Source: a virus (taxonomy: Duplodnaviria > Heunggongvirae > Uroviricota > Caudoviricetes). Taken from it: DNA of 64,000 bases. Positions 1 through 64,000 of this stretch are shown here, one piece after another; within the stretch, counting starts at the first letter, position 1; each line of letters opens with the position of its first letter. The stretch is from IMG/VR virus record IMGVR_UViG_3300042400_000593. The stretch is one strand, 5' to 3'. The notes under the pieces are model-generated. The model had not been told where the DNA came from. It worked only from the letters and a program-made list of their open reading frames with translations, and made no database searches. A program made the position numbers and the translations under genes.

Positions 1-423
1 AATTCGTTTAATTTCTAAAGTATTCAAATTTTTTGCAACCACTGTGCCTTTACTATAATTACTTACAACCTTTGCATGCGATTCTCTAAGGTATGCATAC
101 ACTCTATTGGTTATTTTATAAGATCGGCATACATCACCAGTTTTAGAATACACCATTAAGTGTAATGCTTTAATCATTTTAGGACTATTTGTGCCTTTTG
201 CTAATAATAAATGTGCTATATAATGATGCCTTGCACTTAACGTAATTAAGTTGTTAATATTATCTAATCCGCCAAATGACTTAGGAACGATATGATGAGT
301 TTCGGTGTATTTGTCATTAAGTACTAAGGTTTTACAATGCTCAATAAATGTTACATAGCGGGTTATATTATGATTGTTTGGATTTAAAGAATGTTTTAAA
401 ATATGTTGTTTATAGTCAGTCAC
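1..423 (-). CDS. HNH-family homing endonuclease (5' portion; ORF runs off the window start)
   Basis: GTG start at complement of 421-423 preceded by AAGGAA (428-433). My hand translation is open to nt 1 and contains ETHHIVPKSFGGLDNINNLITLSARHHYIAHLL, a classic HNH pattern (HH..N..N..H..H). It is absent from the supplied ORF track because it has no ATG start. Confidence 0.5.
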   Translation of the reverse strand, partial: MTDYKQHILKHSLNPNNHNITRYVTFIEHCKTLVLNDKYTETHHIVPKSFGGLDNINNLITLSARHHYIAHLLLAKGTNSPKMIKALHLMVYSKTGDVCRSYKITNRVYAYLRESHAKVVSNYSKGTVVAKNLNTLEIKRI

Positions 424-433
424 CTGTTATTCC

Positions 434-673
434 TTAAACATTGTTTAATCCGATTCTAGCATATCCTAGTGACGCGTTAAGTTCACGACGACCTTCACGG
501 TTGTCTACCTTGTTCTCTAAGATAATAAGATTATGTTGTAATTTTTGAAGATATAGCTTACCATTGCGTTCCAATCTGTCAGCCGGATAGTTTTTAATTC
601 TGTCCATATACCGCTCAATCTCGTCTTTTTTGAGCTGGATTCTATGCTCAAGATTCTCTTTAGTTTTTTTCAT
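434..673 (-). CDS. hypothetical protein (79 aa, charged, coiled-coil-like)
   Basis: ORF track; tightly packed with neighbours; no recognisable motif. Confidence 0.35.
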   Translation of the reverse strand: MKKTKENLEHRIQLKKDEIERYMDRIKNYPADRLERNGKLYLQKLQHNLIILENKVDNREGRRELNASLGYARIGLNNV

Positions 674-1109
674 TGTAAGCCTCTTTATGAAATTCTTGAC
701 AATCGTTAACTGCAGACTTCAATGCTTCTGCATAGTTTAATGTTTGTTGCTCGGACATTATAGTAGACTGCTGATATTTAAGATAACCATTAAACCACAA
801 ATTCCATGTCATTTTAATACGATGCTGAAACCCGTTAAGAAAGCTCAATGTTTCGTATGCAATACTGCTTAAAAACGAATTTTTAATTTTGTATGTGTTT
901 GAAACATCAAATGGTCTATCCCAGTACGCAGTTTTTTGCGTTGTAAATGTAGTTACAGTAATCATATTAAGGTCATCTGCCTCGACCATAAACTCAATAT
1001 TGTCATCGTCGTTGCCGCATGTGCATTGAATTTTATACATTTTACTGTTACCCCAGTCACTTGTTTTCATAATGCCTACTGCTGGAATTTGTGGTTTTAA
1101 GTCTTTCAT
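660..1109 (-). CDS. hypothetical protein (149 aa)
   Basis: ORF track; Cys cluster CTCGNDDD; start 8 nt after the folE stop. Confidence 0.45.
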   Translation of the reverse strand: MKDLKPQIPAVGIMKTSDWGNSKMYKIQCTCGNDDDNIEFMVEADDLNMITVTTFTTQKTAYWDRPFDVSNTYKIKNSFLSSIAYETLSFLNGFQHRIKMTWNLWFNGYLKYQQSTIMSEQQTLNYAEALKSAVNDCQEFHKEAYNEKN

Positions 1110-1117
1110 AACTCTCC

Positions 1118-1795
1118 TTATTTGTTTACAATACTCATAAATTCTGCACGAGTAGTTGGATCGTTTTTAAATGCACCACCTAACTTACTAGTAACAGTAG
1201 AACTGCCAGTATCTTCTACACCTCTTGCAGCAACACAATAATGTTTTGCATCAATAACTACTGCAATATTATCAGTGCCTAATATGTATTCTAATGCATG
1301 GAATACTTGTTCGGTTAATCTTTCTTGTACTTGCGGACGTTTTGCAAAGTATTCAACTACACGATTAATTTTGCTTAGTCCAAGTACAACCTCGTTTGGA
1401 ATATAACCAACTGTTGCAAAGCCGTCAATTACAACTCCGTGATGTTCACAATTACTTTGTATGTTTACATTTCTTTCCACAACAATTTCATTGTAGCCCA
1501 TTTTGTTTTTAATAGTAGTACACTTTGGAAAGTTTTCTTCTTTAAGTCCAAAATATATTTCATTTGTGTACATTTTAGCCATTCGATTTGGTGTTTCTGC
1601 TAAACTATCATCTGTTAAGTCCATTCCTAATGTTGACCATATTGTTGTAAATGCGTTTTCAATAATGTCAATTTTTGTTTTATTATCAACTACTAGGGCT
1701 GTATTATTAATCGGAGTTTCGACTCCTTTACTAATTAAATATTCTCTTACTCGTTTACCTAACGCTGGATCTGTTTTAGTTTTATCAAAGCTCAT
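1118..1795 (-). CDS. folE: GTP cyclohydrolase I (FolE type I)
   Basis: Motifs NCEHHGVVIDGFATVGYIP and HYCVAARGV correspond to the FolE zinc/active-site motifs (CEHH ... HxCMxxRGV); size 225 aa. Confidence 0.85.
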   Translation of the reverse strand: MSFDKTKTDPALGKRVREYLISKGVETPINNTALVVDNKTKIDIIENAFTTIWSTLGMDLTDDSLAETPNRMAKMYTNEIYFGLKEENFPKCTTIKNKMGYNEIVVERNVNIQSNCEHHGVVIDGFATVGYIPNEVVLGLSKINRVVEYFAKRPQVQERLTEQVFHALEYILGTDNIAVVIDAKHYCVAARGVEDTGSSTVTSKLGGAFKNDPTTRAEFMSIVNK

Positions 1796-1809
1796 TATTT
1801 TAATTCCTG

Positions 1810-2670
1810 TTATATTTGTTTGTGATTTTTAAAAGTAGGTTTATCATGTTTCCAAATTAATCCAATTTGATAGCATTGTGTAGGATTATCGCTAATATCT
1901 TGATTAGTTCGGTATTTTCCTTTAAGTTCACCTTCAAAAATTATTCTCTGTTTAGAAGGTTTATTTAATCTACCATATGTAATATTATAATTGTTTTCTA
2001 AGTAAAAGTCAACATCTTTTTTAGATAAAAAATATTCAACATTGTTAATTATACACCATTTATACCCTTTAGTTGCAGATCTACCATACATGCCATTATT
2101 AGTACCTACTCTTGCCATAGTAGTGTTAGCACCAATTCTTGTTTTAATACCGGTTGTAACAATAATATCATGATGACTATTAGCCTCTTGTAAATCTAAT
2201 AATTTAGATTTCTTAATAATAGTATGTTCTTTGATGTTAGTATTGTATACTGTAAATGTGTCTGTTCTTAGCCCAATGTGCGGTTGTAAGTTACGAACAG
2301 GGTTACTCCTTGCAGTTTGATGGGACACCCACCCTCTCTCACGAATATTTGTTATTTTATAGTTTCTAAATTCTAAAATTAATTTAGTCTCTAATTCTAC
2401 TGCATCTTCTTCAGATAGATTAGTGGCTACTTTAAAAATTATTGGTAATAACTGCAATCTAGTTAATTCTCTAATTGTGTTTAATTTATGTGAATTTTTA
2501 TATTTTCGTGTAGGCCGTGCTTCTTTAAGATGATCAAATAATCGATTATTTTTACCGTAACCTACATAAAATGGTTTAAATAACAGTGAACAAAATGTAG
2601 AAACATATTGACCTGGTGTTCTTGGATCTAAGTATACATAGACATAGTATATATTGTTATTAGATGACAT
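1810..2670 (-). CDS. GIY-YIG homing endonuclease (Seg-like)
   Basis: N-terminal IYYVYVYLDPRTPGQ...PFYVGYGKNNRLFDHL is the GIY-(10-11)-YIG motif. The true start is probably the internal ATG (MSSNNN...) at complement 2668-2670, which has a strong AAGGAG 14 nt upstream; the track start at 2724 lacks an RBS. Confidence 0.75.
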   Translation of the reverse strand: MSSNNNIYYVYVYLDPRTPGQYVSTFCSLLFKPFYVGYGKNNRLFDHLKEARPTRKYKNSHKLNTIRELTRLQLLPIIFKVATNLSEEDAVELETKLILEFRNYKITNIRERGWVSHQTARSNPVRNLQPHIGLRTDTFTVYNTNIKEHTIIKKSKLLDLQEANSHHDIIVTTGIKTRIGANTTMARVGTNNGMYGRSATKGYKWCIINNVEYFLSKKDVDFYLENNYNITYGRLNKPSKQRIIFEGELKGKYRTNQDISDNPTQCYQIGLIWKHDKPTFKNHKQI

Positions 2671-2892
2671 ATAAGATTCCTTACTCCTTACATAATTGAT
2701 TTTTAAAATGGGCATTCCTATCATGATTGCCCATTGTTATTTATTAGTTAAGAGTTCTTTGTCAATGTTTTTAAGTCGTCTTCTAAGTATTCTAGATATT
2801 GTGACAAACCTAACAGCATACGTTGATTGTTTGAATCGCTATGTTTAGCAATATCACGTTTTACTTGTGCAATTTTTTCTTGTAATTCTTCT

Positions 2893-3249
2893 TTAGTTAA
2901 ATCTGTCATTTTTTACCTCCGATCTTGCTATTTCTAAAAACATTTGATATTTTTCGTATGCTGCTTTAACAGTTGGATTAGAATCTCTAACATACATATC
3001 TTCATAATATTTTTTATTCCAGTCTTCGCACTTTTCAGCTTTGTCAATTAACTTTATAAAATCGTTCTCGTGTATTTTAACAGTTAATGACCGTGTAACG
3101 TTTGCTCTTTCGCTTGGTAGGTTTGATCTTGACCAATCTAACGAATAGTTATCACCTGCAGCATAAAATTGTTCAACGTCTATGCTTCGTATACCGTGTT
3201 TCTTAGCTATTGAATGTAGTTCCATTATTTCTTCCAGTAGTTTTCCCAT
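2893..3249 (-). CDS. hypothetical protein (118 aa)
   Basis: ORF track only. Confidence 0.4.
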   Translation of the reverse strand: MGKLLEEIMELHSIAKKHGIRSIDVEQFYAAGDNYSLDWSRSNLPSERANVTRSLTVKIHENDFIKLIDKAEKCEDWNKKYYEDMYVRDSNPTVKAAYEKYQMFLEIARSEVKNDRFN

Positions 3250-3755
3250 GGAAAGTCAATCCAAATCGGATCGTCTCGTTTATCAAATTCTTCAGCACAA
3301 TAATCAACATGTGCATTGCTAGCAGAATTATCAAACACTGTAGCAAATCTTACATTTTTATGCCAAACATCGTGTTTCCATCTTATAGAATCTGGTAAAC
3401 ATAATGATTGCCAATCTTCTTTAATCCAATCGAGTGTTGCACCCGAATCGTTAATATCGTCTACAATTAAAATGTTTTTAGCACGTCCGGTACTTGCTAG
3501 TTCGTCATCAGTAACACCAAATGCATCACAAGCCATCCATGCATTATGTTCATTGTCGTCTGGATGGTCACGTAAACTAACATGTAATGTTAGCATCTTA
3601 ACTCCGAGATACTGACTAAGTAAGTTAGCGGGGATAAGTCCCCCGCGTGTGATTCCGACAATGTAATCTGGTTTCCAATTAGCAGCTTGAACTTGGCGTG
3701 CTATCTCTAATGCGGCACCTTCTAATTGTGCCCAACTATATTTTACTACTTTCAT
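3225..3755 (-). CDS. xanthine-guanine phosphoribosyltransferase-like (Gpt-like, type I PRTase)
   Basis: YIVGITRGGLIPANLL and KNILIVDDINDSGATL align with E. coli Gpt GIIAVSRGGLVPGALL and FIVIDDLVDTGGTAV (PRPP-binding motif); 176 aa versus Gpt 152 aa. Confidence 0.7.
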   Translation of the reverse strand: MKVVKYSWAQLEGAALEIARQVQAANWKPDYIVGITRGGLIPANLLSQYLGVKMLTLHVSLRDHPDDNEHNAWMACDAFGVTDDELASTGRAKNILIVDDINDSGATLDWIKEDWQSLCLPDSIRWKHDVWHKNVRFATVFDNSASNAHVDYCAEEFDKRDDPIWIDFPWENYWKK

Positions 3756-4183
3756 TCGTCGTCCTTTGGTAACATGCTATCCTCATAGCAAATTGCATAA
3801 ATTGTTTTTAAATTTCCGTATGCTTTTTCTAAACCTGGATATTCGTCGCATAACTTCTTAAATGCATCCCATTCTGGAAACGCATCTATAAAAGGTCGTC
3901 CGTTCATTGCAGTTGAGTTACTCCAGCTACCGTTACTACTTAATGTACTACCTCCTATTCCGTTATATGCATAGTAATTACTTGTTAAATTAGTAGCTAT
4001 AGTATTATACCCGTATACACCATTAGAACCTGTGATAGTAATTGTATCACTTGCTGCTGCTGTTCCACTCATAACATTTGACGCCGTGTATGCCGATAAT
4101 GTACTTGCATCGAACGCCGGTATACGAACATGTGCATCTCCATCCATAGTAAATGTAATCGTATCTTTATTTGAATCTATCAT
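3752..4183 (-). CDS. hypothetical protein (143 aa, Ser/Thr/Gly/Asn-rich)
   Basis: ORF track; overlaps neighbours by 4 and 17 nt in operon fashion. Confidence 0.4.
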   Translation of the reverse strand: MIDSNKDTITFTMDGDAHVRIPAFDASTLSAYTASNVMSGTAAASDTITITGSNGVYGYNTIATNLTSNYYAYNGIGGSTLSSNGSWSNSTAMNGRPFIDAFPEWDAFKKLCDEYPGLEKAYGNLKTIYAICYEDSMLPKDDE

Positions 4184-5261
4184 ATAATTTCTCTGCGTTA
4201 AAAAACTCTTTTGTTAAATATTCTGCTTGGGTGTTTACATAATGCGCTATACTATCATAGTTTTCTATATAATAAATAATTTTATTACATAAATCATAAC
4301 TGTGCGTTTCGTAATTTTCGTAACTAATAGACCATTCTGACGGGTATTTAAAATGATACATATACATTTCTTTATAACTTAGTCTATCGGGTACCATTGG
4401 TATAGCACCAAGCAATGCGCCTTCGTAACAACTTATGCCTAGGGTTTCTTGTAAGTTAGCACTAAACACAATCTTTGCTTCGCTTAATAATTTATGATAT
4501 TCGTCTTTAGTTAGCTTCTCGTCTTGGCACACTACAAAATCGTATTGCGGTAATTGCATAGCTAATGATCTAAAAATATCAACTTGTTTTTCTGGAGCAA
4601 CCCTATGCGGAAACAATATTAGATCACGTTTTTCTGAATTTTTATAAGGAGTTAGCGTATCTTCTAAATACTCCATAGGCCAACCTGTTTTTATAATAGA
4701 CCCATCGTCGTATATTTCGTCCCAATCCTCGTCGTACCATGGATTTTCACTTGGATAACCATTTTGTATAACATTGTTAAAAAACATTCTTACGTGAAAC
4801 TCGGTAGCAAAATAGTTATGAGTGTATGCAGTGTACATACTTTTTTCAGCAAGTCTAACCCATGCGTCTTTAATATTACCTAAAAAGTCGTGTGGATCAT
4901 AACTTCCTGCGTGCCATAGACCGTGGAATGTCCAATTTAGATGTTCTAAATCGTTAATGTACTTTAATTGTATAATAGTAGGATTCCATGCATCAGTAAA
5001 TAAGAAATGATCATTAGGAGTAGTCCTGTGATAATTTTTTAAAAATCCAACAAGCTGAGAACTTTTCCATACGTTTGTGTCGACAAAGTTTAAAAATGCA
5101 CCCGGAGTTACATCGGTTGCGTTTTGTTCGCCGTCTATTTGAATTATGTTGTATTTGTCGTTAATATAATTGCTTAGTTGTTTAGGGATATGAGTGTGCC
5201 ATTGTCTAGTATATCTAGTATCTAATGGTTCTACAGGAAATATCCAAATAGTAGGTTTCAT
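4167..5261 (-). CDS. GT-B fold glycosyltransferase (GT4-like)
   Basis: C-terminal ...FSANLQETLGISCYEGALLGAIPMVPD... resembles the EX7E donor-binding motif region of GT4/GT1 retaining glycosyltransferases; 364 aa. Confidence 0.45.
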   Translation of the reverse strand: MKPTIWIFPVEPLDTRYTRQWHTHIPKQLSNYINDKYNIIQIDGEQNATDVTPGAFLNFVDTNVWKSSQLVGFLKNYHRTTPNDHFLFTDAWNPTIIQLKYINDLEHLNWTFHGLWHAGSYDPHDFLGNIKDAWVRLAEKSMYTAYTHNYFATEFHVRMFFNNVIQNGYPSENPWYDEDWDEIYDDGSIIKTGWPMEYLEDTLTPYKNSEKRDLILFPHRVAPEKQVDIFRSLAMQLPQYDFVVCQDEKLTKDEYHKLLSEAKIVFSANLQETLGISCYEGALLGAIPMVPDRLSYKEMYMYHFKYPSEWSISYENYETHSYDLCNKIIYYIENYDSIAHYVNTQAEYLTKEFFNAEKLYDRFK

Positions 5262-5317
5262 AAAATTCCTTAGAGAATGAAAGCTCCATGAGGAGCTTTC
5301 GTGGTTGAAAATAATTG

Positions 5318-5566
5318 TTATGATTTTTTATAATTTTTAGGTCTAACACCGTTTGGCCAAGGTTTATTACCTTGATATGGTTTGCGTGGACGTTTACTTG
5401 CTAAGTATGCACCATACGATTTACTATCTTTGCGATATAAATCCGATGGATCAAATTTACGTAACTCAATTCTGCAAAAGTCATGAAATGCTTCTAAATC
5501 TTCAAAGATTTTAACAACATCTGGACGTGATTCGAAGTATGAGAATGTTTTGTAATTTTTAGCCAT
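5318..5566 (-). CDS. hypothetical basic protein (82 aa)
   Basis: ORF track. Confidence 0.35.
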   Translation of the reverse strand: MAKNYKTFSYFESRPDVVKIFEDLEAFHDFCRIELRKFDPSDLYRKDSKSYGAYLASKRPRKPYQGNKPWPNGVRPKNYKKS

Positions 5567-5567
5567 T

Positions 5568-5858
5568 TTATTTTCTTCCGTTTTTTAATATAGTTTGATT
5601 AGTACGAACATTTAACGTGTGTTTTAATTCGTGTAGTTGTTGTCTAAGTTTTGTAATGTGTATCATATGCTTAGGTTTACTGTTACCTGATTGCATATTT
5701 TGTTTTTCATAATCAGTTATCTCTTGGCGTAAACGACTAATTTGTTGTTCAAGCATAGCTTTTGAGATATAATGTTTCATGCTACATATACTTAATAAAT
5801 GATCCGTTTTCACCATCTTCGGATACTTCAATCCACACTTCTTTGTGTAGATATTCAT
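5568..5858 (-). CDS. hypothetical coiled-coil protein (96 aa)
   Basis: ORF track. Confidence 0.35.
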   Translation of the reverse strand: MNIYTKKCGLKYPKMVKTDHLLSICSMKHYISKAMLEQQISRLRQEITDYEKQNMQSGNSKPKHMIHITKLRQQLHELKHTLNVRTNQTILKNGRK

Positions 5859-6115
5859 TTGTTATATTACAGTATAGATCATTACTTATCATTTCGCAAC
5901 TTTTGTTATCTAATGATAATGTTAATACGTAGTGTTTCATATTAGTTGATATTTATTATTTTAGTGAAAGTATAAATACAATATTAGTGAGATAGAACTA
6001 TGCCTAAACTCAAAACCCTTAATAGTAATTATACATGTTATTTGTGCGGTTGTCAAGCATTTTACATAAGTATTAATTCCAAAGTCTAAAAATCGATCTA
6101 AACGTATAGCTTGTT

Positions 6116-6493
6116 CTATTTCATTAGATGACCTGCGTCAGTTGGCTGGTATGTAACAATGCCATCAGATTCACCATCTTCAGATACACAGACTGTATAG
6201 TGCCTATCTCCATATTTAGGCAATAAATGATTAGTTAAAATATCACTAGCAATCATTTCGCATGATTTGTAATTTTGATCACCTGCAGTGATAAAATCAG
6301 TTAATGCCCATTTAACCAAAAAAAACTCTAATTCTCTATCTAAGTGATTAACAGAAATAGTTACTTCGATTTTAAAAATGTGACGATGTATATTTTCAAG
6401 AAATGCAATTTTAGAATCAATCAATCCTGCATTTGGGTAACAGTGCATACCTTCAAACTCTGTTCGAATTTTAATAAATGTTTGTAATTTCAT
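6116..6493 (-). CDS. QueD/6-pyruvoyl-tetrahydropterin synthase-like protein (divergent paralogue)
   Basis: TEFEGMHCYP ... NIHRHIFKIEV parallels the QueD FEAAHRL ... LHGHSFMVRLE arrangement, but the CxxxHGH box is degenerate; 125 aa. Confidence 0.45.
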   Translation of the reverse strand: MKLQTFIKIRTEFEGMHCYPNAGLIDSKIAFLENIHRHIFKIEVTISVNHLDRELEFFLVKWALTDFITAGDQNYKSCEMIASDILTNHLLPKYGDRHYTVCVSEDGESDGIVTYQPTDAGHLMK

Positions 6494-7017
6494 TTAATTA
6501 TCTTGTCGTCGTTATAGTCGGTCCAACTAGTAAACACATCTTCATTTTGCAAAACTTTTAAGTTATGTGTCCACACGCCGGGGTTAGTTGCGTTAAAATC
6601 TATGTCATCTAATTTAACCATTGTATTATAACTCCAATCTTTAATATTTGCAACCGGAAATCTAATTTGAGGAATAAAATTTTCATATGAACATAAATTA
6701 GTTTTATTATTAAAATCATTCATTGCTGTAACCGGAATATCTAATGAACAGTGTTTGCCTAATTTTAAAAAGTGCTCAATAATGTTATTCCAGTTGAGCC
6801 AGGTACCTGGTGTGTTTGGATTAAAACTGTGGTTTGCACCAAAGAAGATATGTGTAATATCTTCTTCAGTATCTAACCGGTGATGTATTGCTTCTGTAGT
6901 ATGAGCACCAACAACAAATAATGTTTTTAAACCATATGCTGGAGTATGCTCTACTTCGGTACCAACAAAAAACTTAGCAGTGTTAGTAGTTATATTGTTA
7001 TTATACTGTCTATTCAT
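6490..7017 (-). CDS. hypothetical protein (175 aa), translationally coupled to the DpdA-like gene
   Basis: Its start overlaps the upstream TGT-like ORF stop by 8 nt and its stop overlaps the QueD-like start; His-rich (HTTEAIHHRLD, ITHIFFGANH); no known motif recognised. Confidence 0.45.
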   Translation of the reverse strand: MNRQYNNNITTNTAKFFVGTEVEHTPAYGLKTLFVVGAHTTEAIHHRLDTEEDITHIFFGANHSFNPNTPGTWLNWNNIIEHFLKLGKHCSLDIPVTAMNDFNNKTNLCSYENFIPQIRFPVANIKDWSYNTMVKLDDIDFNATNPGVWTHNLKVLQNEDVFTSWTDYNDDKIIK

Positions 7018-8731
7018 CTTTAATGCTATCTTCTAGGGTAAGTAAAGTGTCTTCTTCTTCTTCAGAAAATTCAAATGCCGTCGGATCGACATTATCCTCA
7101 TCTATGTCGTTAGGATCTATATCTTCAAGTGTCCAAAACTCATTAAACTTTGTATCAGCATTGATTGTTTTCTTGCCACAATTACCACGTGTACCAGGAA
7201 TATCAATCCATAATTTGCTATATCTACTAATTAATTTCAATGCAGAACGCTTAGTTTTACTGCTAATGATTTTATCAATTATATCGCTAACATAAACTGG
7301 ATTAAATTTTTCATCAACTAACATATATGGCAAAATATTGTTATCAAATGTTTGATTTGCTCTTTGTACAGCATCAATATGACTCCATACATTATGCCCC
7401 ATTAAAATAGCGTAACTAAAACTATCCCAACTTGTTCTACCGACTTTGTTAATTTTATTCGTACTGCCCATAGTAATCCAATATTTAGGATCATTTAAGT
7501 ATAGTGGGTTTTTAAATAAGTCTTCATGATCAATGCCATCATTGTCTACTTCTGTCCAGTTAGGATCACCTGCACCGTAGATACAAATATCTTTTATTTG
7601 TACTTGATCAATAAGTGGACTTGGATTAAACACTTTAAAAATACCATCATCGATAACCGCGTCTTTAAACAGTCTAGTATCATATGCGTATTTTTTATTA
7701 TCAACACTCGGGACCATTCGATACACCCATTTAGATCTATCTTCTAATTCTGTAGTAATGTAAACCTGACCATTTGCTGTAGCCAAAAACGGACTAGCAC
7801 AATCATAACTAATAGTAAAGCTAGGATTAACATATTTACGAACTGCTCGTTGAATTATAGTTAGTAAACATGCCCATTCTAATTTACTAGTTCCTAAGAA
7901 ATGCATCCAGTCGTGCTGGCCTTCTTGAAGCATGTTATCAAATTTTAAACCAATAATGCGTTTAAGTACTAACTCGGCATCGCACATGTTTTGTCCACCC
8001 ATTGCCCAGCCATTAAATGCTTTATCACCGTAGATCTTAGTATCGCAAAACTTTTTCATACTTTGATACCATTTTTCTGCATCTTTGTGTGTTTCGCCTT
8101 GTAATACATTTAAGAATTTACAAGCACCTGTGCGATTTTGAATAAAGTATTCATTGTTAATAAATGTACCTTTAACTGCATCTTTGTAATTTCTAATACC
8201 TGTTGCTTTTCTACCAGCCGGCATACGTGCTACCCACGCAGGAATATCAAGACACATACCGTAATCCATTAACTCGTCCATCCATCGCAGTACTTGTTCA
8301 CGTTTCTTTTGTGCTTTAGGACAAGTAGGATCTTTCCAATCAGCTGGCCATACACCTTTCCCTATTTGGAAGCCTCCAGAGTCACCTAACACCCAACTAG
8401 TACTTCTATCTCTATTACGGAACATGTCTTCACTTTCGTCAAACTTATCTAAATCTAAGTTTGCATGTCCAGCTGAGTACAAGCACCATTTATAATAAAA
8501 TTCACCTTTTTCAGGTTCTAAGTAGTTAAGTCCCTCTACACCTGCTTTAAATGATGTTGGAATACGTAACGGATCAACATAATTACCATAACGTTGTTTA
8601 CCAACAAATGTTGAGTAAAACCCTGACGTTGCAGGCAAAAACACGGCATAATCCTGTTGTGTTGCTGTTAAGTTTCTATTCATGTTTTTTCCATATATAT
8701 GTTTTATTTCCGCAGTCCCAGATTCTATCAT
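7010..8731 (-). CDS. dpdA: tRNA-guanine-transglycosylase-family DNA transglycosylase (DpdA-like)
   Basis: VLGDSGGFQ matches the TGT catalytic-Asp motif LxDSGGFQ; NGWAMGG matches G(F/Y)AIGG; MHFLGTS matches YLMGVGTP. 573 aa. An alternative start is Met17 (complement 8681-8683), 2 nt after the upstream stop. Confidence 0.75.
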   Translation of the reverse strand: MIESGTAEIKHIYGKNMNRNLTATQQDYAVFLPATSGFYSTFVGKQRYGNYVDPLRIPTSFKAGVEGLNYLEPEKGEFYYKWCLYSAGHANLDLDKFDESEDMFRNRDRSTSWVLGDSGGFQIGKGVWPADWKDPTCPKAQKKREQVLRWMDELMDYGMCLDIPAWVARMPAGRKATGIRNYKDAVKGTFINNEYFIQNRTGACKFLNVLQGETHKDAEKWYQSMKKFCDTKIYGDKAFNGWAMGGQNMCDAELVLKRIIGLKFDNMLQEGQHDWMHFLGTSKLEWACLLTIIQRAVRKYVNPSFTISYDCASPFLATANGQVYITTELEDRSKWVYRMVPSVDNKKYAYDTRLFKDAVIDDGIFKVFNPSPLIDQVQIKDICIYGAGDPNWTEVDNDGIDHEDLFKNPLYLNDPKYWITMGSTNKINKVGRTSWDSFSYAILMGHNVWSHIDAVQRANQTFDNNILPYMLVDEKFNPVYVSDIIDKIISSKTKRSALKLISRYSKLWIDIPGTRGNCGKKTINADTKFNEFWTLEDIDPNDIDEDNVDPTAFEFSEEEEDTLLTLEDSIKDE

Positions 8732-10301
8732 AATTATTATTTTTCATATTTTCCCATTCGGTTTTTGATAAATCAACAACTTCTAATAATTTAGATAATT
8801 TATGTTTTTGAAATTTAATTCTACTCATTATGCGAGACGGATCACTATTTAAAAAATACCAGTAATTTGGATCAGTATCGTGTATAAATTCAAAACCAAG
8901 TTGTGTATATAAATTACCAGTTGACCATCTTCTATCTGCATATGATACAATACTACTCGGATTATGTAATTTTATAAAATGTTTAATTAATTTACTACCT
9001 GCACCAACTACTGTAGTATTCAATTTATTACAAAAGCGAATCAATTCCCACTGTGCAGCACTTGTATATCTAGCTTTTGCAAATGTAGCTAACGATACTA
9101 ATTCACCATCAAACATTGCGCCAATATTTACACTTGACGAGCAATCACCTTGAATATGATTTTCATTTAAGAAGTTACGTTTATCTGTAGTTGATACGTC
9201 TATTATACTACAGTTTCGTGCAAAAATCTTGGTTGATTTATTCAATTTATGCAATAATTTTGATTTTATAATATCAGTTTGCGTGTTCCATTCATAATCC
9301 CATATTTGTATAAGTTGAATATTTTGCTGTTCACATGCAACAGTCTTTGATACATGGTATTGTTTAGATTTTCCGTGAAGTTCGCTATGCCAAAAACTTC
9401 CATTAAACTCAATTGCAAGATTAAAATCCGGTAAAAAAATGTCAAGCTCACGTGGTGCAATGATTGTTCTATCATTTCTAATTATGTTTTGAGTGTAATT
9501 AGATAAAAAGTCAACTAAATTAGTTTCTCCGGCCGAAACATTAAATCGTTGTATATCAATACCAGCTGCAACCAATCTTTTAAGTATCGGCGTTGGAGAA
9601 CACCCTAGTTCTTCTGCAATTTGACTACATGGTTTCTTTAATGTTACATGCTGTTCTATAAGAAACTCAAGATTGTGCAATTTATCAATATTCTCATTAG
9701 TTAAATGAATATGTTTATTTGACGAAACACCAAACTTTTCAATACAAGTATTGTGACGTTTATCAATTACGTCATCCCAATTTCTATTAAGAGATGACTG
9801 ACTAATTTTTAACTTAATCATATCATTTTTAGCTGCATTATCCACACCGTACTTTTCTAAATTTCGTTGTTTGATTTTTTCTTTAATTTCTAAAGATTTA
9901 AATACGTTATCAACACCGTACTTTTCCATTGTAGCAGCATTTCGAGTTTCTCTAATAGTTTCATTGTGCATAGGATGACCGCCATACTTAGCTTGATTAG
10001 TTTGAGATTTTTTTAATAATATTGCAGGATCAGTGCCCATGCATTTAGCAGAGCACCATTCCGAATATGATTTTAAACTTTTAACAAACTTAGTAGATAG
10101 CTTTCCGCACCGGGTACAGGTTGGTACGTCAATCGTGTCATTAATAACGTGCCACAATCGTTGATGCGGAGTAGCAGTTTCGCTTAGAAAACTTGTAATG
10201 TCAATAAACTCAATAACATGTTCATCTAATATTGTACGTTTAGCAAATAATTCATTAGCAGTTGATTGCAATTGTATAGAATTATTCAACAGCTTTGTCA
10301 T
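8676..10301 (-). CDS. multidomain protein: N-terminal Cys cluster, three 22-aa K-Y-G-V-D-N repeats, Vsr/DUF559-like endonuclease core, C-terminal GNAT-like region
   Basis: ELDIFLPDFNLAIEFNGSFWHSELHG resembles the Vsr / EDxHD nuclease core (..AIE.DG.FWH..); C-terminal TTVVGAGSKL...LYTQLGFEF is GNAT-like; repeats KYGGHP../KYGVDNVF../KYGVDNAA../KFGVSS.. Confidence 0.4.
   Translation of the reverse strand: MTKLLNNSIQLQSTANELFAKRTILDEHVIEFIDITSFLSETATPHQRLWHVINDTIDVPTCTRCGKLSTKFVKSLKSYSEWCSAKCMGTDPAILLKKSQTNQAKYGGHPMHNETIRETRNAATMEKYGVDNVFKSLEIKEKIKQRNLEKYGVDNAAKNDMIKLKISQSSLNRNWDDVIDKRHNTCIEKFGVSSNKHIHLTNENIDKLHNLEFLIEQHVTLKKPCSQIAEELGCSPTPILKRLVAAGIDIQRFNVSAGETNLVDFLSNYTQNIIRNDRTIIAPRELDIFLPDFNLAIEFNGSFWHSELHGKSKQYHVSKTVACEQQNIQLIQIWDYEWNTQTDIIKSKLLHKLNKSTKIFARNCSIIDVSTTDKRNFLNENHIQGDCSSSVNIGAMFDGELVSLATFAKARYTSAAQWELIRFCNKLNTTVVGAGSKLIKHFIKLHNPSSIVSYADRRWSTGNLYTQLGFEFIHDTDPNYWYFLNSDPSRIMSRIKFQKHKLSKLLEVVDLSKTEWENMKNNNYDRIWDCGNKTYIWKKHE
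9701..9989 (-). repeat. in-frame 22-aa K-[YF]-G-V-x-N repeats (3-4 copies) inside the 541-aa gene
   Basis: KYGGHPMHNETIRETRNAATME / KYGVDNVFKSLEIKEKIKQRNLE / KYGVDNAAKNDMIKLKISQSSL / KFGVSSNKHIHL. Confidence 0.5.
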
Positions 10302-10683
10302 CTTCTTCCTGTTCTGTGGTTAAGGTTGCAAGTAGTGTAGTAACTTCTTGCAATTTAGTTTCTAAAAGTGTAATTTTTGTAGACATACCTGTAATTTGAT
10401 AACTTGTATTAACATAGTTAGCTACATAAGAATTATAGTTATAATTAGTATGTGGATCTCTATTATATCCTTCGAGAGTAGATAACCTCGATTCAAGTCC
10501 TTGCACACGTTGTTTCATGTATTCATAATCAACATAAAACTGTTCAAACGGACCAGGTGGAGTCCATACAGGAGCATCTAACTGTGCTAACATTGTTACT
10601 TTATCAAGAGATGATTTAACACTCTCGTTGTTGTTAACATAAACAATGTCTAATAATTTTAATGCTTTTCTAATATCTATCAT
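10282..10683 (-). CDS. hypothetical coiled-coil protein (133 aa)
   Basis: ORF track. Confidence 0.4.
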   Translation of the reverse strand: MIDIRKALKLLDIVYVNNNESVKSSLDKVTMLAQLDAPVWTPPGPFEQFYVDYEYMKQRVQGLESRLSTLEGYNRDPHTNYNYNSYVANYVNTSYQITGMSTKITLLETKLQEVTTLLATLTTEQEEDDKAVE

Positions 10684-11420
10684 TATTTTGTTTGTGCTGG
10701 TAATGTATAAGTATATTCTGCAATTCCGCTATCAACAACAATTTGTAATGCACCTTGATCTGCAATACGCATAGTGATGGTTCCGTCTAAATTTAAAATA
10801 CTTAATATTTGTGCTACCGGCCATGACCAAGTATTTTTTAATTTATAATCAATACCGGTATAAAATACAAAAGTACCAGCATGTGTGCTTGCATCACCAA
10901 AACTAAACACTAAATTATTATCTTCAGTCGAAACTTGGAATACTGTTTCTTCTGTGTGTGCAGCAGCTTGGAATTTTAATCGTTGCACATTAGCTGCTTC
11001 TGGTTTAAATTCGATATCGTAAACAATTTCTACTTTGTTTTTAGGTTTTTTTACTTTTGCTTCGATAATTGCGCGAGCCATAAATCTATAATCATTTTGA
11101 AAATCGCCAGCAGCATTAGTAAAGTGTAAACCTGTAGGCACATATTCTCCATCTCGGGTGTCGTATACAATATTAATAACTGCATCATTTTTATATTCTG
11201 GACATTTAAGATGTAAATCTAATTTGTTTAAATTAGGCATGCCAAATACACTTGATAAACCGTTAACTGGTGCAAATGTTTTTGCATTAAGAATTACTGA
11301 TCTATCTTCAGCCATTGAATCAACTTCAACGTAATTGTCATGTTCTGCTGCAACCTTAACTAATGGTAAAACGCCTAATGTGTGTGTATGTGCTACTAAA
11401 TCTTGTAAAAAGTCTTTCAT
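10683..11420 (-). CDS. putative sliding clamp (gp45-like processivity factor)
   Basis: 245 aa, acidic, immediately downstream of the DNA polymerase gene and with its own sigma70-like promoter; assigned by size and position, not by motif. Confidence 0.35.
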   Translation of the reverse strand: MKDFLQDLVAHTHTLGVLPLVKVAAEHDNYVEVDSMAEDRSVILNAKTFAPVNGLSSVFGMPNLNKLDLHLKCPEYKNDAVINIVYDTRDGEYVPTGLHFTNAAGDFQNDYRFMARAIIEAKVKKPKNKVEIVYDIEFKPEAANVQRLKFQAAAHTEETVFQVSTEDNNLVFSFGDASTHAGTFVFYTGIDYKLKNTWSWPVAQILSILNLDGTITMRIADQGALQIVVDSGIAEYTYTLPAQTK

Positions 11421-11440
11421 GTGTAATCTCCTAGTAATAT

Positions 11441-11469
11441 ATTATAATGTATTTGTAGTGGGTTGTCAA
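11441..11469 (-). promoter_or_regulatory. sigma70-consensus promoter upstream of the clamp gene
   Basis: Minus strand reads TTGACA-N17-TATAAT followed by AGGAG and ATG at 11420. Confidence 0.5.
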
Positions 11470-11476
11470 TTTTATT

Positions 11477-14137
11477 TTAATCAAAATCAAATAAATTGTT
11501 AAATGTGTTTTTGTCAGATGTGTTAACTAGTTTCCAGTTAAGAATTCCGATTAAGTTATCTAACTTGTTATCAATAATTGTTTGTTCCATTTCATTATGA
11601 TCAAACGGTAAGTCTTTAAACCATTGCGGTAATCGTAGTTCGTCTACTGGATATGCAACACTTGTAAACCCCAACGGATTTGGTTTAAGTTTACATACAA
11701 TTACTTTTGCACCGTCTGTAATAGACATCGAATATTTGTCACTGTACATACGTTTTAAAGTATTCCAGTTTATACTTGCTCTTACATGCCCGGGCATATT
11801 AGTTTTACCTTGTTTATCTTCTTTTGTAGCATATGAAGTAATACTGTTAGCACGTTTAGGTGAACCTTTTTCCCACCCAGGTCTAGCTTTAAATAGTAAC
11901 CTAAATTCTGTAATGTAATCTAATACAGTATCTTCACTTTCGCCTGCTAGAACCATTTGTAACACTTGTGATAAAAAATCTTGAATAAATTCCGGTGTAT
12001 CACTACGTTTTAAATCTAATCCCATAGCTTTAATTTCACCATTTTTACCATTAGTGTCTTTACGTTTACCTTCTTTATCGTATACTAATACTGCATAACG
12101 CTTTTTAGTAATAAACAACGATTTACTTCCGACGATCTCACGTCCGGCTTTAATAACTTCGCCACGCGATTTAGGACAATGGAATGCATCTAACATAAAC
12201 TGCTGGAATGTGCTATTAACTTGATCACTAATTTGATCATATAACTGAACAATAGTATCTTTAGACCATGGTAAACTACCATTATCGATATCACGTTTGA
12301 GTGTATTGTATGCACTAAAGTAACAGGAGTCAGTATCACCGTAAATAATAGCTTTACCTGTGTGATTATAATCACCGGTAATGATTTCATTTACTTTTGC
12401 AGCCATATGTTTAGCAATTTGGCGACCTACTAGCGTAGTAGATTGTCCAATGCGCTTATCAAAGAACCTACAACCTGGATTAAGAATAGCACCGTATAAA
12501 CTATTTAGGTTAATCTTCTTAACTAACTGTCTTTTATCCCAGTATTCTTCTTCAATTTTATTACCTGCGTTAATAGCTTCTTTTAGTTTTTTCTGCATAT
12601 CTTTACGTTCTGCATACCATCGTTTAAGTAAACCAGGAATAACTCCTTCTACTTCAACGGAAAAGATAGTACCATTAGCAGATAACACCCATGGTTGATT
12701 GCTTTCAAACACTAACCTGTATACTTCGGCAGCACTTAGTACATCTGTATCACCATTTTCCCAGTCAACTACTATATCAGTACCTATTTCTTCATTCATA
12801 ACAGCAGTATATTCAAGAGTACCAAATAATCCTTCCCATGCAGCGGCAAATGATTTACCTTTTGCTAGTTGCATAGAAATAAATTCATCAGTTGCAACAG
12901 GTCTTAACTGACCTACAATAGTCTCCGGACCCATATTTAATGCTCTAATAGCACTAGGATACAGAGAGTTGATATCTAGTGATCCGACCCAGTCATGAAT
13001 TCCTTCTTTTGGATATGCAACATACGCACCTGCAGCTTGAATAGGATCTTCTCTACGTCTATTAGGTACAACAAATCCTCTGTTATGTGCTTCGTTAATA
13101 ATAGCTTGTTCTGTTACAGCAACAGCACCCATAGTAGTTTGTAGTAATACTGTATTTTCATGTGCAAGTGTGTTAGCTAAGTCAATAAATTTTAGTTTTT
13201 TGTCTAAACTATCTAATAGCATGGTATCTTGTCTATTATATTCAATAAATGTTTTAAAGTCATTGTTATATAATTGATCAAGGGTGCCTTCGTATTGTGT
13301 TTTACGGTCGCCTAGTTCATATTCTGCAATAGCATCGAGTCTAAAACTATGTCTTTCTTCATATGTGTACTTTTGATATAGCTGTAAGCTATCTAAATGT
13401 ACACGTCCTACAAAGTCATATGTTACTGATGCTTTACCGTATTTTTCATATTCACGTCTTTTTGGTAATTGATCGAATAAGCAGAACCTACGTGTATCAT
13501 CTTTTGATAATACTTTAGTAACACGATTAACTGTATATGGTATATCAAATCCTTCACTATTCCAACCACTTAAAATGTCAGCATCTTCTATTAAATTAAG
13601 AAATGTGTCTAATAATTCAGCTTCAGTTTTAAATAAAAACGTATTAGGAAACTCTTTTACTTGTTCTTCTGCTTGCTCCATAGTTAATGTCTTTGGAGGA
13701 ATAGCTAAACAGATAAGTGTTTCTAACCATTGTAAGTGTACAGCAATCGCAGTAATGGGCATAAACGCATCATCGGGCGATGCATAACCACGTTCTGGAT
13801 CAAAGTCGACCTCGATATCAAAAAACGCAACGTTTAGTTTAGGCGCGTCGTGGTTAAGATAGTGTTCTGATAAACATGCAAATATTGGATTAATATCTGC
13901 TTCAAATGTTTTACTTGTGCTATGTATAGAAAGTTCTTTTCTATACTCTTTTGTATTTCTACAAACAATTTTTGATACGGGGTCTCTGTAGATTGATTGA
14001 TATTTCCCTTTCGAGTCTTTATAATATAATGTGTGCTTTACGGGAATGTCTTTAAACTCCCGTTCGCCTTTTGAGTTTCTTTCTACAATCTTAATAACAT
14101 CGTTATTGCGATCAAAGTATCCATCTATATAACTCAT
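11477..14137 (-). CDS. family B DNA polymerase (T4 gp43-like) with 3'-5' exonuclease domain
   Basis: Exo I FFDIEVDFDPE; motif A LDINSLYPSAI; motif C IYGDTDSCYFS; 886 aa. Confidence 0.95.
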   Translation of the reverse strand: MSYIDGYFDRNNDVIKIVERNSKGEREFKDIPVKHTLYYKDSKGKYQSIYRDPVSKIVCRNTKEYRKELSIHSTSKTFEADINPIFACLSEHYLNHDAPKLNVAFFDIEVDFDPERGYASPDDAFMPITAIAVHLQWLETLICLAIPPKTLTMEQAEEQVKEFPNTFLFKTEAELLDTFLNLIEDADILSGWNSEGFDIPYTVNRVTKVLSKDDTRRFCLFDQLPKRREYEKYGKASVTYDFVGRVHLDSLQLYQKYTYEERHSFRLDAIAEYELGDRKTQYEGTLDQLYNNDFKTFIEYNRQDTMLLDSLDKKLKFIDLANTLAHENTVLLQTTMGAVAVTEQAIINEAHNRGFVVPNRRREDPIQAAGAYVAYPKEGIHDWVGSLDINSLYPSAIRALNMGPETIVGQLRPVATDEFISMQLAKGKSFAAAWEGLFGTLEYTAVMNEEIGTDIVVDWENGDTDVLSAAEVYRLVFESNQPWVLSANGTIFSVEVEGVIPGLLKRWYAERKDMQKKLKEAINAGNKIEEEYWDKRQLVKKINLNSLYGAILNPGCRFFDKRIGQSTTLVGRQIAKHMAAKVNEIITGDYNHTGKAIIYGDTDSCYFSAYNTLKRDIDNGSLPWSKDTIVQLYDQISDQVNSTFQQFMLDAFHCPKSRGEVIKAGREIVGSKSLFITKKRYAVLVYDKEGKRKDTNGKNGEIKAMGLDLKRSDTPEFIQDFLSQVLQMVLAGESEDTVLDYITEFRLLFKARPGWEKGSPKRANSITSYATKEDKQGKTNMPGHVRASINWNTLKRMYSDKYSMSITDGAKVIVCKLKPNPLGFTSVAYPVDELRLPQWFKDLPFDHNEMEQTIIDNKLDNLIGILNWKLVNTSDKNTFNNLFDFD

Positions 14138-14352
14138 CCTGCACTACCTTCACGACCAATGTCGCGATTAGTTGCATGATCGTTAATCCATGACATAAAT
14201 GCTTCTTCGTTACGTACTTTTGCAACAGCTTCATGACTGTGTACAATAATACTGCATTCGCATCTTGATAAGCATATCTCCGGACGAATACATTCCGTAC
14301 AGATTTTAAATTCTTCCATATTGTATCTCAGTTTATGTGACTTGTGGCTCAC
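14134..14352 (-). CDS. hypothetical Cys-rich small protein (72 aa)
   Basis: CTECIRPEICLSRCEC cysteine cluster; overlaps the polymerase start by 4 nt. Confidence 0.35.
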   Translation of the reverse strand: MSHKSHKLRYNMEEFKICTECIRPEICLSRCECSIIVHSHEAVAKVRNEEAFMSWINDHATNRDIGREGSAG

Positions 14353-14405
14353 AAATACCCTTTTGCAGTTTATGGCCTGCCTACCGTTCTCAATGTTACT
14401 ACTTT

Positions 14406-14660
14406 TTAAATACGTTTTGTAATGTCTAAGATTGCTTCAACTTCTTCCCAATCTTCATTATGATCTGCCCAATTACCTTTATGTGCTATCTTAATAGCTT
14501 TATTAATAACTGCAGGTTTGACTTGTAGTTCTTCTGCTACTGCTTTTACAGTATCTTTTAAACCAGCTTGTAAGTCTTCAACTTCACGTAAAACTAAAGA
14601 ACCTTCGTTGATTAGTTTTTCAAGTTTAGCTTTTTCTTCTGGACCGTATGCTCTACTCAT
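14406..14660 (-). CDS. hypothetical protein (84 aa)
   Basis: ORF track; preceded by a sigma70-like promoter and RBS AAGGAG. Confidence 0.45.
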   Translation of the reverse strand: MSRAYGPEEKAKLEKLINEGSLVLREVEDLQAGLKDTVKAVAEELQVKPAVINKAIKIAHKGNWADHNEDWEEVEAILDITKRI

Positions 14661-14693
14661 TAGTACTTCTCCTTTGTTTAATTTATGTATATA

Positions 14694-14721
14694 TTATATA
14701 TTCGTTTGTTCAGTGTGTCAA
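14694..14721 (-). promoter_or_regulatory. sigma70-consensus promoter (TTGACA-N16-TATAAT) upstream of the 84-aa gene
   Basis: Minus strand ..cagTTGACAcactgaacaaacgaataTATAATat..; located just after the terminator hairpin at 14743-14770. Confidence 0.5.
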
Positions 14722-14742
14722 CTGGCTTGGTAAAATGAAGGT

Positions 14743-14770
14743 AAAAAAAGGCAGACTAGCTGCCTTTTTT
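14743..14770 (-). terminator. rho-independent (bidirectional-type) terminator after the 857-aa gene
   Basis: aaaaaaaGGCAGactagCTGCCtttttt: 5-bp GC stem, 5-nt loop, A-run and T-run on either side. Confidence 0.6.
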
Positions 14771-14781
14771 AATTGTAACGA

Positions 14782-17355
14782 TTATTGTACGCCGTTTAAT
14801 CTTGTAGACATATCAGCTACTGCTTTCTGTGCTTCAGGATTTGAACTTTTACCTACATCTGCCATTAATGTTCTAAGTTGAGCCATTAATGCTGCCATTT
14901 CTGCATCAGAAGGATCTGCTGCCGGAGTTACAGGTGGAGTTGGAGGTGTTGGAGGAGTTACTGGAGTAGTACCGCCGCCATCGTGATGTGGTTTATGAAT
15001 ATGTGGTTCAGGATTATGTATTGGATCTGGTTTAGGACCTTGTCCACTATGATATGCGTCCCATGCAGCCATACCGCCTGCACCTGCTGCTGCGCCACCT
15101 AAGAAGCTAGCAGTTTTTGGGTTTTTGTTAACAATATCGCCTGCACCGTGTGCAATTTTATCTGCTCTAGTCAATGCTGTCGGACCTGCAGAACTTGCTC
15201 TAGACAAAGCTGGCTCACCTTTAGCACCACGTACTAAGTTTTTACCTGCGTTCCAAGCACCTTTTCCAATTTTTGCTAATGCATCACCAATGCCTTCGTT
15301 AGCTAATTCGTCCATAAATGCAGGATCTAATCCACTTTCAATTAATGATAATCTTGCACCTAATGCTCTAATAGATTCAGCTACAGGTTGCGGAGCTGCA
15401 TTAGTACCTGGGAATTTAGGATCTGGTTGGAATTTAGGGAACACTCTGTCATATGCCGCTTGTGTTGCTGGACCGTAAATACCGTCGACTTTAAGATGTT
15501 CACCGTTAGCATTTAACAATTCTTGCCATTTCATAATTTCAGGATTACCTTGTTTATGTACTGGACCGTGCGGATGTGGTTTAGGATGTGGTTTTGGTCC
15601 AGGTGGTGGCATTGGGCCTTGTCCGTTATCACCTGCTAATGCACTATACCCAGCCATGCCTGCAGCTAATCCTGCAATAGCAGCATTTCTTTTACCACCT
15701 TTCTCTGCAGCTTTTTCACCTTTGCCTGCAAAATTATAGTTTTTACTTTTGCCAAGTGCATTTACGTCCATACCGCCTTGTGCGTAAGTTGCATCATTAG
15801 CTGCGCCTCTTGCACCATATGATGCGTCATTTGCTGCTGTTCTTTCTAATCCGCCTGCTGCGGCACCTGCGTCATTAGCTGCTGCTTTTCCTGCATCTGC
15901 TGCAGCATTGCTGCCCCATGCTGGGCCTGCAGCTGGTTTACCTAAATGACTTACATCACCGGCACCTTGTGAAGTTGCACCTTTAAGTGCGCCCCAACCC
16001 ATAGACGCGTCATTAGCTGCTGCTTTTCCTAACGCGCTTGCATCATTAGCTGCTACTTTGCTAAGTATTTTGCTACCTACTGTACCCCAGTCTTCGGCTA
16101 CTTGTGGATTGTTAATACGTTCCAATGTATCACGCATAGCTGCAATTGATTCAGCTACTGTTAATTGTTTCATTTCTGTACCTTCTTTAATGCCAAATTT
16201 TGCTTGTGCTGCTTTAGTTTTAGGCCCCATAATTCCGTCAACGCCGTCGTGGTTAGGACCGCTTGTACCTAAGTCAGCACCTTTAGCTTTTAATTGTTGT
16301 TGCAATGCCATGATATGATTAGTACCAGCATTACCTGCAGGATGCGGACCTACTGGAGTTTGTTGGGTACCTAAAGTATGTGCATTAGCTGCATCGACTG
16401 CTTGTCCTGCAATATATCGTTTACCTACTACACCTGCAGCACCTGCAAGACCTTTAGCTGCACCGCCCGGAGTTACAAAACTTCCAGCTAAGTCACCACC
16501 ACCGTATAACCATGGACTTCTTTCTTCGGCTGCTTTATTAGCAGCAAGTTCCCCTGCTAGTTCGTCTTTATATTTGGTTCCTTTAACTAAACTTTTAACC
16601 CCGGCATTAATATTGCTACCAGTACCCCATGTAACACCGTTCCATACACCGCGTCCAAGGTCTCCTGCGTCGCTTGCAAGATCTTCATTTAACTGTTCAT
16701 AACCGAAGCTGTCAAGTAATGCATTAGCCATACCGTATGATTCTTTAAGTCCAGCAGGTGCATTTGCTAGTCCAGCACTTGCATCTTTCATACTAGTTTG
16801 AATGTTGTTTAGTGTATTAGCAATATTTGGAGGAGTAATAGCATTGGCAGCTGCTGCATTTGCACCAGGTGATCCTAAGCTATTAGCTGCTAAGTTTTTA
16901 TCAGCGCGTTTTTTACGTAATTCTAAAATTTTATTAAACAAGTCCATCATTTGTTTAATTTTATCATGTAACGCATCTGCATCACCTGAAATTTGAGAAC
17001 TTTGACTAACTAAGTCCGCGTTTGCTTTTTTAAAGGTGTCTTCGTTGTCAAACCAACCTGCCTGCGGCAATCTAGCGTTTTTAGGCAATAGACCAGCTGC
17101 TGATAATTTTTGCGCAATTTCAAATGGTACTTCATCGTCTACTTCGCCTTCGTTTGAAATATAATTTCCATTTACTGGATCAACTAATCCTTCTAAACCG
17201 TTTTCTTTAGCTAATTGTGCTAATTTTGGTATTCTTACCTTATCATCTTGTTCATACCCTGATGTTACTGCAATGATTGCAGATAGTGTTAACCCTTCAG
17301 CCAACATTCCATTATTAATGTTGTCTAGTTTATTCATTAAATCTCTAAAATTCAT
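14782..17355 (-). CDS. Ala/Gly-rich low-complexity protein with two peptidoglycan-binding (PG_binding_1-like) modules
   Basis: LQQQLKAKGADLG...DGIMGPKTKAAQAKFG and WQELLNANGEHLKVDGIYGPATQAAYDRVF match the PG-binding DG.xGxxT motif; six AANDA(S/G/T) repeats; PKPHPKPHPHGP and TPPTPPTPP tracts; 857 aa. Confidence 0.65.
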   Translation of the reverse strand: MNFRDLMNKLDNINNGMLAEGLTLSAIIAVTSGYEQDDKVRIPKLAQLAKENGLEGLVDPVNGNYISNEGEVDDEVPFEIAQKLSAAGLLPKNARLPQAGWFDNEDTFKKANADLVSQSSQISGDADALHDKIKQMMDLFNKILELRKKRADKNLAANSLGSPGANAAAANAITPPNIANTLNNIQTSMKDASAGLANAPAGLKESYGMANALLDSFGYEQLNEDLASDAGDLGRGVWNGVTWGTGSNINAGVKSLVKGTKYKDELAGELAANKAAEERSPWLYGGGDLAGSFVTPGGAAKGLAGAAGVVGKRYIAGQAVDAANAHTLGTQQTPVGPHPAGNAGTNHIMALQQQLKAKGADLGTSGPNHDGVDGIMGPKTKAAQAKFGIKEGTEMKQLTVAESIAAMRDTLERINNPQVAEDWGTVGSKILSKVAANDASALGKAAANDASMGWGALKGATSQGAGDVSHLGKPAAGPAWGSNAAADAGKAAANDAGAAAGGLERTAANDASYGARGAANDATYAQGGMDVNALGKSKNYNFAGKGEKAAEKGGKRNAAIAGLAAGMAGYSALAGDNGQGPMPPPGPKPHPKPHPHGPVHKQGNPEIMKWQELLNANGEHLKVDGIYGPATQAAYDRVFPKFQPDPKFPGTNAAPQPVAESIRALGARLSLIESGLDPAFMDELANEGIGDALAKIGKGAWNAGKNLVRGAKGEPALSRASSAGPTALTRADKIAHGAGDIVNKNPKTASFLGGAAAGAGGMAAWDAYHSGQGPKPDPIHNPEPHIHKPHHDGGGTTPVTPPTPPTPPVTPAADPSDAEMAALMAQLRTLMADVGKSSNPEAQKAVADMSTRLNGVQ
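15795..16065 (-). repeat. in-frame AANDA(S/G/T) peptide repeats (about 6 copies) inside the 857-aa gene
   Basis: KVAANDASALGKAAANDASMG ... KAAANDAGAAAGG..TAANDASYGARGAANDATYAQ. Confidence 0.6.
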
Positions 17356-17954
17356 TAGTCTTCCTCTGGAGGTCCTATTAGTTGCTGATCGCCAACTATC
17401 TGATCATAATTGTCCATTGTTAGCACCTCACCTGTGGCACTTAACTTAATTAACATGTCTGCTACATTATGCAAATCCATATCGGTTTGAGCATCTTCTC
17501 TAGAATATTCAAATAATCGAATAAGCAACGGAACATCTAATGTAACTACATCTTGAGGATTGTTAAAAGATTCTTGTGGTTCCGTGCCTGGACCGACACC
17601 ACCGGTAAATCCGGGCGAATGGCCAGGTATTGTATTTTCCATTACTTTGTTTGCAATGTATTGTGCATACTGATTAATTTCTGCTTTCTTTGCATAACGT
17701 GCTTGTTCTTGTTCTTCAGATGCTTCAGCCATGTACTGTTTAAGTAACGAAGGTCTTGCTAATGCTGGTTTAGACAGTTCATCTTTAACAGGCGTGGCAT
17801 AATGTTGCATTGCCAGTTGTACAGGTAATGCAACTTTATGAGGATTTGATCCTTCTGTAACAATTGACATGAATTTCTTCATGTCGTCTGTATTTTCTAT
17901 AGGAGCAGATGTCTTAACTGAATCCATTGCCTGTAGAATTGCTTTCATATCCAT
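17355..17954 (-). CDS. hypothetical acidic protein (199 aa)
   Basis: ORF track; start overlaps the upstream stop. Confidence 0.45.
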   Translation of the reverse strand: MDMKAILQAMDSVKTSAPIENTDDMKKFMSIVTEGSNPHKVALPVQLAMQHYATPVKDELSKPALARPSLLKQYMAEASEEQEQARYAKKAEINQYAQYIANKVMENTIPGHSPGFTGGVGPGTEPQESFNNPQDVVTLDVPLLIRLFEYSREDAQTDMDLHNVADMLIKLSATGEVLTMDNYDQIVGDQQLIGPPEED

Positions 17955-17956
17955 AA

Positions 17957-19135
17957 TTATAAAATTACTCTTGAAGTAAGTTCTCTTAAACGTTGCAATT
18001 CGACGGATTCATTCATGCAATCTTTTTCTTTTTCTTTTTTAATTGCATTGTCAACTGCACCTTTGTGTTCTTCTTCACCGGTTTCAATTTTGCCATCTTT
18101 GTCATAATCTTTTTTAGCTTTTTTAGCTTCTGCTATTTTCATAAGTTCTTTAGCAGACTTCCATTCTGATTTTGCACGGTTGATTGCAGATTGTTCGTAG
18201 ATCGAACCACCATAAAAACTTTCTGTTTTAGACTCTTCTGTTTCAGACTTTGCTTTTTTAGGTTTCTTAGGAGCATCAGATGTAGTATCACTTGATTCTT
18301 CTTTAGTAGTTTTAGATTTTTCTTTATCTAATTCTTTTTTAAATGCATCACCGTTGCCTTTCTTTTCGTCTTTTTTAGCAAATGGATTATTACCTTTTTT
18401 ATCAGCAATTGCACTTGGTTTTTTAACTGGTGTAATTTCTTCTTCAAATTCTTCGTCATCAGGGATGCCGTTGTTATTTTTATCTAGACGTTTTGAAGCA
18501 GCATGGAATGCTTTAGCTTGACGATTATATTTTTCAACTTTTTGTTTTGTAGCTTCTGGAAGTGGTTTTTCTACCATACCAGTTCCGCCGCATTCACCGC
18601 ATGTGTGAGCAACGCCTTCTTTAACTGTAGATTTGTCAAGTTTTTCAGCTTGATCGATTTTAAGGGCGGCAAGAGATTTCTTTGCTTCCATTAACGCATT
18701 TTTCATTTGTCTTTTTTGACTTTCTGAGTACATATCACTATTCTCTATCTTATCGCCGTATTCGCTAAATTTCATTTCGTATTCTAAATAATGGTAAACT
18801 GAAGAAATATAATCTGCAGCTTTAGTAATTTTAGCTTGAACCCATGATTCAAACTGATCTTGATCTTCAATTTTTTTGAACAATTTAACGCTATATTTTG
18901 CTAACTTATATAAGTCAGCTTTCATCATTGCACCTTCATCGTCAGCATCGATGTTATGACCGTCATGCTGTAATTCGTCTGATGAGATGTCTAAGTTTGG
19001 TTCTGGTAACTCAATCTTTGGTAACTCTACTTCGAGTCCTGCAAATTCCGAAAGGTTTTTTCTATTTTTCATGGTAAACTCCGTTATAGTATATTTAGCC
19101 TCTTTTAATAGTTCCGCCGCCAAATAAACTGACAT
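17957..19135 (-). CDS. hypothetical highly charged Lys/Glu/Asp-rich protein (392 aa) with CGECGGTG motif
   Basis: ORF track; composition resembles a scaffold or internal virion protein. Confidence 0.45.
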   Translation of the reverse strand: MSVYLAAELLKEAKYTITEFTMKNRKNLSEFAGLEVELPKIELPEPNLDISSDELQHDGHNIDADDEGAMMKADLYKLAKYSVKLFKKIEDQDQFESWVQAKITKAADYISSVYHYLEYEMKFSEYGDKIENSDMYSESQKRQMKNALMEAKKSLAALKIDQAEKLDKSTVKEGVAHTCGECGGTGMVEKPLPEATKQKVEKYNRQAKAFHAASKRLDKNNNGIPDDEEFEEEITPVKKPSAIADKKGNNPFAKKDEKKGNGDAFKKELDKEKSKTTKEESSDTTSDAPKKPKKAKSETEESKTESFYGGSIYEQSAINRAKSEWKSAKELMKIAEAKKAKKDYDKDGKIETGEEEHKGAVDNAIKKEKEKDCMNESVELQRLRELTSRVIL

Positions 19136-19358
19136 TTAGATCGGCACCATTTTTAGCAGTGCCGTCTGGATTTTTAGGTTGTACTACTTTAGGTTGCGGA
19201 GGTGCTTTAGTTCCGCTACCAGTAGCCATGCTACCTGTATATGATTTTTTGCCTCTAGCTTTTCCTGGGCTAATATGTGGATTGGCAACTGTGCCGATGT
19301 TTGCAGAACTAGTTGCACCGGCTGATGCAAATTCTACTATAATTTCTCTAATTCTCAT
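19095..19358 (-). CDS. hypothetical Gly-rich small protein (87 aa)
   Basis: ORF track; 41-nt overlap with the upstream gene, so the start is uncertain. Confidence 0.3.
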   Translation of the reverse strand: MRIREIIVEFASAGATSSANIGTVANPHISPGKARGKKSYTGSMATGSGTKAPPQPKVVQPKNPDGTAKNGADLNVSLFGGGTIKRG

Positions 19359-19615
19359 AATTTATTACCCCACAATTCAAACCATGCAGGTGTTCCGGGT
19401 TTGATATTGTTTTCGCGTTGATATTTACCGCGTTCGTCACTAAACGCTTTTTGTTCAGCTTGGTTAACACGATATTCATGTAATCTAGCTTCAGCACCTA
19501 ATCCACCTAAATACTGAGCAATTTTTAATTCATGTATTGGATCATCAGATGCGAGAAAACAGTCATCAGGACTGTCTTGTAGTATATTCTCAGATGTTAT
19601 TCTATACTGTTTCAC
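19355..19615 (-). CDS. hypothetical protein (86 aa)
   Basis: ORF track. Confidence 0.35.
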   Translation of the reverse strand: MKQYRITSENILQDSPDDCFLASDDPIHELKIAQYLGGLGAEARLHEYRVNQAEQKAFSDERGKYQRENNIKPGTPAWFELWGNKL

Positions 19616-19618
19616 ATT

Positions 19619-20023
19619 TTAAATCCCATACCTGTTACGTTTTTTATTAGCAACTGGACTAACTTTGTGAACGTCATCTAATTCAGATGACTTTTTAGAA
19701 GAACCTAGAGACGAGCTGCTAACACCGATGCTTTTTGCAGCACCATCTAAAATCTCTTGATCGCCATCAGTATATGCAAGGGTAACAAAGTTACCGCCGA
19801 TCGGTCCTTCTTTATCCATAGATCGACTAGGCGATCCAGCTAATGCTACACCGAATCTATATGCATGATATGGATTGTTATTGTTATCCAATGCAGGCCA
19901 TGCAGATAAATTTTTTAATGCTTTTCTTGTACCATGATGCAATTTGCTTTCTTGCATAATCGCTGTCATTTCTTCTACGGCAACCTCGAATTCCCGTATG
20001 TCTTCGTTTGTATATCGTTTCAT
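19619..20023 (-). CDS. hypothetical protein (134 aa)
   Basis: ORF track. Confidence 0.4.
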   Translation of the reverse strand: MKRYTNEDIREFEVAVEEMTAIMQESKLHHGTRKALKNLSAWPALDNNNNPYHAYRFGVALAGSPSRSMDKEGPIGGNFVTLAYTDGDQEILDGAAKSIGVSSSSLGSSKKSSELDDVHKVSPVANKKRNRYGI

Positions 20024-21723
20024 TATTCATTCCGTTGTACATTCATTCCCTCCCGTGTAGCTTCGTATAGTGTTTTACCACATACTGTGATATCTTCACT
20101 TACACCAGTTATTAGTTGGAAATTAATTTTGTCACCTAGTTTAGCGTACTCACGCGCTAATGTACCGCTAGCGTTATTAGTGTTATCTTTACGATTTCCA
20201 CTACTAACAAATTTTAATACTACATGTTCCCTACCATTCGGACCGCGGGCATAATCCGATGTGCGAGATGGGCCGCTATTCCAATTGTTAAGTGCAGATT
20301 CTAAACTGAGATTACCTGCACCTAATCTATCACTTCCTGCCACAAATGTCATATGTCTGTAACCTCTATCATATAACCAACATGCAGCTTGCCATGGATC
20401 TCTAACATATTCAGTTACCATAAAGTTAGAATAATCAGGATGAATCTTTTTAATAAATTCAGTCTTAACATTATATTCTAATGGGTCACTTTTTGGATCA
20501 TGCTTATTGCTTGCAAATATGTATGCATGTTCTTTTCCGAGTTCTACAGTTTGTTGTATAACGGTTTTATGTCCGACTGTAGGAGGATTCATTCTACCAA
20601 AGCAAAAAGTTGCCATTGGCATTTTACTTTTTATTTCAATTTCTTCAACAGATACTTTATATTTAGAAAAATTAGCACGACTAAATTCTAATCGATTAAC
20701 AATTTTTATTTTATTAGTACCGGCCCCGCAAACATAACCTTCATGACTTATAATACTATTTATTACAGGTTGTACTGCACTGTATAGTTGTTGCTCGTCA
20801 ATTTGTTGTTTAATATCTAATTTTAAATTAGAAATTGCACTCCATATCTCCCATAGTCCGATAATACCGTTGTAAACATCTTTACGTATTTTCCCATTTG
20901 GTAAAAACAATTTAGAATGAGCAGATTGTGTGAGTCGAGGAGTAGTAAATTCGATAAATCGTTTAGCAATGTTAATAGAGAGATCTTCACTATTAATCAT
21001 ACTAGTGATAAATGGCCCCATTGCAGTAATTACACTTTTACATTTTAACTCAGTTAATTTAGCAATAGTAGCATCTACGTCGCTGGAATGTGTAGCAAGT
21101 GCAGTTTGTACAGCTTGCAGTAATACGCTGTTTATAACAACATTTGGCTGTTTCATCTCAGTTGCAATAAATGTAATATCCTTACAATCTGAAAATACAT
21201 CAAAACCAGTAATCGGTTCATCTTCTGCAGTTAATCCGGAAATAAATGTATGTACTGCAATACCACCAATACTGCTAGCAATCGACTGCCCTAAATCACT
21301 AGTATGTTTAACTCTATATTCAACTGTGTTAGGTTTAAAGACGAACGAATCACCGATACTTGCAGGAGTGTTAACCCATAGCAAATCTCCCATGTAATAA
21401 GTGTCAGTTATGTTTGGAATTATCTTGTCTAATGCAGGACGGAGAATGTCTTCCTTATCCCATAAATCATTGCGATCTATATTGCGGGTTAAGTCATATT
21501 CTCTAATTGAAGTAAATTCGAGGTTGCCTTTAGCAACTTGTTTGAACATGTGCTTATCAACAAGCACTAAAGTTCCATTTTTATCTCTACCAAAAACTAT
21601 TGCAGGAAAGCCGTCCCACTTAATAGTTAATGTTGAAAGATTAATTAATTCATTAACTGCTCGGTGAGCTCCTGCAGATCCTTCGTTAATAATAAGATCT
21701 TCAGGGTGTGCAATTCCTGCCAT
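20023..21723 (-). CDS. two-module nucleotidyltransferase: N-terminal ligase-type KxDG motif region plus C-terminal HxGH (cytidylyltransferase-like, NMNAT-fold) domain
   Basis: TLTIKWDGFPAIVFGR (Lys35, ligase motif I-like) and later EGYVCGAGTNKIKIV (motif IV/V-like); C-terminal FCFGRMNPPTVGHKTV resembles the (H/T)xGH box of NMNAT/PPAT/NadM-class adenylyltransferases; 566 aa. Confidence 0.4.
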   Translation of the reverse strand: MAGIAHPEDLIINEGSAGAHRAVNELINLSTLTIKWDGFPAIVFGRDKNGTLVLVDKHMFKQVAKGNLEFTSIREYDLTRNIDRNDLWDKEDILRPALDKIIPNITDTYYMGDLLWVNTPASIGDSFVFKPNTVEYRVKHTSDLGQSIASSIGGIAVHTFISGLTAEDEPITGFDVFSDCKDITFIATEMKQPNVVINSVLLQAVQTALATHSSDVDATIAKLTELKCKSVITAMGPFITSMINSEDLSINIAKRFIEFTTPRLTQSAHSKLFLPNGKIRKDVYNGIIGLWEIWSAISNLKLDIKQQIDEQQLYSAVQPVINSIISHEGYVCGAGTNKIKIVNRLEFSRANFSKYKVSVEEIEIKSKMPMATFCFGRMNPPTVGHKTVIQQTVELGKEHAYIFASNKHDPKSDPLEYNVKTEFIKKIHPDYSNFMVTEYVRDPWQAACWLYDRGYRHMTFVAGSDRLGAGNLSLESALNNWNSGPSRTSDYARGPNGREHVVLKFVSSGNRKDNTNNASGTLAREYAKLGDKINFQLITGVSEDITVCGKTLYEATREGMNVQRNE

Positions 21724-21747
21724 ATTGTTACCTATATAGTAAAAATG

Positions 21748-22122
21748 TTAGTTGTGATCGTAATGGCCATCTTCCATATCTTTAGAAATGTCGTTGAACA
21801 GTTTTTTACAAACTGCTCTCCATGATTTAGAATCAATGGTGTTTGGCAATTCACGGATTGGATATTGTTTAATATACTCTTTATATCCTTTTGCTACTGC
21901 AGATTTAAAGATAGTGTACTTAATTTCTTTATCTGCTTTTTGCAAATCGATAAATTTGTGAATAGTAGGAAGTAAATGATGACGATATACATTGTCGTCA
22001 TTGTTTAGATAAAACACTAAATCGTCAATTAAATCGTAATCAATTTCGTTACCATCGTTAGTTTTTTTAATAAATTCCTCACTTTTAAAGTGAGCGTTTT
22101 CAAGTAAGTCTGTAATACGCAT
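21748..22122 (-). CDS. hypothetical protein (124 aa)
   Basis: ORF track. Confidence 0.4.
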   Translation of the reverse strand: MRITDLLENAHFKSEEFIKKTNDGNEIDYDLIDDLVFYLNNDDNVYRHHLLPTIHKFIDLQKADKEIKYTIFKSAVAKGYKEYIKQYPIRELPNTIDSKSWRAVCKKLFNDISKDMEDGHYDHN

Positions 22123-22152
22123 GTTATGTTCCAGGTTATTAGTATATTTATA

Positions 22153-22773
22153 CTAATTAAGGATCCGCTCAACAGTTAAATTAACGTTGCCTAGATGCAA
22201 TCGTACAAACAACAAATTGCGTTCACCAGTAACGTAAAGTTGAGTACCTGAATTATAAATGCCAGGTGATACTAAATTAGATTTAGTACGAGGTTGTAAC
22301 TTTATATTTTTATTACCTTCTGCCCATTCAACAAATTCTGTATTAATATTAGTAATAGAACCTAATGTAACACGAAATTCATATGGAGTATCAGGCATGT
22401 AAACCATACCTTTTTCTAAACCTTCTGCCGGCAAACCGATTGATACGATTATGTTTTCAGGAACGGCGTTCATTAAACCTAAAATATCATCATAGTTATT
22501 AGTATAAACATGCAATCTTGGTTGTTCAAACCTAGTTGCAAAATTTTCCATATCCATTATATATTCGTATATTTGAGGTAACAAACTAAATTCATCTTTT
22601 ATATGCGTCCATCTCGGTTTTATACCTTGATTCATAGTATAGTTAAACTCTTGAGTGTACTTGCGTTTGTCTTTACCTCGAAATATATCCCCGTTCCAAA
22701 GACGGAGTACAATGTTGTACTTGTACTCGCCTTTGTACAGTTTCTTAACAGTGTTATACACTGACATGGTCAA
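22153..22773 (-). CDS. hypothetical protein (206 aa)
   Basis: ORF track; overlaps the clpA-like stop by 20 nt. Confidence 0.45.
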   Translation of the reverse strand: MTMSVYNTVKKLYKGEYKYNIVLRLWNGDIFRGKDKRKYTQEFNYTMNQGIKPRWTHIKDEFSLLPQIYEYIMDMENFATRFEQPRLHVYTNNYDDILGLMNAVPENIIVSIGLPAEGLEKGMVYMPDTPYEFRVTLGSITNINTEFVEWAEGNKNIKLQPRTKSNLVSPGIYNSGTQLYVTGERNLLFVRLHLGNVNLTVERILN

Positions 22774-25036
22774 TCTCTAATTTGTTAAGTGTAATTGCAG
22801 GTACTTTAGGGGTTTTCGGTTTAGCAATAAGTGCAATTTTATCATCAGTGACACTAATTGTTAACCAGCCACCATTTTTAAGATCACCGAACAACATCAT
22901 TTTAGCAAGATCACGTTTGATCTCTTTATCAATTACACGATGTAATGGTCTAGCACCCATCTTAGGATCAAATCCTTTTTCTAACAACCAGTTAGTTGCA
23001 GTTTTGTCAATCTTAATACGAATACCTTTATCTTTAACTTGTTCACGTACTTCATCGATAAACTTGTTAATAACTTTAACCATAGAGTCTTTACTTAACT
23101 TATTAAACGTAATAACACCGTCTAACCTGTTACGGAACTCAGGCGATAAAAACTTCTTAAGATCTGCATCCGAGTAGTCTTTTTCTTGAGTACCAAAGCC
23201 AATCTGATTCTTTTCTGCAGATTGCGCACCTGCATTAGTAGTTAAAATTAACACAATGTGACGACAATCAGCTTGTTTACCATTTGATCCAGTAACAAAC
23301 CCGTTATCCATCATCTGTAGTAATACAGTAGATACATCGGGATGTGATTTTTCGATCTCATCAAATAATAATACAGCGTTAGGATTCTCTTGAATTTGTG
23401 TAATTAACAACCCTGCATTGTCTTCAAAACCTACATAACCTGGAGGACTACCGATCAGTTTACTAATACTGTGTTTCTCTTGATACTCTGACATATCAAA
23501 ACGCAATAATTTAGTATTCAAATGTTTAGCAAGTGCTTTAGCAGTTTCGGTTTTACCACAACCTGTAGGACCCATAAACACAAAGCTACCGATTGGTTTG
23601 TTTTCTGGTTTTAAGCCTGCTTGTGCAACCATAATTTTGTCAACAATTTCGGTTAATGCAGTATCCTGACCATACACTTCAGCTTCAAGTTTTTCTTGTA
23701 GAGTAACTAGTGCAGTAGTTTCAGTTTGCATAATTTGCTCAACTGGCATATTAATCATTTTAGCTAATTCAAATTGAATTTCAGCTTCAGTAACTACTCG
23801 TTCGTCAGCAAGTTTTAAATTAAAGCGTGAACATGCACAATCGATTAGGTCAATAGCTTTGTCCGGTAGCTTTTTATCAGCTTGATATTTTACTGAAAGT
23901 TTAATCGACGCTTGCAATGCATCATCTTTGATTTTAAGTTTATGATGCCCTTCGTAATACTTCTTAATACCTTTAAGAATCTGCAAAGTCATTTCCTGTG
24001 TAGGCTCGTCAACTGTAATACGTTGGAATCTACGCATCAATGCACGATCTTTTTCAAAGTGTTTGCGATATTCATCCCATGTAGTAGATGCAATAACTTT
24101 AATATTACCTTTACTAAGAGCAGGTTTCATCATGTTAGCTAAATCATTAGAAGAATTACCAGATGCACCTGCACCACTAATCATATGTGCTTCGTCGATA
24201 AACAATACACACTTGCCTAACTTTTGTAGAGATTTAATAACTGATTTGAAGCGTTCTTCAAAGTCGCCACGGTATTTAGAACCAGCTAACATAGCAGCAA
24301 TATCTAAATTATAAACAGTATAATCTGTTAAAAATTCAGGAACTGCGCCTTGTACGATGTTATATGCAAGGCCTTCTGCAATTGCAGTTTTACCTACGCC
24401 TGGATCGCCTACTAAAATAACATTATTTTTGTTACGACGACCTAGTGCTAATGAAATATGCTCAAGTTCATCAACACGACCGATAACTGGGTCAATTTTG
24501 TTCTGCTTAACTTCTTCGTTTAAGTTAGTAGTGTAAGCTTGAAGTGCTTTATTGTTAACAGGCGACGATTTAACTGATTCGGTAGTAATATCGTCATCGT
24601 CGGCTACGTTAACTAAGTATTCGTTAAATTTTTCCTTAGAAATATTTACTTGCGATACGTAATAAAACGCCCATGATCTTTTTTCACCTAACATTGCTAG
24701 GAAAAAATCAACAGGCTGAATCTTTTGTCCGCCGTTAAACAACACTTGGGTAAATGCACGATTTAATGATCGTTCAACTGCTTGTGTTTTTTTAGGTTTA
24801 ACTACTACTTCGGGTGTAGTAATCTCATGACATTTAGTTTGCAGATGATCTAAAACTAAATTTTTAAGATACACAGTGTCTGCGCCATACCCTTGAATAG
24901 TATTAGCAAATTGTTCATCTTCCATGAGCATCGAAAACAACACATGCTCAAGAGTAACATATTCGTGATGCATGTTTTTTGCAGCAGTAATAGCTTTGTC
25001 AAAAATAGTTTGTAGTTTTTCGCTTGGTTCAACCAT
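22754..25036 (-). CDS. clpA: ClpA-type AAA+ unfoldase (Clp_N domain, two AAA+ modules, ClpP-docking IGF loop)
   Basis: HEYVTLEHVLFSML is a Clp_N repeat. Walker A motifs are VGDPGVGKTAIAEGLA (D1) and GPTGCGKTETAKALA (D2). RGDFEERFK, LPDKAIDLID and GARPLHRVI blocks are near-collinear with E. coli ClpA. QIGFG lies at the position of the ClpA IGL loop. There is no ClpB middle domain; 760 aa. Confidence 0.9.
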   Translation of the reverse strand: MVEPSEKLQTIFDKAITAAKNMHHEYVTLEHVLFSMLMEDEQFANTIQGYGADTVYLKNLVLDHLQTKCHEITTPEVVVKPKKTQAVERSLNRAFTQVLFNGGQKIQPVDFFLAMLGEKRSWAFYYVSQVNISKEKFNEYLVNVADDDDITTESVKSSPVNNKALQAYTTNLNEEVKQNKIDPVIGRVDELEHISLALGRRNKNNVILVGDPGVGKTAIAEGLAYNIVQGAVPEFLTDYTVYNLDIAAMLAGSKYRGDFEERFKSVIKSLQKLGKCVLFIDEAHMISGAGASGNSSNDLANMMKPALSKGNIKVIASTTWDEYRKHFEKDRALMRRFQRITVDEPTQEMTLQILKGIKKYYEGHHKLKIKDDALQASIKLSVKYQADKKLPDKAIDLIDCACSRFNLKLADERVVTEAEIQFELAKMINMPVEQIMQTETTALVTLQEKLEAEVYGQDTALTEIVDKIMVAQAGLKPENKPIGSFVFMGPTGCGKTETAKALAKHLNTKLLRFDMSEYQEKHSISKLIGSPPGYVGFEDNAGLLITQIQENPNAVLLFDEIEKSHPDVSTVLLQMMDNGFVTGSNGKQADCRHIVLILTTNAGAQSAEKNQIGFGTQEKDYSDADLKKFLSPEFRNRLDGVITFNKLSKDSMVKVINKFIDEVREQVKDKGIRIKIDKTATNWLLEKGFDPKMGARPLHRVIDKEIKRDLAKMMLFGDLKNGGWLTISVTDDKIALIAKPKTPKVPAITLNKLEIDHVSV

Positions 25037-25072
25037 ATTAGTAGCTCCTTGTAGTATTAAATAAAGTTATAT

Positions 25073-25100
25073 TATACACTATTTTATAATAATGTCAACT
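25073..25100 (-). promoter_or_regulatory. sigma70-consensus promoter for the clpA-like gene (TTGACA-N16-TATAAT)
   Basis: Minus strand gTTGACAttattataaaatagtgTATAATataactttatttaatactacAAGGAGctactaatATG; the -35 overlaps the dnaJ-like stop. Confidence 0.55.
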
Positions 25101-25928
25101 TAATTGGCTTTGTATTTGCTGTAACTGTGCTACTAATACAGGATCTGTAACTGATACTGGAGCAATTTTAATAACAGTAACAAATCTTCCAGTTTGTTTA
25201 CTGTGTAAATTAGTAAACCCTGCGCCTGCCTTTGCAAATTCTGTTCCTGATTCAACACCTGGCCTAATTGGCATTTGAACAGTATCGCCTGTTATTGTTT
25301 TAACAGTTTTAGTACATCCAATCATTGCTTCGATTGGGGAAATGTCTAATGTTGTATATAAATCATTTCCTTCTCGTCTAAAATTACGGTCAGGTAGTAT
25401 ATGTACAGTTACATTAAGATTCCCGCGTGGAACATTAGGTATCGAATCGTCACCTAATCCATTATATCTAATAGTATCACCGTGGTCAATACCTGCAGGA
25501 ACATTAATGTTTACAGTCTGCGGTCGACCACTCGGTAACGTAAACGTAGCATCTACTTGTTTTCCATTAAACGATTCGACTAATGTTACTTGAACTTGTA
25601 GATTTAAGTCTCTGTTACGTTGTTGTCTAAATCCATTGCCAAACATATTTGTAAAATGTGCATGTTGACCAAACATATCGTTCATGTCAAAATGGAAATG
25701 TTGTCCACCGCCAAAGCCACCAAAGTGATGACCGCTTTGTTGCATATCGTATTCTTGACGTTTTTGTGGATCACTTAGTGTGTCATATGCTACGGAGATA
25801 TCTTTAAAGGTTTCGGGAGAACCGCCTTTGTCTGGGTGATGTTTGTTTGCTAATGAACGATATGCTTTTTTAATATCGTCCTGTGATGCGTCTTGCGACA
25901 CACCTAATTTTGAATAAAAGTCTGTCAT
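25095..25928 (-). CDS. type II J-domain co-chaperone (DnaJ/CbpA-like; no zinc-finger domain)
   Basis: J-domain DFYSKLGV...YRSLANKHHPDKGG (HPD tripeptide); Gly/Phe-rich linker GHHFGGFGGGQHF; C-terminal client-binding domains similar to CbpA; no CxxCxGxG repeats; 277 aa. Confidence 0.85.
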   Translation of the reverse strand: MTDFYSKLGVSQDASQDDIKKAYRSLANKHHPDKGGSPETFKDISVAYDTLSDPQKRQEYDMQQSGHHFGGFGGGQHFHFDMNDMFGQHAHFTNMFGNGFRQQRNRDLNLQVQVTLVESFNGKQVDATFTLPSGRPQTVNINVPAGIDHGDTIRYNGLGDDSIPNVPRGNLNVTVHILPDRNFRREGNDLYTTLDISPIEAMIGCTKTVKTITGDTVQMPIRPGVESGTEFAKAGAGFTNLHSKQTGRFVTVIKIAPVSVTDPVLVAQLQQIQSQLS

Positions 25929-25940
25929 GATTAATCTCTC

Positions 25941-25989
25941 ATAATAAAAGGTCAGTTAGTATAGTAATTATACTATACTAAGACTGACC
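25941..25989 (-). terminator. long nested hairpin followed by a U-run (minus strand), between the lysis cassette and the dnaJ-like gene
   Basis: GGTCAGT t AGTATAGTA atta TACTATACT a AG ACTGACC; revcomp of 25941-25949 gives TTTTATTAT after the hairpin. Confidence 0.45.
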
Positions 25990-26003
25990 TGTCAATATTT
26001 TGA

Positions 26004-26237
26004 TTATTTACGTTTTTTAACTACTTTTTTTGGAGCTGGTTTTACAACTGGTTTTTTAGGTGGAACTTTTTTACCTTCAAACTTCTTATGAACTTTGATA
26101 GTTTTACATTGTTTCTTACCTTTTACAGTTTTGCAAACTTCTTTAGTAGTTGGACCAACGTGTCCTTCTTCATGATTAGCATAAGCAACTGGAGCTGCTA
26201 ACATGCTAATAATAATTAATGATAATAGTTTTTTCAT
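26004..26237 (-). CDS. secreted Lys-rich small protein (77 aa, signal peptide)
   Basis: MKKLLSLIIISMLAAPVAYA signal peptide; very basic KKPVVKPAPKKVVKKRK tail. Confidence 0.45.
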   Translation of the reverse strand: MKKLLSLIIISMLAAPVAYANHEEGHVGPTTKEVCKTVKGKKQCKTIKVHKKFEGKKVPPKKPVVKPAPKKVVKKRK

Positions 26238-26248
26238 ATTGTTTCCTT

Positions 26249-26713
26249 TTATGATTTTGGAATTGGTTTGCCTGCAGGGCGTTTTCTTGCCACTTTAGGA
26301 GCTTCTTGTACAACAGGTTCTGGAGCTGTTTCGACTACAGGTTCTGGAATAACAACCGGTGCAGGAGCAGGCGGTGTATAAACCGGTGCAGGTGCAGGCG
26401 CATACGCAGGAGCAGGTGCTGCAGGCGGTGGTGTAAAGCTGCTAAAATCAGGTAAACTCGGACCAGCAATTTTTTCTTGTGTACGACCGTGTGCTGAGAT
26501 ACCTAATACAACACCCATTGCAATGTGATAAAGACCACCACCTTGTAATGTTAATGGTTGCCACATGTCTAAGTTTTGTCCAGGGTTATAATATTGCAAC
26601 ATGTTGTATAAAATCGGTCCTACAATAAAGTCAAACAAACATGTTGCCATGTAAGTCATTGCCATCATTGGGCGCCAGTATTTTGTCATAAAATCCTCTT
26701 TGTTTTCTTCCAT
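26249..26713 (-). CDS. membrane protein with two TM helices and Pro/Ala-rich tail; holin candidate
   Basis: Hydrophobic segments MAMTYMATCLFDFIVGPILYNML and LYHIAMGVVLGISA; C-terminal PAAPAPAYAPAPAPVYTPPAPAPVV; sits in the lysis cassette. Confidence 0.4.
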   Translation of the reverse strand: MEENKEDFMTKYWRPMMAMTYMATCLFDFIVGPILYNMLQYYNPGQNLDMWQPLTLQGGGLYHIAMGVVLGISAHGRTQEKIAGPSLPDFSSFTPPPAAPAPAYAPAPAPVYTPPAPAPVVIPEPVVETAPEPVVQEAPKVARKRPAGKPIPKS

Positions 26714-26728
26714 TTACGTTCCTTGTAT

Positions 26729-27001
26729 TTAAATTGCTTTTGCTGCTGTTGATGCAATTGTGATTGCAGTGTTTATAATTTTGTTTAATTCTGTTTGTGC
26801 GTTAAGTGCGGCTGCATCTTCTACAATAATCCCTGTCGTAGAAATGTCTGATAACAATTCTTCATATTCTGAAGCACTAATTGTTCCATTTTGGTAATCT
26901 TCTGTCAATGATTTAAGTTCTGCTGCTGCATCTGCAAGAGCGTGACTTTTAACAGTATCATATCCACTTAAACTATTTAAAATATCTTGTGTACTACTCA
27001 T
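26729..27001 (-). CDS. hypothetical protein (90 aa)
   Basis: ORF track; lysis cassette. Confidence 0.4.
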   Translation of the reverse strand: MSSTQDILNSLSGYDTVKSHALADAAAELKSLTEDYQNGTISASEYEELLSDISTTGIIVEDAAALNAQTELNKIINTAITIASTAAKAI

Positions 27002-27402
27002 CGTGGTTTACCTCCTATTGTTTGGGCAATTGTAGTTGCCGCTTTTGTTAAAATATCCATTTTTTGTTTACAATAAGCTTCACTTATTTTTTCTGTTTTA
27101 TGATATCGTACATGTAATGGTTCAGTTAAATCCATTAATGATTCTGATAATTTTATAGTAGCTTTGTTTTCTGGTATAAATTCAGCATAGTTTTTAAATT
27201 CAATACTTTTTAAATATATACGATCTACAATAGGAACCATCTGTTGTTGGTTGCTACAAAACTCCGAGCCTATTTGAGAAAGGCTACGAACGTCATTAAT
27301 CAATTGATATTCGTTTTGATCAAATTTTGCCATAAAATACGCATCCATTGCTGCACAACCAGATAGCATACTAAGTATAATAATTGCTAATACTTTTTTC
27401 AT
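26998..27402 (-). CDS. lipoprotein (134 aa)
   Basis: Signal peptide plus lipobox LSGC (MKKVLAIIILSMLSGCAAMD). Confidence 0.55.
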   Translation of the reverse strand: MKKVLAIIILSMLSGCAAMDAYFMAKFDQNEYQLINDVRSLSQIGSEFCSNQQQMVPIVDRIYLKSIEFKNYAEFIPENKATIKLSESLMDLTEPLHVRYHKTEKISEAYCKQKMDILTKAATTIAQTIGGKPR

Positions 27403-27698
27403 TTTACGTCCTCATATATTTTCTTTTGTTGCTTGTACCAATCTTGCCATGCAAGATATCGTTCTCGTAGTTCATAGTAAGAACCGTAATTCTCACTAGC
27501 ATTTTCTAATATATCGCTTAGTTCTGGTTTAGTTTGAGATAATGTCTTTAACGTTGGCGCCGGCTCCATCAAGGATGGAGGTACCTGCGGGAAGCTCATT
27601 GTTAACGGCACTGTTGTAGAGCACCCTTGCAACATCAGGAACAGTACACTCGGCGTTAATAATCTCTTTGTGTTCTTGGATAATCTTTTTAGTCGCAT
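27399..27698 (-). CDS. o-spanin (outer-membrane lipoprotein spanin subunit), overlapped arrangement
   Basis: Lipobox LMLQGCS; Pro-rich mature part; its start lies inside the 3' end of the i-spanin gene in another frame, and it extends 130 nt beyond. Confidence 0.6.
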   Translation of the reverse strand: MRLKRLSKNTKRLLTPSVLFLMLQGCSTTVPLTMSFPQVPPSLMEPAPTLKTLSQTKPELSDILENASENYGSYYELRERYLAWQDWYKQQKKIYEDVK

Positions 27699-28029
27699 AT
27701 ACTTTTTCCTTGATAACTTTTACTTTTTCTACTACACGAGTTTCTATTTGAACATTAACTTCGTGTGACTGAGCTTCTGCTTCTGCTATTTTTTGTTCAA
27801 GTTCTGCTACACGGTTACGCCATTCCATTTCAACACCATATCCGCCTTTAAAATATACACCAGCAACTAACAAAATTGTTGATATTATATTTAACAATAA
27901 TTTGTAATGATCTAAGAATGGAATAAACTTAATAAAAAATCCTGCTACGGTACCGATAGCACCGAGTAGCAGGATTGTATTAACCGCCCAAAGTAAATAT
28001 GAATCAGGGAGGAAATGTAAGATAAACAT
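27529..28029 (-). CDS. i-spanin (inner-membrane spanin subunit)
   Basis: N-terminal hydrophobic segments followed by a coiled-coil periplasmic region (RNRVAELEQKIAEAEAQSHEVNVQIETRVVEKVKVIKEKV); overlaps the o-spanin; directly downstream of the endolysin. Confidence 0.55.
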   Translation of the reverse strand: MFILHFLPDSYLLWAVNTILLLGAIGTVAGFFIKFIPFLDHYKLLLNIISTILLVAGVYFKGGYGVEMEWRNRVAELEQKIAEAEAQSHEVNVQIETRVVEKVKVIKEKVYATKKIIQEHKEIINAECTVPDVARVLYNSAVNNELPAGTSILDGAGANVKDIISN

Positions 28030-28676
28030 TATGCACTCAATACTTTGATTGCATTAGCATAGTGATGTTTACGGTCTTCAATTCCAATAGTTCCGCCATT
28101 AATTCTTTTTGTAAGTGTAATGATGTCACCTTTATCTGCCCATTGGTTTAAGTTATTAGTTTCCCAAAACCAGCAAGCACTTTGTACAGCACCTTCAAAT
28201 GTTTCTAAGTATTCAATAGCTTCGTCAATTTCCATTTCTAAACTTTCAGCAAAGCGTGTGTAGTTGTCTTTACCTGTTAATTGGATAAGACCACGTCCGC
28301 AGAATTTATAACCTTCGCCTGTAGATTCGTCTCCATTGCCCATACGTCCGCCATACACTTTACTTGCAATTTTTTCCGGTTTACCTGCATATGATTCTGC
28401 TAATGCTGCAGTTGGAAAGTATTTAGGAAACACTTTTTGCAAAGTAGCTGCTTTGTAGTTTAAGTTTTCTTTCAATGCAGTGTAGTTACCGCTTTCGTGT
28501 GCAGTTTGAGCAAGGAATGCTGCAACACGTTCTGGTGTGTTAATATCGTATTCTGGTAAAATAGACGATAGTGCATCATACCATTCTGAAATATATGAGT
28601 TACCTGGAATAATTTTTGCTAAGTGTGCTTCTGTAAATGTAAATGCCATTATTTTTTCTCCAATGCTACAGCCCAT
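28029..28676 (-). CDS. endolysin, glycoside hydrolase family 19 (chitinase-like lysozyme)
   Basis: ERVAAFLAQTAHESGNYTALKE and GRGLIQLTG are GH19 catalytic-region signatures; 215 aa. Confidence 0.75.
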   Translation of the reverse strand: MGCSIGEKIMAFTFTEAHLAKIIPGNSYISEWYDALSSILPEYDINTPERVAAFLAQTAHESGNYTALKENLNYKAATLQKVFPKYFPTAALAESYAGKPEKIASKVYGGRMGNGDESTGEGYKFCGRGLIQLTGKDNYTRFAESLEMEIDEAIEYLETFEGAVQSACWFWETNNLNQWADKGDIITLTKRINGGTIGIEDRKHHYANAIKVLSA

Positions 28677-29380
28677 CCGCTGTTTTCAAATATAAATGTA
28701 TTACCAACTTTGGTAATATTGTAATTGCCAATGCGTTTTGTAAAGTACATTACTTCTGCAATTGCACTTCCTTCTAACATGATTGGACCTTGTATATAAC
28801 TATATACCTCTGGCTTAGGTCCGCTAGTGATAATATCAAATTTTAACGAATCACTCCACTGATTTTTAAATGTAATCGATTCATCAAGTACACTAACTTC
28901 TGAAAAACTTTCTTTAAAAAAGTTACTGAAATTATCTAGACCTTGTTTTTTAGTTGCTTCCTCATAATCTTCTTGATTGCAAGGAATATGTTTAGTTAAA
29001 TTTTTTAAATTTGCATCGTAACTTTTAAAATTTTTAAAATAACGGAATTTCATATCAGGAATTCCTGTAAGTTTTTCAATTCCGTTTAGTAATTCTAAAA
29101 TAGTCTCAGGTGCGTGTCGTGTACGTTCAATTTCGATGAATACTTTGTAATTGCCATCGTCTGTTTCTCCCGGACTAACGTCTGCATCTAGTACAGAGTC
29201 ATACCCCATTTCAACAAAGTTTTCTAAATCTTTTGCAGGATCTTCGTGATCAACAGTAAATGACAATACGATAACATCTTCGTCATCACCAATTTTACTT
29301 TTATATGCATCGATTTCAAATATACGATTCACTAAATGTTTAAGATCGGTTGCGTGTAAACTTTCGTTAATCATATTCAT
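28649..29380 (-). CDS. hypothetical protein (243 aa)
   Basis: ORF track. Confidence 0.45.
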   Translation of the reverse strand: MNMINESLHATDLKHLVNRIFEIDAYKSKIGDDEDVIVLSFTVDHEDPAKDLENFVEMGYDSVLDADVSPGETDDGNYKVFIEIERTRHAPETILELLNGIEKLTGIPDMKFRYFKNFKSYDANLKNLTKHIPCNQEDYEEATKKQGLDNFSNFFKESFSEVSVLDESITFKNQWSDSLKFDIITSGPKPEVYSYIQGPIMLEGSAIAEVMYFTKRIGNYNITKVGNTFIFENSGWAVALEKK

Positions 29381-29382
29381 CC

Positions 29383-29979
29383 TTACATTGGTGCTGCAGC
29401 AGGTGCACCTGCTGGCATTCCGCCGCCCATCGGTGGAGCCATTCCGCCTGCCGGAGCAGGAGCTGCTGGAGCCATTCCAGGTGATGCGCCAGGTGCTGCC
29501 GGAGTTGGAGTTCCTTGTTGTGGAGCTTTATCCGGTGTAATGTTTTCATTTTTTAATTTATCCATATAACCTTTATACATATCAAAGGCTGTCTTTTTTG
29601 GCATTTGGATTTCTACAATCCAAATAGGATGGCGATCTAGTTTACCTTTCTTAGTACCTGGACGGATGTCTTCTGGTGTTTTAATTTGACGCGGCTCAAC
29701 AAGATGAGATTTTTGATATTTAACTTTGCATCCTAAATCAATTAATCGTTTACCGCCGTTCGGATCTGGCATTTTATCTTGAGGCCACATAAACCCAACA
29801 GTGATCCAATGACGATCAACTTTTGGTCCATAGGCTAATTCGCCATCTTCCCAATTTTTATAAACATACAAATCTAATTCATCAAGAACTCTTTCAAAAT
29901 CTTTTAGTACTGCTAGACTTGAATTGTTTTCGTATAAAGTTTGTATGTTTTTAATAATATCTAATACATCTGTAGCCAT
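29383..29979 (-). CDS. hypothetical protein with Pro/Ala/Gly/Met-rich C-terminus (198 aa); late-promoter driven
   Basis: ORF track; GATAAATA box 26 nt upstream (complement of 30005-30012). Confidence 0.5.
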   Translation of the reverse strand: MATDVLDIIKNIQTLYENNSSLAVLKDFERVLDELDLYVYKNWEDGELAYGPKVDRHWITVGFMWPQDKMPDPNGGKRLIDLGCKVKYQKSHLVEPRQIKTPEDIRPGTKKGKLDRHPIWIVEIQMPKKTAFDMYKGYMDKLKNENITPDKAPQQGTPTPAAPGASPGMAPAAPAPAGGMAPPMGGGMPAGAPAAAPM

Positions 29980-30004
29980 AATAATATCCTAAAACTTTTA
30001 CACT

Positions 30005-30012
30005 TATTTATC
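30005..30012 (-). promoter_or_regulatory. late promoter-like box GATAAATA upstream of the 198-aa gene
   Basis: Minus strand ccagGATAAATAagtgtaaaagttttaggatattattATG(29979). Confidence 0.4.
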
Positions 30013-30127
30013 CTGGTTTAAAATCAACCTGTATTTCTTTGTATTTGATTATCTTTCGTTAAATAAATGTGTAGTATCCATGTCGCTGTGGTTACTACCA
30101 TTCTAACAAAAACTAGGAGTTACCTAT

Positions 30128-30859
30128 ATGGGCCACAAACGAGTACAAAAACGTTTTACATCACATGTTAATATAGTAGAATTTCAACAACTAAAACTTA
30201 TTAAACCTAAACGCTACAGTGTATCATTAAATCCACGTAATCAAAGTCAAAAAGAATACGTTGCAATGTTGCAAGACGAGACTAATAGTATTGTATTTGC
30301 AATAGGACCAGCAGGTACTGGTAAAACAATGTTAGCTGTACAACAAGGTATTAAGTTGTTTCAAGAGGGAGTTATAGATAAAATTATAGTAACTAGACCG
30401 GCAGTATCGGTAGATGAGGAATTAGGCTTCTTACCAGGCACATTAAATGAAAAAATGGCGCCATGGACAAGACCTATTTTTGACGTATTCGGAGAGTATT
30501 ACCATCAGACAGACATTGCAAAATTTTTGGCTGAAGGTGAGATTGAAATTAGTCCACTAAGCTATATGAGAGGTAGGACATTTAAGAATGCTTATATCAT
30601 TTTTGACGAAGCGCAGAATACTACGCCAAATCAAATGAAAATGGCTCTTACCCGCTTAGGAGAAAATTCACGTATGATTGTAACAGGAGATTTAGCGCAA
30701 GCTGATCGCTTGCATGACAATGGATTATTGGAATTTATTGATAGATTAGATAAAAATAAGACAGCGTTAAGCCATATTGATGTTGCGTATTTTACGCATA
30801 AAGATATTGAAAGACATAGTGCAGTGAAGGAGGTTTTAGCACTCTACGGGGAAAGTTAG
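30128..30859 (+). CDS. phoH: PhoH-family ATPase
   Basis: Walker A GPAGTGKTMLAV, Walker B IFDEAQN; RBS TAGGAG; 243 aa. Confidence 0.85.
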   Translation: MGHKRVQKRFTSHVNIVEFQQLKLIKPKRYSVSLNPRNQSQKEYVAMLQDETNSIVFAIGPAGTGKTMLAVQQGIKLFQEGVIDKIIVTRPAVSVDEELGFLPGTLNEKMAPWTRPIFDVFGEYYHQTDIAKFLAEGEIEISPLSYMRGRTFKNAYIIFDEAQNTTPNQMKMALTRLGENSRMIVTGDLAQADRLHDNGLLEFIDRLDKNKTALSHIDVAYFTHKDIERHSAVKEVLALYGES

Positions 30860-30877
30860 AAGTTTTAAAATAGAACT

Positions 30878-30906
30878 AGCAGCTGACTAGTCAGCTGCTA
30901 TTTTTA
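30878..30906. terminator. bidirectional terminator hairpin between the convergent phoH and dCMP-deaminase genes
   Basis: tAGCAGCTGAC ta GTCAGCTGCTatttttat: 10-bp perfect stem, 2-nt loop, T-run; overlaps the deaminase stop. Confidence 0.55.
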
Positions 30907-31410
30907 TAGTTTTTCAACAGTTATACCACATTTTTCTAAAAATTCAAGTCCGGCAGTACTACGATAAGTTTCTTTGTAGAACACTTTAGTAATTCCGGTC
31001 TGATATATTCCTTTAGCGCACTCTATACATGGAGCATGCGTAATAAACATAAAAGCACCTTTACCAGATTCAGATGAACTTGCTAATTTCATTAGCGCAT
31101 TCATTTCTGCGTGTATCACTTCTGATTTTGTTTTTAGTGCATATCGCTGGTTATCATCTCTAACATACGGAAAATTTATTGCGAACTCTTCTGGGTCACA
31201 ATCATAATCGCCATGATTTTCATCCGGGTAAATGACACGCTCACAACAGTTGTCCCATCCGGTGGGAGTACCGTTGTAGCCAAGACTAATAATACGATCA
31301 TCTTTAACTACAACCGCGCCAACTTTAAGCTTAATTGCGGAACTAAGTTCCGCAAATGTATAAGCTGTTTTCATAAAAGCATTTTTAAACTTTTGTTTCA
31401 TGATCATCAA
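30904..31410 (-). CDS. dCMP deaminase (CDA-fold zinc deaminase)
   Basis: HAEMNAL (HAExNA) and PCIECAK (PCxxCA) zinc-binding motifs; GYNGTP; 168 aa. Confidence 0.8.
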   Translation of the reverse strand: MMIMKQKFKNAFMKTAYTFAELSSAIKLKVGAVVVKDDRIISLGYNGTPTGWDNCCERVIYPDENHGDYDCDPEEFAINFPYVRDDNQRYALKTKSEVIHAEMNALMKLASSSESGKGAFMFITHAPCIECAKGIYQTGITKVFYKETYRSTAGLEFLEKCGITVEKL

Positions 31411-31567
31411 CAGATTGCTTTTCTGTTAGTTCTTTAGGTGCTGGCGAATTCATAAATGGACATTTTGAAATGTCTCCTGTATGATAATTGTCATCACTTT
31501 TAAAAATTTTAGTAATAGTTGTCCAAACATAATTAAACATAGTAATTCTCCTCGTTAAATATTTTCA

Positions 31568-32419
31568 TTACTTAATCCCAATCATCGGCACTGAACTATT
31601 TGGTAACATAGTAACAGGTAATACTCCATTCCATTTTTCAATAGCATTTAGTTCTGCTACACCTGGATTGTTACGAACAGCTTCGCCTTTTAACCGAATT
31701 GCTTTAGCTTCGGCTTCTGCTACTAACAATCTTGCATTAGCTTCGCCTTCTGCAACTGCAATAGCTTTCTGTGCTTCAGCTTTAGCAGTTTCAATTTCAT
31801 TTTGACGTGTGATTGCAATTTGTGATGCAGAAATCTTAGCATCGATTGCGTTAGTTACAGTTTCTGGCAATCTAATATTGCCAACCCATGACAAGTGATC
31901 TAAATGAATGCCGTATGGTTCAATTTCAGCACGCACTCTAACTTCGGCAGCTTTAATTAACTCTGCTTTACCTTCGCCGTATACTGATTCGATTGGTTTA
32001 GTAGACGATTCTGTATTAATCGCATCTCGCACTAAGTTACGCAAGTACACATCGGTAATTTCGGTGATACCTTTACGATACTTTTGGAACAATACTGGAA
32101 TCTTATCTGGTTGTAACGTATAGGTAATACCAATGTCAGCGTTTACAGATAAACCTTCTTTAGTTTGGAACGTAATAGACTCATCTTCAGCATTACCTTC
32201 AGTGTGGGATTTAGACCATGTGTAGTTTTGCATAAAAGTCGGAAACGTGTATAATCGTTCATTAACACCGATCCAGTAACGTCCTGGTGATAAAATTTCT
32301 GAATCAACCCCTTTGTCACCACCGAGTAAGTGTACCTTAATACCAACTTCACCTACGTTAACATTTGAGCAGCCAGAAAGCACAGTAGCCATTGCAGCAA
32401 CTAATAGTAATTTATTCAT
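31568..32419 (-). CDS. SPFH/band-7 (HflK/C-, prohibitin-like) domain lipoprotein
   Basis: Lipobox LSGCS; SPFH-like core; C-terminal Ala/Glu-rich coiled coil (IAITRQNEIETAKAEAQKAIAVAEGEANARLLVAEAEAKAIRLKGEA); 283 aa. Confidence 0.6.
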   Translation of the reverse strand: MNKLLLVAAMATVLSGCSNVNVGEVGIKVHLLGGDKGVDSEILSPGRYWIGVNERLYTFPTFMQNYTWSKSHTEGNAEDESITFQTKEGLSVNADIGITYTLQPDKIPVLFQKYRKGITEITDVYLRNLVRDAINTESSTKPIESVYGEGKAELIKAAEVRVRAEIEPYGIHLDHLSWVGNIRLPETVTNAIDAKISASQIAITRQNEIETAKAEAQKAIAVAEGEANARLLVAEAEAKAIRLKGEAVRNNPGVAELNAIEKWNGVLPVTMLPNSSVPMIGIK

Positions 32420-32628
32420 TATTTTACATCCTTAAAAAGTTCGTCAACGGGTTTAACTGCATCTTTCCATAATTTGTAAATTACAACTGGATCGATGATT
32501 AGTAAAATAAACCAACCTAAACTAAATTCCCACCATTGGTTTGATGACATATAGTATGGTAGTACAAAAATAAACTGTAGTAGAAAAAATAATAATACAG
32601 CTAACACCTTAAAATAAATTAACAACAT
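32419..32628 (-). CDS. small two-TM membrane protein (69 aa), start-stop overlapped partner of the SPFH gene
   Basis: Hydrophobic LAVLLFFLLQFIFVL and GWFILLIIDPVVIY segments; sigma70-like promoter immediately upstream. Confidence 0.5.
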   Translation of the reverse strand: MLLIYFKVLAVLLFFLLQFIFVLPYYMSSNQWWEFSLGWFILLIIDPVVIYKLWKDAVKPVDELFKDVK

Positions 32629-32659
32629 AGTTGCTCCTTAGTAATTAAATAAAGTTATA

Positions 32660-32687
32660 TTATACACTATTATATAATAAGTGCAAG
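32660..32687 (-). promoter_or_regulatory. sigma70-like promoter (TTGCAC-N16-TATAAT) for the small-membrane/SPFH operon; near-identical copy of the clpA promoter/5'UTR
   Basis: Minus strand cTTGCACttattatataatagtgTATAATataactttatttaattactAAGGAGcaacATG; about 45 nt are almost identical to 25053-25100. Confidence 0.55.
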
Positions 32688-32694
32688 TTCTAAT

Positions 32695-32952
32695 TTAATC
32701 AAAGGTAAACAGTGTATCTGCTATTATAGTAGCAGTATATCGATCTTCAATTACTGAATCAATTACAGTGCTATCCCAATAAATTAAAAATAAGTTTGCA
32801 TCGTTTATACTGTGATAAAATTCTACAGTGGTGTCATCGATCTGATCCCATCGATCGTAATCCGAACCGAATTCATCTATACACCACTCTATCACATCCG
32901 ACATATTGTGTTGTGCATTTACCTTAATTGCACATTTCACAAGAAACTTCAT
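32695..32952 (-). CDS. hypothetical acidic protein (85 aa)
   Basis: ORF track; its start abuts the clamp-loader stop. Confidence 0.4.
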   Translation of the reverse strand: MKFLVKCAIKVNAQHNMSDVIEWCIDEFGSDYDRWDQIDDTTVEFYHSINDANLFLIYWDSTVIDSVIEDRYTATIIADTLFTFD

Positions 32953-33872
32953 TACAAGTTACCTAATCGTATTAACGTAGCTGATAAGTTGATCTCTGCA
33001 TCGCAAATCAATGCGTGATCAACTAAACCTTGTTTAATAATAAGAATAGCTTTTCTTTGTGTATCATCATCTCCAAACAGTTCGATATTATCATACAACC
33101 ATCTGTAAATTTCTTCCATCTCTTCCGGACGTGCTTGCGAGCATAGTAATTTACGAGCAGCTTCAATTTTACCTGCTTTAAACAATTCAACCATTTCAAT
33201 TTTATAATCGGCTAAACCTGAATCACTTGCATTCGCTGATTTTAAAACACCTGAAATACTATTCATTTGTACAGTATTAATACATTTTCTTAAGTCTGGA
33301 TATGTTGCTTTAACGTAAGTGTCAAGTGTATCTAAATCAAATTCAATATTTTCATCCATTAAAATTGTAGCAACTCTTGCTGTAAACTCGACCATATCAA
33401 CTTTTTCAATATGGAATCCTTGACATCTTGAATGGATAGCAGGGATAATTTTGTTTGGGTAGTTACACGTTAGTACAAATCTTGAAGTATCGGAATATTC
33501 TTCCATAATACCACGTAAGCTAGCTTGTGCAGGAGGTGTTAAGAAATCAGCTTCATCAAGCAACACTACCTTAAATTCACCAAATGGAATCATTTGAATA
33601 AAATTAGTAATACGATCTCGCATTGCGTCAATACCACGTTCTCTCGATGCGTTTATTTCTAAAATGTCTAAGTCGTCAATTTCTAACTCATTAAATAATA
33701 TTTTTGCAAGTGTTGTTTTACCTACACCTGCGCCGCCACTGAATAATAAATGAGGAATGCTTTTTTGTTCAAGCCAACTGCGTATTTGTTGTTGTTGTTT
33801 TTCATCTTTAAAAACATACCCGTCAATAGTTGACGGACGATAAGATTCGACCCATAATGATTTTGTTGCCAT
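32952..33872 (-). CDS. clamp loader large subunit (gp44 / RFC-like AAA+ ATPase)
   Basis: LWVESYRP box, Walker A SGGAGVGKTTLAKIL, LLDEAD Walker B; 306 aa. Confidence 0.8.
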   Translation of the reverse strand: MATKSLWVESYRPSTIDGYVFKDEKQQQQIRSWLEQKSIPHLLFSGGAGVGKTTLAKILFNELEIDDLDILEINASRERGIDAMRDRITNFIQMIPFGEFKVVLLDEADFLTPPAQASLRGIMEEYSDTSRFVLTCNYPNKIIPAIHSRCQGFHIEKVDMVEFTARVATILMDENIEFDLDTLDTYVKATYPDLRKCINTVQMNSISGVLKSANASDSGLADYKIEMVELFKAGKIEAARKLLCSQARPEEMEEIYRWLYDNIELFGDDDTQRKAILIIKQGLVDHALICDAEINLSATLIRLGNL

Positions 33873-33892
33873 ATTAATGCCTTTTGTTTAAG

Positions 33893-33921
33893 TTAAAAGT
33901 GTATTATAGAGTAAAAGACAC
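33893..33921 (-). promoter_or_regulatory. sigma70-consensus promoter for the clamp-loader gene (TTGACA-N17-TATAAT)
   Basis: Minus strand cagcaTTTGACAtgttgtgtcttttactcTATAATacac...ATG(33872). Confidence 0.5.
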
Positions 33922-33934
33922 AACATGTCAAATG
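33901..33934 (-). terminator. hairpin plus U-run terminator after the gp31-like gene, overlapping the clamp-loader promoter -35
   Basis: AAGACACA-acatgtcaaatgc-TGTGTCTT; minus strand reads gaagacacagcauuugacauguugugucuuuuac. Confidence 0.4.
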
Positions 33935-33950
33935 CTGTGTCTTCAAATGA

Positions 33951-34331
33951 TTAGTACATCGGTTGACTAAAGTCAAACTCTTGTACAGTTGATGCGTTTG
34001 ATGCGCCTAAATTAATGTCTGTAGGTCGATGATCTGATACTGCTAAAATTGACTTAGTTTCAACTCGTCTAACGGTGAATACAGTATTATTATCTTCTAC
34101 TTGAACACCACGTGTCCACCGTCCGTGTTCAACTAAGATCCAATCACCAATTTTTACATCGTGTTGATCAGGACCGATTTTATAAACTTTACCCCAACGA
34201 GGTTTAATTCCTTCAGTTTTTCCATTATCGCTACTAACAATAATACCGCTAGCGGTTACTTGTTCTTCAAAATTCATATCCGAAACAAGTACATTATCAT
34301 GAATAGTTTCTAATTGTTCTGTTATAATCAT
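33951..34331 (-). CDS. GroES-like co-chaperonin (T4 gp31-like)
   Basis: LETIHDNVLVS..EEQVTASGIIV..KPRWGKVYKIGPD..VKIGDWILV..ILAV follows the Cpn10 consensus (L.P..DRVLV..E..T.GGI.L...KP..G.V.AVG.G...VKVGD.V.F...IL.V); 126 aa. Confidence 0.6.
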   Translation of the reverse strand: MIITEQLETIHDNVLVSDMNFEEQVTASGIIVSSDNGKTEGIKPRWGKVYKIGPDQHDVKIGDWILVEHGRWTRGVQVEDNNTVFTVRRVETKSILAVSDHRPTDINLGASNASTVQEFDFSQPMY

Positions 34332-34654
34332 TGTTTACCTTTATAGTTGCTAGGCTTTTCTGATTCTTTTACAATCGGGTCGATTAGTGTATCGACTATC
34401 GGTGCTGGCTTTATTAATGCCGGTTGCACTCTTTGTTCAACAACTGGTTCAGTTACTATATGACGTTCAACTGGAATTCCAGTTGATGGAACATGTGGAA
34501 TGTCTGATTGTTTACGAATAATCTGTCCACCTGGACCTAATATATCGCCCCGTGCATTAATTTGCACATTACTAACTGCGACTGCAAGTTCATTTTGACT
34601 TACTAGTCTGCCCATATCAATTGTTTTACCTTTAGCTGATTTATATATTGCCAT
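34328..34654 (-). CDS. hypothetical protein (108 aa)
   Basis: ORF track. Confidence 0.4.
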   Translation of the reverse strand: MAIYKSAKGKTIDMGRLVSQNELAVAVSNVQINARGDILGPGGQIIRKQSDIPHVPSTGIPVERHIVTEPVVEQRVQPALIKPAPIVDTLIDPIVKESEKPSNYKGKQ

Positions 34655-34674
34655 GTTGTTCTCCTTTATTCTAC

Positions 34675-35184
34675 TTATCTTAAAAAGTCACGCCAATCTA
34701 AATTATATTTAATACTGTTAATCTTATGAACGTCTAACAAATATAAAACAAAACTAGAAACACTGGATCCTCGACCTACACCCCATATTATATTTTCTTG
34801 TAAACACGTATCTACAAAAAATTTAAGCCATTGTAGCACTCGAATCATTTTTCTTTTTTCAAATTCTAACAATTCGTCTTTTACTCTAGATTCTTCAAAA
34901 GGTGAATTACATTTTGAAATACAATAAGCGTATACATCAAAGGAATAGTATTCCGTTGGCATAAACCATAAATCTTGTGCGTTGCTATCAAACTCGTCAA
35001 TTGATAAATCATATAAAGATGGATCAATTTTAGCAAAATTTAATTCTGCAATGTTAGCAAGCTGTGAAAGTTCGTAGGTATCTTCAACTACGATATCTGA
35101 TAAAGCTGTTTGATGTCCTGAGTACAAGACATCAAATATGTCAGCTTCGTTAAAAATTGGGTTTGCAAATTTATCTAATTTCAT
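34675..35184 (-). CDS. hypothetical protein (169 aa)
   Basis: ORF track. Confidence 0.4.
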   Translation of the reverse strand: MKLDKFANPIFNEADIFDVLYSGHQTALSDIVVEDTYELSQLANIAELNFAKIDPSLYDLSIDEFDSNAQDLWFMPTEYYSFDVYAYCISKCNSPFEESRVKDELLEFEKRKMIRVLQWLKFFVDTCLQENIIWGVGRGSSVSSFVLYLLDVHKINSIKYNLDWRDFLR

Positions 35185-35193
35185 GCATGTATT

Positions 35194-35424
35194 TTAACTT
35201 ACATTTATTAGTTTGTCAAGTCCTTTATTCCTCGATTCCATAACTTTATTCCATTCTTCACGTTGTCTGTTACTTAATTCTTCTTTGTAAGCATCTAACA
35301 TGTTAGTAATTTGAGATTGCACTTCAAAATTTGAAGTCATAAAGTATTTTTTAGTTAAATCGTTTATTTTTGCTTCAATTTCAGCAGTTTTTAACTCTGA
35401 TAAATTATATATTAGTGGATGCAT
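35194..35424 (-). CDS. hypothetical coiled-coil protein (76 aa)
   Basis: ORF track. Confidence 0.35.
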   Translation of the reverse strand: MHPLIYNLSELKTAEIEAKINDLTKKYFMTSNFEVQSQITNMLDAYKEELSNRQREEWNKVMESRNKGLDKLINVS

Positions 35425-35427
35425 AAA

Positions 35428-36036
35428 TTACGGAATAGCATAACGACCTAAATACTTCACAAATACAGTAGCACCACCGTCATAAGTATAAGCTTCAATA
35501 GCATGATATGCTGAATTGTCAATTTCAATTGCCGGAAATGACGCTTCACGGATAACAACACCAGCATTAGCTGACGATATTGCAGTTAATTCATGTGAAG
35601 ACACACCTAAACCAATTAAATGAACTCTTATAGAAGCGTAAACTCCTCTTGCGTTAACTGGCCAGTTACTAAAACGAAGAGTCGAAGCACGAGCAACTGA
35701 AAATAATTGAAAAACGCCGTTATATAATGATGCTTCGAGTATATTATCTCCAGTATCAGTTAAACTTTGTGAATAAGTAGAACGCACACCGTAAAACTTA
35801 TTATATCCGCCATTTAAAATTACTCCTTCGCCTAAATCACTTGTAACTGCAGTAGCAGTGTCACCAATTGACGATTTTAATACTGCTTTATTTTGCAATT
35901 CTTCAATTTCAACCTTAGCTACTTGTAATGCAGTTTTGATTGCACCGAAGTTATTTCGAAAACCGGCACTATCATTGTCTTGCCCTGCAACCGGATAAAG
36001 GGCGTTGATTGTTGTTGTTGTTATATCACTACTCAT
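35428..36036 (-). CDS. short fibre-like structural protein with conserved fibre N-terminal motif
   Basis: GQDNDSAGFRNNFGAIKTAL parallels GNDGTGDSIRDAFRKVNENF at the N-terminus of the giant fibre gene; 202 aa. Confidence 0.45.
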   Translation of the reverse strand: MSSDITTTTINALYPVAGQDNDSAGFRNNFGAIKTALQVAKVEIEELQNKAVLKSSIGDTATAVTSDLGEGVILNGGYNKFYGVRSTYSQSLTDTGDNILEASLYNGVFQLFSVARASTLRFSNWPVNARGVYASIRVHLIGLGVSSHELTAISSANAGVVIREASFPAIEIDNSAYHAIEAYTYDGGATVFVKYLGRYAIP

Positions 36037-38666
36037 TGGAGGTTCCTATTATTAAATACAATATATTTATCGGAATCTTCACCGATAATTTTGTTTATTA
36101 TAAATCTGTCAACTGTATAATCTACCAGTTTAAAATCAAAATTGCTATTTTTAATGTTTAGCATAACAGTATCTGCACTTCCTACTTTACAAAAACATAA
36201 AGGAACTGCTAATATAAATCCTAGTTCCATTCTAGAATCAGATTGGACAGATCTCATCCATAATGGAAGATAATCCCATTTTATTTCTCCTAGATTTGAA
36301 ATTTGAGATCGCCACGAGTTAACGTTATTTTTATTAGATGATGTTTGATACATTAACGGGTCAATCATTTTAATGTATATTACTTCGTACACTGGAGTTT
36401 TAGTTCCTGGAAGATATGCGGTTGCTTTGTATACATCTTCAAATTGAAACCGTTTAATAGAATTATTAGTTAATGAACTATAATCTGATAATAATTTTGT
36501 TTCAATACCGGCATAAATTAACATTGATAACGAATCCTGAACTCCAAATGAAGTATCGTATGGTCGATATATCGATGATGATGTAAAAATATCCAAGTTG
36601 TTAATAAATTTAGACCAGATATCTCTATGAGTTAGTGTCATAAAAGGTTTAACGTATATATTACTGTAATTAAGCTTATTTGGAGTATCAACTGTTATTA
36701 AAAACTCACGATTTGAAATTCCTAGTTGATATTGATCAGATGCGGCAACTGTAAATTTATACACTCGGTCGATTGTAGTAGTGTTGTTATCAAATGTAGT
36801 ATATTGAGGTAACCGTAAGTCAAATGTTAACAGTCCGACTTTTTTAATTGTATCATTAAATGTTGTAAAATATGCCGGTGTAAATGTTGTTAGATTATTA
36901 TCAAAAATTCGTAACTCTGTTACATTGATTTCAGTTGTATCGTAAAATCTAGTTAGTAACGTATCTGCTTTTAAAATAGATGTTCCGAATGTTGTAAGGC
37001 TTGAATCAAATACGCAGTTATTATTATCAAATGACACATAGTGTATTAATGGATTAGAGTCAAATACTGTAGTGTAATTATCAAAGCTAAGATGATTAGA
37101 ATATTGAGATATCGTTCCGGTAATTTCACCGTCGTATTCTAATTTTAATCCAGGTGGTAATTTCCCATCAACTATCGTATAAACAACAATTGCATTAGAA
37201 AGAGTGGTAGTTGCGTTAATACTTAACACCGAGCTGTATCCTGCATTAATACGTCCTAAGTCAGTTGCGGTGCTCCATTGGATGACACTGTCGATTTCAC
37301 CAATTATATCAACAGTAAACACACGAGAAACACTATTAGTTTCGTCTGTATCGTTATCTCCAATTCGAATTGCTGTTACTGTAAAGTTGTAAGTATTTGT
37401 AATAGCTGATTGTGCAGGAACTCTTCCAAATACATCACCGGTGATACTATCAAAACTCATCCCTAACGGAAGTTCGCTTTTTGTTCCAATAAAGAATCTA
37501 GTACCATTAGCAATATTAACATCTAATGGAGACGACATGGTCAATGTGTATTCAGTTGAATTGCTTATTGATACTTGAGTGACCTGATTGTATATATTAG
37601 ACCCGTTAAATTTTATATAATGGCCGACTTGTGGCGCCTTAGTAGTCGATGTAGTTGATACTGTGTAACTACCAATTCGATTGTCTTGTAACGTTTTTCG
37701 ATTAGCAATTGCAATTGAATTTGCGTTGACTAATTCTAATTTGTAATATATTAGCTTAGTATCAAATACATCTAATACAAATGTAAGGTAATTGTTAGCG
37801 CGATGTGTTCCTAGATTAGACGGAGTAATCCAAACTGGCTGTTGATTATAGGTTACGTCTGCTGTAAAGATATTCGAGTTTGAAATTAACGATTCTGAAT
37901 CAGCTCTAAAATACATTGGATTAATAACATATAATTGAAACTTGCGGTAAGGCGGAGATAATGTATCACCGTCTGTAACTGCAACTACAAAATCGTAAAT
38001 TCTATTAAGAGCTCTAGGCTGAGATATAGTAAAATAATCATATCCAAGACCTGCATAATCATACTTTAAAACATCGTACCCATTTTGTGCTTGTGGGCTT
38101 GCAAAATCGTATGGTCCGACACCATAAAAACCGTGATCATATGATCCGTTTCCTTCTTCAAGCCGTAATGTTGTTACTGAATTAACTTCACCATAAATCA
38201 CTCCGTCAGGTGTAAGCGATAACCCAGGCGGCAATACTCCTTCTGTTATAAAATAAGTTAATGATTGTCCAGCAAGCGTATCAGTATCTATTGCGGTTAG
38301 TTGATAGTTAACAACTGAGTTATCAACTACAAATAATTGTTGGTAAGGTCCAACGTCTAATAACCCTGTAGGTGTTAAAATTACTGGCGCGTCTGCACCG
38401 CTAACAGTAATAGTAAATGTTCTGTCAGCAATTTGATTATTCTTAGTTGCTCTGATACAGAAAGAAAAATCAGTATCTCGAGCAACTTCAAATGGCGACC
38501 CGAGTATATAATCGTTATATAACCATAATCCGCCAGGGAGCTTTCCAGAAATAACTGAATATTTGACCTCGTTATCGGGATTAACAGGTAGTTGTAAATT
38601 AAAATTAGAGCCTTCTTGGAATATACCAAGAGACCCGGATGGTTGTGTCCAAACAGTTAGTGCCAT
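36033..38666 (-). CDS. large virion structural protein (baseplate/fibre-associated; 877 aa) with TFD/FDNN-type repeats
   Basis: ORF track; canonical T4 late box TATAAATA 17 nt upstream; repetitive Thr/Asn/Phe-rich segments. Confidence 0.5.
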   Translation of the reverse strand: MALTVWTQPSGSLGIFQEGSNFNLQLPVNPDNEVKYSVISGKLPGGLWLYNDYILGSPFEVARDTDFSFCIRATKNNQIADRTFTITVSGADAPVILTPTGLLDVGPYQQLFVVDNSVVNYQLTAIDTDTLAGQSLTYFITEGVLPPGLSLTPDGVIYGEVNSVTTLRLEEGNGSYDHGFYGVGPYDFASPQAQNGYDVLKYDYAGLGYDYFTISQPRALNRIYDFVVAVTDGDTLSPPYRKFQLYVINPMYFRADSESLISNSNIFTADVTYNQQPVWITPSNLGTHRANNYLTFVLDVFDTKLIYYKLELVNANSIAIANRKTLQDNRIGSYTVSTTSTTKAPQVGHYIKFNGSNIYNQVTQVSISNSTEYTLTMSSPLDVNIANGTRFFIGTKSELPLGMSFDSITGDVFGRVPAQSAITNTYNFTVTAIRIGDNDTDETNSVSRVFTVDIIGEIDSVIQWSTATDLGRINAGYSSVLSINATTTLSNAIVVYTIVDGKLPPGLKLEYDGEITGTISQYSNHLSFDNYTTVFDSNPLIHYVSFDNNNCVFDSSLTTFGTSILKADTLLTRFYDTTEINVTELRIFDNNLTTFTPAYFTTFNDTIKKVGLLTFDLRLPQYTTFDNNTTTIDRVYKFTVAASDQYQLGISNREFLITVDTPNKLNYSNIYVKPFMTLTHRDIWSKFINNLDIFTSSSIYRPYDTSFGVQDSLSMLIYAGIETKLLSDYSSLTNNSIKRFQFEDVYKATAYLPGTKTPVYEVIYIKMIDPLMYQTSSNKNNVNSWRSQISNLGEIKWDYLPLWMRSVQSDSRMELGFILAVPLCFCKVGSADTVMLNIKNSNFDFKLVDYTVDRFIINKIIGEDSDKYIVFNNRNLQ

Positions 38667-38684
38667 ATTTGTTCTCGTTTGCAG

Positions 38685-38692
38685 TATTTATA
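38685..38692 (-). promoter_or_regulatory. T4-type late promoter box TATAAATA for the 877-aa structural gene
   Basis: Minus strand aatctTATAAATActgcaaacgagaacaaATG; perfect gp55-type consensus 17 nt upstream of the ATG. Confidence 0.55.
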
Positions 38693-38725
38693 AGATTTCT
38701 GTGTGTCTGCTACTCGCCGTAATTA

Positions 38726-38733
38726 TGATAAAT
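38726..38733 (+). promoter_or_regulatory. late promoter-like box GATAAATA for the 485-aa fibre gene
   Basis: tgATAAATAttaaaaagagacttaattATG; 7/8 match to TATAAATA; divergent from the previous box. Confidence 0.45.
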
Positions 38734-38752
38734 ATTAAAAAGAGACTTAATT

Positions 38753-40210
38753 ATGACACATTTATTTACTATTCAAGACAATACCGTTGTTATTGACAAT
38801 TTAGTTGTTTCGCAGATTAATAGCGATATTACTATTAATGGAACTACCATAGCAAACGGTTCGGTTAAGATTACCGGTGATTTACAAACTGCTAATATTA
38901 CAGCAGGAACTTTAAGAGTTAAGGAGTTAATTTCCGAAACTACTGAGTTTGGAAATTGGTCAGCAGCAACATTTAATGAACTTAATGGTAAAGGTATTAC
39001 ATGGACTTGCGACGAAGGCAACACTCAATTAATATATCGAACAGGTAATCGTATTTGGACTTCAAGTAATGTTGATATTGCAGCCGAATCAACTTACATG
39101 ATCGATAGCATTCCGGTGTTAAGTTCGACCACATTAGGACAAAGTATTACTAGAAGTAATCTTAGACAAGTCGGTGCGTTAACTGCATTATCAGTTATTG
39201 GCGCAGCATCGATAGGCGGATTTGCATACTTTGATAATAATACAAACCGATTTGGATTAGGTACATCAGAGCCAAACGCGTCAATTAGCATTGTTGATAA
39301 CAATGTTGAAATTTCATTAGGAAGTCCTGCATATAATTTAGCAACTGTTGGAACATATTCAAATCATGATTTTGCTATTATTACTGATAATACCGCTCGC
39401 ATAACTGTAAAACAATCAGGTGAGGTTCATATTAGTGATGCAATTAGTAAGTCTGGAATTTTGCGAGTATATGGTTCAATATATGCAGATGAAATTGTTA
39501 CAGATACAAGAGTTGCACGTACTTCGTCGTTAGAATTTAACGAAACTAGAGCAGATAGTATATACAATAAAGGTCTAGTATGGAAAACTGAAACTAGTAC
39601 AAGACAACTATTGTTAATCAACAACCCGTCTAGAATATGGTCAAGTGAATCATTTGATTTAGCTGCAGACAAATCATATTATATTAATGGTAGAGAAGTT
39701 ATTACACAAACGGCATTAGGCGATACTATATTAAATTCTAGTTTAGAAACTGTTGGTATTTTAAAAGATTTAACAGTCGATGGCAATATAACAGTAAATG
39801 GTAACTTAAATTTAAATAATCCATTAGTTGTTAACTCTTTAGATTTAAATGAATTAACATCAGCTAGCTCTATATCAATTAAAGCTGCAGAAACTGATGT
39901 ATTTTATGCAAACGAATCTGAAATAATTGTTGGTTCAAAACAACAAAGTCGTCGTCCATTTAAAGTATTTGGGTCAGTATCTATCGGAATTACTAATCCG
40001 GATCCGTCAGTTAGTTTAGCTGTAAATGGAGATGTTAGTTTTAATAATAAAAGATTTATGAATGGTGTGGGAATACCGGTTACTGGTTCGTATGTAAAAG
40101 GAGATATCATATGGAGTGAAAATCCAGTAGAAGATGGTTATGTAGGTTGGGTTTGTATCCGCAGTGGCGCCCCAGGTGAATGGAGACCGTTTGGTGCTTT
40201 AGGAGCATGA
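38753..40210 (+). CDS. tail fibre-like structural protein (485 aa)
   Basis: ORF track; GATAAATA late box upstream; Ser/Thr/Asn/Ile-rich beta-structure composition typical of fibres. Confidence 0.5.
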   Translation: MTHLFTIQDNTVVIDNLVVSQINSDITINGTTIANGSVKITGDLQTANITAGTLRVKELISETTEFGNWSAATFNELNGKGITWTCDEGNTQLIYRTGNRIWTSSNVDIAAESTYMIDSIPVLSSTTLGQSITRSNLRQVGALTALSVIGAASIGGFAYFDNNTNRFGLGTSEPNASISIVDNNVEISLGSPAYNLATVGTYSNHDFAIITDNTARITVKQSGEVHISDAISKSGILRVYGSIYADEIVTDTRVARTSSLEFNETRADSIYNKGLVWKTETSTRQLLLINNPSRIWSSESFDLAADKSYYINGREVITQTALGDTILNSSLETVGILKDLTVDGNITVNGNLNLNNPLVVNSLDLNELTSASSISIKAAETDVFYANESEIIVGSKQQSRRPFKVFGSVSIGITNPDPSVSLAVNGDVSFNNKRFMNGVGIPVTGSYVKGDIIWSENPVEDGYVGWVCIRSGAPGEWRPFGALGA

Positions 40211-40602
40211 TAGAATATGATAACAGAATTAAAATAAAAGATCACACCAACAAGTTAGAGACGATTTATAAACAACGCAGGATGTGGTTATATTCTAGTT
40301 CACTAGTGTATACCGCTGTTATATTTTTAATTTTTGGGTGGAATTATTTAGATGCTATGCATGATAGTAAAATTTGGTGGGTTGTTATTTCATTAAGTTT
40401 ACTAATTAGTGTAAATTGGTGGTATTGGACAATGAAGTCATTATCAGAGTTAGCGAGTAGCATTGATAGTGAATACAAAATATTGTCTGATATAACAGAT
40501 AGCATAGAACAGGTAAAGATAATATTAAAATGTAGAGAAGATAACAACACAATTTGTAACAAATGTCCTGTTGTCGGTGGTTGTTCTAATAACAAGAAGT
40601 AG
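40180..40602 (+). CDS. small membrane protein (140 aa)
   Basis: Two hydrophobic helices (LVYTAVIFLIFGW, WWVVISLSLLISV); C-terminal CNKCPVVGGC. Confidence 0.4.
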   Translation: METVWCFRSMIEYDNRIKIKDHTNKLETIYKQRRMWLYSSSLVYTAVIFLIFGWNYLDAMHDSKIWWVVISLSLLISVNWWYWTMKSLSELASSIDSEYKILSDITDSIEQVKIILKCREDNNTICNKCPVVGGCSNNKK

Positions 40603-40631
40603 TTGACTTCTTGAAGCAATGATTATATAAT
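40603..40631 (+). promoter_or_regulatory. sigma70-consensus promoter for queD (TTGACT-N17-TATAAT)
   Basis: agTTGACTtcttgaagcaatgattaTATAATatagc, 28 nt upstream of ATG 40659. Confidence 0.5.
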
Positions 40632-40658
40632 ATAGCTTTTTAATAGACAGGCAATTAT

Positions 40659-41192
40659 ATGAAATGGGAAATAGATAAAGAGTTTCATTTTGAAATGGGA
40701 CACAGAGTATGGGCACAAAAATTAAATCATGTTGAGTTAAGTATTTCAACTGACTGTGCCTGCAAGCATTTACACGGACACAGCTATTCAATTAAAGTAT
40801 TTTTAGGTTCTGATACGTTAGATCATTCAGAAATGGTTACAGACTTTAAGAATTTAAACTTTATGAAACAATTTGTAGATGATGTGTTAGATCATAAGTT
40901 TATGATTGATATCAATGATCCAAACTTTAAGTTAATTACAGGTAACGAATGGAGCAAAGCCAAACACCCATTTGCAAACTTTACTAACTTAGGAAGTTAC
41001 AACTGGGTTGGATTAACTGAAGGTGAACAATTACATTATAACAGTTTTGTACTAGTAGATTTTGTACCAACTAGTGAAAACATTTGTAAGTATTTGTTTG
41101 AATATGCTCAATCACGTATAGGTGATGTAGCAAAGGTTACTGCAGTTGAGCTGTGGGAAACTCGCAAAAGCCATTGTAGATATACAGGATAA
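40659..41192 (+). CDS. queD: 6-carboxy-5,6,7,8-tetrahydropterin synthase (QueD)
   Basis: EMGHRV ... DCACKHLHGHSY is the QueD Cx3HGH zinc/active-site box (E. coli EAAHRL ... CGRLHGHSF); 177 aa with a C-terminal extension. Confidence 0.75.
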   Translation: MKWEIDKEFHFEMGHRVWAQKLNHVELSISTDCACKHLHGHSYSIKVFLGSDTLDHSEMVTDFKNLNFMKQFVDDVLDHKFMIDINDPNFKLITGNEWSKAKHPFANFTNLGSYNWVGLTEGEQLHYNSFVLVDFVPTSENICKYLFEYAQSRIGDVAKVTAVELWETRKSHCRYTG

Positions 41193-41222
41193 GAAAAAAG
41201 GCAGCGTAAGCTGCCTTTTTTA
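41193..41222. terminator. bidirectional rho-independent terminator between queD (+) and uvdE (-)
   Basis: gaaaaaaGGCAGCgtaaGCTGCCtttttt: perfect 6-bp GC-rich stem, GTAA loop, flanking A-run and T-run. Confidence 0.7.
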
Positions 41223-41226
41223 TTGA

Positions 41227-42222
41227 TTACATAAATTCTTCTTTAAACTGGTCAAACAGTTCAAATGATGCTAGGTTCTTAGCTTTAGATTCCGCCATCA
41301 TGTTACCCCATTCAAGATGTGTTAGTGCCCATCTGTTAATATCTTTATTTGTATAAAAATCACTATGAGCTCGTAATTTACTTTTAGAAGTAGATTCAAG
41401 TAATGTTTCCATAGTTGTCATACCAGTACGAGGTATTAATTCTGATTTTGATTGACTGTAATGGAATGTTGGTCTAACACCTTGCCAACTTTCAAGTACA
41501 CCTTGTATTCTAGGATCAGATGCTTTTATATATTCGCCTGTTTTAATAAAATGATGATGTATATCAAGCACGATACCAACCTTGTCTTTCAAAGCTAACA
41601 ACTCATCTAACCCTTGTTGGTACTCGTCGTTCTCTAATGTTAAGCAGTTACGCAGTTCTGGACTCATTCGTTGCCATGCAGCATCAAAACCTGCTATACC
41701 ACGTCTACCACTAACATGTACATTAATCTTAAAATCTAATTTAGACTGACCGAATCCCATAAATCTTGCCATGTCAGCGTGATATTCAAGTTCTTCCAAA
41801 GATCTAGTAATGACATCATCTCTGTCGCTAGCAATGCACACAAACTGACCAGGATGAAAACTGAGACGAATATTAGAATCTTTAGCATATTGTCCAATCT
41901 TAGATAAGTTTTGTTCGATAATTTTGATTCTTGATGGTTCTTGCCAAAAGCTGCGATATAAATCATGAGTATACATTGGAATAACATCAGACCCGATACG
42001 AACCATACGTAAATGTTCATCTAAAGTACCTACCTTTCTAATAAGATTAGAAGTTGCTGTGAGATTTTGCATAGCAATTTCCCACAGCTTTTTTTCTGCT
42101 ACTTGTTTAGATTGACGACCTAGCCATGCAACTGTAGTTGCTCCCATGTTTAATTCTTTAACATTTTCAAACCCGGTTTTAGTGCTGTCAACATACTTGC
42201 AAGCAAAGCCGATTTTTTTCAC
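41227..42222 (-). CDS. uvsE: UV DNA damage endonuclease (UvdE/UvsE family)
   Basis: Blocks KIGFACKY, VRIGSDVIPM, IRLSFHPGQF, INVHVSG, LTLENDE, VLDIHHHF and PTFHYSQSKSE are collinear with the B. subtilis UvsE blocks RFGFVS, YRFSSSIVPL, LRTSFHPNQF, INIHIGG, MTLENDD, VFDFHHF and PKVHLSSPKSE. Confidence 0.75.
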   Translation of the reverse strand: MKKIGFACKYVDSTKTGFENVKELNMGATTVAWLGRQSKQVAEKKLWEIAMQNLTATSNLIRKVGTLDEHLRMVRIGSDVIPMYTHDLYRSFWQEPSRIKIIEQNLSKIGQYAKDSNIRLSFHPGQFVCIASDRDDVITRSLEELEYHADMARFMGFGQSKLDFKINVHVSGRRGIAGFDAAWQRMSPELRNCLTLENDEYQQGLDELLALKDKVGIVLDIHHHFIKTGEYIKASDPRIQGVLESWQGVRPTFHYSQSKSELIPRTGMTTMETLLESTSKSKLRAHSDFYTNKDINRWALTHLEWGNMMAESKAKNLASFELFDQFKEEFM

Positions 42223-42283
42223 AGTAGCACCTCGTAGTTATTATAAAGTAGTATAATAACATAATTGTGCAAATATTACAATA

Positions 42284-42613
42284 TTATACTTTGTCTTTCT
42301 TAGGACGACCTTTTTTCTTAACCGGTAACGGTTGAACAAGTTGAACAATCTTTGCAGGTTCGGCTTTTTCTGTAGGTTTTTTAGCAGCGGGTTTTTTAGT
42401 AGCAGGTTTAACACCTTTAGCTACAACTGGAGCTTCTACTGGTTTAACTTCTGTTAATTTAGTCACTTTTGGTTTAGCTTTTTTTGGTTTTACCTCTGCT
42501 AAAGCAACTTCTTTAATAACAATACTTTCATTGATGTCGGTATGCACTAGTACTGGAGTAGATTGGTCTTCAGTAGTCTTTCTTTTAAATAACGATTTGA
42601 TAAATTCAAACAT
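42284..42613 (-). CDS. Lys-rich DNA-binding protein with AT-hook (KKKGRPKK)
   Basis: 109 aa; repeated KP-V-KK tracts; GRP core of the AT-hook. Confidence 0.45.
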   Translation of the reverse strand: MFEFIKSLFKRKTTEDQSTPVLVHTDINESIVIKEVALAEVKPKKAKPKVTKLTEVKPVEAPVVAKGVKPATKKPAAKKPTEKAEPAKIVQLVQPLPVKKKGRPKKDKV

Positions 42614-42632
42614 AAAATCTCCTTTCCCATAT

Positions 42633-42920
42633 TTATAATTGGTCTAATGTCTTTAAACTACTAACTGGCATTTCCCATATTTTTCTACGTTCAACACCTT
42701 TGGATTGTGCAAATTGTTTAGCATTACATTTACTACAAACATGATAAAATTGATTAGTTAATCTTGCTGGATCCATTGATCCTTTATCACGATTAAATAT
42801 CCGATTACAATTGTCGCACCTTAATACGATTACAGTTTTTTTTCGAAAGTAAGTGTGAGATTTTCCATATTTACTAATCCTTGTATACTCAGTAGTAACA
42901 TATTCTGTAGAAATAATCAT
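42633..42920 (-). CDS. C4 zinc-ribbon protein (95 aa)
   Basis: CDNCN...CSKCN cysteine pairs. Confidence 0.4.
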   Translation of the reverse strand: MIISTEYVTTEYTRISKYGKSHTYFRKKTVIVLRCDNCNRIFNRDKGSMDPARLTNQFYHVCSKCNAKQFAQSKGVERRKIWEMPVSSLKTLDQL

Positions 42921-42953
42921 ACAGTATTTACGTTAAGATTATAAAATTTATTT

Positions 42954-42961
42954 GATAAATA
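42954..42961 (+). promoter_or_regulatory. late promoter-like box GATAAATA upstream of the giant fibre gene
   Basis: tttGATAAATAccgtatcaaacaacattctcacaAAAGGGGtgacacgtaatATG(43003). Confidence 0.45.
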
Positions 42962-43002
42962 CCGTATCAAACAACATTCTCACAAAAGGGGTGACACGTA
43001 AT

Positions 43003-46000
43003 ATGAAACAAGAAATTAAAATCGGTGTACAGGGTAACGACGGCACCGGTGATAGTATACGCGATGCATTTCGTAAAGTTAACGAAAATTTTAATGAAGT
43101 TTATAGTATATTTGGAGAAGGCCGTATAACATTTTCCGAATTAGCTGATGGTTCTGATTATACAGGAAATCAGCTTATTATGGGCAATGCAGTCGGTGAT
43201 AGCTTAACCGCAAGAACATTAACAGCAGGTGAAAATATTGCTATCGTAGTTAGCAGTTCTGCAGTAACTATTGCTTCTAAAGCATCGCAACTTTCAGAAG
43301 ATACAACACCTCAGATTAAATATCCGTTTAACGTAAATTTAAAAGCAATTGGTCGTGTGCCGGAACCAAGCGAAGCATTAGTAGATGCGTTTAATGCGGC
43401 ATGGATCGAACAAACTACACTTGATCAGTTACCAGTTAACGTTGGTTATGCAAATAAGACTTATCTAGCTGTATATAACGGTGTAATTGGGTATAAAGAT
43501 AGTACCGGTAATGTAATTCAACCATCATTAACTACAGTTGAAGGACATCTTGATACTACTAGTGAATTTTACGATCCAGCATTAACTGGTAATTATTTGT
43601 CAACATCAATAGTACCTCGTAAAGATTTAGTTTATCGAGGCGGTGATACGATGTCAGGGCCGCTTTATTTGAATGATCATCCAAATGAGTTAGCTGGTAT
43701 TGTTGGAACCGCAGATAGATCTGAATATCAAGCTGCTACTTCGTTTTATGTTGATAACAAAACATTTTCTAGTAACGTAAACCTATATGTTACTACAAGT
43801 GGTGATGATTTACAATTAACATCACCGCCAGGTAAAGAAGGAAGATTCTGGAATTATTCATTTAATACTATCAGTGCAGCATTATTACATGCTGAATCGT
43901 TGATTAATGTAGCAAGTCAAGAACCCGGACCGTACACACAACGGGTTTCATATTCACTTGGTCCTAATCGTTATTTTTCAAAAATACAAAAAGTTACATT
44001 AACTGGGGGCAACGCTGCTAATCCGGGATATGTTGCTGCATTTAACTTACTACAAGCAAATAAAGAGTTTATTCAATCAGAAACAATTGCATATATTAAT
44101 AAAAAATATGTTAATTCATTTTCATATGATCATGAAACATTAACTATTAAAATTAACTCGTTATTATCTAATATCGGTGAAGATTTAGTATTAGGTGCAA
44201 CTAGCCCAGATTCAGATACATCGAGTACTAACTATAATTCATATTGGGAAGGTGTAAGTTATATTCATGATAATCTTACTAGTGAAGGGTTAATTCAGTG
44301 GGTTGAAACTGTTAATTTTGTAAGAGATCAGATCATCGACTTTTCGTATAATACAACAGCATTACAAACATATACTGAGCAGATTATTAATGCACTACTA
44401 TATGATATGTTGTTTAAAACAAATTACCTAAGTATCCAAACAGGTATAGCATTTAAAGATGCAAATACTAAAGTAAGTGCTGAACAGTTAGCATCGATGT
44501 TAACAATTAATCCGATTACTATTACTGCAGCAGAGTGCAAAGACGGTAATGTGATATTGTCATTTAATACACAATCGTCTATTTTATTCCCAATAGGAAG
44601 TGAAATTTTACTCAATGCATCGTTTATTAGTAAAACAGTTAGTTCTACACCAGTAACTATTTCGTCATACAACAACGGAGCAGTTGTTTCGTTTAGTGTT
44701 ATTGATTCATCTACTTCATCTGTAACATTATCAAACACTAGTCTTAGCTTAGTTGCTGATAAGTTTACAGTGTCAGGAACAATTGATCGTAAAAATTTAA
44801 TTAATCAATTATTGTTAATTCCTGCAGTAAAATCTCTTCCGACTGAAACAAAAACTCTATGGATTATTTCAAACGTTAACATTATTAAAAATTATATTTT
44901 AAATGATACTTTGCCAACTGTAACTTTTCCAACTCCATCGAATCCGCTAGTTGGTTATAATGTAGTAGGTTATAATTCAGCAAAACAATTATTATTAGAA
45001 AATATTTCATTTATACAAGCAGAAACGTTATCATTTTTAAATTCAGAGTATCCGACTGTAATTTATGATAGAGATTTAATTATTCGAGATGTAAATTATA
45101 TAATTTGGAGTTTAGTATATGATTTAACGTACGGTGGAAACAGTCAAAGTGTATACATCGGTAAACACAATTGGGCCACATTATCTAATTTTGTTAATGC
45201 AGCTGAATTAGAAGCATGGGTTCAATCAATAAGACACATTAATATCTTAGCGCAGTCAATTATTACTAATGTGAAATCAGGAGTTACATATCAACAGTCG
45301 GTAAGACAATATAGAAATGATACATTAACTAATGGTAGTGTTGCTTCTACATCAGTATCTACAAATATTACATTAATTGCAGACATTACATCTGATATTA
45401 ATAATGTGCCTTCGTCAATTACGTATCCAACAATTACAATCGGTGTTACTGAATGGCAATCTGTTTATACTAATACATCAAGAACTATATTTACTACCGG
45501 ATCGACTACATCAACTTCTTGGTTTATGAACAAGTATTATCCAGTTATTGATACAGAAATTAAACAAACTAAAATTATAAAATTGTTTAAAGTTATAACT
45601 GATATTATCGAATCCGGGCAATTTCCGACAACATTGCCAACTTATCCGTTACTGGCTCCGGCTATACGAGTTCATAGTGTATCAACAATTACACCAGCAA
45701 TGACTGCCCAAGCAAGAGATTTATTACCATTATCAGTTATAACTAATATTGCAACAAATACTAATGCGTATGTTCTAACAACCTATTCTTCTATTACGTA
45801 TGATCAAACATTGTTTATTAAAGAATTAAAAAGTTTGTTAATTGCGTTATGCTATGATATAACGTTTGGTGGAACTACTGCATTGTACCGTGCATCTAGT
45901 AAATTTACTAAAATTAGTGTTAATTCTACGGTAATTCAAAACATATTTGAACATGCAAAAACTGTTACAGTTTCTTACATTACTGGTCATATTACAGGTG

Positions 46001-49000
46001 ATACTGTGTCAAATACTGTAGCAGCATTAATTAACTCAAAATTTGATAAAATCGTTTATTTTTTAACAACATCGTCAGCAACTAATACATTAGTTCCTAT
46101 TAGTGTCTTTACAAACAACGATACTAACGATATGTATAGTAATGCAATAAAATTAAAAAATCTTATTATAGATAACTCTTCGTTAATTATAAGTAACACT
46201 ATTTCGTTTGTTGATACTACATTATCAGGTGGGTTTGTATACGACGAGTCGTTATGTTATAGAGATATTGGATTACTTGTTGATGCAATGTCGATAGACT
46301 TGATAACAGGCGGGACATGGCAGGCAATTACATCGGGTAAAAGTTTTTACAAAAATTCTAGTGCAAGAACAGTTACAGTTGGCGGATCTCATTATATACA
46401 ATCTTTAGATGGAATCGAGTTTGCTAGAAAAGTTGGTTTACAAGTATTAAATAAACAAACTGCGGTTAGATTCCAATCATTACAACAAACAGTAAGTTTT
46501 TCATCATTAAATAGCTTGCCATCTACGGGAATTAATATAACAGGTAGCACATCAGCAGTTGTTACAGTATCGCAAACAGTAACATTTACTGATTCGGGTA
46601 ACACTGTTACATTGGCAAATCATGGATTTGCCAATGGTACTACGATAGTATTTTCTTCTATCACATCAACTACTGGAATTACAACTAATACACCGTATTA
46701 TATAATTAATTCAGCAACAGATACGTTTAAGTTATCAACTTCGTTAGGCGGTAGTGCAATTACACTAACAACTAACGGTTCTGGTATTATATATGATCCA
46801 ATTACGAAATTTACTGAAAGTTTCCAATCAGTCATTGACATCTTAAATTATGGTATTAGTGTAGCAGCTACACCGTCGTATGGTACAGGATTATGGCATA
46901 TTGCAATTGATAATGGTGGCAATGGGTACGTTGAACAAGGTGCATCAAACAACAATGACTTATTCCCGTCTAAGATTGTAGTCGGGGTCGGATCAACTAA
47001 TGTTACTGCATCTAATGCACATGGTAGTATTGTAAAATACATTTCGGCTACAGATACTTCAGGTACGTCGACAGTATTATCAAATGTTGATACTTTACAA
47101 TTACAATTAACAACTCCGGGGTTTTTCAAAATCTATGAAGAAATTGAATTTGGTGAGCCAGTTAATGGATTAAACTTTACGATTTTTGTTGAAAGTGGTA
47201 TTTATTACGAAGATTACCCAATGAGAATCCCGCCAAACGTTACACTTAAAGGCGATGATGCAAGAAGAACAATTGTTCGACCAAAAGACAGAGCAAGTCA
47301 AAGTTCGTGGAAACGTATATTCTTCTATCGAGATTCAATTATCGATTCGATGGAAATAGGTAATGTTAATTATACTGCTACTTATAGCAGTAGCAATAAC
47401 CATGCTCCAGCAATCGTAGACAATATTTCAGCTACACTAGACAATACTACTGGATCTGTAGTAGTTACATTGAGTGGAAACTATCAAGCACCACTTTCAT
47501 GGATTGGTTTAATATTTGCTGATAATATTACTAGCGGTTTTGGGACAAATTTAACAGAACGAGGTCGAGCTGTTGTTGATTCAGTTAGTGGTAATACACT
47601 AAACTGTACAGTAATTTATCCATTCTCAGCAAGCGGAGTAAAAGCAGCTGGATCTTGGTACTTATTTGATTCTCAAAATTACGGATACCATTACTTAACT
47701 AATCCTGCCGATATTACAAGTACAGCTAAGAACAATAAAGAACTTGATGTATTCTTGTGTAATGAAGGTGTAAGAATTGTTGGATTTACATTCCAAGGAC
47801 ACGGTGGATTTATAATGGTATTAGATCCGACTGGGAATGTTAAAGCAAAATCACCATATATTCAGGAATGTACAAGTTTTGCACAGAGCATTAATTCTAA
47901 AAGATTTGCCGGAGCTCAATTTATCGACGGTTTTGCAGGAAGATTATACGGAACTCTTACTGCAGTAGCAGATGGAGGTATTACTGTTACAGTAACCGGT
48001 GGATCAACTAGTGGTTTACATTTACGACCACCTCAACCACCATGTTCGTTTTATGTATCAGGTGTTCGCTATCAAATAGACCAAGTATTATCTCATACTA
48101 TTAATACAACAACTGCAGTATCTGGAATTGCAGCACCAAACGGAACAGTTGTATTAAGGTTAGATACAACAACACCATATGCAGGTGCTACAGGTATTGG
48201 TATTAACATTGAAACAGGCGGTAACCGTTCAATGTTAGCAAACAATTTATCAATGTTTAACGATTTAGGGTACGGTGTTATTGTAACCAATGGTGGTTTC
48301 TCTGAACAAGTATGTTCGTTTACATATTATGCTTACACAGGGTATTGGGCAAATAACGGTGGTAACATAAGAGCAGTAGGGTGTTCAAATACATTTGGAA
48401 AATATGGTTTAAGAGCATCTGGATATGACGTAACTGAGTTACCTGATTCGGTATCACTTGTAAATAACCTAGTACAGACTGCAAGGGTTTATAAAACAGG
48501 TGCAACTGCATCTGAGATGGCAGCAAATGCAATCAATATTTGGATTAGCGATTATGATTATATTCCAACTAATGTATCTGAATTAGAAATTAATCATATT
48601 ACATCTGGCGGGACAATTACACAGTATTCTGTTTCGTCGGTAACTACAACGTCGATTACCGTTAACAGTAAACTTGTATTAATGTTAACGTTAAACACAT
48701 CGGGTAGAACTAATTCTGTTGGTTCTACAGGATTAACTTACCCGTTGTATCATGACCAGTTACTTATAATTCGAATTTCTCAAAACTTTAAATTTTCAGG
48801 AATTGACAATGTTAAACCAACTAGACCGTCAACTGCTTTACAATTTGTTGATAAGTTAAATGAAGTTTATCGTATCGGTTCGTATAATTTAGTCGATTCG
48901 TTAGGTACGCAATTACCTGCAAACACATCTATTTTACAAAGTGATGTAAATTTCTCATATTATAAATTTTACACTGATACTACTAATATTACAACAACTG

Positions 49001-52000
49001 ATACCGGTAGTAAAACATGTGGTTCAAAAATTGGTGATACTAAGATTGCTATTCTTGCACTAAGTTTAACTGAAGATGTTGCTACAATTAACCAACTTGC
49101 AAAAGGTACATATATTGTAGCATGGAATGGTAGAATCCATAAAGTATTATCATACGGTACAACACCAGTACCACATTTATTAATCGATAGCACTCCGGTA
49201 TTGGATAATGCGTCAAATTCAATTTCATCGTTAACGTTAACATTTGTATCTACTTCGTCAGGTACAGTAATTGGATCACAATATGCAGTATTTTCGTTCG
49301 CATCAGGAACTGCTCCGTTAGTTGATACGTTTATGGTGTTAACTGGCAATGCACGATATAGTGGAACATACCAAGTTACTGGAAGTACTACGACCAGTGT
49401 AACATTATATTATCCAGCTGGTGTTGGTAGTTCAGGTACAGGTACGATTACTGCATCAAGCAATAATAATACTGGTATTAGTTTAGCATTTGATCCAACT
49501 ACTGCAACAATATTAAAAGTTGGTTATGCAGCAAATGCACCAGCTATTGTTACTACTCGAATTAGTACTTGCCGTGCAACCGGTCATGATTTTTGTGATA
49601 TCGGTACAGGAAGTTATAGTACAACGAATATTCCATATTCGATTTATGGTGACCCAACTAACCCACGTGATTCAACACTTGAAGTATTAGAGCAAGGTGT
49701 GGGTCGGTGTTTTTATGTATCTACTAACCAAGACGGTATATTTAGAGTCGGTAGATTCTTTTCAGTTGACCAAGGAACAGGAACAGTTTCGTTTAGCTCA
49801 AAAATTGCATTAACAAACGTTCAAGGTTTAGGGTTTGATCGAGGCGTAATTGTAAGTGAGTTTAGTGCGGATTCGTCGTTTAACAACAATGCATCTGATG
49901 TTGTTCCTGTTATAAGTGCAATTAGAGGATATATTGATAAAAGATTAGGTATTACTCATTCTGGTTCAGTCTTATTGCAACCATCAAGAGTAGGTCCGGG
50001 GTTTGTTGCATTAAACGGAAGCACACCGATCGAAGGTTCGCTAGCAATGCAAGGAAATCTAATTACTGGATTAGGCAATCCAGTAAGCGATCAAGATGCT
50101 GCAACTAAATGGTTTGTAGTAAATCAAGTTTCATCAAGAGATGCTGTTTCAAAATTAGGTGATGTTAAAATTGGAACTTCACAATCTGCAGAAGTATTAA
50201 CTTATTCACTTGGTCCAACAGATAGTGGTTCATCAACTGAGTATAAATGGCGTAATAAAACATTAAATGGAGATGTAACACTTTCTGTAGTGTACGATGC
50301 ACCGTCATTATCTTATAATTTAACATCGACTATCGGTTCTGGTAAAATTCTTAATAGCATGGTAAGTAGCTCGGCAGCGATTGCACAAAGTAAATTATCT
50401 TTATCATATGCTACTACAAGAGCATCGGCTGATGGTGTCCTGCAGGAAAATTTAGGAGTTGCTAGTTTTAACGATAAAATATTTACATCAACAAGCGGTT
50501 GGGTAGATTTAGTTGATTCATCGTCAACTAGTACAGGTGTATTATTAACTAAACTTCAGTATATTGCAAAATCTACAATTTTAGGTAATATAGATGCCGG
50601 AACAGGATCCGGTATAGTAAAAGCATTAACTCCATTATCGGTTGTCCAAGCCGGTGACGGTATTACAAATTCGTTATTTACGTCATCTGGTGTGTTAACT
50701 GTTGCATATAGTTCGTCAACTACTAATAACGTTTATAGTGTTACCGCTGTAACTACATCTGCATCGTCTACTGACGGTGGTAAATTAGTAAAAACTAAAT
50801 CAAGTGGCGAAATCGATGTAGCGCAACTACAAATTGATACCTATAAAATTATCGATACAGTTGCAGGAACAGGAACAGCATCAACTGCAAAAGTAGTGTT
50901 TACTACACCAGGACAGTCAGAATTCTTAACTGCTACTGGTGGTTCTGATAATGCAATTGTTGTTAAAGTATCTGGAACTTTAGATGTAACAGGTACTAAT
51001 AATAGTTTAAAAACTACATCGATTACAACAGGCAGTTCAACAACAACAGGTGAACTTATTGGTTCATGGACAGTTCCTGCAGGCAGTGAGTTAAAAGTAC
51101 CAGGTGGTATTAATGCGTCAGGTGAAGGATTAACAGCAAGTTCACTAAGACCATTAATAAAACCATTAGTATTATTTGATTTTGCTAATGCAAAAACATT
51201 GGATCCTAGAATTACATTTGCTCGCAATTCGATAGGCACATATTATAATTCTGCAGGAATATTAACAACTGCGATTGCTAACCAACCTAGATTTAATTTT
51301 AATCCAACTACAAAAATATCAGAAGGATTACTAGTTGAAGAATCGCGTAGAAATTGGATAGTTTCGTCGGCTGCATTTGCAACATCCGGTGGATCACAAA
51401 ACTGGACTTATACAAACGTAACTAGATCAACATCAACTACTATTGCACCTGACGGTACCACTGCATATCAATTTACATCAACAAGTGCAATGGCAACAAT
51501 GATGTTTGCTGGAGGGACGTCAACTGGGCCTACCTTAAGAACATTTTCAGTATGGATGAAACGTATTAATGGTTCAGGTAATATTAAGTTTACTATGGAT
51601 TCTAATACTCCGGTAGTAGCTGGTATTTCATCACCAACATGGTATACAATTCCAGTAACAACTACATTAACACGACATGTATTTACAAATGCAACATCAG
51701 ATCATGTAGGTATACGAATTGAAACATCCGGTGATGTTGTAGTAATATGGGGTGCGCAATTAGAAGATGGCGGTATGGAAACAAGTTATATTCCAACTAC
51801 AACTACTGATGTATTAAGAGCTGCTGACACAGTTTATGTAGATAGTACTAATTTCTCAAGATGGTATAATCAAAATGAAGGAACTATTTTAATTTCGCAT
51901 GCAGTAACTGCAGTTGACACAACGACTGATCCAAGAGACTATGGTGGATTTGTTGTTATAAATTCTACACCAACTTCATCAATGGGGGTAAGATGTTATT

Positions 52001-52332
52001 CAAACGGTGCAAGTGGAATAACATTCGATGCGTACTCTTCGATATCGGGATCCACTCAGTTTGATTTTACTGGATTAACATTTCCATTTCCGCCTACTCT
52101 TCAAAATCCGCGAGTAAATACATTTGTTACTCATGCATTAGCGTATTCAACTAATTCATGTTCACATAGTTATAACAATATAACAGCAGAAGTAGATTCA
52201 GTTGCAACAATATCAACTGATATGATTAGATTAAACATAGGTAATGAAATTGGTACGCAAACGATTGCTAAAATTGCATATTACCCAATAAGATTAAGCA
52301 ATACAGAAATACAAACGATTACAACTCAATAA
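43003..52332 (+). CDS. giant tail fibre / adhesin protein (about 3,109 aa from ATG 43003; the ORF track lists a TTG start at 42952)
   Basis: N-terminal KIGVQGNDGTGDSIRDAFRKVNENFNEV is the conserved phage tail-fibre N-terminal attachment motif. An RBS (AAAGGGG) precedes ATG 43003 and a GATAAATA late box lies at 42954-42961. The remainder is Ser/Thr/Asn/Ile/Val-rich. Confidence 0.7.
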   Translation: MKQEIKIGVQGNDGTGDSIRDAFRKVNENFNEVYSIFGEGRITFSELADGSDYTGNQLIMGNAVGDSLTARTLTAGENIAIVVSSSAVTIASKASQLSEDTTPQIKYPFNVNLKAIGRVPEPSEALVDAFNAAWIEQTTLDQLPVNVGYANKTYLAVYNGVIGYKDSTGNVIQPSLTTVEGHLDTTSEFYDPALTGNYLSTSIVPRKDLVYRGGDTMSGPLYLNDHPNELAGIVGTADRSEYQAATSFYVDNKTFSSNVNLYVTTSGDDLQLTSPPGKEGRFWNYSFNTISAALLHAESLINVASQEPGPYTQRVSYSLGPNRYFSKIQKVTLTGGNAANPGYVAAFNLLQANKEFIQSETIAYINKKYVNSFSYDHETLTIKINSLLSNIGEDLVLGATSPDSDTSSTNYNSYWEGVSYIHDNLTSEGLIQWVETVNFVRDQIIDFSYNTTALQTYTEQIINALLYDMLFKTNYLSIQTGIAFKDANTKVSAEQLASMLTINPITITAAECKDGNVILSFNTQSSILFPIGSEILLNASFISKTVSSTPVTISSYNNGAVVSFSVIDSSTSSVTLSNTSLSLVADKFTVSGTIDRKNLINQLLLIPAVKSLPTETKTLWIISNVNIIKNYILNDTLPTVTFPTPSNPLVGYNVVGYNSAKQLLLENISFIQAETLSFLNSEYPTVIYDRDLIIRDVNYIIWSLVYDLTYGGNSQSVYIGKHNWATLSNFVNAAELEAWVQSIRHINILAQSIITNVKSGVTYQQSVRQYRNDTLTNGSVASTSVSTNITLIADITSDINNVPSSITYPTITIGVTEWQSVYTNTSRTIFTTGSTTSTSWFMNKYYPVIDTEIKQTKIIKLFKVITDIIESGQFPTTLPTYPLLAPAIRVHSVSTITPAMTAQARDLLPLSVITNIATNTNAYVLTTYSSITYDQTLFIKELKSLLIALCYDITFGGTTALYRASSKFTKISVNSTVIQNIFEHAKTVTVSYITGHITGDTVSNTVAALINSKFDKIVYFLTTSSATNTLVPISVFTNNDTNDMYSNAIKLKNLIIDNSSLIISNTISFVDTTLSGGFVYDESLCYRDIGLLVDAMSIDLITGGTWQAITSGKSFYKNSSARTVTVGGSHYIQSLDGIEFARKVGLQVLNKQTAVRFQSLQQTVSFSSLNSLPSTGINITGSTSAVVTVSQTVTFTDSGNTVTLANHGFANGTTIVFSSITSTTGITTNTPYYIINSATDTFKLSTSLGGSAITLTTNGSGIIYDPITKFTESFQSVIDILNYGISVAATPSYGTGLWHIAIDNGGNGYVEQGASNNNDLFPSKIVVGVGSTNVTASNAHGSIVKYISATDTSGTSTVLSNVDTLQLQLTTPGFFKIYEEIEFGEPVNGLNFTIFVESGIYYEDYPMRIPPNVTLKGDDARRTIVRPKDRASQSSWKRIFFYRDSIIDSMEIGNVNYTATYSSSNNHAPAIVDNISATLDNTTGSVVVTLSGNYQAPLSWIGLIFADNITSGFGTNLTERGRAVVDSVSGNTLNCTVIYPFSASGVKAAGSWYLFDSQNYGYHYLTNPADITSTAKNNKELDVFLCNEGVRIVGFTFQGHGGFIMVLDPTGNVKAKSPYIQECTSFAQSINSKRFAGAQFIDGFAGRLYGTLTAVADGGITVTVTGGSTSGLHLRPPQPPCSFYVSGVRYQIDQVLSHTINTTTAVSGIAAPNGTVVLRLDTTTPYAGATGIGINIETGGNRSMLANNLSMFNDLGYGVIVTNGGFSEQVCSFTYYAYTGYWANNGGNIRAVGCSNTFGKYGLRASGYDVTELPDSVSLVNNLVQTARVYKTGATASEMAANAINIWISDYDYIPTNVSELEINHITSGGTITQYSVSSVTTTSITVNSKLVLMLTLNTSGRTNSVGSTGLTYPLYHDQLLIIRISQNFKFSGIDNVKPTRPSTALQFVDKLNEVYRIGSYNLVDSLGTQLPANTSILQSDVNFSYYKFYTDTTNITTTDTGSKTCGSKIGDTKIAILALSLTEDVATINQLAKGTYIVAWNGRIHKVLSYGTTPVPHLLIDSTPVLDNASNSISSLTLTFVSTSSGTVIGSQYAVFSFASGTAPLVDTFMVLTGNARYSGTYQVTGSTTTSVTLYYPAGVGSSGTGTITASSNNNTGISLAFDPTTATILKVGYAANAPAIVTTRISTCRATGHDFCDIGTGSYSTTNIPYSIYGDPTNPRDSTLEVLEQGVGRCFYVSTNQDGIFRVGRFFSVDQGTGTVSFSSKIALTNVQGLGFDRGVIVSEFSADSSFNNNASDVVPVISAIRGYIDKRLGITHSGSVLLQPSRVGPGFVALNGSTPIEGSLAMQGNLITGLGNPVSDQDAATKWFVVNQVSSRDAVSKLGDVKIGTSQSAEVLTYSLGPTDSGSSTEYKWRNKTLNGDVTLSVVYDAPSLSYNLTSTIGSGKILNSMVSSSAAIAQSKLSLSYATTRASADGVLQENLGVASFNDKIFTSTSGWVDLVDSSSTSTGVLLTKLQYIAKSTILGNIDAGTGSGIVKALTPLSVVQAGDGITNSLFTSSGVLTVAYSSSTTNNVYSVTAVTTSASSTDGGKLVKTKSSGEIDVAQLQIDTYKIIDTVAGTGTASTAKVVFTTPGQSEFLTATGGSDNAIVVKVSGTLDVTGTNNSLKTTSITTGSSTTTGELIGSWTVPAGSELKVPGGINASGEGLTASSLRPLIKPLVLFDFANAKTLDPRITFARNSIGTYYNSAGILTTAIANQPRFNFNPTTKISEGLLVEESRRNWIVSSAAFATSGGSQNWTYTNVTRSTSTTIAPDGTTAYQFTSTSAMATMMFAGGTSTGPTLRTFSVWMKRINGSGNIKFTMDSNTPVVAGISSPTWYTIPVTTTLTRHVFTNATSDHVGIRIETSGDVVVIWGAQLEDGGMETSYIPTTTTDVLRAADTVYVDSTNFSRWYNQNEGTILISHAVTAVDTTTDPRDYGGFVVINSTPTSSMGVRCYSNGASGITFDAYSSISGSTQFDFTGLTFPFPPTLQNPRVNTFVTHALAYSTNSCSHSYNNITAEVDSVATISTDMIRLNIGNEIGTQTIAKIAYYPIRLSNTEIQTITTQ

Positions 52333-52400
52333 GGAATTAATATGAGACAAAATTATAATTTTTTAAAAAATACAAACACATTTTCTAAGGAGTTGCAATA

Positions 52401-55400
52401 ATGAGTAGTTTTATTGGAACAGGTCCAAATCAAGTACCATCTAATAGTGATCTTGGCCGATTAGCGTATTTAGATTATACAGGATTGCAAGATGTAGGTA
52501 CATATATACCTACAATTGCATCAGCAACTAGTATTTCACCGTTAACTGAAATTGTATTTGTTTCTGGTACTACTACTATTACCACAATTGTTCCCCCTCC
52601 ATTATTTGTAAATGGTGGCCGTATTACATTAATACCAACTGCAAAATTTAGTATTGCAGCGACCGATAACGTTGCTATTGCAATATCTGCAGAGGTATCA
52701 AAACCTATTATACTAACGTATGTTGCATCACAAAGCAAATGGTATCCAAGTTATGGAAACACTGTTAATCGTGTTACAGTTACAGCTCCTGCTACTGGAT
52801 CAACATTAACTATTGCAGATAATAAAACACTAACAGTTAATAATACATTAACATTTTCAGGAACTGATAGTAAAACATTAACTGTAAATAAAAATGTTAC
52901 ACTAGACGGTGTAGATGGTAAAACATTAACTTTAAATGCTGGTATAACGGTTAACACTACTTCTAGTAATGCAGTAATAGTTGACTTTGTTACAGGTGGA
53001 ACAGTAGTGTTTGCAACGGCAGGGATAAATCAGTTTGCTGCTTCGTCAACAACGTCAGCCCAGTTAGCAGGTGTTATGTCAGATAAAACTGGAACTGGCT
53101 CATTAGTATTTGGAACTAGTCCAGCATTTACTACGTCAATAACTACTGCATCTACTAGTTTTGATTTGTTTAATACTGGTGCTACTACGTTAAACATAGG
53201 CGGTGCTGCTACTACTTTAAAATTGGGAGCAAGTTCTGGCAGTACTTATATCGGTAATTCAATGTTAGTCGGTGCTTCAACTGGCACAATAACTGGTAAA
53301 TTACACTTAGTAACTCCTGCTCTTACTGGTGCTGTTGGTGATCGACAAACTATAGCAAGATTCCAAACTACTCAAAGCGGGAACACTTCATTGTTAGATA
53401 TCTCAAGTTTTAGAGATTCTACTAGTGTAATTGGAACAAACGGTACTGTAGCTGTAGGTGATTGGGTTACTGCTGGCACTCGAATTCAACAACAAATTGA
53501 TAGTACCTGGATGGCGTGGCAGCAATTTAATGGAACACTTAATCCACAAGGAATTGCGTGGGGCACTGGAAATAGCACAGTATCACCTCAAGCTGTTACA
53601 GAGAAAATGCGATTAGATAATAACGGTACTTTAGGACTTGGTACTGGTAGTTCAACACTTGCAACTAGTGTAACACATTTGCAATTGCCAACCGGTGCAG
53701 TTATTACTGCGTCAACTGGGAACCAGTTGACGATAGGTTCAAACGCAGTATGGAATTCCGCATGGAAATATGCAACTACATCAGCTGCTGCATATTATCA
53801 AGTGTATAACGGCGGCCATTCTTGGACTACTGCAGCATCTGGAACTGCAGGTTCAAATATAACGTTCAACGAAATAATGAAACTTGATTCTAGCGGAAAT
53901 TGTTACCATATTGGGTCAGCTTTAGAACTTCGCCAAATTAATAATAGTCTAAGAATACGGGCAGTAAATTCAAGTTCAGAAACAACTAGATATCCAGGTC
54001 TAGAAGCATTTAACTATTCAGGTAATTTAGCAGCAACTGCCGATAATGGCGGGTTTCCAGTATTAGAATTGTACAGAAGTAGAGGTACTGAGGCAGCAAA
54101 ACTTCCAGTAGCAATTAACGATACATTAGGAAGTATGACCGGATGGGGTTGGGATACATCAGTGTTTAACGATGTATGTCGAATAAATTTCTTAGCAGAC
54201 AATACATTCAGTGCAGCTGATGCACGTGGTAGAATTGAATTCCAAACACAGACCGGTACTACACTATCTACTAAAATGATTATCGATTCTAGTGGTAATG
54301 TTGGTATCGGAACCACCGGGTCTTTATCTCCTAAATTTCAAGTTGTAGGTTCGTCAACTTTCTCTAGTCAACCAAATGTTGCAGCAGTTTTCGGATCAGC
54401 AGTTACATCTGATTTGCTTTTAGGTTCAATTAATGGTAATGCTCCGTTTATTGCATCACAAGGTGCATATCCGTTATTGATGTATACTAATGCAACAGAA
54501 CGAGTACGTATTGATTCTACCGGTAATGTTGGTATTGGAACAACTACACCAGGTTATAAACTTGATGTTGTTACAACTGGGGTTAGATTTCAAAGCGGTA
54601 CTGCTGAAACTAATATTATATTAGGACCTCAAACTAATCAAGGATATGTGTATGGTAATAGCACACAAATTGGATTTTATAGCGCAACTACTAGCGCCAA
54701 TTTTTCAGTAAGCAAAGATTCTGCTAACCCTGGAATTGGCATAAATTCCGGAACAAATGGCGATATAACATTTTCTTCTTCTAATACTACTAGAGCTAGA
54801 ATAGTTGGAACAAATGGTAATTTTTTAATTGGCACAAATACTGATGGCGGTTACAAACTTCAAGTAAACGGTACATTTAATGTTAATAACACAGTAACAT
54901 TTACCGCAACTACTACTGCAACAAGCACTTCAACTGGCGCACTTCGAGTATCAGGTGGTGTTGGTATTGCTGAAAATGTATATGCTGGTGGTTCTATATC
55001 TGCAGTTGGTACTATTTATTCAGGAAGTAGTGCTACGATTAGTACGGATTTAAGTGTTGGAGGCAGATCATTATTGGCAGTAACGCCAAAATATATTAAT
55101 TCATTTACAATTGGAGCAAACGACACCACTTGGTGGCGAATTGCGTCAATGGATGGAAATAACCAACCTAGGTATTCGAGGTTTATATTATCTACTACTA
55201 ACCATTTAAATATGGAATTTATTTTCTCTAACGGTGCAGGTGGTGATAATGGCCATGTTGAAGTTAGAGTCCGAGGGCATTATTCATATTGGTCATCATA
55301 TCCATGGTATGTTAGATACAATCCAACAGGAACTAATTTACCATCGTATGTAGAGATAAAAATGCCATCTAGCAATGTTGAAAATACATTTAGCATGTAT

Positions 55401-56426
55401 GAATTAGAATCATATGCAGACAGTGATATTTATGTAACATATCCAATAGCAACAACTAACAGTTCAGCTGCTGCATTAAATGGAACTAATTTACAATTCT
55501 TTAATAGTACTTCAATTTTACGTAGAGATGGATATCTAGGAGCTAGTGTTACTAGAGAAATTTCTGTACCAGCTGCAGGAACTAGTGGTAATTTATTAAC
55601 TAGTAATGGGTCAACATGGGTTAGTTCAGTAGCTCCAAAATCCGGTTTAGGATCTACACCAATTAAAACATCAGTATCACCTGCTTATACTGCATCAGCA
55701 TACGATTTAGTTAGATGCGACACTACAACTGCTGCATTTTCAATTACATTTCCAGCTTCCCCTACTGATGGTGATTTAATTGGGGTTGTTGATGTTGGTG
55801 GAACATTTGCTACAAAGAATTTAACAATTAATCGAGGAGGAACAACTACGATTGAGGGCGATACTTCGGTTATATTAGATATTAGCAATGCGTATGTTGA
55901 ATTTGTATATAACTCAACAGGCACTAATTGGAAATTATTAGAAACACCAGTTAACGTAGCAGGAGCAGTATCCACATCAGTTACGTTATCGAGTTTAACT
56001 AAAGGCACTGGATCAGTATTAACTAATGCAATAGCTGGAACAGATTATGTTGCACCTAATGTTGCAACGTTATTTACAAAACCACAACGTGCATCTTTAT
56101 CAACTGAAACTGCACCTAGTTCCGGTACAGTTACATGGGATTTAACATCAGATCAAGTTTTTAGGATTAACTTAAATTCTAATATTACTACATTTTCTGT
56201 AACTGGTACATTAAGTTCATTGATAGGGTATCAGTATCAAGTTATTGTTAGATACAATGGAGGAACATCGATAGCGTGGAACAATAATATGAAATGGCCA
56301 AGTGGAGCTTCACCGATGCTAACTGGAATTTCTAATAAAGTTGATGTGTTAACATTTATCGTAACTTCGATAGACGGTACTAACTATTATCTAGTTAATA
56401 CCGGTATTAATCAGAATGTGGGGTAA
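52401..56426 (+). CDS. large fibre-like structural protein (1,341 aa) with short beta-helix-like repeats
   Basis: Repeats KTLTVNNTLTFSGTDSKTLTVNKNVTLDGVDGKTLTLNAGITVN; Thr/Ser/Gly/Asn-rich; RBS AAGGAG. Confidence 0.55.
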   Translation: MSSFIGTGPNQVPSNSDLGRLAYLDYTGLQDVGTYIPTIASATSISPLTEIVFVSGTTTITTIVPPPLFVNGGRITLIPTAKFSIAATDNVAIAISAEVSKPIILTYVASQSKWYPSYGNTVNRVTVTAPATGSTLTIADNKTLTVNNTLTFSGTDSKTLTVNKNVTLDGVDGKTLTLNAGITVNTTSSNAVIVDFVTGGTVVFATAGINQFAASSTTSAQLAGVMSDKTGTGSLVFGTSPAFTTSITTASTSFDLFNTGATTLNIGGAATTLKLGASSGSTYIGNSMLVGASTGTITGKLHLVTPALTGAVGDRQTIARFQTTQSGNTSLLDISSFRDSTSVIGTNGTVAVGDWVTAGTRIQQQIDSTWMAWQQFNGTLNPQGIAWGTGNSTVSPQAVTEKMRLDNNGTLGLGTGSSTLATSVTHLQLPTGAVITASTGNQLTIGSNAVWNSAWKYATTSAAAYYQVYNGGHSWTTAASGTAGSNITFNEIMKLDSSGNCYHIGSALELRQINNSLRIRAVNSSSETTRYPGLEAFNYSGNLAATADNGGFPVLELYRSRGTEAAKLPVAINDTLGSMTGWGWDTSVFNDVCRINFLADNTFSAADARGRIEFQTQTGTTLSTKMIIDSSGNVGIGTTGSLSPKFQVVGSSTFSSQPNVAAVFGSAVTSDLLLGSINGNAPFIASQGAYPLLMYTNATERVRIDSTGNVGIGTTTPGYKLDVVTTGVRFQSGTAETNIILGPQTNQGYVYGNSTQIGFYSATTSANFSVSKDSANPGIGINSGTNGDITFSSSNTTRARIVGTNGNFLIGTNTDGGYKLQVNGTFNVNNTVTFTATTTATSTSTGALRVSGGVGIAENVYAGGSISAVGTIYSGSSATISTDLSVGGRSLLAVTPKYINSFTIGANDTTWWRIASMDGNNQPRYSRFILSTTNHLNMEFIFSNGAGGDNGHVEVRVRGHYSYWSSYPWYVRYNPTGTNLPSYVEIKMPSSNVENTFSMYELESYADSDIYVTYPIATTNSSAAALNGTNLQFFNSTSILRRDGYLGASVTREISVPAAGTSGNLLTSNGSTWVSSVAPKSGLGSTPIKTSVSPAYTASAYDLVRCDTTTAAFSITFPASPTDGDLIGVVDVGGTFATKNLTINRGGTTTIEGDTSVILDISNAYVEFVYNSTGTNWKLLETPVNVAGAVSTSVTLSSLTKGTGSVLTNAIAGTDYVAPNVATLFTKPQRASLSTETAPSSGTVTWDLTSDQVFRINLNSNITTFSVTGTLSSLIGYQYQVIVRYNGGTSIAWNNNMKWPSGASPMLTGISNKVDVLTFIVTSIDGTNYYLVNTGINQNVG
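52797..52956 (+). repeat. in-frame (K)TLTVN-x-TL-x-G short repeats
   Basis: Seen in the translation of the 1,341-aa ORF. Confidence 0.5.
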
Positions 56427-59387
56427 TTGGATATGTTTACATTAATAGCAAACGGTAAATTAAATGCTCCTTACGTAGACGATGTATTTTCAACTTATTT
56501 ATATACTGGTACTGGTGCTGCAAACACTATTAATAACGGAATTAATTTATTAACATACTCGGAATCTATTCAATTTAATACACCAACGACAATGAACAAT
56601 TCTACTTCGGCTGTAACACTAAATTCAGTAGCATATAGTGCGAGCCTAAATATATTTGTTGCTGTTGGATATAATGGTGCAAATTATCCAGTGTTTGCAA
56701 CATCAACCGATGGGTCTACTTGGACTACTCCGGCATTAATGAATGGTTCTACTACAATTGCATATTTAAGAGCTGTATCATTTACTTATGGTATATTTAT
56801 TGCTGTTGGTTTTAACAACAGCACTATGCCAGTATATGCAACGTCAGCTAACGGAACTTCGTGGACAACTCCGGCTTCTTGGGGAACCATAGCTGACAAC
56901 GGAGCTGCTAGAGCAATTGCAGTAAATAGCTCTGGTAAGATGGTTGTAGTTGGGTCTAATTCTATGGGAGAACCTGTATTTTCAACATCTGTTAACGGAA
57001 CTTCGTGGACAACAATGGCACGAATGAACGGTTCTACTACGGCAGCAACTATGAGGTCAGTAGCTGTTAATAGTGCTGGTAAATTTGTTGCTGTTGGGTA
57101 TGATAATTCAAGTTATCCAGTTTTTGCAACATCAACCGATGGGTCTACTTGGACTACACCAGCAACAATAAATGGTACAACTACAGTTACATACATGTTT
57201 TCAGTAACATACAGTTCAGTGTTAAATAAATTTGTCGCAGTTGGAAGAAATTCAACAATGCAACCAATGTTTGCAACATCAACTGATGGGTCTACTTGGA
57301 CTACGCCGGCAGTGATGAATAATTATAGTTTATCTGCATCTATGATGTCGGTAATAGTTAATAGTGCTGGTAAATTTGTTGCTGTTGGGTTTAATAATTC
57401 AACTTATCCAGTTTTTGCAACATCAACCGATGGTTCTACGTGGACAACGCCAACTGTGTTTTCTTCTTCTACATTAGCTGTAAGTTCTGCTGTATTAAAA
57501 ACTGGATATAATGATATTGTTGTTGTAGGAGTTACTACTCAATCATATCCTGCAGTAACAATCGGAACTTACCCTTCACTTGGTACGTATTCTGGAGGAT
57601 TAGTTTGGATTAAAGATAGATCACGTGCAACAGCTGGTCATGTATTATATGATACTATAAAAGGTGGTGGTTATTTTTTAACACCATCTGGAAGTCCTAA
57701 TGGGTCAATCGCAAGTACTGCGGCATATAGTTATGGTGCAGGTAGTACAGATATTAGCTTTACGTCATCCGGTTTTAAACTTGGTACTGATACAGCATGG
57801 GCAGTTAATAACTATTACACTAGTGATCAATATGTCTCATGGACATTTCGCAAAGCCGCAAAGTTTTTTGATATAGTAACTTATACAGGGGATGGAACAA
57901 TAAGCAAATTACTCAACCATTCACTTACAGTTGCTCCAGGAATGGTTATTATAAAAAATATAAGTACAACTTCAAATTGGGGCGTATGGCATGCTCAAGG
58001 TCGAGGTGCAGGGTTGGATGGAGCGTTAGCATTAAATTTAATAGATGCTGCAATCATACCATCGTTTAGCGTATCTGAAACTACATTTAGAGTGTACCAA
58101 GGTACATCTAATTTTAAAATGGACGCTAACATTTCTGGGAATACTTACGTCGCCTACTTATTCGCTCACGACACGTCAGCTAATGGGGTCATTCAGTGTG
58201 GGTCGTTTACTACGGGGGTGGCAGGAACTACAACTTCAGTGAATTTAGGATGGGAACCACAATACGTTCTAATAAAAGGCGTCGGCGCGTCAAATTGGTT
58301 AATTATTGACGCGATGCGAGGATGGTCAAACTCTTTAAATGCAGACCAAATGATTCAAGCCAATAGTAGCGGTGCAGAAAATGTAGGGAATGAATACGGT
58401 AATCCGACTGCTGTTGGTTTTGATTTGCCAGTTTCATCTTTTGGTGCTGCTACGACATGGATCTACATGGCAATCCGTCGCCCAAACAAGCCGCCTACAA
58501 CGGGGACGCAGGTGTTTAACGCAGTGTCATGTTCATCATCCGCTCAAGTTGTATTAAGCGGGTTTCCGATTGACACGGCTTTTTGGAAGGCAACTAATAT
58601 TAGCGAACTATTTGCTTTTATGGATAGGTTAAGAGGGAGTAATGTGACACTTGCGTCAAATTCAAGTCAAAGTGAAGCAGATTTAGCTTATTTCACACCG
58701 GCAGGATATTATGGGTTTGACCAAAGCAATGGGTTTAGACGAGGACTTGGTTCTGGGAGTTACATCAATTATTTCTTCAAACGCGCCCCCGGATTCTTTG
58801 ATGTGGTTTGTTATACAGCGACTGCAACTACTGTAAAATCTCATTCACTTGGAGTTCCTCCTGAATTCGTACTAGTTAAAAATAGATCACAAATCTCAAA
58901 TTGGTCTGTTGCTCATTTTGGTTCTGATAAAGCATTATATTTAGAAAGTAATATAGCATCTTACGGTTTAGCATCAGCTACTGGAATATCTACACCAACT
59001 GCATCATCTATAACCTTAGCATATAGTGCAGTCAATAATGTTGGGGATAATTACGTCGCCTACCTATTCGCCACACTCGCTGGTATCAGCAAAGTGGGTT
59101 CTTATACGGGTAATGGAACAAGTCAGAATATTAATTGTGGATTTGCAGCAGGCTCAAGATTTGTCCTAATAAAACGTACAGATTCTACTGGTGACTGGTA
59201 TGTTTGGGACACAGCTCGTGGCATTGTAACAGCAAACGATCCACATCTTTCATTAAATACTACCACAGCCGAAGTAACTACAGACGATTCAATTGATCCA
59301 TATTCTGCAGGATTCACAGTAAACCAAGTAGCAGCAACCAATATTAACGTCACATCAGCAACATATATCTATCTAGCAATATCATAA
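56427..59387 (+). CDS. BNR/Asp-box repeat (beta-propeller) fibre-associated protein (986 aa)
   Basis: Six copies of ..GKFVAVG.NNS.YPVFATSTDGSTWTTP.. with the Asp-box S-x-D-x-G-x-T-W, at a period of about 47 aa; its start overlaps the upstream stop (ATGGATATG). Confidence 0.65.
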   Translation: MDMFTLIANGKLNAPYVDDVFSTYLYTGTGAANTINNGINLLTYSESIQFNTPTTMNNSTSAVTLNSVAYSASLNIFVAVGYNGANYPVFATSTDGSTWTTPALMNGSTTIAYLRAVSFTYGIFIAVGFNNSTMPVYATSANGTSWTTPASWGTIADNGAARAIAVNSSGKMVVVGSNSMGEPVFSTSVNGTSWTTMARMNGSTTAATMRSVAVNSAGKFVAVGYDNSSYPVFATSTDGSTWTTPATINGTTTVTYMFSVTYSSVLNKFVAVGRNSTMQPMFATSTDGSTWTTPAVMNNYSLSASMMSVIVNSAGKFVAVGFNNSTYPVFATSTDGSTWTTPTVFSSSTLAVSSAVLKTGYNDIVVVGVTTQSYPAVTIGTYPSLGTYSGGLVWIKDRSRATAGHVLYDTIKGGGYFLTPSGSPNGSIASTAAYSYGAGSTDISFTSSGFKLGTDTAWAVNNYYTSDQYVSWTFRKAAKFFDIVTYTGDGTISKLLNHSLTVAPGMVIIKNISTTSNWGVWHAQGRGAGLDGALALNLIDAAIIPSFSVSETTFRVYQGTSNFKMDANISGNTYVAYLFAHDTSANGVIQCGSFTTGVAGTTTSVNLGWEPQYVLIKGVGASNWLIIDAMRGWSNSLNADQMIQANSSGAENVGNEYGNPTAVGFDLPVSSFGAATTWIYMAIRRPNKPPTTGTQVFNAVSCSSSAQVVLSGFPIDTAFWKATNISELFAFMDRLRGSNVTLASNSSQSEADLAYFTPAGYYGFDQSNGFRRGLGSGSYINYFFKRAPGFFDVVCYTATATTVKSHSLGVPPEFVLVKNRSQISNWSVAHFGSDKALYLESNIASYGLASATGISTPTASSITLAYSAVNNVGDNYVAYLFATLAGISKVGSYTGNGTSQNINCGFAAGSRFVLIKRTDSTGDWYVWDTARGIVTANDPHLSLNTTTAEVTTDDSIDPYSAGFTVNQVAATNINVTSATYIYLAIS
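56604..57462 (+). repeat. six tandem coding repeats of about 141 nt (propeller blades)
   Basis: Near-identical DNA, for example gcaacatcaaccgatgggtctacttggactac, recurs at about 56697, 57127, 57283 and 57417. Confidence 0.7.
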
Positions 59388-59397
59388 AGGAAATAAA

Positions 59398-59880
59398 ATG
59401 GAAATTATATTCACAAAAACACAACAAGTAGTTTCTGAACAAGAATTTAGAAACATGTATCCAAATACAAGTTTTCCATCGGTGTTAACAGCTGATGTAT
59501 TAGCTGATTACGAAGCAGAGTCAGTTTTTGAAGGAAAACAAGTTAATCCATTACCGCCATATGAATATTCATTTCGTAACGGAGTTGAAAAAATTAATGG
59601 TAAGTATTTTACTAAGTACAGTATAGGACCAATTTTTATAGATACTGATGATAAAACTGCAGACGATCAACAAGCAGAATACAAAGCAACAATAGATGCG
59701 CAATTAGCATCTGGCATTAGAAATACTAGAAATCAATTATTAAAAGATAGTGATTGGACTCAGATTTCGGATGCAACGGTTGATAAAGATGCATGGTTAG
59801 CATATAGATGTCAGTTAAGAGATATCACATTACAAAAAGGGTTCCCATTAACTGTAAAGTGGCCAGCTGAACCAGTTTAA
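59398..59880 (+). CDS. hypothetical protein (160 aa)
   Basis: ORF track; RBS AAGGAA. Confidence 0.45.
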   Translation: MEIIFTKTQQVVSEQEFRNMYPNTSFPSVLTADVLADYEAESVFEGKQVNPLPPYEYSFRNGVEKINGKYFTKYSIGPIFIDTDDKTADDQQAEYKATIDAQLASGIRNTRNQLLKDSDWTQISDATVDKDAWLAYRCQLRDITLQKGFPLTVKWPAEPV

Positions 59881-59908
59881 GTATAACAAAAATTTATAAG
59901 GAATAATA

Positions 59909-60505
59909 ATGGCAAAATCACTTTCAACACTTTTAGGTGCAACACCGGCTTCGTCGATATTAGTATCGTCACTTGCTGCTACTGGGACAAGAGATGCTAC
60001 AACATACTTAGCAGGCGACGGTACATGGAAATCTTTATCGTTTGCTAATATTGCTGTAACAGGTACAAGAGATGCTACAACATACTTAGCAGGTGATGGT
60101 ACTTTAAAATCGACTAAAGAAACATCTTATACAGTTAATGGAACCGGATCCGGAGCAATTTCTTTTAACGTAGATTTATCAGCAATAAATAATAGTACTA
60201 CAATTATTATTAATTTAGCATCCGGCGTTACTGGAGCTACTATTACATTTACTAATTTAACAACCCAAGCAACAAGTGGAACAGTGTTTTCATTTTCGGT
60301 AATTTTATCTCATGTAACTGCATTAACAACTACTGCATCGGTTGTATTTAAACATGGTGCAGCAGTACTACCAAAATGGACTGGAAATATTGTTCCGCCT
60401 AGTACAGTTACTGCAAATGCAATCGACATATGGACATTTTTTACTTATGATGCAGGGACGTCATTAGTAGGTAGTTTATCAATGGCTGATGTTAGAAATG
60501 CATAA
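59909..60505 (+). CDS. hypothetical structural protein with internal duplication (198 aa)
   Basis: ATGTRDATTYLAGDGTWKS / VTGTRDATTYLAGDGTLKS direct repeat. Confidence 0.45.
   Translation: MAKSLSTLLGATPASSILVSSLAATGTRDATTYLAGDGTWKSLSFANIAVTGTRDATTYLAGDGTLKSTKETSYTVNGTGSGAISFNVDLSAINNSTTIIINLASGVTGATITFTNLTTQATSGTVFSFSVILSHVTALTTTASVVFKHGAAVLPKWTGNIVPPSTVTANAIDIWTFFTYDAGTSLVGSLSMADVRNA
59978..60119 (+). repeat. direct duplication of about 48 nt (two copies, about 78 nt apart)
   Basis: acaagagatgctacaacatacttagcagg(c/t)ga(c/t)ggtac occurs twice. Confidence 0.6.
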
Positions 60506-60514
60506 GGACATATA

Positions 60515-61315
60515 ATGTTTAAGAATTTTATTAAAAATTTATTTAAAGAACCGACAAATGTTGCTGATATTAGTCCGGTTACATTTAATTCTCCCGGAAC
60601 ATATAATCCTAGGTATGGAAAAGCAAAAGTAAAGTTTGTTGGTAGAGGCGGTTCTGGAAGTTACTCTCCAGGCTACCTAACTGGTTATTATAATACTTCT
60701 ACTCAAAATGTAAATCAAACTACAAATTATATATCAGATGTTACATTCGTTGGCCACGCTAGTATAATTGCATATACTGCAAATGGTGTAGTTGCATATA
60801 CAGACAGTGTTAATTCAAATCCAGGATCGATTGGAGCTCAAGCTGCTACTGGCGCCACAACAAATTCCGGTAACTGGGGACTGTATTATAGTTGGCCAAA
60901 TGCTACTCCTGCAGCAGCTATAAATACAAGTAGTGTATGGACAATAACGTATACTAATAATGGTAATTCATCAATTGTATTCACACCCGGTTATTCAAAT
61001 TCAAACTTTCCTAATGGTGGAAGGCTTGATCAAACTATTTCTGTTAATGTTGCATCTGCAGTACCACCTATTTCGATAGTACTAGGTGGAAATCCGGGAA
61101 ATTGGAACCCATCTACTTTTGTACCAACTGGGTATCAACCAGAATCGGCATATACCGGGGCGGCTTACACGTTTGACGGTATATCTGTTCCCGGTGGGTA
61201 CGGTGGACAAGCTACTGATATTTCTATGGTTTCATTACCATATCGCGATTTATGGTTGTCAACAACCGTAACTATCCCTAGTGGCGGTTATGCCACTATA
61301 AATTTTTCATTATAA
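60515..61315 (+). CDS. hypothetical Ser/Thr/Asn/Gly-rich structural protein (266 aa)
   Basis: ORF track. Confidence 0.45.
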   Translation: MFKNFIKNLFKEPTNVADISPVTFNSPGTYNPRYGKAKVKFVGRGGSGSYSPGYLTGYYNTSTQNVNQTTNYISDVTFVGHASIIAYTANGVVAYTDSVNSNPGSIGAQAATGATTNSGNWGLYYSWPNATPAAAINTSSVWTITYTNNGNSSIVFTPGYSNSNFPNGGRLDQTISVNVASAVPPISIVLGGNPGNWNPSTFVPTGYQPESAYTGAAYTFDGISVPGGYGGQATDISMVSLPYRDLWLSTTVTIPSGGYATINFSL

Positions 61316-61324
61316 GGAGCTTTT

Positions 61325-61528
61325 ATGATAAAATATATTTTGTTTAATGAAGATAATACAGAAGTTATTAATACAATTTTGTGTGACTACGAGTTAGATA
61401 ACGCTACATTTGATGTAACTAGATTAGTTAAACTTCAATCAACCGAGCACTGGGATCAAACTACATCTACTATAGAAACGTCTATAAGACTAACAACGGC
61501 TGTTGCTACATCTGATACTCCTAGATAA
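61325..61528 (+). CDS. hypothetical small protein (67 aa)
   Basis: ORF track; RBS AAGGAG. Confidence 0.4.
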   Translation: MIKYILFNEDNTEVINTILCDYELDNATFDVTRLVKLQSTEHWDQTTSTIETSIRLTTAVATSDTPR

Positions 61529-61558
61529 TATCCTATGTAAAATAATATTAATAAATAT

Positions 61559-61620
61559 AGTACATGTCTATTAGACATGTACTATGCATGTTTAGGTAAG
61601 CATGCATTACCTACATTTTA
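61559..61620 (+). terminator. pair of palindromes or hairpins at the end of the fibre gene cluster (possible terminator and/or operator)
   Basis: AGTACATGTCTA t TAGACATGTACT (12-bp perfect inverted repeat, 61559-61583), then TAGGTAA gcatgca TTACCTA cattttaag (61593-61620). Confidence 0.4.
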
Positions 61621-61630
61621 AGTAAAAATT

Positions 61631-62230
61631 ATGTTTACAATACCAGATATACACTCAGCACTTGAGCCACTAGTTTGTTGGTCAGGTGCATTTACAGATG
61701 AAGAAATTGAAGAAATTATTAATATTGGTGATAATTTAGAATTCCAGCAAGCTAAAGTTGGAAATAACGGATTAGGAGAGGAAGACTTAAAAGTTAGAAA
61801 TAGTTCAATTTCATGGATTGCTCCTTCTGAACATACACGTTGGCTTTTTAATAAGATGGCAGAAATCGTTGCTAGAGTTAATACAGATAAATTTCAATTT
61901 GATCTATCCTATATTGATTCGTTTCAATACACCACATATGAAGTAGGTGGCTATTACAAATGGCATATTGACGGTGATGCAAAAGATACGTATGGACCAC
62001 AACATCGAAAATTAGGAATATCAGTAGTTCTATCTGAACCAGAAACCGAGTTTACAGGCGGCGAGTTCCAGATCATACCATCGGGTAATCCTGAACAAAT
62101 AAATAGTACAAAAGTTAAAAAAGGAGATATACTAATGTTTCCTGCATTTGTACCGCATCAAGTAACTGAAATTTTATCAGGTAAACGTAAAAGTTTAGTA
62201 TGTTGGGTACTCGGTCCAAAATTTAAATAA
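61631..62230 (+). CDS. 2OG-Fe(II) oxygenase superfamily protein (prolyl-4-hydroxylase-like)
   Basis: HIDGD (HxD) ... FVPHQV (distal His) ... GKRKSL; double-stranded beta-helix spacing; 199 aa. Confidence 0.6.
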   Translation: MFTIPDIHSALEPLVCWSGAFTDEEIEEIINIGDNLEFQQAKVGNNGLGEEDLKVRNSSISWIAPSEHTRWLFNKMAEIVARVNTDKFQFDLSYIDSFQYTTYEVGGYYKWHIDGDAKDTYGPQHRKLGISVVLSEPETEFTGGEFQIIPSGNPEQINSTKVKKGDILMFPAFVPHQVTEILSGKRKSLVCWVLGPKFK

Positions 62231-62245
62231 CACTCAGAAGGGTAT

Positions 62246-62965
62246 ATGCCATTAATTTCTATTTTTAAATCACCAATAATTGAATTCTTAACAACAGCAG
62301 AATTTGCAGACGTATTAATACCTCCTGCACCTGCTAATAAGTTTATTCCAGATTGGTACAAATCTATCCCGTCACATTCTAAATCTAAGAGAGATGTAAC
62401 CGGTGCACTAGCAATGACTGCTAAAAAATGTTTACCAATGTTAGACGCTATGACACACGGTTATATTATCCCGTTAGCAGGAGATGTTCATATTAGAACA
62501 AACGACGATGCGTCATTAATTGATATTACCGAAAATCAGTTTATTAAACAAACAGAAGAACATTCACAAGAGCAAGTAAGTCCTAATTTTCCATTTCCTA
62601 AAAAGCATTTAGTTAAGTTTATTAATCATTTTGTGATTAAAACTCCTCCCGGATATTCATGTTTGTTTGTTTCTCCTATTAATCATTTAGAAACAAGATT
62701 TACAACATTAGGTGCAGTAGTTGATACTGATAAGTATGATAGAGAAATAAATTTTCCTACAGTATGGATGGCTAATAATTATGATGACACTGTGCTAGCC
62801 GGAACTCCTATAATTCAATGTATTCCATTTAAACGTAGTACAACAATTGAAAAATATGAAGTACGACCATATACACCTGCAGAATGGCATAATCGAGAAG
62901 TTACACGATTAAAACAATCAAATCAATTGAGTTATTATGTTAAAAATCTTAGAGTAAAAAAATAA
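62246..62965 (+). CDS. hypothetical protein, tandem paralogue A (239 aa)
   Basis: Shares KCLPMLDAMTHGYIIPLAGDVHI with CPGMHDYYRAGYIIPAWEDFEI of the next ORF. Confidence 0.5.
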   Translation: MPLISIFKSPIIEFLTTAEFADVLIPPAPANKFIPDWYKSIPSHSKSKRDVTGALAMTAKKCLPMLDAMTHGYIIPLAGDVHIRTNDDASLIDITENQFIKQTEEHSQEQVSPNFPFPKKHLVKFINHFVIKTPPGYSCLFVSPINHLETRFTTLGAVVDTDKYDREINFPTVWMANNYDDTVLAGTPIIQCIPFKRSTTIEKYEVRPYTPAEWHNREVTRLKQSNQLSYYVKNLRVKK

Positions 62966-63717
62966 TGCCAATATTATCTAGTATTAAATCAATGATTGTT
63001 GATATAGTAAATCCTCAACCTATGATTAAATTTAAATGCGATGTACCGGGATACGAAATTGGACAACCGGTTTGCCGTGCGATGGACGTAAAACCTGAAT
63101 GGCTAGTTAATCAGATTAAAACTGCTGAAAAAAACAAGACTGTTAAATTTTCAGCATGTCCCGGAATGCATGATTATTATCGAGCTGGGTATATTATTCC
63201 AGCATGGGAAGATTTTGAAATTATAGTTACTAATAAAAAAGCAAATATTATTATCGGAACCGGACACAATGCAGTATCTAAATCATTCGAACAAATGGAC
63301 TACCGAGTAGTTGCAGGAGCTGCAAATATCGATGATGATATTGCGCATCATGCATTAAAGCTACCGTGCCCGTGGAAGGTATTTACTAAACCCGGGTATT
63401 CGGCATTTGTAATGCCTGCATTGTATCATTCTCCTTTTTTAAGAGATTTATTTTTATATCCCGGAATTAACGATTATGACGCGTATCACACTATTAACGT
63501 AATGTTTTCTCCATTAAGAGAAATGCATGTTAAGATATACGCAGGTACTCCAATGTTGCAAGTAATCCCTTATAAACGAGAAACCATTACTGCCGAAGTT
63601 GGGTTAATCACTCAACAAGAAAATGGAATTGCAAATTTTACATACAGAACTAAAGCACCTGGGTTTTATAGAAAATGGCTTTATAAAAAGAAAACTACGG
63701 AAATTAATTACATTTAA
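62965..63717 (+). CDS. hypothetical protein, tandem paralogue B (250 aa)
   Basis: See paralogue A; ATG overlaps the upstream stop. Confidence 0.5.
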   Translation: MPILSSIKSMIVDIVNPQPMIKFKCDVPGYEIGQPVCRAMDVKPEWLVNQIKTAEKNKTVKFSACPGMHDYYRAGYIIPAWEDFEIIVTNKKANIIIGTGHNAVSKSFEQMDYRVVAGAANIDDDIAHHALKLPCPWKVFTKPGYSAFVMPALYHSPFLRDLFLYPGINDYDAYHTINVMFSPLREMHVKIYAGTPMLQVIPYKRETITAEVGLITQQENGIANFTYRTKAPGFYRKWLYKKKTTEINYI

Positions 63718-64000
63718 CCAATCTTTAACAAAATAGTATCTTCATTAATGCGACCGGTCAATTTAGTATCAGTTGCATTAATATCTTCTATAAACTTCCT
63801 TAACATTATTTTATTAGCAGCTTTAAACTCTTTAAGTTTTTCTTCTGGCTTACGTATAGTCTTTTGAATACTCTTATGCTCATCATAACCTAAAATTGCA
63901 GCACCTTTTACAGTTAAAGGTCCTGTCATTTCATCTGCTATAAACTTACCTAATTTTCTATTCTTAGTGTTGTATACCCATAATTCTTTAGCACCTATAA
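63714..64000 (-). CDS. hypothetical protein, 3' part of an ORF whose start probably lies beyond the window end
   Basis: The track ORF 63714-63929 stays open upstream to nt 64000 in my hand translation (IGAKELWVYNTKNRKLGKFIADE-M...). Confidence 0.35.
   Translation of the reverse strand, partial: IGAKELWVYNTKNRKLGKFIADEMTGPLTVKGAAILGYDEHKSIQKTIRKPEEKLKEFKAANKIMLRKFIEDINATDTKLTGRINEDTILLKIG

Follow-up and report, generated by a model that had tools for sequence, protein, structure and literature searches.

The closest described systems are those of the DpdL branch, phages that encode FolE, QueD, QueE, DpdL and DpdA and have no QueC (PMC10516641). DpdL was defined there by the signature LxxxHRHxF, versus CxxxHGH in QueD, and the DNA of Cellulophaga phage phiST was shown to contain 2'-deoxy-7-deazaguanosine (dDG) (PMC10516641). 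The protein gp125 of phage ACP17 is among the DpdL proteins tested in 2023; the authors failed to reconstitute dDG in E. coli with DpdL and DpdA of either phiST or ACP17 (PMC10516641). The DNA of phage PA5oct withstands G-site restriction enzymes, and nucleases that act specifically on hypermodified DNA target this phage (PMC12191111).

Gene content and conservation of the island

The window analysed here (the whole stretch of DNA, 64,000 nucleotides) comes from an uncultured jumbo phage in which a conserved, putative modification gene set adjoins the DNA polymerase gene. The minus strand of positions 1118-10301 carries FolE, a Gpt-like phosphoribosyltransferase (PRTase), a GT-B/GT4 glycosyltransferase (GT), a small T-fold protein and a TGT-fold enzyme. 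Start and stop codons of neighbouring genes overlap, in line with the operon-like array seen in a preliminary description of this DNA. The features are:

1..426 (-): HNH homing endonuclease gene, of which only the 5' part lies inside the left edge of the window
660..1109 (-): 149-aa conserved protein; in relatives its gene separates FolE from the QueE-like gene
1118..1795 (-): GTP cyclohydrolase I (FolE), the enzyme that opens 7-deazaguanine synthesis
1810..2724 (-): GIY-YIG homing endonuclease, an insertion upstream of FolE that is no part of the pathway
2893..3249 (-): 118-aa protein, kept in the close relatives L003-L005
3225..3755 (-): type I purine PRTase, Gpt-like
3752..4183 (-): 143-aa protein, in 29 of 35 related loci
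4167..5261 (-): GT-B fold, GT4-like glycosyltransferase
5318..5566 (-): 82-aa conserved protein between DpdL and GT, in 35 of 35 related loci
5782..5940 (-): remnant of 52 codons, left over from the C-terminal end of an earlier DpdL allele
6116..6493 (-): DpdL-type T-fold protein, paralogous to QueD, with a predicted role as 7-carboxy-7-deazaguanine decarboxylase
6490..7017 (-): 175-aa protein, always directly downstream of the transglycosylase gene
7010..8683 (-): divergent DpdA-like guanine transglycosylase of TGT fold ("DpdAx"); the listed ORF extends to 8731
8676..10301 (-): homing endonuclease inserted between a 133-aa gene and that of the transglycosylase, no part of the pathway
40659..41192 (+): true QueD (6-carboxytetrahydropterin synthase), outside the island coordinates

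One gene order is common to every one of the 35 independent IMG/VR loci with 8 kb or more of sequence downstream of the transglycosylase gene: polymerase, clamp, DpdAx, 175-aa protein, DpdL, 82-aa protein, GT, (143-aa protein), PRTase, FolE, QueE and FEN. The recurrence of the island is therefore more than chance. FolE, present in 35 of 35, matches Pfam GTP_cyclohydroI (1.8e-58) and the NCBIfam FolE equivalog (3.7e-89, 297.9 bits versus a cutoff of 202), as expected from its first assignment. Several companions are conserved without a recognisable family. The 149-aa protein, with homologues in L003-L005 and 16 of the 35 IMG/VR loci, and the 82-aa protein gave no family match, nor did the 118-aa protein in Pfam and NCBIfam, where the 143-aa protein had no significant one. 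The 175-aa protein is encoded in every related locus, and none of its 4510 metagenome homologues has a Pfam domain or a name; a PDB profile search gave no match. It resembles ACP17 gp122 (27% identity, 1e-15), encoded directly upstream of the ACP17 DpdA.

The span 1118-10301 originally assigned to the island does contain the pathway genes, but two of its ORFs encode homing endonucleases. That at 8676-10301 matches phrog_3339 "homing endonuclease" (3.6e-126) and is 40% identical to the Hef-like endonuclease splitting the PA5oct polymerase gene; the same position is empty in L003-L005. The one at 1810-2724 matches Pfam LEM-3_GIY-YIG (1.4e-13), and its position is empty in L004 and L005. The HNH endonuclease (Pfam HNH, 7.6e-5, 23.2 bits versus a cutoff of 21.4) sits at the site of the relatives' QueE-like gene, or just before it.

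The island probably reaches past the left end of the window. In 30 of the 35 related IMG/VR loci FolE is followed by a QueE-like radical-SAM gene; in relatives this gene comes after those for the 149-aa protein and a 79-aa protein, and its top five NCBIfam matches are all QueE models (1e-12 to 4e-10). Judging from these relatives, the QueE-like gene of the studied phage would lie just beyond the window and is probably missing only because the window ends. No phage query for QueC, QueF, Gat, YhhQ or QueE matched the window by tblastn at an E of 1 or lower, SGGxDS is absent from every frame, and CxxxCxxC matches fall only in frames full of stop codons. The absence of QueC and QueE from the window, as first reported, is thus upheld. 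QueC, QueF, Gat and YhhQ were also found in none of the 35 fetched IMG/VR neighbourhoods; for QueC, absence refers to the window and these neighbourhoods, in a genome class of about 370 kb.

A predicted QueC-less route to a modified guanine

The 125-aa ORF at 6116-6493 had been taken for a QueD/PTPS-like protein, a reading that has to be abandoned. It has no Pfam PTPS match and carries LENIHRHIF, the DpdL signature (alignment of 10 sequences). By tblastn it is 39% identical to ACP17 gp125 (2e-12) and 64% to a protein of cyanophage BUCT-ZZ01, and it matches phrog_17812 (1.2e-19). QueD is encoded at 40659-41192 (Pfam PTPS, 1.8e-28), where CKHLHGH fits the QueD motif; its best NCBIfam matches are the 6PTHBS and QueD families, both under their cutoffs. 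The 5782-5940 remnant is nearly identical to the DpdL C-terminus of L004, whereas the intact gene is of the BUCT-ZZ01 type, which implies gene replacement in situ. That a foreign allele replaced DpdL, leaving a piece of the old one, speaks for selection on DpdL function.

The transglycosylase probably starts at M17 (position 8683), since its homologues begin there. The motifs LGDSGGFQ, MCLDIP, NVLQGE, NGWAMGG, HFLGTS and YDCASP are invariant among 35 homologues. The AF2 model reaches a pLDDT of only 71. Its 50 top Foldseek matches in PDB, with probability 1.0 and E-values from 1.6e-6 upwards, are without exception tRNA-guanine transglycosylases. These results bear out the TGT-fold enzyme with intact catalytic motifs of the preliminary description. 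With hhalign, the family profile matched E. coli Tgt at Prob 88% and E 3e-6, and every catalytic motif was aligned in register. The match ends before the Zn-binding CxCxxC...H subdomain of TGT, which was not found in DpdAx. No sequence match was obtained in Pfam, PHROG, PADLOC or PDB. An HMM of the diverse family matches ACP17 gp123 (DpdA2-like, 37.7 bits), and BFVD neighbours include a protein of Vibrio phage nt-1. On sequence comparison, DpdAx is part of a large clade to which no Pfam, PHROG or PADLOC model corresponds, with DpdA2-like proteins as nearest named relatives; the literature searched contained no description of it. In Vibrio phage 2.275.O, a DpdAx homologue is encoded a few genes from QueF, YhhQ, QueC, an amidotransferase and FolE.

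The two other enzymes named at the outset are confirmed too. The GT model has a pLDDT of 90.7, its top Foldseek matches are GT4-type glycogen synthase (best E 5e-9), BshA, MshA and PglA, and its EX7E motif (E272...E280) is invariant. The PRTase matches Pfam Pribosyltran (2e-16) and has the PRPP motif ILIVDDINDSGAT.

With these gene identities, folds, catalytic motifs, synteny and co-occurrence, we consider it likely that the replication module houses a system that swaps phage guanine for a 7-deazaguanine base through the QueC-less DpdL branch. FolE would convert GTP into dihydroneopterin triphosphate, QueD would make 6-carboxytetrahydropterin, and a QueE-like enzyme, presumably encoded behind the HNH insertion, would make 7-carboxy-7-deazaguanine (CDG). 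The DpdL-type protein is a predicted decarboxylase that would turn CDG into 7-deazaguanine. DpdAx would then exchange guanine for this base in double-stranded phage DNA, rather than in tRNA, through the transglycosylation with two aspartates that TGT and DpdA use. Most simply, the PRTase would return released guanine via GMP to GTP, the pathway's own precursor. The GT4 enzyme is probably an integral component, since it travels together with DpdL through unrelated lineages of phages. It may glycosylate the deazapurine or the modified DNA, or perform a step beyond DpdL and DpdA alone. The product could be dDG or a glycosylated derivative, and the 175-aa protein may also take part. If this is correct, the purpose would be to shield the phage's DNA against restriction and further defences aimed at DNA. 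The central proposal of the preliminary description, a 7-deazaguanine DNA-modification island next to replication genes, is very probably right in view of the TGT-fold motifs, the Vibrio phage 2.275.O neighbours and the resistance of PA5oct DNA.

Alternative readings of the island

The GT could be unrelated to guanine modification, acting for instance on a different base of the DNA, on a protein of the virion or on some part of the host envelope, while the island makes plain dDG as in phiST. We regard this as the smaller chance, albeit a substantial one. 7-Deazaguanine has no obvious C7 handle for a sugar, some DpdL phages such as RHph_I1_18 have no GT near DpdL, and DpdL was not detected in five Xanthomonas and Erwinia phages with a weaker GT homologue. 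However, the GT family occurs in only 22 of 50,697 phage records, 17 of which also have DpdL, and it is found in 35 of 35 related loci. Its homologues stand one or two genes from DpdA or DpdL in PA5oct, Phosso (46% identity), ACP17, X1, BCSR5 and BUCT-ZZ01. The PA5oct cluster also holds a nucleotide-sugar epimerase/dehydratase-like gene, enzymes glycosylating 7-deazaguanine are known for huimycin and dapiramicin, and the E. coli attempts with DpdL and DpdA alone yielded no dDG. Were plain dDG the end product, a universally co-inherited glycosyltransferase would lack an explanation. That both GT and PRTase belong to the modification system is well supported by co-occurrence. As neither is mentioned in the deazaguanine papers searched, a glycosylated purine stays a live possibility.

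Base exchange in DNA could also be secondary to a pre-replicative nucleotide route like that of tubercidin and toyocamycin. The PRTase would join PRPP to CDG or 7-deazaguanine, DpdL would decarboxylate the base or the nucleotide, and 7-deaza-GMP would be reduced and phosphorylated to 7-deaza-dGTP for incorporation by the phage polymerase, with the TGT-like enzyme as an auxiliary, e.g. for repair or top-up of unmodified sites. FolE, QueD, QueE, PRTase and a decarboxylase without QueC follow the logic of the tubercidin clusters (bioRxiv 10.64898/2026.04.15.718813), and ADG nucleoside in Campylobacter phage CP220-infected cells is mentioned, by citation, in PMC10516641. The island lies within the replication module, and a PRTase gene occurs in 30 of the 35 related loci as well as in the clusters of PA5oct (gp163) and BUCT-ZZ01 (annotated xanthine-guanine PRTase). 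We nevertheless judge this route unlikely. The transglycosylase is the most conserved island protein (65-93% identity among top matches), with its catalytic residues intact. The PRTase looks accessory, because the DpdL/GT neighbourhoods fetched for ACP17, X1, BCSR5 and Phosso yielded no homologue, and its best NCBIfam match (xanthine PRTase, 6.5e-16, under cutoff) fits guanine salvage.

Jumbo phages often carry tRNA-related genes, and the fold and catalytic motifs of DpdAx are those of tRNA-guanine transglycosylase; the island might thus boost a queuosine-type modification of phage or host tRNA. This is very improbable. QueC and QueF were found neither in the window nor in the 35 loci, and without them the pathway would yield neither preQ0 nor preQ1, the bases used in tRNA; the C-terminal half of DpdAx is unlike the tRNA-binding Zn subdomain. 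Moreover, phiST links DpdL-type clusters to DNA modification, PA5oct DNA is restriction-resistant, and the transglycosylase gene keeps a constant place between the sliding clamp and other replication genes. Hardly credible is a pterin/folate pathway to glycosylated pterins, as in cyanobacteria, even if FolE and PTPS-type enzymes are common to pterin synthesis and UDP-glucose:tetrahydrobiopterin glucosyltransferase ranks 10 among the GT structural neighbours. This pteridine enzyme stands among many GT4 matches that are just as distant, and the TGT-fold enzyme, the QueE-like enzyme, the DpdL signature and PA5oct resistance would all be left unexplained. The central proposal of the preliminary description, a 7-deazaguanine DNA-modification island next to replication genes, is very probably right in view of the TGT-fold motifs, the Vibrio phage 2.275.O neighbours and the resistance of PA5oct DNA.

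Comparison with known systems

The composition of the island, first described as non-canonical, is largely that of a described type, because the absence of QueC is expected for the DpdL branch, to which the island would belong. Its unusual look was largely an artefact of one mis-called gene, the T-fold protein, and of the window edge, beyond which relatives have the QueE-like gene. The view that the array falls outside described clusters holds in part: the FolE/QueD/QueE/DpdL/DpdA set is described, whereas GT and PRTase would be additions to it. Vibrio phage 2.275.O differs in having QueC and QueF near its DpdAx homologue. ACP17 combines the DpdA2-like gp123, the 175-aa protein homologue gp122, the DpdL gp125 and a GT homologue (34% identity). 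The PA5oct cluster brings together DpdAx (38% identity), GT (43%), DpdL, PRTase and QueE. The island most likely represents a known kind of system, here always accompanied by a sugar-transferring enzyme.

DpdAx and its place in the replication module

The presence of a 7-deazaguanine DNA-modification island with a DpdA-like enzyme, proposed in a preliminary description of the minus-strand array at 1118-10301, is well supported by our analysis. The features that carry this reading are as follows.

1118-1795, minus strand: FolE
3225-3755, minus strand: type I phosphoribosyltransferase (PRTase)
4167-5261, minus strand: GT-B fold glycosyltransferase (GT)
6116-6493, minus strand: DpdL, 125 aa, a QueD paralogue
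6490-7017, minus strand: 175-aa protein
7010-8731, minus strand: 573-aa ORF of the transglycosylase, with TGT fold and motifs
11477-14137, minus strand: T4-type family B DNA polymerase (tblastn)
40659-41192, plus strand: canonical QueD, outside the island

Since homologues of the transglycosylase begin at its M17, the gene is taken to be 7010-8683, and its product is called DpdAx here. The AlphaFold model (pLDDT 71) adopts the (beta/alpha)8 TGT fold, the top 50 Foldseek matches in the PDB being all tRNA-guanine transglycosylases (E from 1.6e-6, probability 1.0). The motifs LGDSGGFQ, NGWAMGG, HFLGTS and YDCASP are invariant in 35 homologues, and so are D117, D162, Q211, G245-G246 and D310; a TGT-fold enzyme with intact DSGGFQ, GG and LGTS motifs is confirmed. 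When a diverse-family profile is aligned with E. coli Tgt by hhalign (Prob 88%, E 3e-6), both the Asp serving as general acid/base and the Asp that binds guanine coincide with their counterparts, as do the QG and GG motifs and the nucleophilic Asp. This match stops at Tgt residue 300, just short of the Zn motif. The Zn-binding CxCxxC...H subdomain of TGT was not found, the protein sequence holding no CxCxxC, and no relative could be recognised for the last 230 residues. The extreme C-terminus (7010-7100, minus strand) is a conserved acidic tail, FxEEExxxLxxLExxxK, which might dock onto the neighbouring replication proteins. Some relatives of the transglycosylase carry an insertion of about 50 to 60 residues directly after the DSGGFQIGKGVW loop.

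The transglycosylase has no match among the curated models of Pfam (PF01702), NCBIfam, PHROG and PADLOC, and PDB sequence searches with the single sequence or a profile gave nothing significant; an exact-protein look-up gave no record of it either. A diverse-family HMM of DpdAx detects the DpdA2-like gp123 of phage ACP17 weakly, at 37.7 bits, and a protein of Vibrio phage nt-1 (R9TGF0) is found among the DpdAx structural neighbours in BFVD (Foldseek 1.7e-8). From these two links DpdAx is regarded as a probable distant, long-form relative of DpdA2; no DpdAx match was found in the first 50 kb of CP220, a DpdA3 phage. Alignment with hhalign of a low-diversity alignment (A3) to ACP17 gp123, and to a 447-aa protein of Synechococcus phage BUCT-ZZ01 that is a second GT-like protein, gave no signal. 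Metagenomes hold over 7,600 homologues of the family, which group into 932 clusters at 50% identity, and in IMG/VR the family scan picked up relatives on at least 575 stretches. No other protein of the island is as conserved as the transglycosylase. That so large a clade is invisible to current models is new, and annotation pipelines consequently miss these phages. DpdAx is encoded with 7-deazaguanine synthesis genes, FolE and DpdL in the same array and QueD elsewhere in the window. DpdAx would exchange guanine in DNA and not in tRNA, the indirect basis for this being the restriction resistance of PA5oct DNA.

The best tblastn matches of the adjacent polymerase are those of Sinorhizobium phage Phosso (50% identity), Agrobacterium phage Atu_ph07 (45%) and E. 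coli jumbo phages (42%). No DNA-level match to 1000-11000 was obtained by megablast against 50,697 phage records; this phage has no close cultured relative. Among metagenomic relatives with long contigs, the closest is on an IMG/VR contig of 372 kb. Taken together, the jumbo-phage relatives of the polymerase and this 372-kb relative indicate that the window, with a G+C content of about 33%, stems from an uncultured jumbo myovirus. The minus strand holds every gene of 434-14137, and the start and stop codons of neighbours often overlap. Three homing endonucleases are located within 10 kb of the island, and the two that fall inside 1118-10301 are not pathway genes:

1-426, minus strand: HNH homing endonuclease
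1810-2724, minus strand: GIY-YIG homing endonuclease
8676-10301, minus strand: 541-aa Hef-like homing endonuclease (phrog_3339, 3.6e-126)

Two close relatives (L004 and L005) have none of the three at those positions. A third (L003) lacks the 8676-10301 endonuclease and has its GIY-YIG-like gene at another position. The 541-aa endonuclease is 40% identical to one that splits the PA5oct polymerase gene, and insertions of this kind seem to be common in the module, as spacing varies among the IMG/VR loci.

Several other features of the window were recorded. Perfect 12/12 sigma-70 promoters (TTGACA, 17 nt, TATAAT) are present on the coding strand at 11469-11441 (minus), upstream of the clamp gene, and at 6056-6028 (minus), in the gap downstream of DpdL; in a scan, promoters and terminators were no more numerous than expected by chance. 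The G+C content climbs to 0.39-0.42 at about 14000-18000, versus about 0.33 elsewhere, which coincides with an 857-aa ORF (14782-17355, minus). ClpB-type domains (AAA_2, ClpB_D2-small, Clp_N) were found by batch scan in one ORF, probably this one. The same type of scan found DnaJ, PhoH and Band-7 domains among the window ORFs, and a GroES-like Cpn10, the only one of these attributed to its ORF, is located at 33951-34331; with these proteins the phage would seem to supply a chaperone set of its own. A short ORF (34675-35184, minus) matches the NTPase domain of DNA polymerase III alpha. Somewhere in 33951-63717 is encoded a 2OG-Fe(II) oxygenase with a weak match to oxidative methylation of damaged DNA, which could be relevant to DNA modification.

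DpdL and the proposed supply of 7-deazaguanine

FolE, already recognised in the island, is certain (Pfam 1.8e-58; NCBIfam FolE equivalog 3.7e-89, above cutoff). The 125-aa ORF taken before as QueD/PTPS-like turned out to be another protein: it has no PTPS match, and its LENIHRHIF is the signature of DpdL. The real QueD, with the motif CKHLHGH (Pfam PTPS 1.8e-28), is the gene at 40659-41192 on the plus strand. A UvdE-type UV endonuclease (41227-42222, minus) adjoins it.

The study of Cui, Hutinet and colleagues (PMC10516641) defines DpdL by the change of QueD's CxxxHGH to LxxxHRHxF. It proposes DpdL as a decarboxylase converting 7-carboxy-7-deazaguanine (CDG) to 7-deazaguanine, the base found as 2'-deoxy-7-deazaguanosine (dDG) in Cellulophaga phage phiST. 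There, DpdL is described in phages having DpdA, FolE, QueD and QueE, without QueC. DpdL and DpdA of phiST or ACP17 gave no dDG in E. coli, and a need for unknown enzymes was suggested. In our alignment, LxxxHRHxF is kept in 8 of the 9 other sequences, PA5oct having HFH instead of HRH. Of the two DpdL proteins tested in PMC10516641, one, ACP17 gp125, is 39% identical to the window DpdL (2e-12, tblastn). The phiST DpdL was not retrieved by tblastn with the window DpdL, nor with the ACP17 DpdL even at E up to 1. By analogy with the published proposal, the window DpdL is predicted to convert CDG to 7-deazaguanine.

The intact DpdL gene (6116-6493, minus) is of the type of cyanophage BUCT-ZZ01 (64% identity). 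Just downstream, a 52-codon remnant (5782-5940, minus) closely matches the DpdL C-terminus of the phage's close relatives. Judging from these sequences, a foreign allele seems to have taken the place of the original DpdL gene at this site, with the function kept.

In agreement with the preliminary description, neither QueC nor QueE was found in the window on search. In the close relatives, FolE is followed by a 147-aa gene, sometimes by a 79-aa gene, and then by a 279-aa radical-SAM protein, the five best NCBIfam matches of which are all QueE models. In the window, genes for 149 and 79 aa are followed by the HNH homing endonuclease, which runs off position 1. QueE is probably missing only because the window ends, the region beyond it being read from relatives of this phage.

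The neighbourhood was compared in 80 IMG/VR loci fetched from the transglycosylase-family scan, and counts refer to the 35 that extend 8 kb or more downstream of that gene. The 175-aa protein, DpdL, the 82-aa protein, GT and FolE are each present in 35/35. PRTase and the QueE-like protein are each present in 30/35 and the 143-aa protein in 29/35, most of the loci without the QueE-like gene stopping before that position. QueC, QueF, amidotransferase and YhhQ were found in none of the 35 (within up to 10 kb to either side). The order is nearly invariant: polymerase, clamp, transglycosylase, 175-aa protein, DpdL, 82-aa protein, GT, 143-aa protein, PRTase, FolE, QueE-like protein, flap endonuclease; in one locus FolE precedes PRTase. 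The gene set of the DpdL branch (DpdA, FolE, QueD and QueE, no QueC) fits the window and the related loci, QueE being known from the relatives only. Across a very large group of uncultured jumbo phages, the QueC-less DpdL branch is a fixed part of the replication module.

GT, its candidate partners and a putative pathway

The GT-B glycosyltransferase reported from the sequence holds up well. Its AlphaFold model (pLDDT 90.7) has two Rossmann-like domains, and its Foldseek matches (5e-9 to 1e-5) are GT4 enzymes, glycogen synthase (5e-9) followed by BshA, MshA and PglA. E272 and E280 of the EX7E motif are invariant in the homologues. Pfam matches are faint and below threshold, and PDB sequence and profile searches gave nothing significant. 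The GT family is present in 22 of 50,697 phage records, 17 of which are among the roughly 24 records with DpdL; a more divergent copy in BUCT-ZZ01 was found by HMM. In six lineages the GT gene is located one or two genes from the transglycosylase or DpdL. This co-occurrence is strong evidence for a functional link. Our literature search found no paper mentioning a GT-DpdL association.

The 175-aa family profile gave nothing significant against the PDB; a "glycosylase" of Phosso and gp164 of PA5oct were considered as homologues and ruled out by alignment. The 143-aa ORF was likewise considered as a dTDP-glucose dehydratase fragment, which was ruled out (E 0.028, low-complexity sequence). PRTase, described before as Gpt-like, is indeed a type I enzyme (Pfam PF00156 2e-16, above cutoff; loop VDDINDSGAT). 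The more specific part of that name is less secure: the best NCBIfam match, xanthine PRTase, is under the equivalog cutoff (58.3 bits versus 138).

The DpdL branch published in 2023, together with the window edge, accounts for most of the non-canonical composition that had been noted for the island. The tight association of the GT4 enzyme, the 175-aa protein and PRTase with DpdL is new. In the accessible part of PMC10516641, PRTase has no occurrence, and GT and the 175-aa protein are not named as pathway components. GT and the 175-aa protein, which has a homologue in ACP17 gp122, are obvious candidates for the missing factors of the 2023 dDG reconstitution; together with PRTase, which is usually present, they can be named as specific candidates for the "other unknown enzymes" for want of which it failed.

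We propose that FolE, QueD and an off-window QueE-like enzyme would make CDG, which DpdL is predicted to convert to 7-deazaguanine. The transglycosylase would then swap guanine in phage DNA for this base, and PRTase would most simply salvage the released guanine towards GTP. GT may decorate the base or the DNA, or enable a still-missing step. PRTase could instead act before replication by ribosylating the deazapurine, as in the synthesis of tubercidin, the pathway of which combines CDG, PRTase and a decarboxylase without QueC (bioRxiv 10.64898/2026.04.15.718813). This pre-replicative route is rated lower because several DpdL/GT neighbourhoods yielded no PRTase homologue, because conservation in the island is highest for the transglycosylase and because the best match of PRTase is of the xanthine/guanine type. 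Returning to base exchange by the transglycosylase, a sugar is conceivable: actinomycete glycosyltransferases act on 7-deazaguanine bases in huimycin and dapiramicin (same preprint). We put forward tentatively, and with more doubt than confidence, that DpdL, the transglycosylase, the 175-aa partner and the GT4 enzyme act together and that virion DNA finally contains a 7-deazaguanine carrying a sugar. If this is true, the makers of this base would include a very large clade of environmental jumbo phages as well as cultured phages such as PA5oct and ACP17, and it would explain the failure of DpdL and DpdA alone to give dDG in E. coli.

Few purine hypermodifications of DNA are known; replacement by 7-deazaguanine is among them, and it weakens restriction and some of the CRISPR defences. 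To our knowledge, no glycosylated purine hypermodification has been described from any DNA, and a sugar-bearing 7-deazaguanine would be the first. An attached sugar would define a new class of DNA modification, with a bearing on defence evasion, sequencing artefacts and enzymatic DNA labelling. PA5oct, which is used in phage-therapy research, and ACP17 are cultured phages in which this can be tested straight away.

Cultured phages and known systems

The Pseudomonas jumbo phage PA5oct (Wroclawvirus) carries, like the window, one block after polymerase and clamp (gp162-gp168). With identities relative to the window, it comprises the transglycosylase gp168 (38%), GT gp167 (43%), DpdL gp166 (27%), PRTase gp163 (25%) and the QueE-like gp162. 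Apart from gp162, these are annotated as hypothetical. There is experimental evidence for a modified G in PA5oct, which is targeted by nucleases specific for hypermodified DNA, and of the pathway genes the published analysis names QueE and a PTPS alone (PMC12191111); our view on QueC in PA5oct follows that analysis. The PA5oct order differs slightly from that of the window, with gp164 in place of the small ORFs, and the 175-aa protein was not found in the fetched cluster region. The 172-aa gp164 (L001, the PA5oct locus, 11431-11949), between DpdL and PRTase, matches the N-terminal part of NAD-dependent nucleotide-sugar epimerases/dehydratases (6e-7), a hint that sugar-nucleotide chemistry may belong to the PA5oct cluster.

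In Vibrio phage 2.275.O, a DpdAx-family member is located within a few genes of QueF, YhhQ, QueC, amidotransferase and FolE, from which we conclude that the clade is also used with preQ-type pathways. Gene 469 of this phage (L002 10723-11835), directly after the transglycosylase, encodes a 370-aa protein that is not the GT and has a weak amidoligase match (1.8e-4, just under the Pfam cutoff), and it adjoins QueF, YhhQ, QueC and the amidotransferase gene; the clade seems to be paired there with a different tailoring enzyme.

ACP17, Xanthomonas X1, Burkholderia BCSR5 and BUCT-ZZ01 have DpdL, GT, QueE and FolE around a different transglycosylase (a candidate in BCSR5), with QueD also in the ACP17, BCSR5 and BUCT-ZZ01 clusters. 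The transglycosylases of ACP17, X1 and BUCT-ZZ01 are related to DpdA2 of Vibrio phages nt-1, VH7D and KVP40. In BUCT-ZZ01, two GT-B-like genes (L008 6361-7704 and 9352-10518) flank the DpdA2-like transglycosylase and DpdL, and PRTase and QueE are also present; being in culture, this phage also lends itself to a test for the sugar.

The phiST/ACP17 DpdL branch shares with the window FolE, QueD, QueE, the LxxxHRHxF DpdL paralogue and a TGT-superfamily transglycosylase, without QueC and beside the DNA polymerase. ACP17 also has homologues of GT (34% identity) and of the 175-aa protein, whereas its DpdA2-like enzyme differs from DpdAx, the two detecting each other only through the diverse-family HMM; the window adds PRTase to this branch. 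DpdA2 of nt-1, VH7D and KVP40 has the TGT fold of DpdAx and provides its nearest named viral structural neighbours, ACP17 gp123 linking the two groups. However, the two are undetectable to each other by BLAST, and DpdAx has a different, much longer C-terminal half ending in its acidic tail. DpdA2 phages contain preQ0-derived bases made via QueC, at low insertion levels, according to PMC10516641.

Likened by description, the actinomycete clusters for tubercidin, toyocamycin and huimycin resemble the window in a CDG branch without QueC combined with PRTase and a decarboxylase (tubercidin) and in a glycosyltransferase acting on a 7-deazaguanine base (huimycin). In contrast to the window, they produce free nucleoside antibiotics, have no TGT/DpdA, and use a decarboxylase of UbiD type and not of T-fold. 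The bacterial Dpd system (bDpdA, DpdB, DpdC) uses preQ0 as substrate and needs QueC; the window has no DpdB/DpdC and gave no match in the PADLOC defence-model library. What the window has in common with bacterial Dpd is a TGT-superfamily enzyme, which in Dpd inserts a 7-deazaguanine base into DNA.

Follow-up and report, generated by a model that had tools for sequence, protein, structure and literature searches.

A purine phosphoribosyltransferase in the 7-deazaguanine modification island of a jumbo phage and its possible role in guanine recycling

Results

The phosphoribosyltransferase and its gene

The 64-kb stretch of phage DNA analysed here (the window) encodes, in the midst of genes for 7-deazaguanine modification of DNA, a protein that is by its sequence an intact type I purine phosphoribosyltransferase (PRT; 3225-3755, minus strand). 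We propose, with moderate confidence, that it most likely recycles guanine expelled from DNA by DpdA, and we favour this role over TubE-like synthesis of a 7-deazaguanine nucleotide. Phage 7-deazaguanine gene sets recurrently include a dedicated, strongly conserved purine PRT that has so far gone undiscussed (PMC6884629, PMC10516641): the string 'phosphoribosyl' occurs zero times in these two papers and none of the annotated phage PRTs is discussed there. The fold of the enzyme, its intact catalytic motifs, its strict gene linkage and its recurrence across phage lineages are established, and whether phages took it up to assist the 7-deazaguanine modification of DNA is in our judgement about an even call.

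The 176-residue product, with an ATG start, matches Pfam PF00156 (Pribosyltran) at 60.2 bits (E 2e-16, cut-off 26.3) and PHROG 8995 'phosphoribosyl transferase' (E 1.9e-16), and together with motifs invariant in 195 homologues this bears out the original prediction of a phosphoribosyltransferase gene here. The prediction had also called the enzyme Gpt-like, which is correct at the superfamily level but not beyond it: the best NCBIfam match, xanthine PRT NF006613, covers residues 4-113 only and with 58.3 bits does not reach the equivalog cut-off of 138 bits, Gpt Lys115 is replaced by Asn, and archaeal-type PRTs are the closest relatives of solved structure. The gene is in frame with its operon, with a 4-nt overlap between its start and the stop of the upstream 143-residue ORF (3752-4183, minus strand), and its 3' end overlaps a 118-residue ORF (2893-3249, minus strand). 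Neither of these ORFs has a Pfam, NCBIfam or PHROG match, and only 8 of the 80 related loci gave a homologue of the 143-residue protein.

The genome is that of a jumbo phage of the PA5oct/Phosso/Atu_ph07 kind and not of a classical T4-like phage, as had been supposed; its polymerase shares 42-50% identity with the polymerases of Phosso, Atu_ph07 and Asteriusvirus-type phages. A megablast search with the first 12 kb of the window gave no match among 50,697 phage records, which marks the source phage as uncultured. Genes of nucleotide metabolism are numerous in jumbo phages, and the window includes one for a dCMP deaminase (30904-31410). The position of the PRT is fixed in 80 of 80 related IMG/VR loci, diverged at 44-58% identity, in a module with the order Pol, DpdA-like, 175-residue protein, DpdL, glycosyltransferase, PRT, FolE and QueE-like. 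The PRT-bearing module is also seen in metagenomic contigs.

Genes of the modification island

The island around the PRT, also part of the original prediction, is clearly recognisable from the FolE, DpdL-type and DpdA-like genes, all on the minus strand. GTP cyclohydrolase I (FolE, 1118-1795), the first enzyme of 7-deazaguanine synthesis, is assigned with PF01227 at 197 bits and NF006824 at 298 bits (cut-off 202). Between FolE and the PRT sub-operon sits a GIY-YIG homing-endonuclease-like ORF (1810-2724, minus strand; PF22945, 51.5 bits). An HNH endonuclease is found at the window edge, and the QueE-like radical-SAM gene of the relatives falls just past the window end. The T-fold protein at 6116-6493 is by its motif and its match to phiST DpdL of the DpdL type and not QueD, DpdL being the proposed decarboxylase of 7-carboxy-7-deazaguanine (CDG): it has no PTPS Pfam match, it contains LENIHRHIF, which fits the DpdL signature LxxxHRHxF (PMC10516641), and it aligns in phmmer with phiST DpdL CGPG_00067 at E 5.7e-13. 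The 149-residue ORF after FolE was considered as a QueD candidate and rejected, as it has neither a PTPS match nor a CxxxHGH motif. No canonical QueD and no QueC were found in the 64-kb window, and QueC is present in 0 of the 80 related loci. Without QueC and QueD in the window, the island probably yields CDG or 7-deazaguanine as its base and not preQ0 or preQ1.

The 573-residue protein at 7010-8731 has no Pfam (including TGT) or PDB sequence match but contains a GDSGGFQ motif, and its AF2 model (pLDDT 71, pTM 0.72) has the TGT fold, with the top 50 Foldseek matches in the PDB all being TGT or QTRT1 (E 2e-7, probability 1.0). On the strength of this model it is a DpdA-like guanine transglycosylase of the TGT superfamily. 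A conserved 175-residue protein (6490-7017, minus strand; homologue in 39 of 80 loci) lies between the DpdA-like gene and DpdL and has no Pfam or PDB sequence match; its Phosso homologue was labelled 'glycosylase' by the depositors. The most conserved protein of the module is a 364-residue glycosyltransferase with a GT-B fold (4167-5261, minus strand), detected in 48 of 80 loci, many of them truncated, and with homologues also in PA5oct (gp167) and BUCT-ZZ01. Foldseek places its AF2 model (pLDDT 87) closest in the PDB to glycogen synthase, BshA and MshA (E 1e-9), with tetrahydrobiopterin glucosyltransferase among the structural neighbours. PDB profile searches with alignments of the 364-residue, 175-residue and DpdA-like proteins gave nothing useful. 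A small conserved ORF of 82 residues (5318-5566, minus strand) recurs in 31 of 80 loci and has no Pfam match. Upstream of the PRT-bearing sub-operon there is a sigma-70-like promoter sequence with 12 of 12 consensus matches (6028-6056, minus strand), which can be regarded as a candidate only, since promoter-like sites overall are not more numerous than expected by chance.

Active site of the PRT

Across 195 unique close homologues, residues R37-G38-G39, D99-D100, D103, G105, T107 and W165 never vary, and neither do the PRPP-binding motif ILIVDDINDSGAT and the PPi loop TRGG. The enzyme is thus intact and under selection, and we consider it a purine (guanine-type) PRT that is apparently active. 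The base-stacking W165 is followed by I, L or V at position 166. D103, kept in 195 of 195 homologues, corresponds to Gpt Asp92 and to human HGPRT Asp137, which contacts the purine N7 in solved HGPRT-GMP complexes (PMC2228302, Table 2). All phage copies (window, BUCT-ZZ01, phiST, MaInes, PA5oct, immuto and CP220) have this N7-contacting Asp, and so do the PRT::FolE fusions of VpKK5 and a Stenotrophomonas phage, whereas four cellular relatives encoded beside QueC (L106, L117, L119 and L132) have Gly at this position (DDIxGSG), three of them with NMP-kinase-like neighbours. The window PRT reads DDINDSG and so lies outside this Gly-type deazapurine signature, which is provisional, derived in this analysis and based on four cellular examples only.

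The position of the Lys that binds O6/N7 of the base (human Lys165, Gpt Lys115 and the 'KP' Lys of 1VDM and 4Z1O) is occupied by Asn143 in 195 of 195 homologues. Due to this invariant replacement guanine recognition is not guaranteed in the window clade. However, phiST, MaInes, immuto and VpKK5 still have the Lys in their copies, while PA5oct has neither Lys nor Asn, and we therefore rejected the Lys115-to-Asn change as a marker of non-guanine enzymes. Arg62-Asp63 in the flexible loop is likewise invariant in the window clade but cannot serve as a universal signature, as immuto and PA5oct lack it.

A PDB profile search with the PRT retrieved 1VDM from P. horikoshii (E 5e-23), then the S. solfataricus enzymes 4Z1O (HGXPRT-like GpT-2, 6e-19) and 4TRB (APRT GpT-1, 7e-18), and only then E. 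coli XGPRT. The three archaeal-type enzymes match over the full length, hood region included. What sets them apart from the window PRT is the 'KP' Lys, F-Y in the flexible loop and a housekeeping role without a deazaguanine gene context. E. coli Gpt (PDB 1A95-1A98, 1NUL) shares with the window PRT the type I fold, the RGG PPi loop, the two-acidic PRPP motif, the N7-contacting Asp (D92/D103), the W134-I135/W165-I166 pair and a C-terminal PWE/PWD; it differs in Lys115, in its loop (SSYD, compared to SLRD in the window) and in its length of 152 residues, the window PRT having two insertions at about residues 70-92 and 113-131.

Among the cellular relatives, the closest ones are coupled with a YhhQ-type transporter, and some sit in QueC plus kinase operons. 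YhhQ-type transporters belong to a family known for preQ0 and preQ1 import; the coupling could point to a deazaguanine substrate and in this respect speaks against recycling. TubE, a PRT specific for CDG (CDG + PRPP) from a cluster without QueC, was aligned by its authors to 4Z1O (PMC6112128). TubE and ToyH resemble the window enzyme in sharing their clusters with homologues of FolE, QueD and QueE, and that of TubE is also QueC-less, but these clusters have no transglycosylase and make free nucleosides. The link between TubE and the window PRT runs through 4Z1O only, and ToyH and TubE are likened to it by gene context, not sequence.

Homologues in other phages

PRT homologues are found in or beside the 7-deazaguanine gene sets of PA5oct, cyanophage BUCT-ZZ01, Brevundimonas phages, Flavobacterium phage immuto and Campylobacter phage CP220; in Cellulophaga phage phiST the gene sits elsewhere in the genome, beside ribonucleotide reductase. 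The annotated copies (phiST CGPG_00045, immuto gp211, CP220 'phosphoribosyl transferase', PA5oct gp163, MaInes MAINES_00780 and BUCT-ZZ01 UTS52039) are 24-34% identical to the window PRT and of the same Asp type; they are shorter (131-161 residues), most of them retain the Lys, and the flexible loop with the RD pair is lacking in immuto and PA5oct. At least six unrelated phage lineages show the PRT in association with FolE, QueD, QueE and DpdA. None of the phages examined has the PRT without a DpdA-type gene, and every bona fide phage PRT match examined also encoded 7-deazaguanine genes. An apparent exception, MT835497, was discarded because its neighbours are bacterial (BCCT transporter, NAD-binding protein). 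A strict partnership of PRT and DpdL was also considered and rejected, as there is no PRT in the stretches around DpdL of ACP17 and Phosso.

Queuovirinae-like siphophages carry the PRT as a fusion with FolE (VpKK5 gp32, Stenotrophomonas phage gp47), in the gene order QueE-QueC-QueD-[PRT-FolE]-DpdA. As in the window, a PRT of the same family is encoded in a deazaguanine cluster with an adjoining DpdA, but here it is a minimal domain of about 125 residues and the cluster contains QueC (preQ0-type). PRGG, DDIIDSG, VDK and WVVFPWE are intact in the fusions. Taken together, the PRT family accompanies four end products: dDG, dADG, fdPreQ1 and those of dPreQ0-type clusters (e.g. VpKK5, QueC-containing).

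Guanine replacement has been measured at 100% in three phage groups, all of which carry a PRT: phiST with dDG, immuto with fdPreQ1 and CP220 with dADG (PMC10516641). For DpdA1 phages such as 9g and CAjan the quoted replacement is 25-32%, and none of the four PRT queries matched them, which counts against recycling. NMP kinase genes lie near the PRT in immuto and MaInes, and the phiST cluster has a gene for a MazG-like NTP pyrophosphatase; these genes fit a nucleotide-level route better than recycling.

Discussion

What would a purine PRT do in such a gene set? In the cycle that we infer, FolE, QueD and QueE would convert one GTP into one CDG, which in the window phage DpdL would probably trim to 7-deazaguanine. 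The DpdA-like transglycosylase would insert this base into DNA and release one free guanine, the PRT would combine the guanine with PRPP to form GMP, and host kinases would return GMP to GTP, the substrate of FolE, so that the cycle is closed. Removal of guanine would in addition rid the transglycosylase of a base that competes with deazaguanine, and so help to drive the exchange to completion. Many hosts already own Gpt or Hpt, which weighs against recycling and turns the need for a phage copy into a flux argument.

Both guanine recycling to GMP and conversion of a deazaguanine base into a nucleotide for the polymerase were foreseen originally. We favour recycling, at about even confidence, because the N7-contacting Asp is present in all phage copies while the four cellular QueC-linked relatives have Gly, and because the only chemistry common to the four end products is guanine release and GTP use. 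In the polymerase route, which we regard as possible but rather doubtful, the PRT would act as TubE or ToyH, joining CDG (or 7-deazaguanine or ADG) with PRPP to form a 7-deazaguanine ribonucleotide; DpdL would decarboxylate the nucleotide, as TubF does after TubE, and kinases and ribonucleotide reductase would deliver a dNTP to the polymerase. It is then conceivable, though not our expectation, that the 100%-replacement phages (phiST, immuto, CP220 and by extension this jumbo clade) use a 7-deaza-dGTP pool for which the PRT is the missing enzyme, and, with similarly limited likelihood, that the TGT-like 'DpdA3/DpdA-like' proteins have a different or auxiliary role. Such a pool would explain complete replacement, found in groups that all carry the PRT, and there is a precedent in TubE, from a cluster that lacks QueC just as the window module does, and aligned to the second-best solved relative of the phage PRT. 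The NMP-kinase and MazG-like genes, the QueC plus kinase operons of cellular relatives, and the Asn replacement together with Arg62-Asp63, which hint at altered base recognition, point the same way. Furthermore, dDG was not reconstituted from DpdL and DpdA, so that other enzymes may be needed, and ADG nucleoside is cited as present in the cytoplasm of CP220-infected cells (Cui et al.), while a path via modified dGTP and the polymerase was once proposed for Campylobacter phages (Hutinet 2019). However, this route would leave no need for the TGT-fold transglycosylase that always accompanies the PRT, the Gly found in cellular PRTs with a clear deazapurine context is in all phage copies the Asp, and a C7 carboxylate would adjoin Asp103. 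In the Queuovirinae, to which the FolE-fusion phages are similar, phage iggy modifies a GA motif after replication (PMC10484667); modification in this subfamily being motif-specific and post-replicative, the polymerase route cannot be the purpose of the PRT in the fusion phages.

Two further explanations leave the deazaguanine cycle aside. The PRT might provide generic auxiliary purine salvage, supplying nucleotides for a very large genome, with its place in the island a historical accident. It does have the fold and catalytic residues of ordinary purine-salvage PRTs, and jumbo phages are rich in nucleotide-metabolism genes such as that for the dCMP deaminase, but we consider this very unlikely given the fixed position of the gene in all 80 diverged loci, its association with FolE, QueD, QueE and DpdA in at least six unrelated lineages, including the fusion to FolE, and the presence of 7-deazaguanine genes with all bona fide phage matches examined, the exception proving to be bacterial. 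The least probable in our opinion is that the PRT uses another base or island product, for example a pterin-derived or glycosylated intermediate, or works with the DpdA-like protein on nucleotides. The conserved GT-B glycosyltransferase, with a tetrahydrobiopterin glucosyltransferase among its structural neighbours, would fit here, as would the failure of DpdA3 to work in E. coli (Cui et al.), the role of the DpdA-like clade being a predicted one; type I PRTs of the window subfamily are, however, purine enzymes, and neither the stacking Trp nor the PRPP and PPi motifs depart from the canonical form.

For complete replacement of guanine by a 7-deazaguanine, the literature offers a polymerase route (proposed in 2019) and base exchange by DpdA3 (proposed in 2023); DpdA3 and DpdL were not reconstituted in E. 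coli (Cui et al.). If the PRT performs salvage, a cycle from guanine through GMP and GTP to deazaguanine may be needed to complete the exchange, and the PRT would be an obvious part to add in heterologous reconstitution, where it has been missing. Should it produce deazaguanine nucleotides instead, the pre-replicative model would be reopened and the statement that all phage 7-deazaguanine modifications are post-replicative would be overturned. The question is directly testable in the cultured phages PA5oct, phiST, immuto, CP220 and VpKK5.

Identity and active site of the phosphoribosyltransferase

The original prediction was right that the ORF at 3225–3755 (minus strand, ATG start, 176 aa) encodes a real purine phosphoribosyltransferase (PRT), as the ORF call is backed by matches to PF00156 (E 2e-16, 60 bits versus a 26-bit cut-off) and to PHROG 8995 'phosphoribosyl transferase'. 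Its 'Gpt-like' label holds only in the broad sense. The best NCBIfam match, xanthine PRT NF006613, reaches 58 bits versus an equivalog cut-off of 138 and covers residues 4–113 only, so the protein belongs with the type I purine PRTs but is no orthologue of Gpt. In a PDB profile search the full-length solved relatives of the family are the P. horikoshii purine PRT (1VDM, 5e-23), S. solfataricus GpT-2 (4Z1O, 6e-19) and GpT-1 (4TRB, 7e-18), with E. coli XGPRT following the archaeal structures at 1e-12 over its N-terminal part only.

Aligned to Gpt and the archaeal enzymes, the protein shows a PPi loop (T-R37-G-G), a PRPP motif (ILIVD99-D100-IN-D103-SGAT107) and a C-terminal PWE, while the stacking W165 followed by I166 corresponds to Gpt W134-I135. 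Residues R37, G38, G39, R62, D99, N102, D103, G105, T107, N143, W165 and P169 are invariant in 195/195 unique close homologues, and D63, D100 and E171 are each kept in 194 of the 195. Judged from sequence, the PRT is predicted to be an active enzyme, apparently under purifying selection. It differs from 6-oxopurine PRTs in two insertions, in the flexible loop (S-L-R62-D63 instead of S-S-Y-D) and at the base, where the O6/N7-binding lysine (human Lys165, Gpt Lys115, 'KP' in 1VDM/4Z1O) is replaced in this clade by the invariant Asn143. The Asp contacting purine N7 in HGPRT-GMP complexes (PMC2228302, Table 2) is kept as D103.

A deazaguanine island in a jumbo phage

The PRT does sit inside a modification island, with FolE, DpdL and TGT-fold DpdA-like genes in the same module, but the host genome is that of a jumbo phage and not of a classical T4-like phage as proposed: its DNA polymerase (11477–14137) is 42–50% identical to those of Sinorhizobium phage Phosso, Agrobacterium phage Atu_ph07, Asteriusvirus-type coliphages and Vibrio phage 2.275.O. 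ClpB, DnaJ, PhoH and dCMP deaminase are also encoded in the window. A megablast of its first 12 kb against 50,697 phage records returned no near-identical phage.

The 573-aa ORF at 7010–8731 (minus strand) matches nothing in Pfam or, by sequence, in the PDB; the label DpdA-like is justified by its TGT motif GDSGGFQ together with an AF2 model of moderate confidence (pLDDT 71, pTM 0.72), whose best 50 PDB structure matches are all tRNA-guanine transglycosylases (E 2e-7, probability 1.0). Cui et al. contrast the DpdL signature LxxxHRHxF with CxxxHGH of QueD (PMC10516641), and for the T-fold ORF at 6116–6493 (minus strand) a QueD identity is ruled out by LENIHRHIF and the match to phiST DpdL (E 5.7e-13). 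Since neither QueC nor canonical QueD was found within the 64-kb window and the T-fold gene is DpdL, the pathway, like that of phiST, appears to end with CDG or 7-deazaguanine and not to proceed to preQ0/preQ1. After FolE (1118–1795, minus strand), where relatives have a QueE-like radical-SAM gene, an HNH endonuclease fragment (1–430, minus strand) closes the window.

Distribution among phages

A protein search found 4,882 relatives, the best 120 of them 52–88% identical and metagenomic without exception; contigs with close relatives keep the gene order of the window. In all 80 IMG/VR loci retained from 535 confirmed matches (PRT identity 44–58%) the PRT lies within the module, ordered Pol - 245 aa - DpdA-like - 175 aa - DpdL - 82 aa - GT - PRT - FolE - QueE-like - 5'-3' exonuclease. 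By tblastn in these loci, many of them incomplete, QueE-like genes are present in 69/80, FolE in 58/80, DpdA-like in 36/80 and QueC in none. Because the 80 loci form a single clade, what they have in common is evidence of conservation and not of independent origin.

Independent association of PRT with deazaguanine genes comes from six other phage lineages, in which the homologues are distant (24–34% identity). Pseudomonas phage PA5oct (gp163) has the same module as the window, and Synechococcus phage BUCT-ZZ01 has QueE-PRT-hyp-QueD-FolE with DpdL and GT homologues nearby. Brevundimonas phages carry RNR - dNMP kinase - FolE - PRT; in Cellulophaga phiST, phi13:1 and phi19:2 the PRT adjoins RNR; Flavobacterium phage immuto_2-6A has QueD-QueE-..-PRT-FolE-..-DpdA-DpdN-kinase-QueF, and Campylobacter Firehammerviruses such as CP220 have PRT-hyp-radical SAM. 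In VpKK5-like Vibrio, Stenotrophomonas, Sphingomonas and some Pseudomonas siphophages the PRT, all motifs intact, is joined to FolE as the N-terminal domain of a 300-aa fusion protein, in the order QueE-QueC-QueD-[PRT-FolE]-DpdA. VpKK5 gp32 (L143, 6998–7900) and Stenotrophomonas gp47 (L144, 5754–6647) are annotated 'GTP cyclohydrolase' despite an intact N-terminal PRT domain of ~125 aa.

The sole phage-labelled match without deazaguanine neighbours, on the unverified 'Bacteriophage sp.' scaffold MT835497 (L142), was rejected, as its BCCT transporter and NAD-binding neighbours look bacterial. In the syntenic jumbo relative 2.275.O (L004, MG592671) the DpdA-like gene is followed by QueF, YhhQ, QueC, Gat-like and FolE; the stretch fetched contains no PRT, and this island is a preQ1-type variant of that in the window.

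The word 'phosphoribosyl' does not occur in Hutinet 2019 (PMC6884629) or Cui 2023 (PMC10516641), and the survey of jumbo phages by Iyer et al. describes the PA5oct deazaguanine system with no PRT tied to it. Searches joining phage 7-deazaguanine with PRPP or phosphoribosyltransferase found nothing relevant in a literature that did not include Crippen 2019, which may mention the CP220 PRT. One GenBank record (F379) gives that PRT the name 'purine phosphoribosyltransferase / queuosine biosynthesis protein'.

Cellular relatives and the N7-contacting residue

With one genome per species, cellular relatives are at most 34% identical, save one 53% match, whose 5.5-kb MAG contig bears the phage module. 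The closest are eight PRTs in marine Bacteroidota/Marinimicrobia MAGs (L093, 7992–9073; L094–L099; L105), whose genes run 4 nt into the start of a YhhQ/Vut_1 transporter gene and which share with the phage enzyme the RD loop, DDIND[ST]G and the Asn. YhhQ/Vut_1 is the preQ0/preQ1 transporter family, and the overlap suggests coupled uptake and phosphoribosylation.

Gly takes the place of the N7-contacting Asp (DDIIGSG and similar) in exactly four PRTs, all QueC-adjacent: L106 (6076–12281; FolE-QueD-QueE-PRT-QueC-kinase-PLP decarboxylase-deaminase-Ham1), L117 (6139–10684; Nudix-QueC-PRT-dTMP-kinase-like-radical SAM-DegT), L119 (6775–11132; YhhQ-QueC-PRT-kinase-radical SAM-DegT) and L132 (6453–8617; a PRT fusion, then QueC). 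Remaining archaeal and bacterial copies without Que-gene context keep the Asp, except for Ala in L135, a short contig. These four uncharacterised bacterial operons, which combine FolE/QueD/QueE/QueC genes and a Gly-type PRT with NMP-kinase-like, Nudix/Ham1 and PLP/DegT genes, appear from gene content to be pathways for 7-deazapurine nucleotides or nucleosides outside Actinomycetota.

Possible roles of the phosphoribosyltransferase

It is established chemistry that a TGT-type exchange releases one guanine for every base it inserts, and that making each base costs one GTP at the FolE step. With a guanine PRT this loop would close, expelled guanine returning to the GTP supply of FolE, and a base competing for the transglycosylase would be removed. 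Of the two roles originally suggested, we favour such recycling, presumably with guanine as the substrate, at about an even chance, over a deazaguanine nucleotide destined for the polymerase. It is favoured because the transglycosylase constantly co-occurs with the PRT, because one PRT family accompanies four end products that share only guanine and GTP, and because the PRT is fused to FolE, in Queuovirinae-like phages at that. In phage iggy (Queuovirinae) modification is motif-specific and post-replicative (PMC10484667), and therefore the PRT of the fusion phages cannot serve a polymerase route.

The nucleotide-level route, which we regard as possible but distinctly less probable, would have the PRT act like TubE, which joins CDG to PRPP in a QueC-less cluster, with decarboxylation later at the nucleotide level (PMC6112128). 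Hutinet 2019 (PMC6884629) attributes to Crippen 2019 a proposed route in which the polymerase of Campylobacter phages would use modified dGTP; Cui 2023 (PMC10516641) judged all such modifications post-replicative. That study lists three cases of complete G replacement, phiST (dDG), immuto (fdPreQ1) and CP220 (dADG), each of which encodes the PRT; it also reports a failed reconstitution with DpdL and DpdA, and cites ADG nucleoside in infected cells. Kinase and MazG-like genes close to the PRT or its cluster, the Lys-to-Asn change and the YhhQ linkage of the closest cellular relatives point the same way. However, every phage copy keeps the N7-contacting Asp, whereas Gly appears only in the QueC-adjacent cellular PRTs with clear deazapurine context, a signature derived from four cellular cases, with TubE and ToyH outside the comparison; this again favours guanine recycling. 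The remaining probability falls to generic purine salvage or another substrate.

Other genes of the module

The best-conserved protein of the module, with a mean column identity of 74%, is the GT-B glycosyltransferase (4167–5261, minus strand; AF2 pLDDT 87), for which Foldseek returns BshA, MshA and glycogen synthase at E 1e-9; in PA5oct, Phosso and BUCT-ZZ01 its homologues adjoin DpdA-like or DpdL genes. Tetrahydrobiopterin glucosyltransferase is its rank 15 structural neighbour in Foldseek. Its acceptor may be a DNA base or a small molecule, and a glycosylated deazaguanine or pterin is a possible product.

Between the DpdA-like and DpdL genes lies a conserved 175-aa protein (6490–7017, minus strand) with no family or solved-structure match, whose invariant residues include G19, E21, E23, H56, D93, K135 and D137-D138; the homologue in Phosso bears the annotation 'glycosylase'. 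Three homing-endonuclease-like ORFs, some absent from related contigs, break up the module: the HNH fragment mentioned above, a GIY-YIG ORF (1810–2724, minus strand, PF22945) and a 541-aa DUF7487 protein (8676–10301, minus strand). Two candidate sigma-70 promoters with 12/12 consensus, at 6028–6056 upstream of the PRT-containing sub-operon and at 11441–11469 (the former on the minus strand, as is the latter), lie on the coding strand, in a window where promoter-like sites are no more numerous overall than expected by chance.

Follow-up and report, generated by a model that had tools for sequence, protein, structure and literature searches.

FolE, QueD and QueE make 7-carboxy-7-deazaguanine (CDG), which is established biochemistry for these families. 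A described phage system that contains all three genes, without QueC, is that of phiST (Cui et al. 2023, PMC10516641), the only phage with measured dDG. Its DpdL carries LxxxHRHxF where QueD has CxxxHGH, and it is proposed to decarboxylate CDG to 7-deazaguanine; reconstitution of dDG with DpdL and DpdA, for which the two proteins of the Acidovorax phage ACP17 were tried, failed, and the founding paper then suggested that enzymes are missing (PMC10516641). The phiST genes run DpdA3 - CGPG_00066 - DpdL, with a small ORF wedged between the transglycosylase and DpdL and with overlapping ends, and the cluster has neither a GT4-like glycosyltransferase (GT) nor a phosphoribosyltransferase (PRT) gene. 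The ACP17 cluster is ordered QueD-FolE-X-DpdA-GT-DpdL-QueE, where X is the protein that concerns us here and the DpdA is of the VH7D/KVP40 ('DpdA2'-like) type. The preQ0/preQ1-type phage systems (Vibrio phage 2.275.O; VH7D with its DpdA2), in contrast, use QueC, QueF and Gat and are without DpdL, GT and X. Outside the phages, the bacterial DpdA-DpdB and the eukaryotic QTRT1-QTRT2 pairs are comparable in that a transglycosylase has its own partner, encoded beside it.

The locus that we compare with these systems lies in an uncultured jumbo phage with a genome of more than 300 kb, of which the window (the whole 64,000-nucleotide stretch analysed here) is a part. An ORF check places three genes on the minus strand: a TGT-fold, DpdA-like transglycosylase of 573 aa (7010..8731, assigned by fold and motifs), the 175-aa protein X of an undescribed, phage-only family (6490..7017), and DpdL, a QueD/T-fold paralogue and proposed CDG decarboxylase (6116..6493; PHROG 17812, E 1e-19, with the HRH motif). 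The same strand also encodes a GT4-like (GT-B) glycosyltransferase (4167..5261), a 143-aa protein between GT and PRT (3752..4183) that has same-position homologues in many related loci and no family in PHROG or NCBIfam, a xanthine/guanine PRT-like phosphoribosyltransferase (3225..3755; Pfam PF00156, E 2e-16), FolE (GTP cyclohydrolase I), the first step of 7-deazaguanine synthesis (1118..1795; Pfam PF01227, E 2e-58), and a 149-aa protein (660..1109) that in relatives (L004, L007 and many other loci) stands between FolE and QueE. The canonical QueD/PTPS is found apart from the module on the plus strand (40659..41192; Pfam PF01242, E 2e-28; tblastn with the ZZ01 QueD, E 9e-11), and a 144-aa protein after QueE, considered as QueD-like, was rejected in its favor. 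QueE itself is present in the syntenic relatives and would by that synteny lie past the left edge of the window. A QueC-like gene is absent from the annotations near the module, here and in the related loci, a statement that covers annotations only and a window that is part of a larger genome.

What an earlier note described as a degenerate QueD paralogue is the already named DpdL. By blastp it has 32% identity to the phiST DpdL (E 2e-16) and 39% to that of ACP17 (E 3e-20), an HMM of the locus DpdL family matches the phiST protein at 1.4e-23, and its LENIHRHIF is the LxxxHRHxF signature of Cui et al. 2023; the QueD motif CxxxHGH is not found in this ORF. The pattern [LIMV]xxxH[RK]HxF is present in all 67 DpdL family members taken from the loci. 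The glycosyltransferase is related to ASD50404, the 342-aa protein that ACP17 has between DpdA and DpdL (34% identity, E 1e-59), and has an EX7E-like motif and weak PDB matches to PglH, WbaZ and GlgM; its relatives match Pfam Glycos_transf_1 and Glyco_trans_1_4. A homologue of the PRT in the BUCT-ZZ01 cluster is annotated as a xanthine-guanine PRT, and the PRT recurs in related loci.

We turn to the transglycosylase. The 573-aa protein, whose true start is probably M17 (8683) judging from the family consensus, has no match in Pfam, PHROG or NCBIfam, and the profile of its family (at least 7,671 homologue clusters) has none in the PDB. Its AF2 model is of moderate confidence (pLDDT 72), and the first nine Foldseek matches of this predicted model in the PDB are all Z. 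mobilis TGT, QTRT1 or QTRT2 (E 2e-7 to 4.5e-4, probability 1.0, target-normalised TM about 0.5), which gives a TIM barrel of the TGT type. The motifs DSGGFQ, LQG, HFLG and (S/Y)DCA are invariant in the family, so the assignment as TGT/DpdA-like made in the earlier note is borne out. Invariant aspartates are D117 (in GDSGGFQ), D162 and D310 (in SYDCASP), with 23 diverse homologues compared for D117 and D310; the protein thus carries the DSGGFQ-type and xxDC-type motifs of the predicted catalytic aspartates, and we take D117 and D310 to be equivalent to D102 and D280 of Z. mobilis TGT. Aligned by hhalign, the family gives a probability of 47% with the ACP17 DpdA, with the same Asp motifs aligned, and 3.7% with the phiST DpdA3, a protein of 259 aa with no detectable relation to ours beyond weak motif matches. 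Since neither Pfam TGT (PF01702) nor any named DpdA1-4 subfamily is matched, the protein is best treated as a separate, putative DpdA-like subfamily. The enzyme would swap guanine in DNA for a 7-deazaguanine, a role suggested by its context and by the DNA of phage PA5oct, which is resistant to G-containing restriction enzymes (PMC12191111).

The protein X has thousands of homologue clusters, none of them annotated, and a confident predicted fold. Searches of Pfam, PHROG, NCBIfam and PDB sequences, with X, its profile, the PA5oct and ACP17 proteins and the tailed and remote relatives as queries, returned no family, in keeping with the earlier remark that no motif could be assigned. The His clusters of X that had looked conserved do not hold up among 147 diverse members: only H56 is conserved (94%), while H24, H45, H46, H63, H82, H89 and H151 vary. 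Foldseek finds generic alpha/beta proteins and no TGT fold, and hhalign gives no homology of X to QueE, DpdL, FolE, GT, PRT or TGT. The conserved acidic or polar residues E21, E23, H56, N62, S64, D137 and D138 map to the C-termini of the parallel strands or to positions beside them. X may be read as an enzyme or a ligand-binding subunit. One subfamily has a long disordered tail that ends in a basic KKPKAKK-like motif. X is a fast-evolving, phage-specific and real protein family.

Could X descend from QueE, the radical SAM 7-carboxy-7-deazaguanine synthase, having lost the [4Fe-4S] cluster and kept the CPH4/CDG pocket, to serve QueE as a pseudo-enzyme partner or a regulator, or to be itself the actual CDG decarboxylase? 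We consider this quite improbable. X has no SAM-binding motif of the GGE type, no Cys is conserved across the 147 members as the QueE cluster triad would need, and Cx(2-16)CxxC is absent from 73 locus-derived members; X scores 0.2% and 4.2% against QueE profiles in hhalign, a PDB search with its profile finds no QueE, and neither does Foldseek with its model. X adjoins QueE in no locus, and phiST makes dDG yet is without X. A hand-made N-terminal motif common to X and QueE (F-x3-[QE]-x-E...G...F) was set aside as post hoc; hhalign fails to reproduce it and settles on another register that is insignificant as well.

The arrangement of the genes brings in a second question, whether X is a partner of the transglycosylase. 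The TGT-like ORF ends in ...AAA GAT GAA TAG (stop at 7010-7012), the X start ATG at 7017 is inside that ORF (ATGAATAG; overlap of 8 nt), and X ends in ...AAA TGA, the stop of which is overlapped by the DpdL ATG (6493) as ATGA (4 nt). Both stop/start overlaps that the earlier note had pointed out can thus be read directly, and they resemble those around the wedged ORF of phiST. The conclusion of stoichiometric co-expression drawn from them is weak, because such overlaps are the default in this genome and are not conserved in the relatives. Of the 18 junctions between same-strand genes in the 0.4 to 14 kb region, about 11 overlap, those of GT/p143/PRT/p118 among them (the 143-aa protein overlaps its neighbors, GT and PRT, at both ends), so the TGT/X/DpdL overlap, being in the usual style of the genome, is no special signal. 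Linkage within 50 nt is kept in about a third of the relatives (TGT-X in 26 of 78, X-DpdL in approximately 24 of 77, with rough estimates of the starts). CGPG_00066, the wedged ORF of phiST, is not X; it is a P-loop kinase (Pfam AAA_18; hhalign 0.3%).

It is in our judgment unlikely that X serves the DpdA-like transglycosylase as a partner subunit, non-catalytic or for handling DNA, comparable to DpdB or QTRT2. The idea draws on the overlap of X with the TGT stop here and with the start of an unrelated DpdA in ACP17, on the close TGT-X linkage in those 26 loci, and on the basic tail, which could contact DNA or a partner. It loses ground where members of this TGT family have no X. One such TGT gene, in Vibrio phage 2.275.O, stands by the PolB and clamp genes and adjoins QueF, QueC, Gat and a YhhQ-like transporter, with FolE and QueE present and X, DpdL and GT missing. 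Phosso and many DpdL-sampled loci are also without X: where TGT and GT are present, 34 of 51 have TGT then DpdL directly, with no X within 10 kb. In PA5oct, which has TGT-GT-DpdL-PRT-QueE with TGT, GT and DpdL as EST35_0316, 0317 and 0318, 30 kb separate X, which is EST35_0364, from the TGT gene. No excess co-evolution of X and TGT remains once phylogeny is controlled, and the overlaps are the genome default. The new DpdA partner proposed in the earlier note is therefore disfavored by 2.275.O, the 34 loci and the unlinked X of PA5oct. X also differs from DpdB, for which a ParB-like/ATPase domain and obligate co-occurrence with DpdA are expected: X has no Pfam domain, and its distribution, unlike that of a DpdB-like partner, does not follow the transglycosylase. 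Because the preQ-type systems are without X, DpdL and GT, X goes with the DpdL branch of the pathway, not with the transglycosylase in itself.

The distribution of X agrees with this connection. The earlier note had named homologues only in unrelated contexts as a sign against its own proposal; in the related loci X homologues occur only in 7-deazaguanine contexts, so this comparison does not refute that proposal. The order TGT-X-DpdL is kept in the relatives, with TGT upstream in 78 of 78 loci and DpdL downstream in 77 of 77, and the GT is found in all 53 X loci that have both flanks. For 142 unique IMG/VR X loci, DpdL is downstream within 4.5 kb in 91 of 91 and a TGT-family gene upstream in 85 of 88. 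X and DpdL stay adjacent even where the GT or the TGT gene has changed place (the tail-bearing subgroup, L088). Bacterial and archaeal contigs, taken as one genome per species, give seven matches to X, all in MAG contigs, and each contig has module genes wherever it reaches far enough. In ACP17 the homologues of X, GT, DpdL and FolE have 27%, 34%, 39% and 60% identity to those here; X overlaps both neighbors and is coupled to the start of the DpdA gene, upstream of it, unlike here where X is downstream of TGT. The deposited ACP17 X (ASD50402) is without its first 29 residues, the conserved ExE motif among them; the corrected start is at position 83050 of the record in place of 83137.

Much of the synteny around X is inheritance, because most X-containing loci are from one phage lineage. 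In a mirror-tree comparison the X distances track PolB (r 0.73) with partial correlations to TGT, DpdL and GT of about 0; as all of these genes track PolB, co-evolution of X with any of the three was set aside as uninformative. Beyond ACP17 and PA5oct, tblastn finds no X in a cultured phage; the related jumbo phages (Atu_ph07, the Rak2-like phages) are among those without it and also give no match to the TGT-like and DpdL queries; within the sensitivity of tblastn, BUCT-ZZ01 and Phosso have DpdL and GT and no X. The absence of X from these two phages, from phiST and from the 34 loci weighs against an accessory place of X in the pathway, as do the largely single-lineage synteny and the partial correlations. 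Two further candidates fell away: the 177-aa 'glycosylase' that Phosso has at the position of X (hhalign 0.1%), and X-DpdL fusions in Bakedbeans gp176 and a 293-aa MA9V-3 protein, the N-terminal parts of which are unrelated to X (that of MA9V-3 looks HNH-like).

These observations raise the alternative that X is a hitch-hiker, a lineage-specific gene of the replication neighborhood (e.g., in anti-defence or as a replication accessory) with no role in base modification. Vertical inheritance with PolB, dispensability in many related clusters and the unlinked position in PA5oct would all suit such a gene. We hold it to be improbable, as X is inside the cluster of a different phage lineage, that of ACP17, between FolE and DpdA, and in 50,697 phage records is confined to genomes that have both DpdL and GT. 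A candidate remote X-like family in the phages X1, BUDD and BCSR5 (hhalign 59.5%, E 9e-5) is again in clusters with DpdL, GT and DpdA, where it overlaps the GT start.

The reading that we prefer, with about even confidence, places X as an accessory protein in the branch of 7-deazaguanine DNA modification that does without QueC (the 'DpdL' branch). FolE, QueD and QueE would supply CDG, which would be processed by DpdL and companions, as proposed in the literature, and the TGT-fold DpdA-like enzyme would, from its fold, motifs and context, exchange a DNA guanine for the product of the DpdL step. X, which we take to be a small alpha/beta protein, either an enzyme or a subunit that binds a ligand, may work next to DpdL and the GT4-like glycosyltransferase, either on the base derived from CDG or in decorating it further, and would not be an obligate subunit of the transglycosylase. 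X may also be the base-tailoring enzyme that the earlier note named as its other option. Because many TGT-DpdL-GT clusters have no X nearby, X probably adds or improves a step and is not indispensable, more an optional aid than one of the core enzymes.

A more extended proposal, which we offer tentatively and with more doubt than confidence, is that an undescribed 7-deazaguanine DNA base is built jointly by DpdL and the GT4-like glycosyltransferase, with X taking part, as a new type of enzyme, in the phages that have it. A candidate base would be a CDG derivative that is glycosylated or tailored further in another way, and not plain dDG, and its hosts would be a very abundant uncultured aquatic jumbo-phage clade together with the culturable PA5oct and ACP17. 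X, possibly a cluster-less QueE derivative, would supply the extra tailoring step that separates X-plus from X-minus phages.

Of the branches of phage 7-deazaguanine modification, that of DpdL is the least understood. Three candidates are constant companions of DpdL in this lineage, namely X, the GT4-like glycosyltransferase and the guanine-type phosphoribosyltransferase, of which we found no mention in the literature consulted, and PA5oct and ACP17 (with the start codon of its X now corrected) are culturable systems that carry candidate genes. One large unnamed TGT-fold family serves both the preQ-type and the DpdL-type pathways. The homologue clusters of X number in the thousands and none is annotated, so any function given to the protein would annotate a sizeable share of viral dark matter.

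We begin by considering the gene order around X, the 175-aa protein (6490-7017, minus strand) that an earlier note had proposed as a partner of DpdA or a base-tailoring enzyme. The window is AT-rich (GC about 33%), and its first 14 kb are a series of minus-strand genes: PolB (11477-14137), a clamp-like ORF, an HNH/DUF7487-type homing endonuclease (8676-10301), a 573-aa TGT-fold, DpdA-like ORF (7010-8731), X, the 125-aa DpdL ORF (6116-6493), two small ORFs, a 364-aa GT4-like glycosyltransferase (GT; 4167-5261) with a 143-aa ORF next to it, a phosphoribosyltransferase (PRTase; 3225-3755), a GIY-YIG endonuclease (1810-2724) and FolE (1118-1795). The closest cultured PolB, that of the Sinorhizobium jumbo phage Phosso, is only 50% identical, and the window therefore represents an uncultured jumbo phage. 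The two endonuclease genes flank or interrupt the module, and at their positions the related loci L004 and L007 have other endonucleases or none. Further upstream, an 857-aa Ala/Gly/Pro-rich ORF (14782-17355, minus strand) lies in a GC-richer patch (about 41% vs 33%).

The junction sequences bear out the overlaps described in the earlier note: the 573-aa ORF and X share 8 nt (ATGAATAG), and X and DpdL share 4 nt (ATGA). The reading of these overlaps as a special signal of coupling does not hold, because about 11 of the 18 junctions in this stretch overlap and such an arrangement says little. Judged from the consensus of its family, the 573-aa protein probably has its true start at M17 (position 8683). 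A sigma-70 consensus, TTGACA-17-TATAAT, is found as a perfect 12/12 match at 6056-6028 (minus strand) in the 176-nt gap directly downstream of DpdL, in a setting where the promoter-like total is not above that of shuffled controls; it may separate TGT-X-DpdL from the later genes as a transcription unit.

The 125-aa neighbor, previously noted as a QueD paralogue, is by its sequence DpdL: the signature LxxxHRHxF is present as LENIHRHIF, and the identity is 32% to the DpdL of phage phiST and 39% to that of Acidovorax phage ACP17. DpdL is a QueD paralogue proposed as the decarboxylase of 7-carboxy-7-deazaguanine (CDG) on the route to 2'-deoxy-7-deazaguanine (dDG) (Cui et al., PMC10516641). The 573-aa protein has no match in Pfam, PHROG or NCBIfam. 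Its AF2 model (pLDDT 72), however, retrieves tRNA-guanine transglycosylases at places 1-9 of the Foldseek PDB search (probability 1.0); the DSGGFQ, LQG, HFLG and xDCA motifs are invariant in its family and align with the ACP17 DpdA (hhalign 47%), while no relation to the phiST DpdA3 is detectable (hhalign 3.7%). Judged from the model, it is a TGT-fold, DpdA-like enzyme, as had been proposed. At least 7,671 clusters make up this large family, whose cultured representatives come from PA5oct-like phages, Phosso and Vibrio phage 2.275.O.

The canonical QueD (PF01242) is distant from the module (40659-41192) and adjoins a UvdE-type UV endonuclease gene encoded on the other strand, the two together spanning 40659-42222. 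An 86%-identical 310-kb contig places QueE, by synteny, immediately past the left edge of the window; no QueC-like gene is present among the genes annotated near the module. In most related loci QueE is followed by a conserved protein of about 144-200 aa (L004 17874-18308 and the homologues of that protein; L087 14759-15370), which was rejected as a QueD and whose weak PHROG match is a 'virion structural protein'.

We turn our attention to the X family itself. Its homologues form 4,510 clusters at 90% identity and 761 representatives at 50%. As the earlier note had found no assignable motif, so the remote homology searches give no match to Pfam, PHROG, NCBIfam or PDB sequences for X or its divergent relatives. 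Among bacterial and archaeal contigs sampled at one genome per species, X occurs only seven times, always in MAG contigs; each of these, where its length permits, also has genes of this phage module. A set of 147 diverse members shows conservation of G19, E21, E23, T25, T32-L33-F34, G37, H56, G60, N62, S64, K135, D137, D138, N145, G147, W149, T163, W165, Y168 and D171. No cysteine is conserved, and H56 is the sole conserved histidine of nine, so the conserved-looking His clusters noted earlier are a trait of this one sequence rather than of the family.

The AF2 model of X is confident (pLDDT 90.7, pTM 0.86). Its six parallel strands are joined by three main helices, and most of the conserved polar residues are at or beside the C-terminal strand ends, which is where active sites sit in alpha/beta folds. 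Foldseek gives no significant match for the model, and a profile-profile comparison of X with QueE is negative. The X-QueE link is a lead only, intriguing because QueE makes CDG; that X derives from QueE and binds CDG is speculative. A subgroup of X (P0172, P0176, P0179, P0186, P0201, P0202, P0210, P0221, P0249 and P0265; loci L105-L121 and L126) carries a disordered acidic/Pro-rich tail of 100-180 aa with two conserved motifs, ...LGLDP...S.LKPE... and a terminal AAxAYAEGxxxDPLG...KKPKAKK, and has the GT gene directly upstream of X.

Two sets of 80 IMG/VR loci, one nearest the window protein and the other nearest the divergent long-tailed subgroup, allow the context of X to be examined, and every locus in both has the same module. 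After de-duplication (142 unique loci, counted where the contig permits the test), DpdL is located within 4.5 kb downstream of X on the same strand in 91/91, a TGT-family gene upstream in 85/88, and a GT4-like glycosyltransferase in 53/53. In the tailed subgroup the GT is shifted upstream of X and the TGT gene is several kb off, with X and DpdL still adjacent. Tight TGT-X or X-DpdL linkage is seen in only about a third of the loci. By mirror-tree comparison X tracks the phage backbone (r 0.73 with PolB), with no additional correlation with TGT, DpdL or GT.

In the tblastn search of cultured phages, the sole carriers of X are the PA5oct-like Pseudomonas jumbo phages and ACP17. The latter belongs to another lineage than the window, with a different DpdA related to the VH7D 'DpdA2' and the order QueD-FolE-X-DpdA-GT-DpdL-QueE, in which X overlaps FolE at the stop codon (TAATG) and DpdA at the start codon (ATGA). 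The ACP17 X (L002 8001-8486; record 83050-83535) is annotated from 83137 as ASD50402 (132 aa). The family alignment and the ATG overlapping the FolE stop place its start at 83050, 29 codons earlier, so the conserved ExE motif and FFxGxEVEHT segment are missing from the deposited protein. In PA5oct, TGT-GT-DpdL-PRT-QueE adjoins the polymerase and X is 30 kb distant; a modified G is suspected in the DNA of this phage, which resists G-containing restriction enzymes (PMC12191111). A putative remote X-like family of 143-155 aa occurs in Xanthomonas phages X1 (L186 3994-4425) and BUDD (L188 201-632) and Burkholderia phage BCSR5 (L187 7998-8465), within DpdL+GT+DpdA clusters, where its stop overlaps the GT start. 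It matches the N-terminal half of X (residues 18-94; hhalign 59.5% probability, E 9e-5), shares the motifs G.EVE, TLF, H.Y..N/D and VT(L/V)(D/E), and could represent an X that is truncated or has diverged strongly.

The next question is whether X belongs with the transglycosylase or with DpdL. In Vibrio phage 2.275.O the same TGT family as in the window (HMM E 2e-68; L185 11905-13695) adjoins PolB and is surrounded by QueF, a YhhQ-like transporter, QueC, Gat, FolE and QueE, with no X, DpdL or GT. X therefore goes with the DpdL branch, not with the transglycosylase. One TGT-fold family thus serves a preQ-type QueC/QueF/Gat pathway in 2.275.O and the DpdL pathway in other jumbo phages; this family, which matches no Pfam model and is not clearly one of DpdA1-4, has the look of a DpdA subfamily without a name that has switched substrate.

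The gene sets of cultured phages are nested: DpdL alone (phiST, MA9V-3, RHph_I1_18, Bakedbeans), DpdL and GT (BUCT-ZZ01, Phosso), and DpdL, GT and X (the window clade, PA5oct, ACP17). When 51 DpdL-side IMG/VR loci with adequate flanks are searched for X within 10 kb, 15 have it and 34 have TGT-DpdL-GT without it, the TGT stop lying a median of about 200 nt from DpdL in the X-less loci. Since X is unlinked in PA5oct, these X-less loci need not mean X-less genomes. Taken together, the cultured phages and the DpdL-side sample give X-plus and X-minus forms in both transglycosylase backgrounds, and it is clear that X is no constant component of the module's core.

Other genes occupy comparable positions. 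The phiST ORF between DpdL and DpdA3 (CGPG_00066; L104 16382-16861), described in 2023 as without homologue in other 7-deazaguanine phages (PMC10516641), is a P-loop kinase (Pfam AAA_18), and Chryseobacterium phage MA9V-3 (L100 12342-12812) has a homologue of it, 32% identical and in the same place. The ORF may represent a second 'wedged' accessory gene, one without homology to the first. Phosso has, between its clamp gene and DpdL, a 177-aa protein annotated as a 'glycosylase' (L101 6816-7349), unrelated to X, with a GVG-type segment of helix-hairpin-helix-like look.

In the window clade, ACP17, PA5oct, BUCT-ZZ01, Phosso, X1 and BCSR5, DpdL is found together with a GT4-like enzyme that has an EX7E-like motif (4167-5261 in the window; L002 9754-10782, in ACP17; L003 9352-10518; L087 10632-11693; L101 7800-8891, in Phosso). 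A xanthine/guanine-type PRTase is often with DpdL too, and in L088 GFO/IDH/MocA and ADH-type oxidoreductases lie beside the GT. These are hints of a sugar-decorated 7-deazaguanine: speculatively, the final base may not be plain dDG, given the constant GT and the occasional sugar-modifying oxidoreductases, and the PRTase may recycle guanine released by transglycosylation. The DpdL paper mentions neither GT nor PRTase (PMC10516641), and the literature searched on these systems does not discuss X, GT or PRTase.

X is a real protein, very widespread and found in phages only. Far from having homologues only in unrelated contexts, it is confined to genomes with a DpdL+GT-type 7-deazaguanine module, where two phage lineages and three different arrangements show it beside DpdL, GT or DpdA. 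The observation of the earlier note stands and its interpretation is supported in part: we infer that X is not an obligate DpdA subunit and would instead belong to the DpdL branch. With an acidic active site, it would serve there in an accessory role, be it as enzyme or as ligand-binding subunit, and its target would be the CDG-derived base or the decoration of that base. The evidence for X being optional lowers the weight of the finding. The module is a known type of phage 7-deazaguanine DNA-modification system, that of DpdL, to which are added a distinct DpdA-like subfamily and the undescribed accessory family X. What makes the finding useful is a short list of factors, open to test, that may be what the published failed reconstitution lacked, together with named culturable models.
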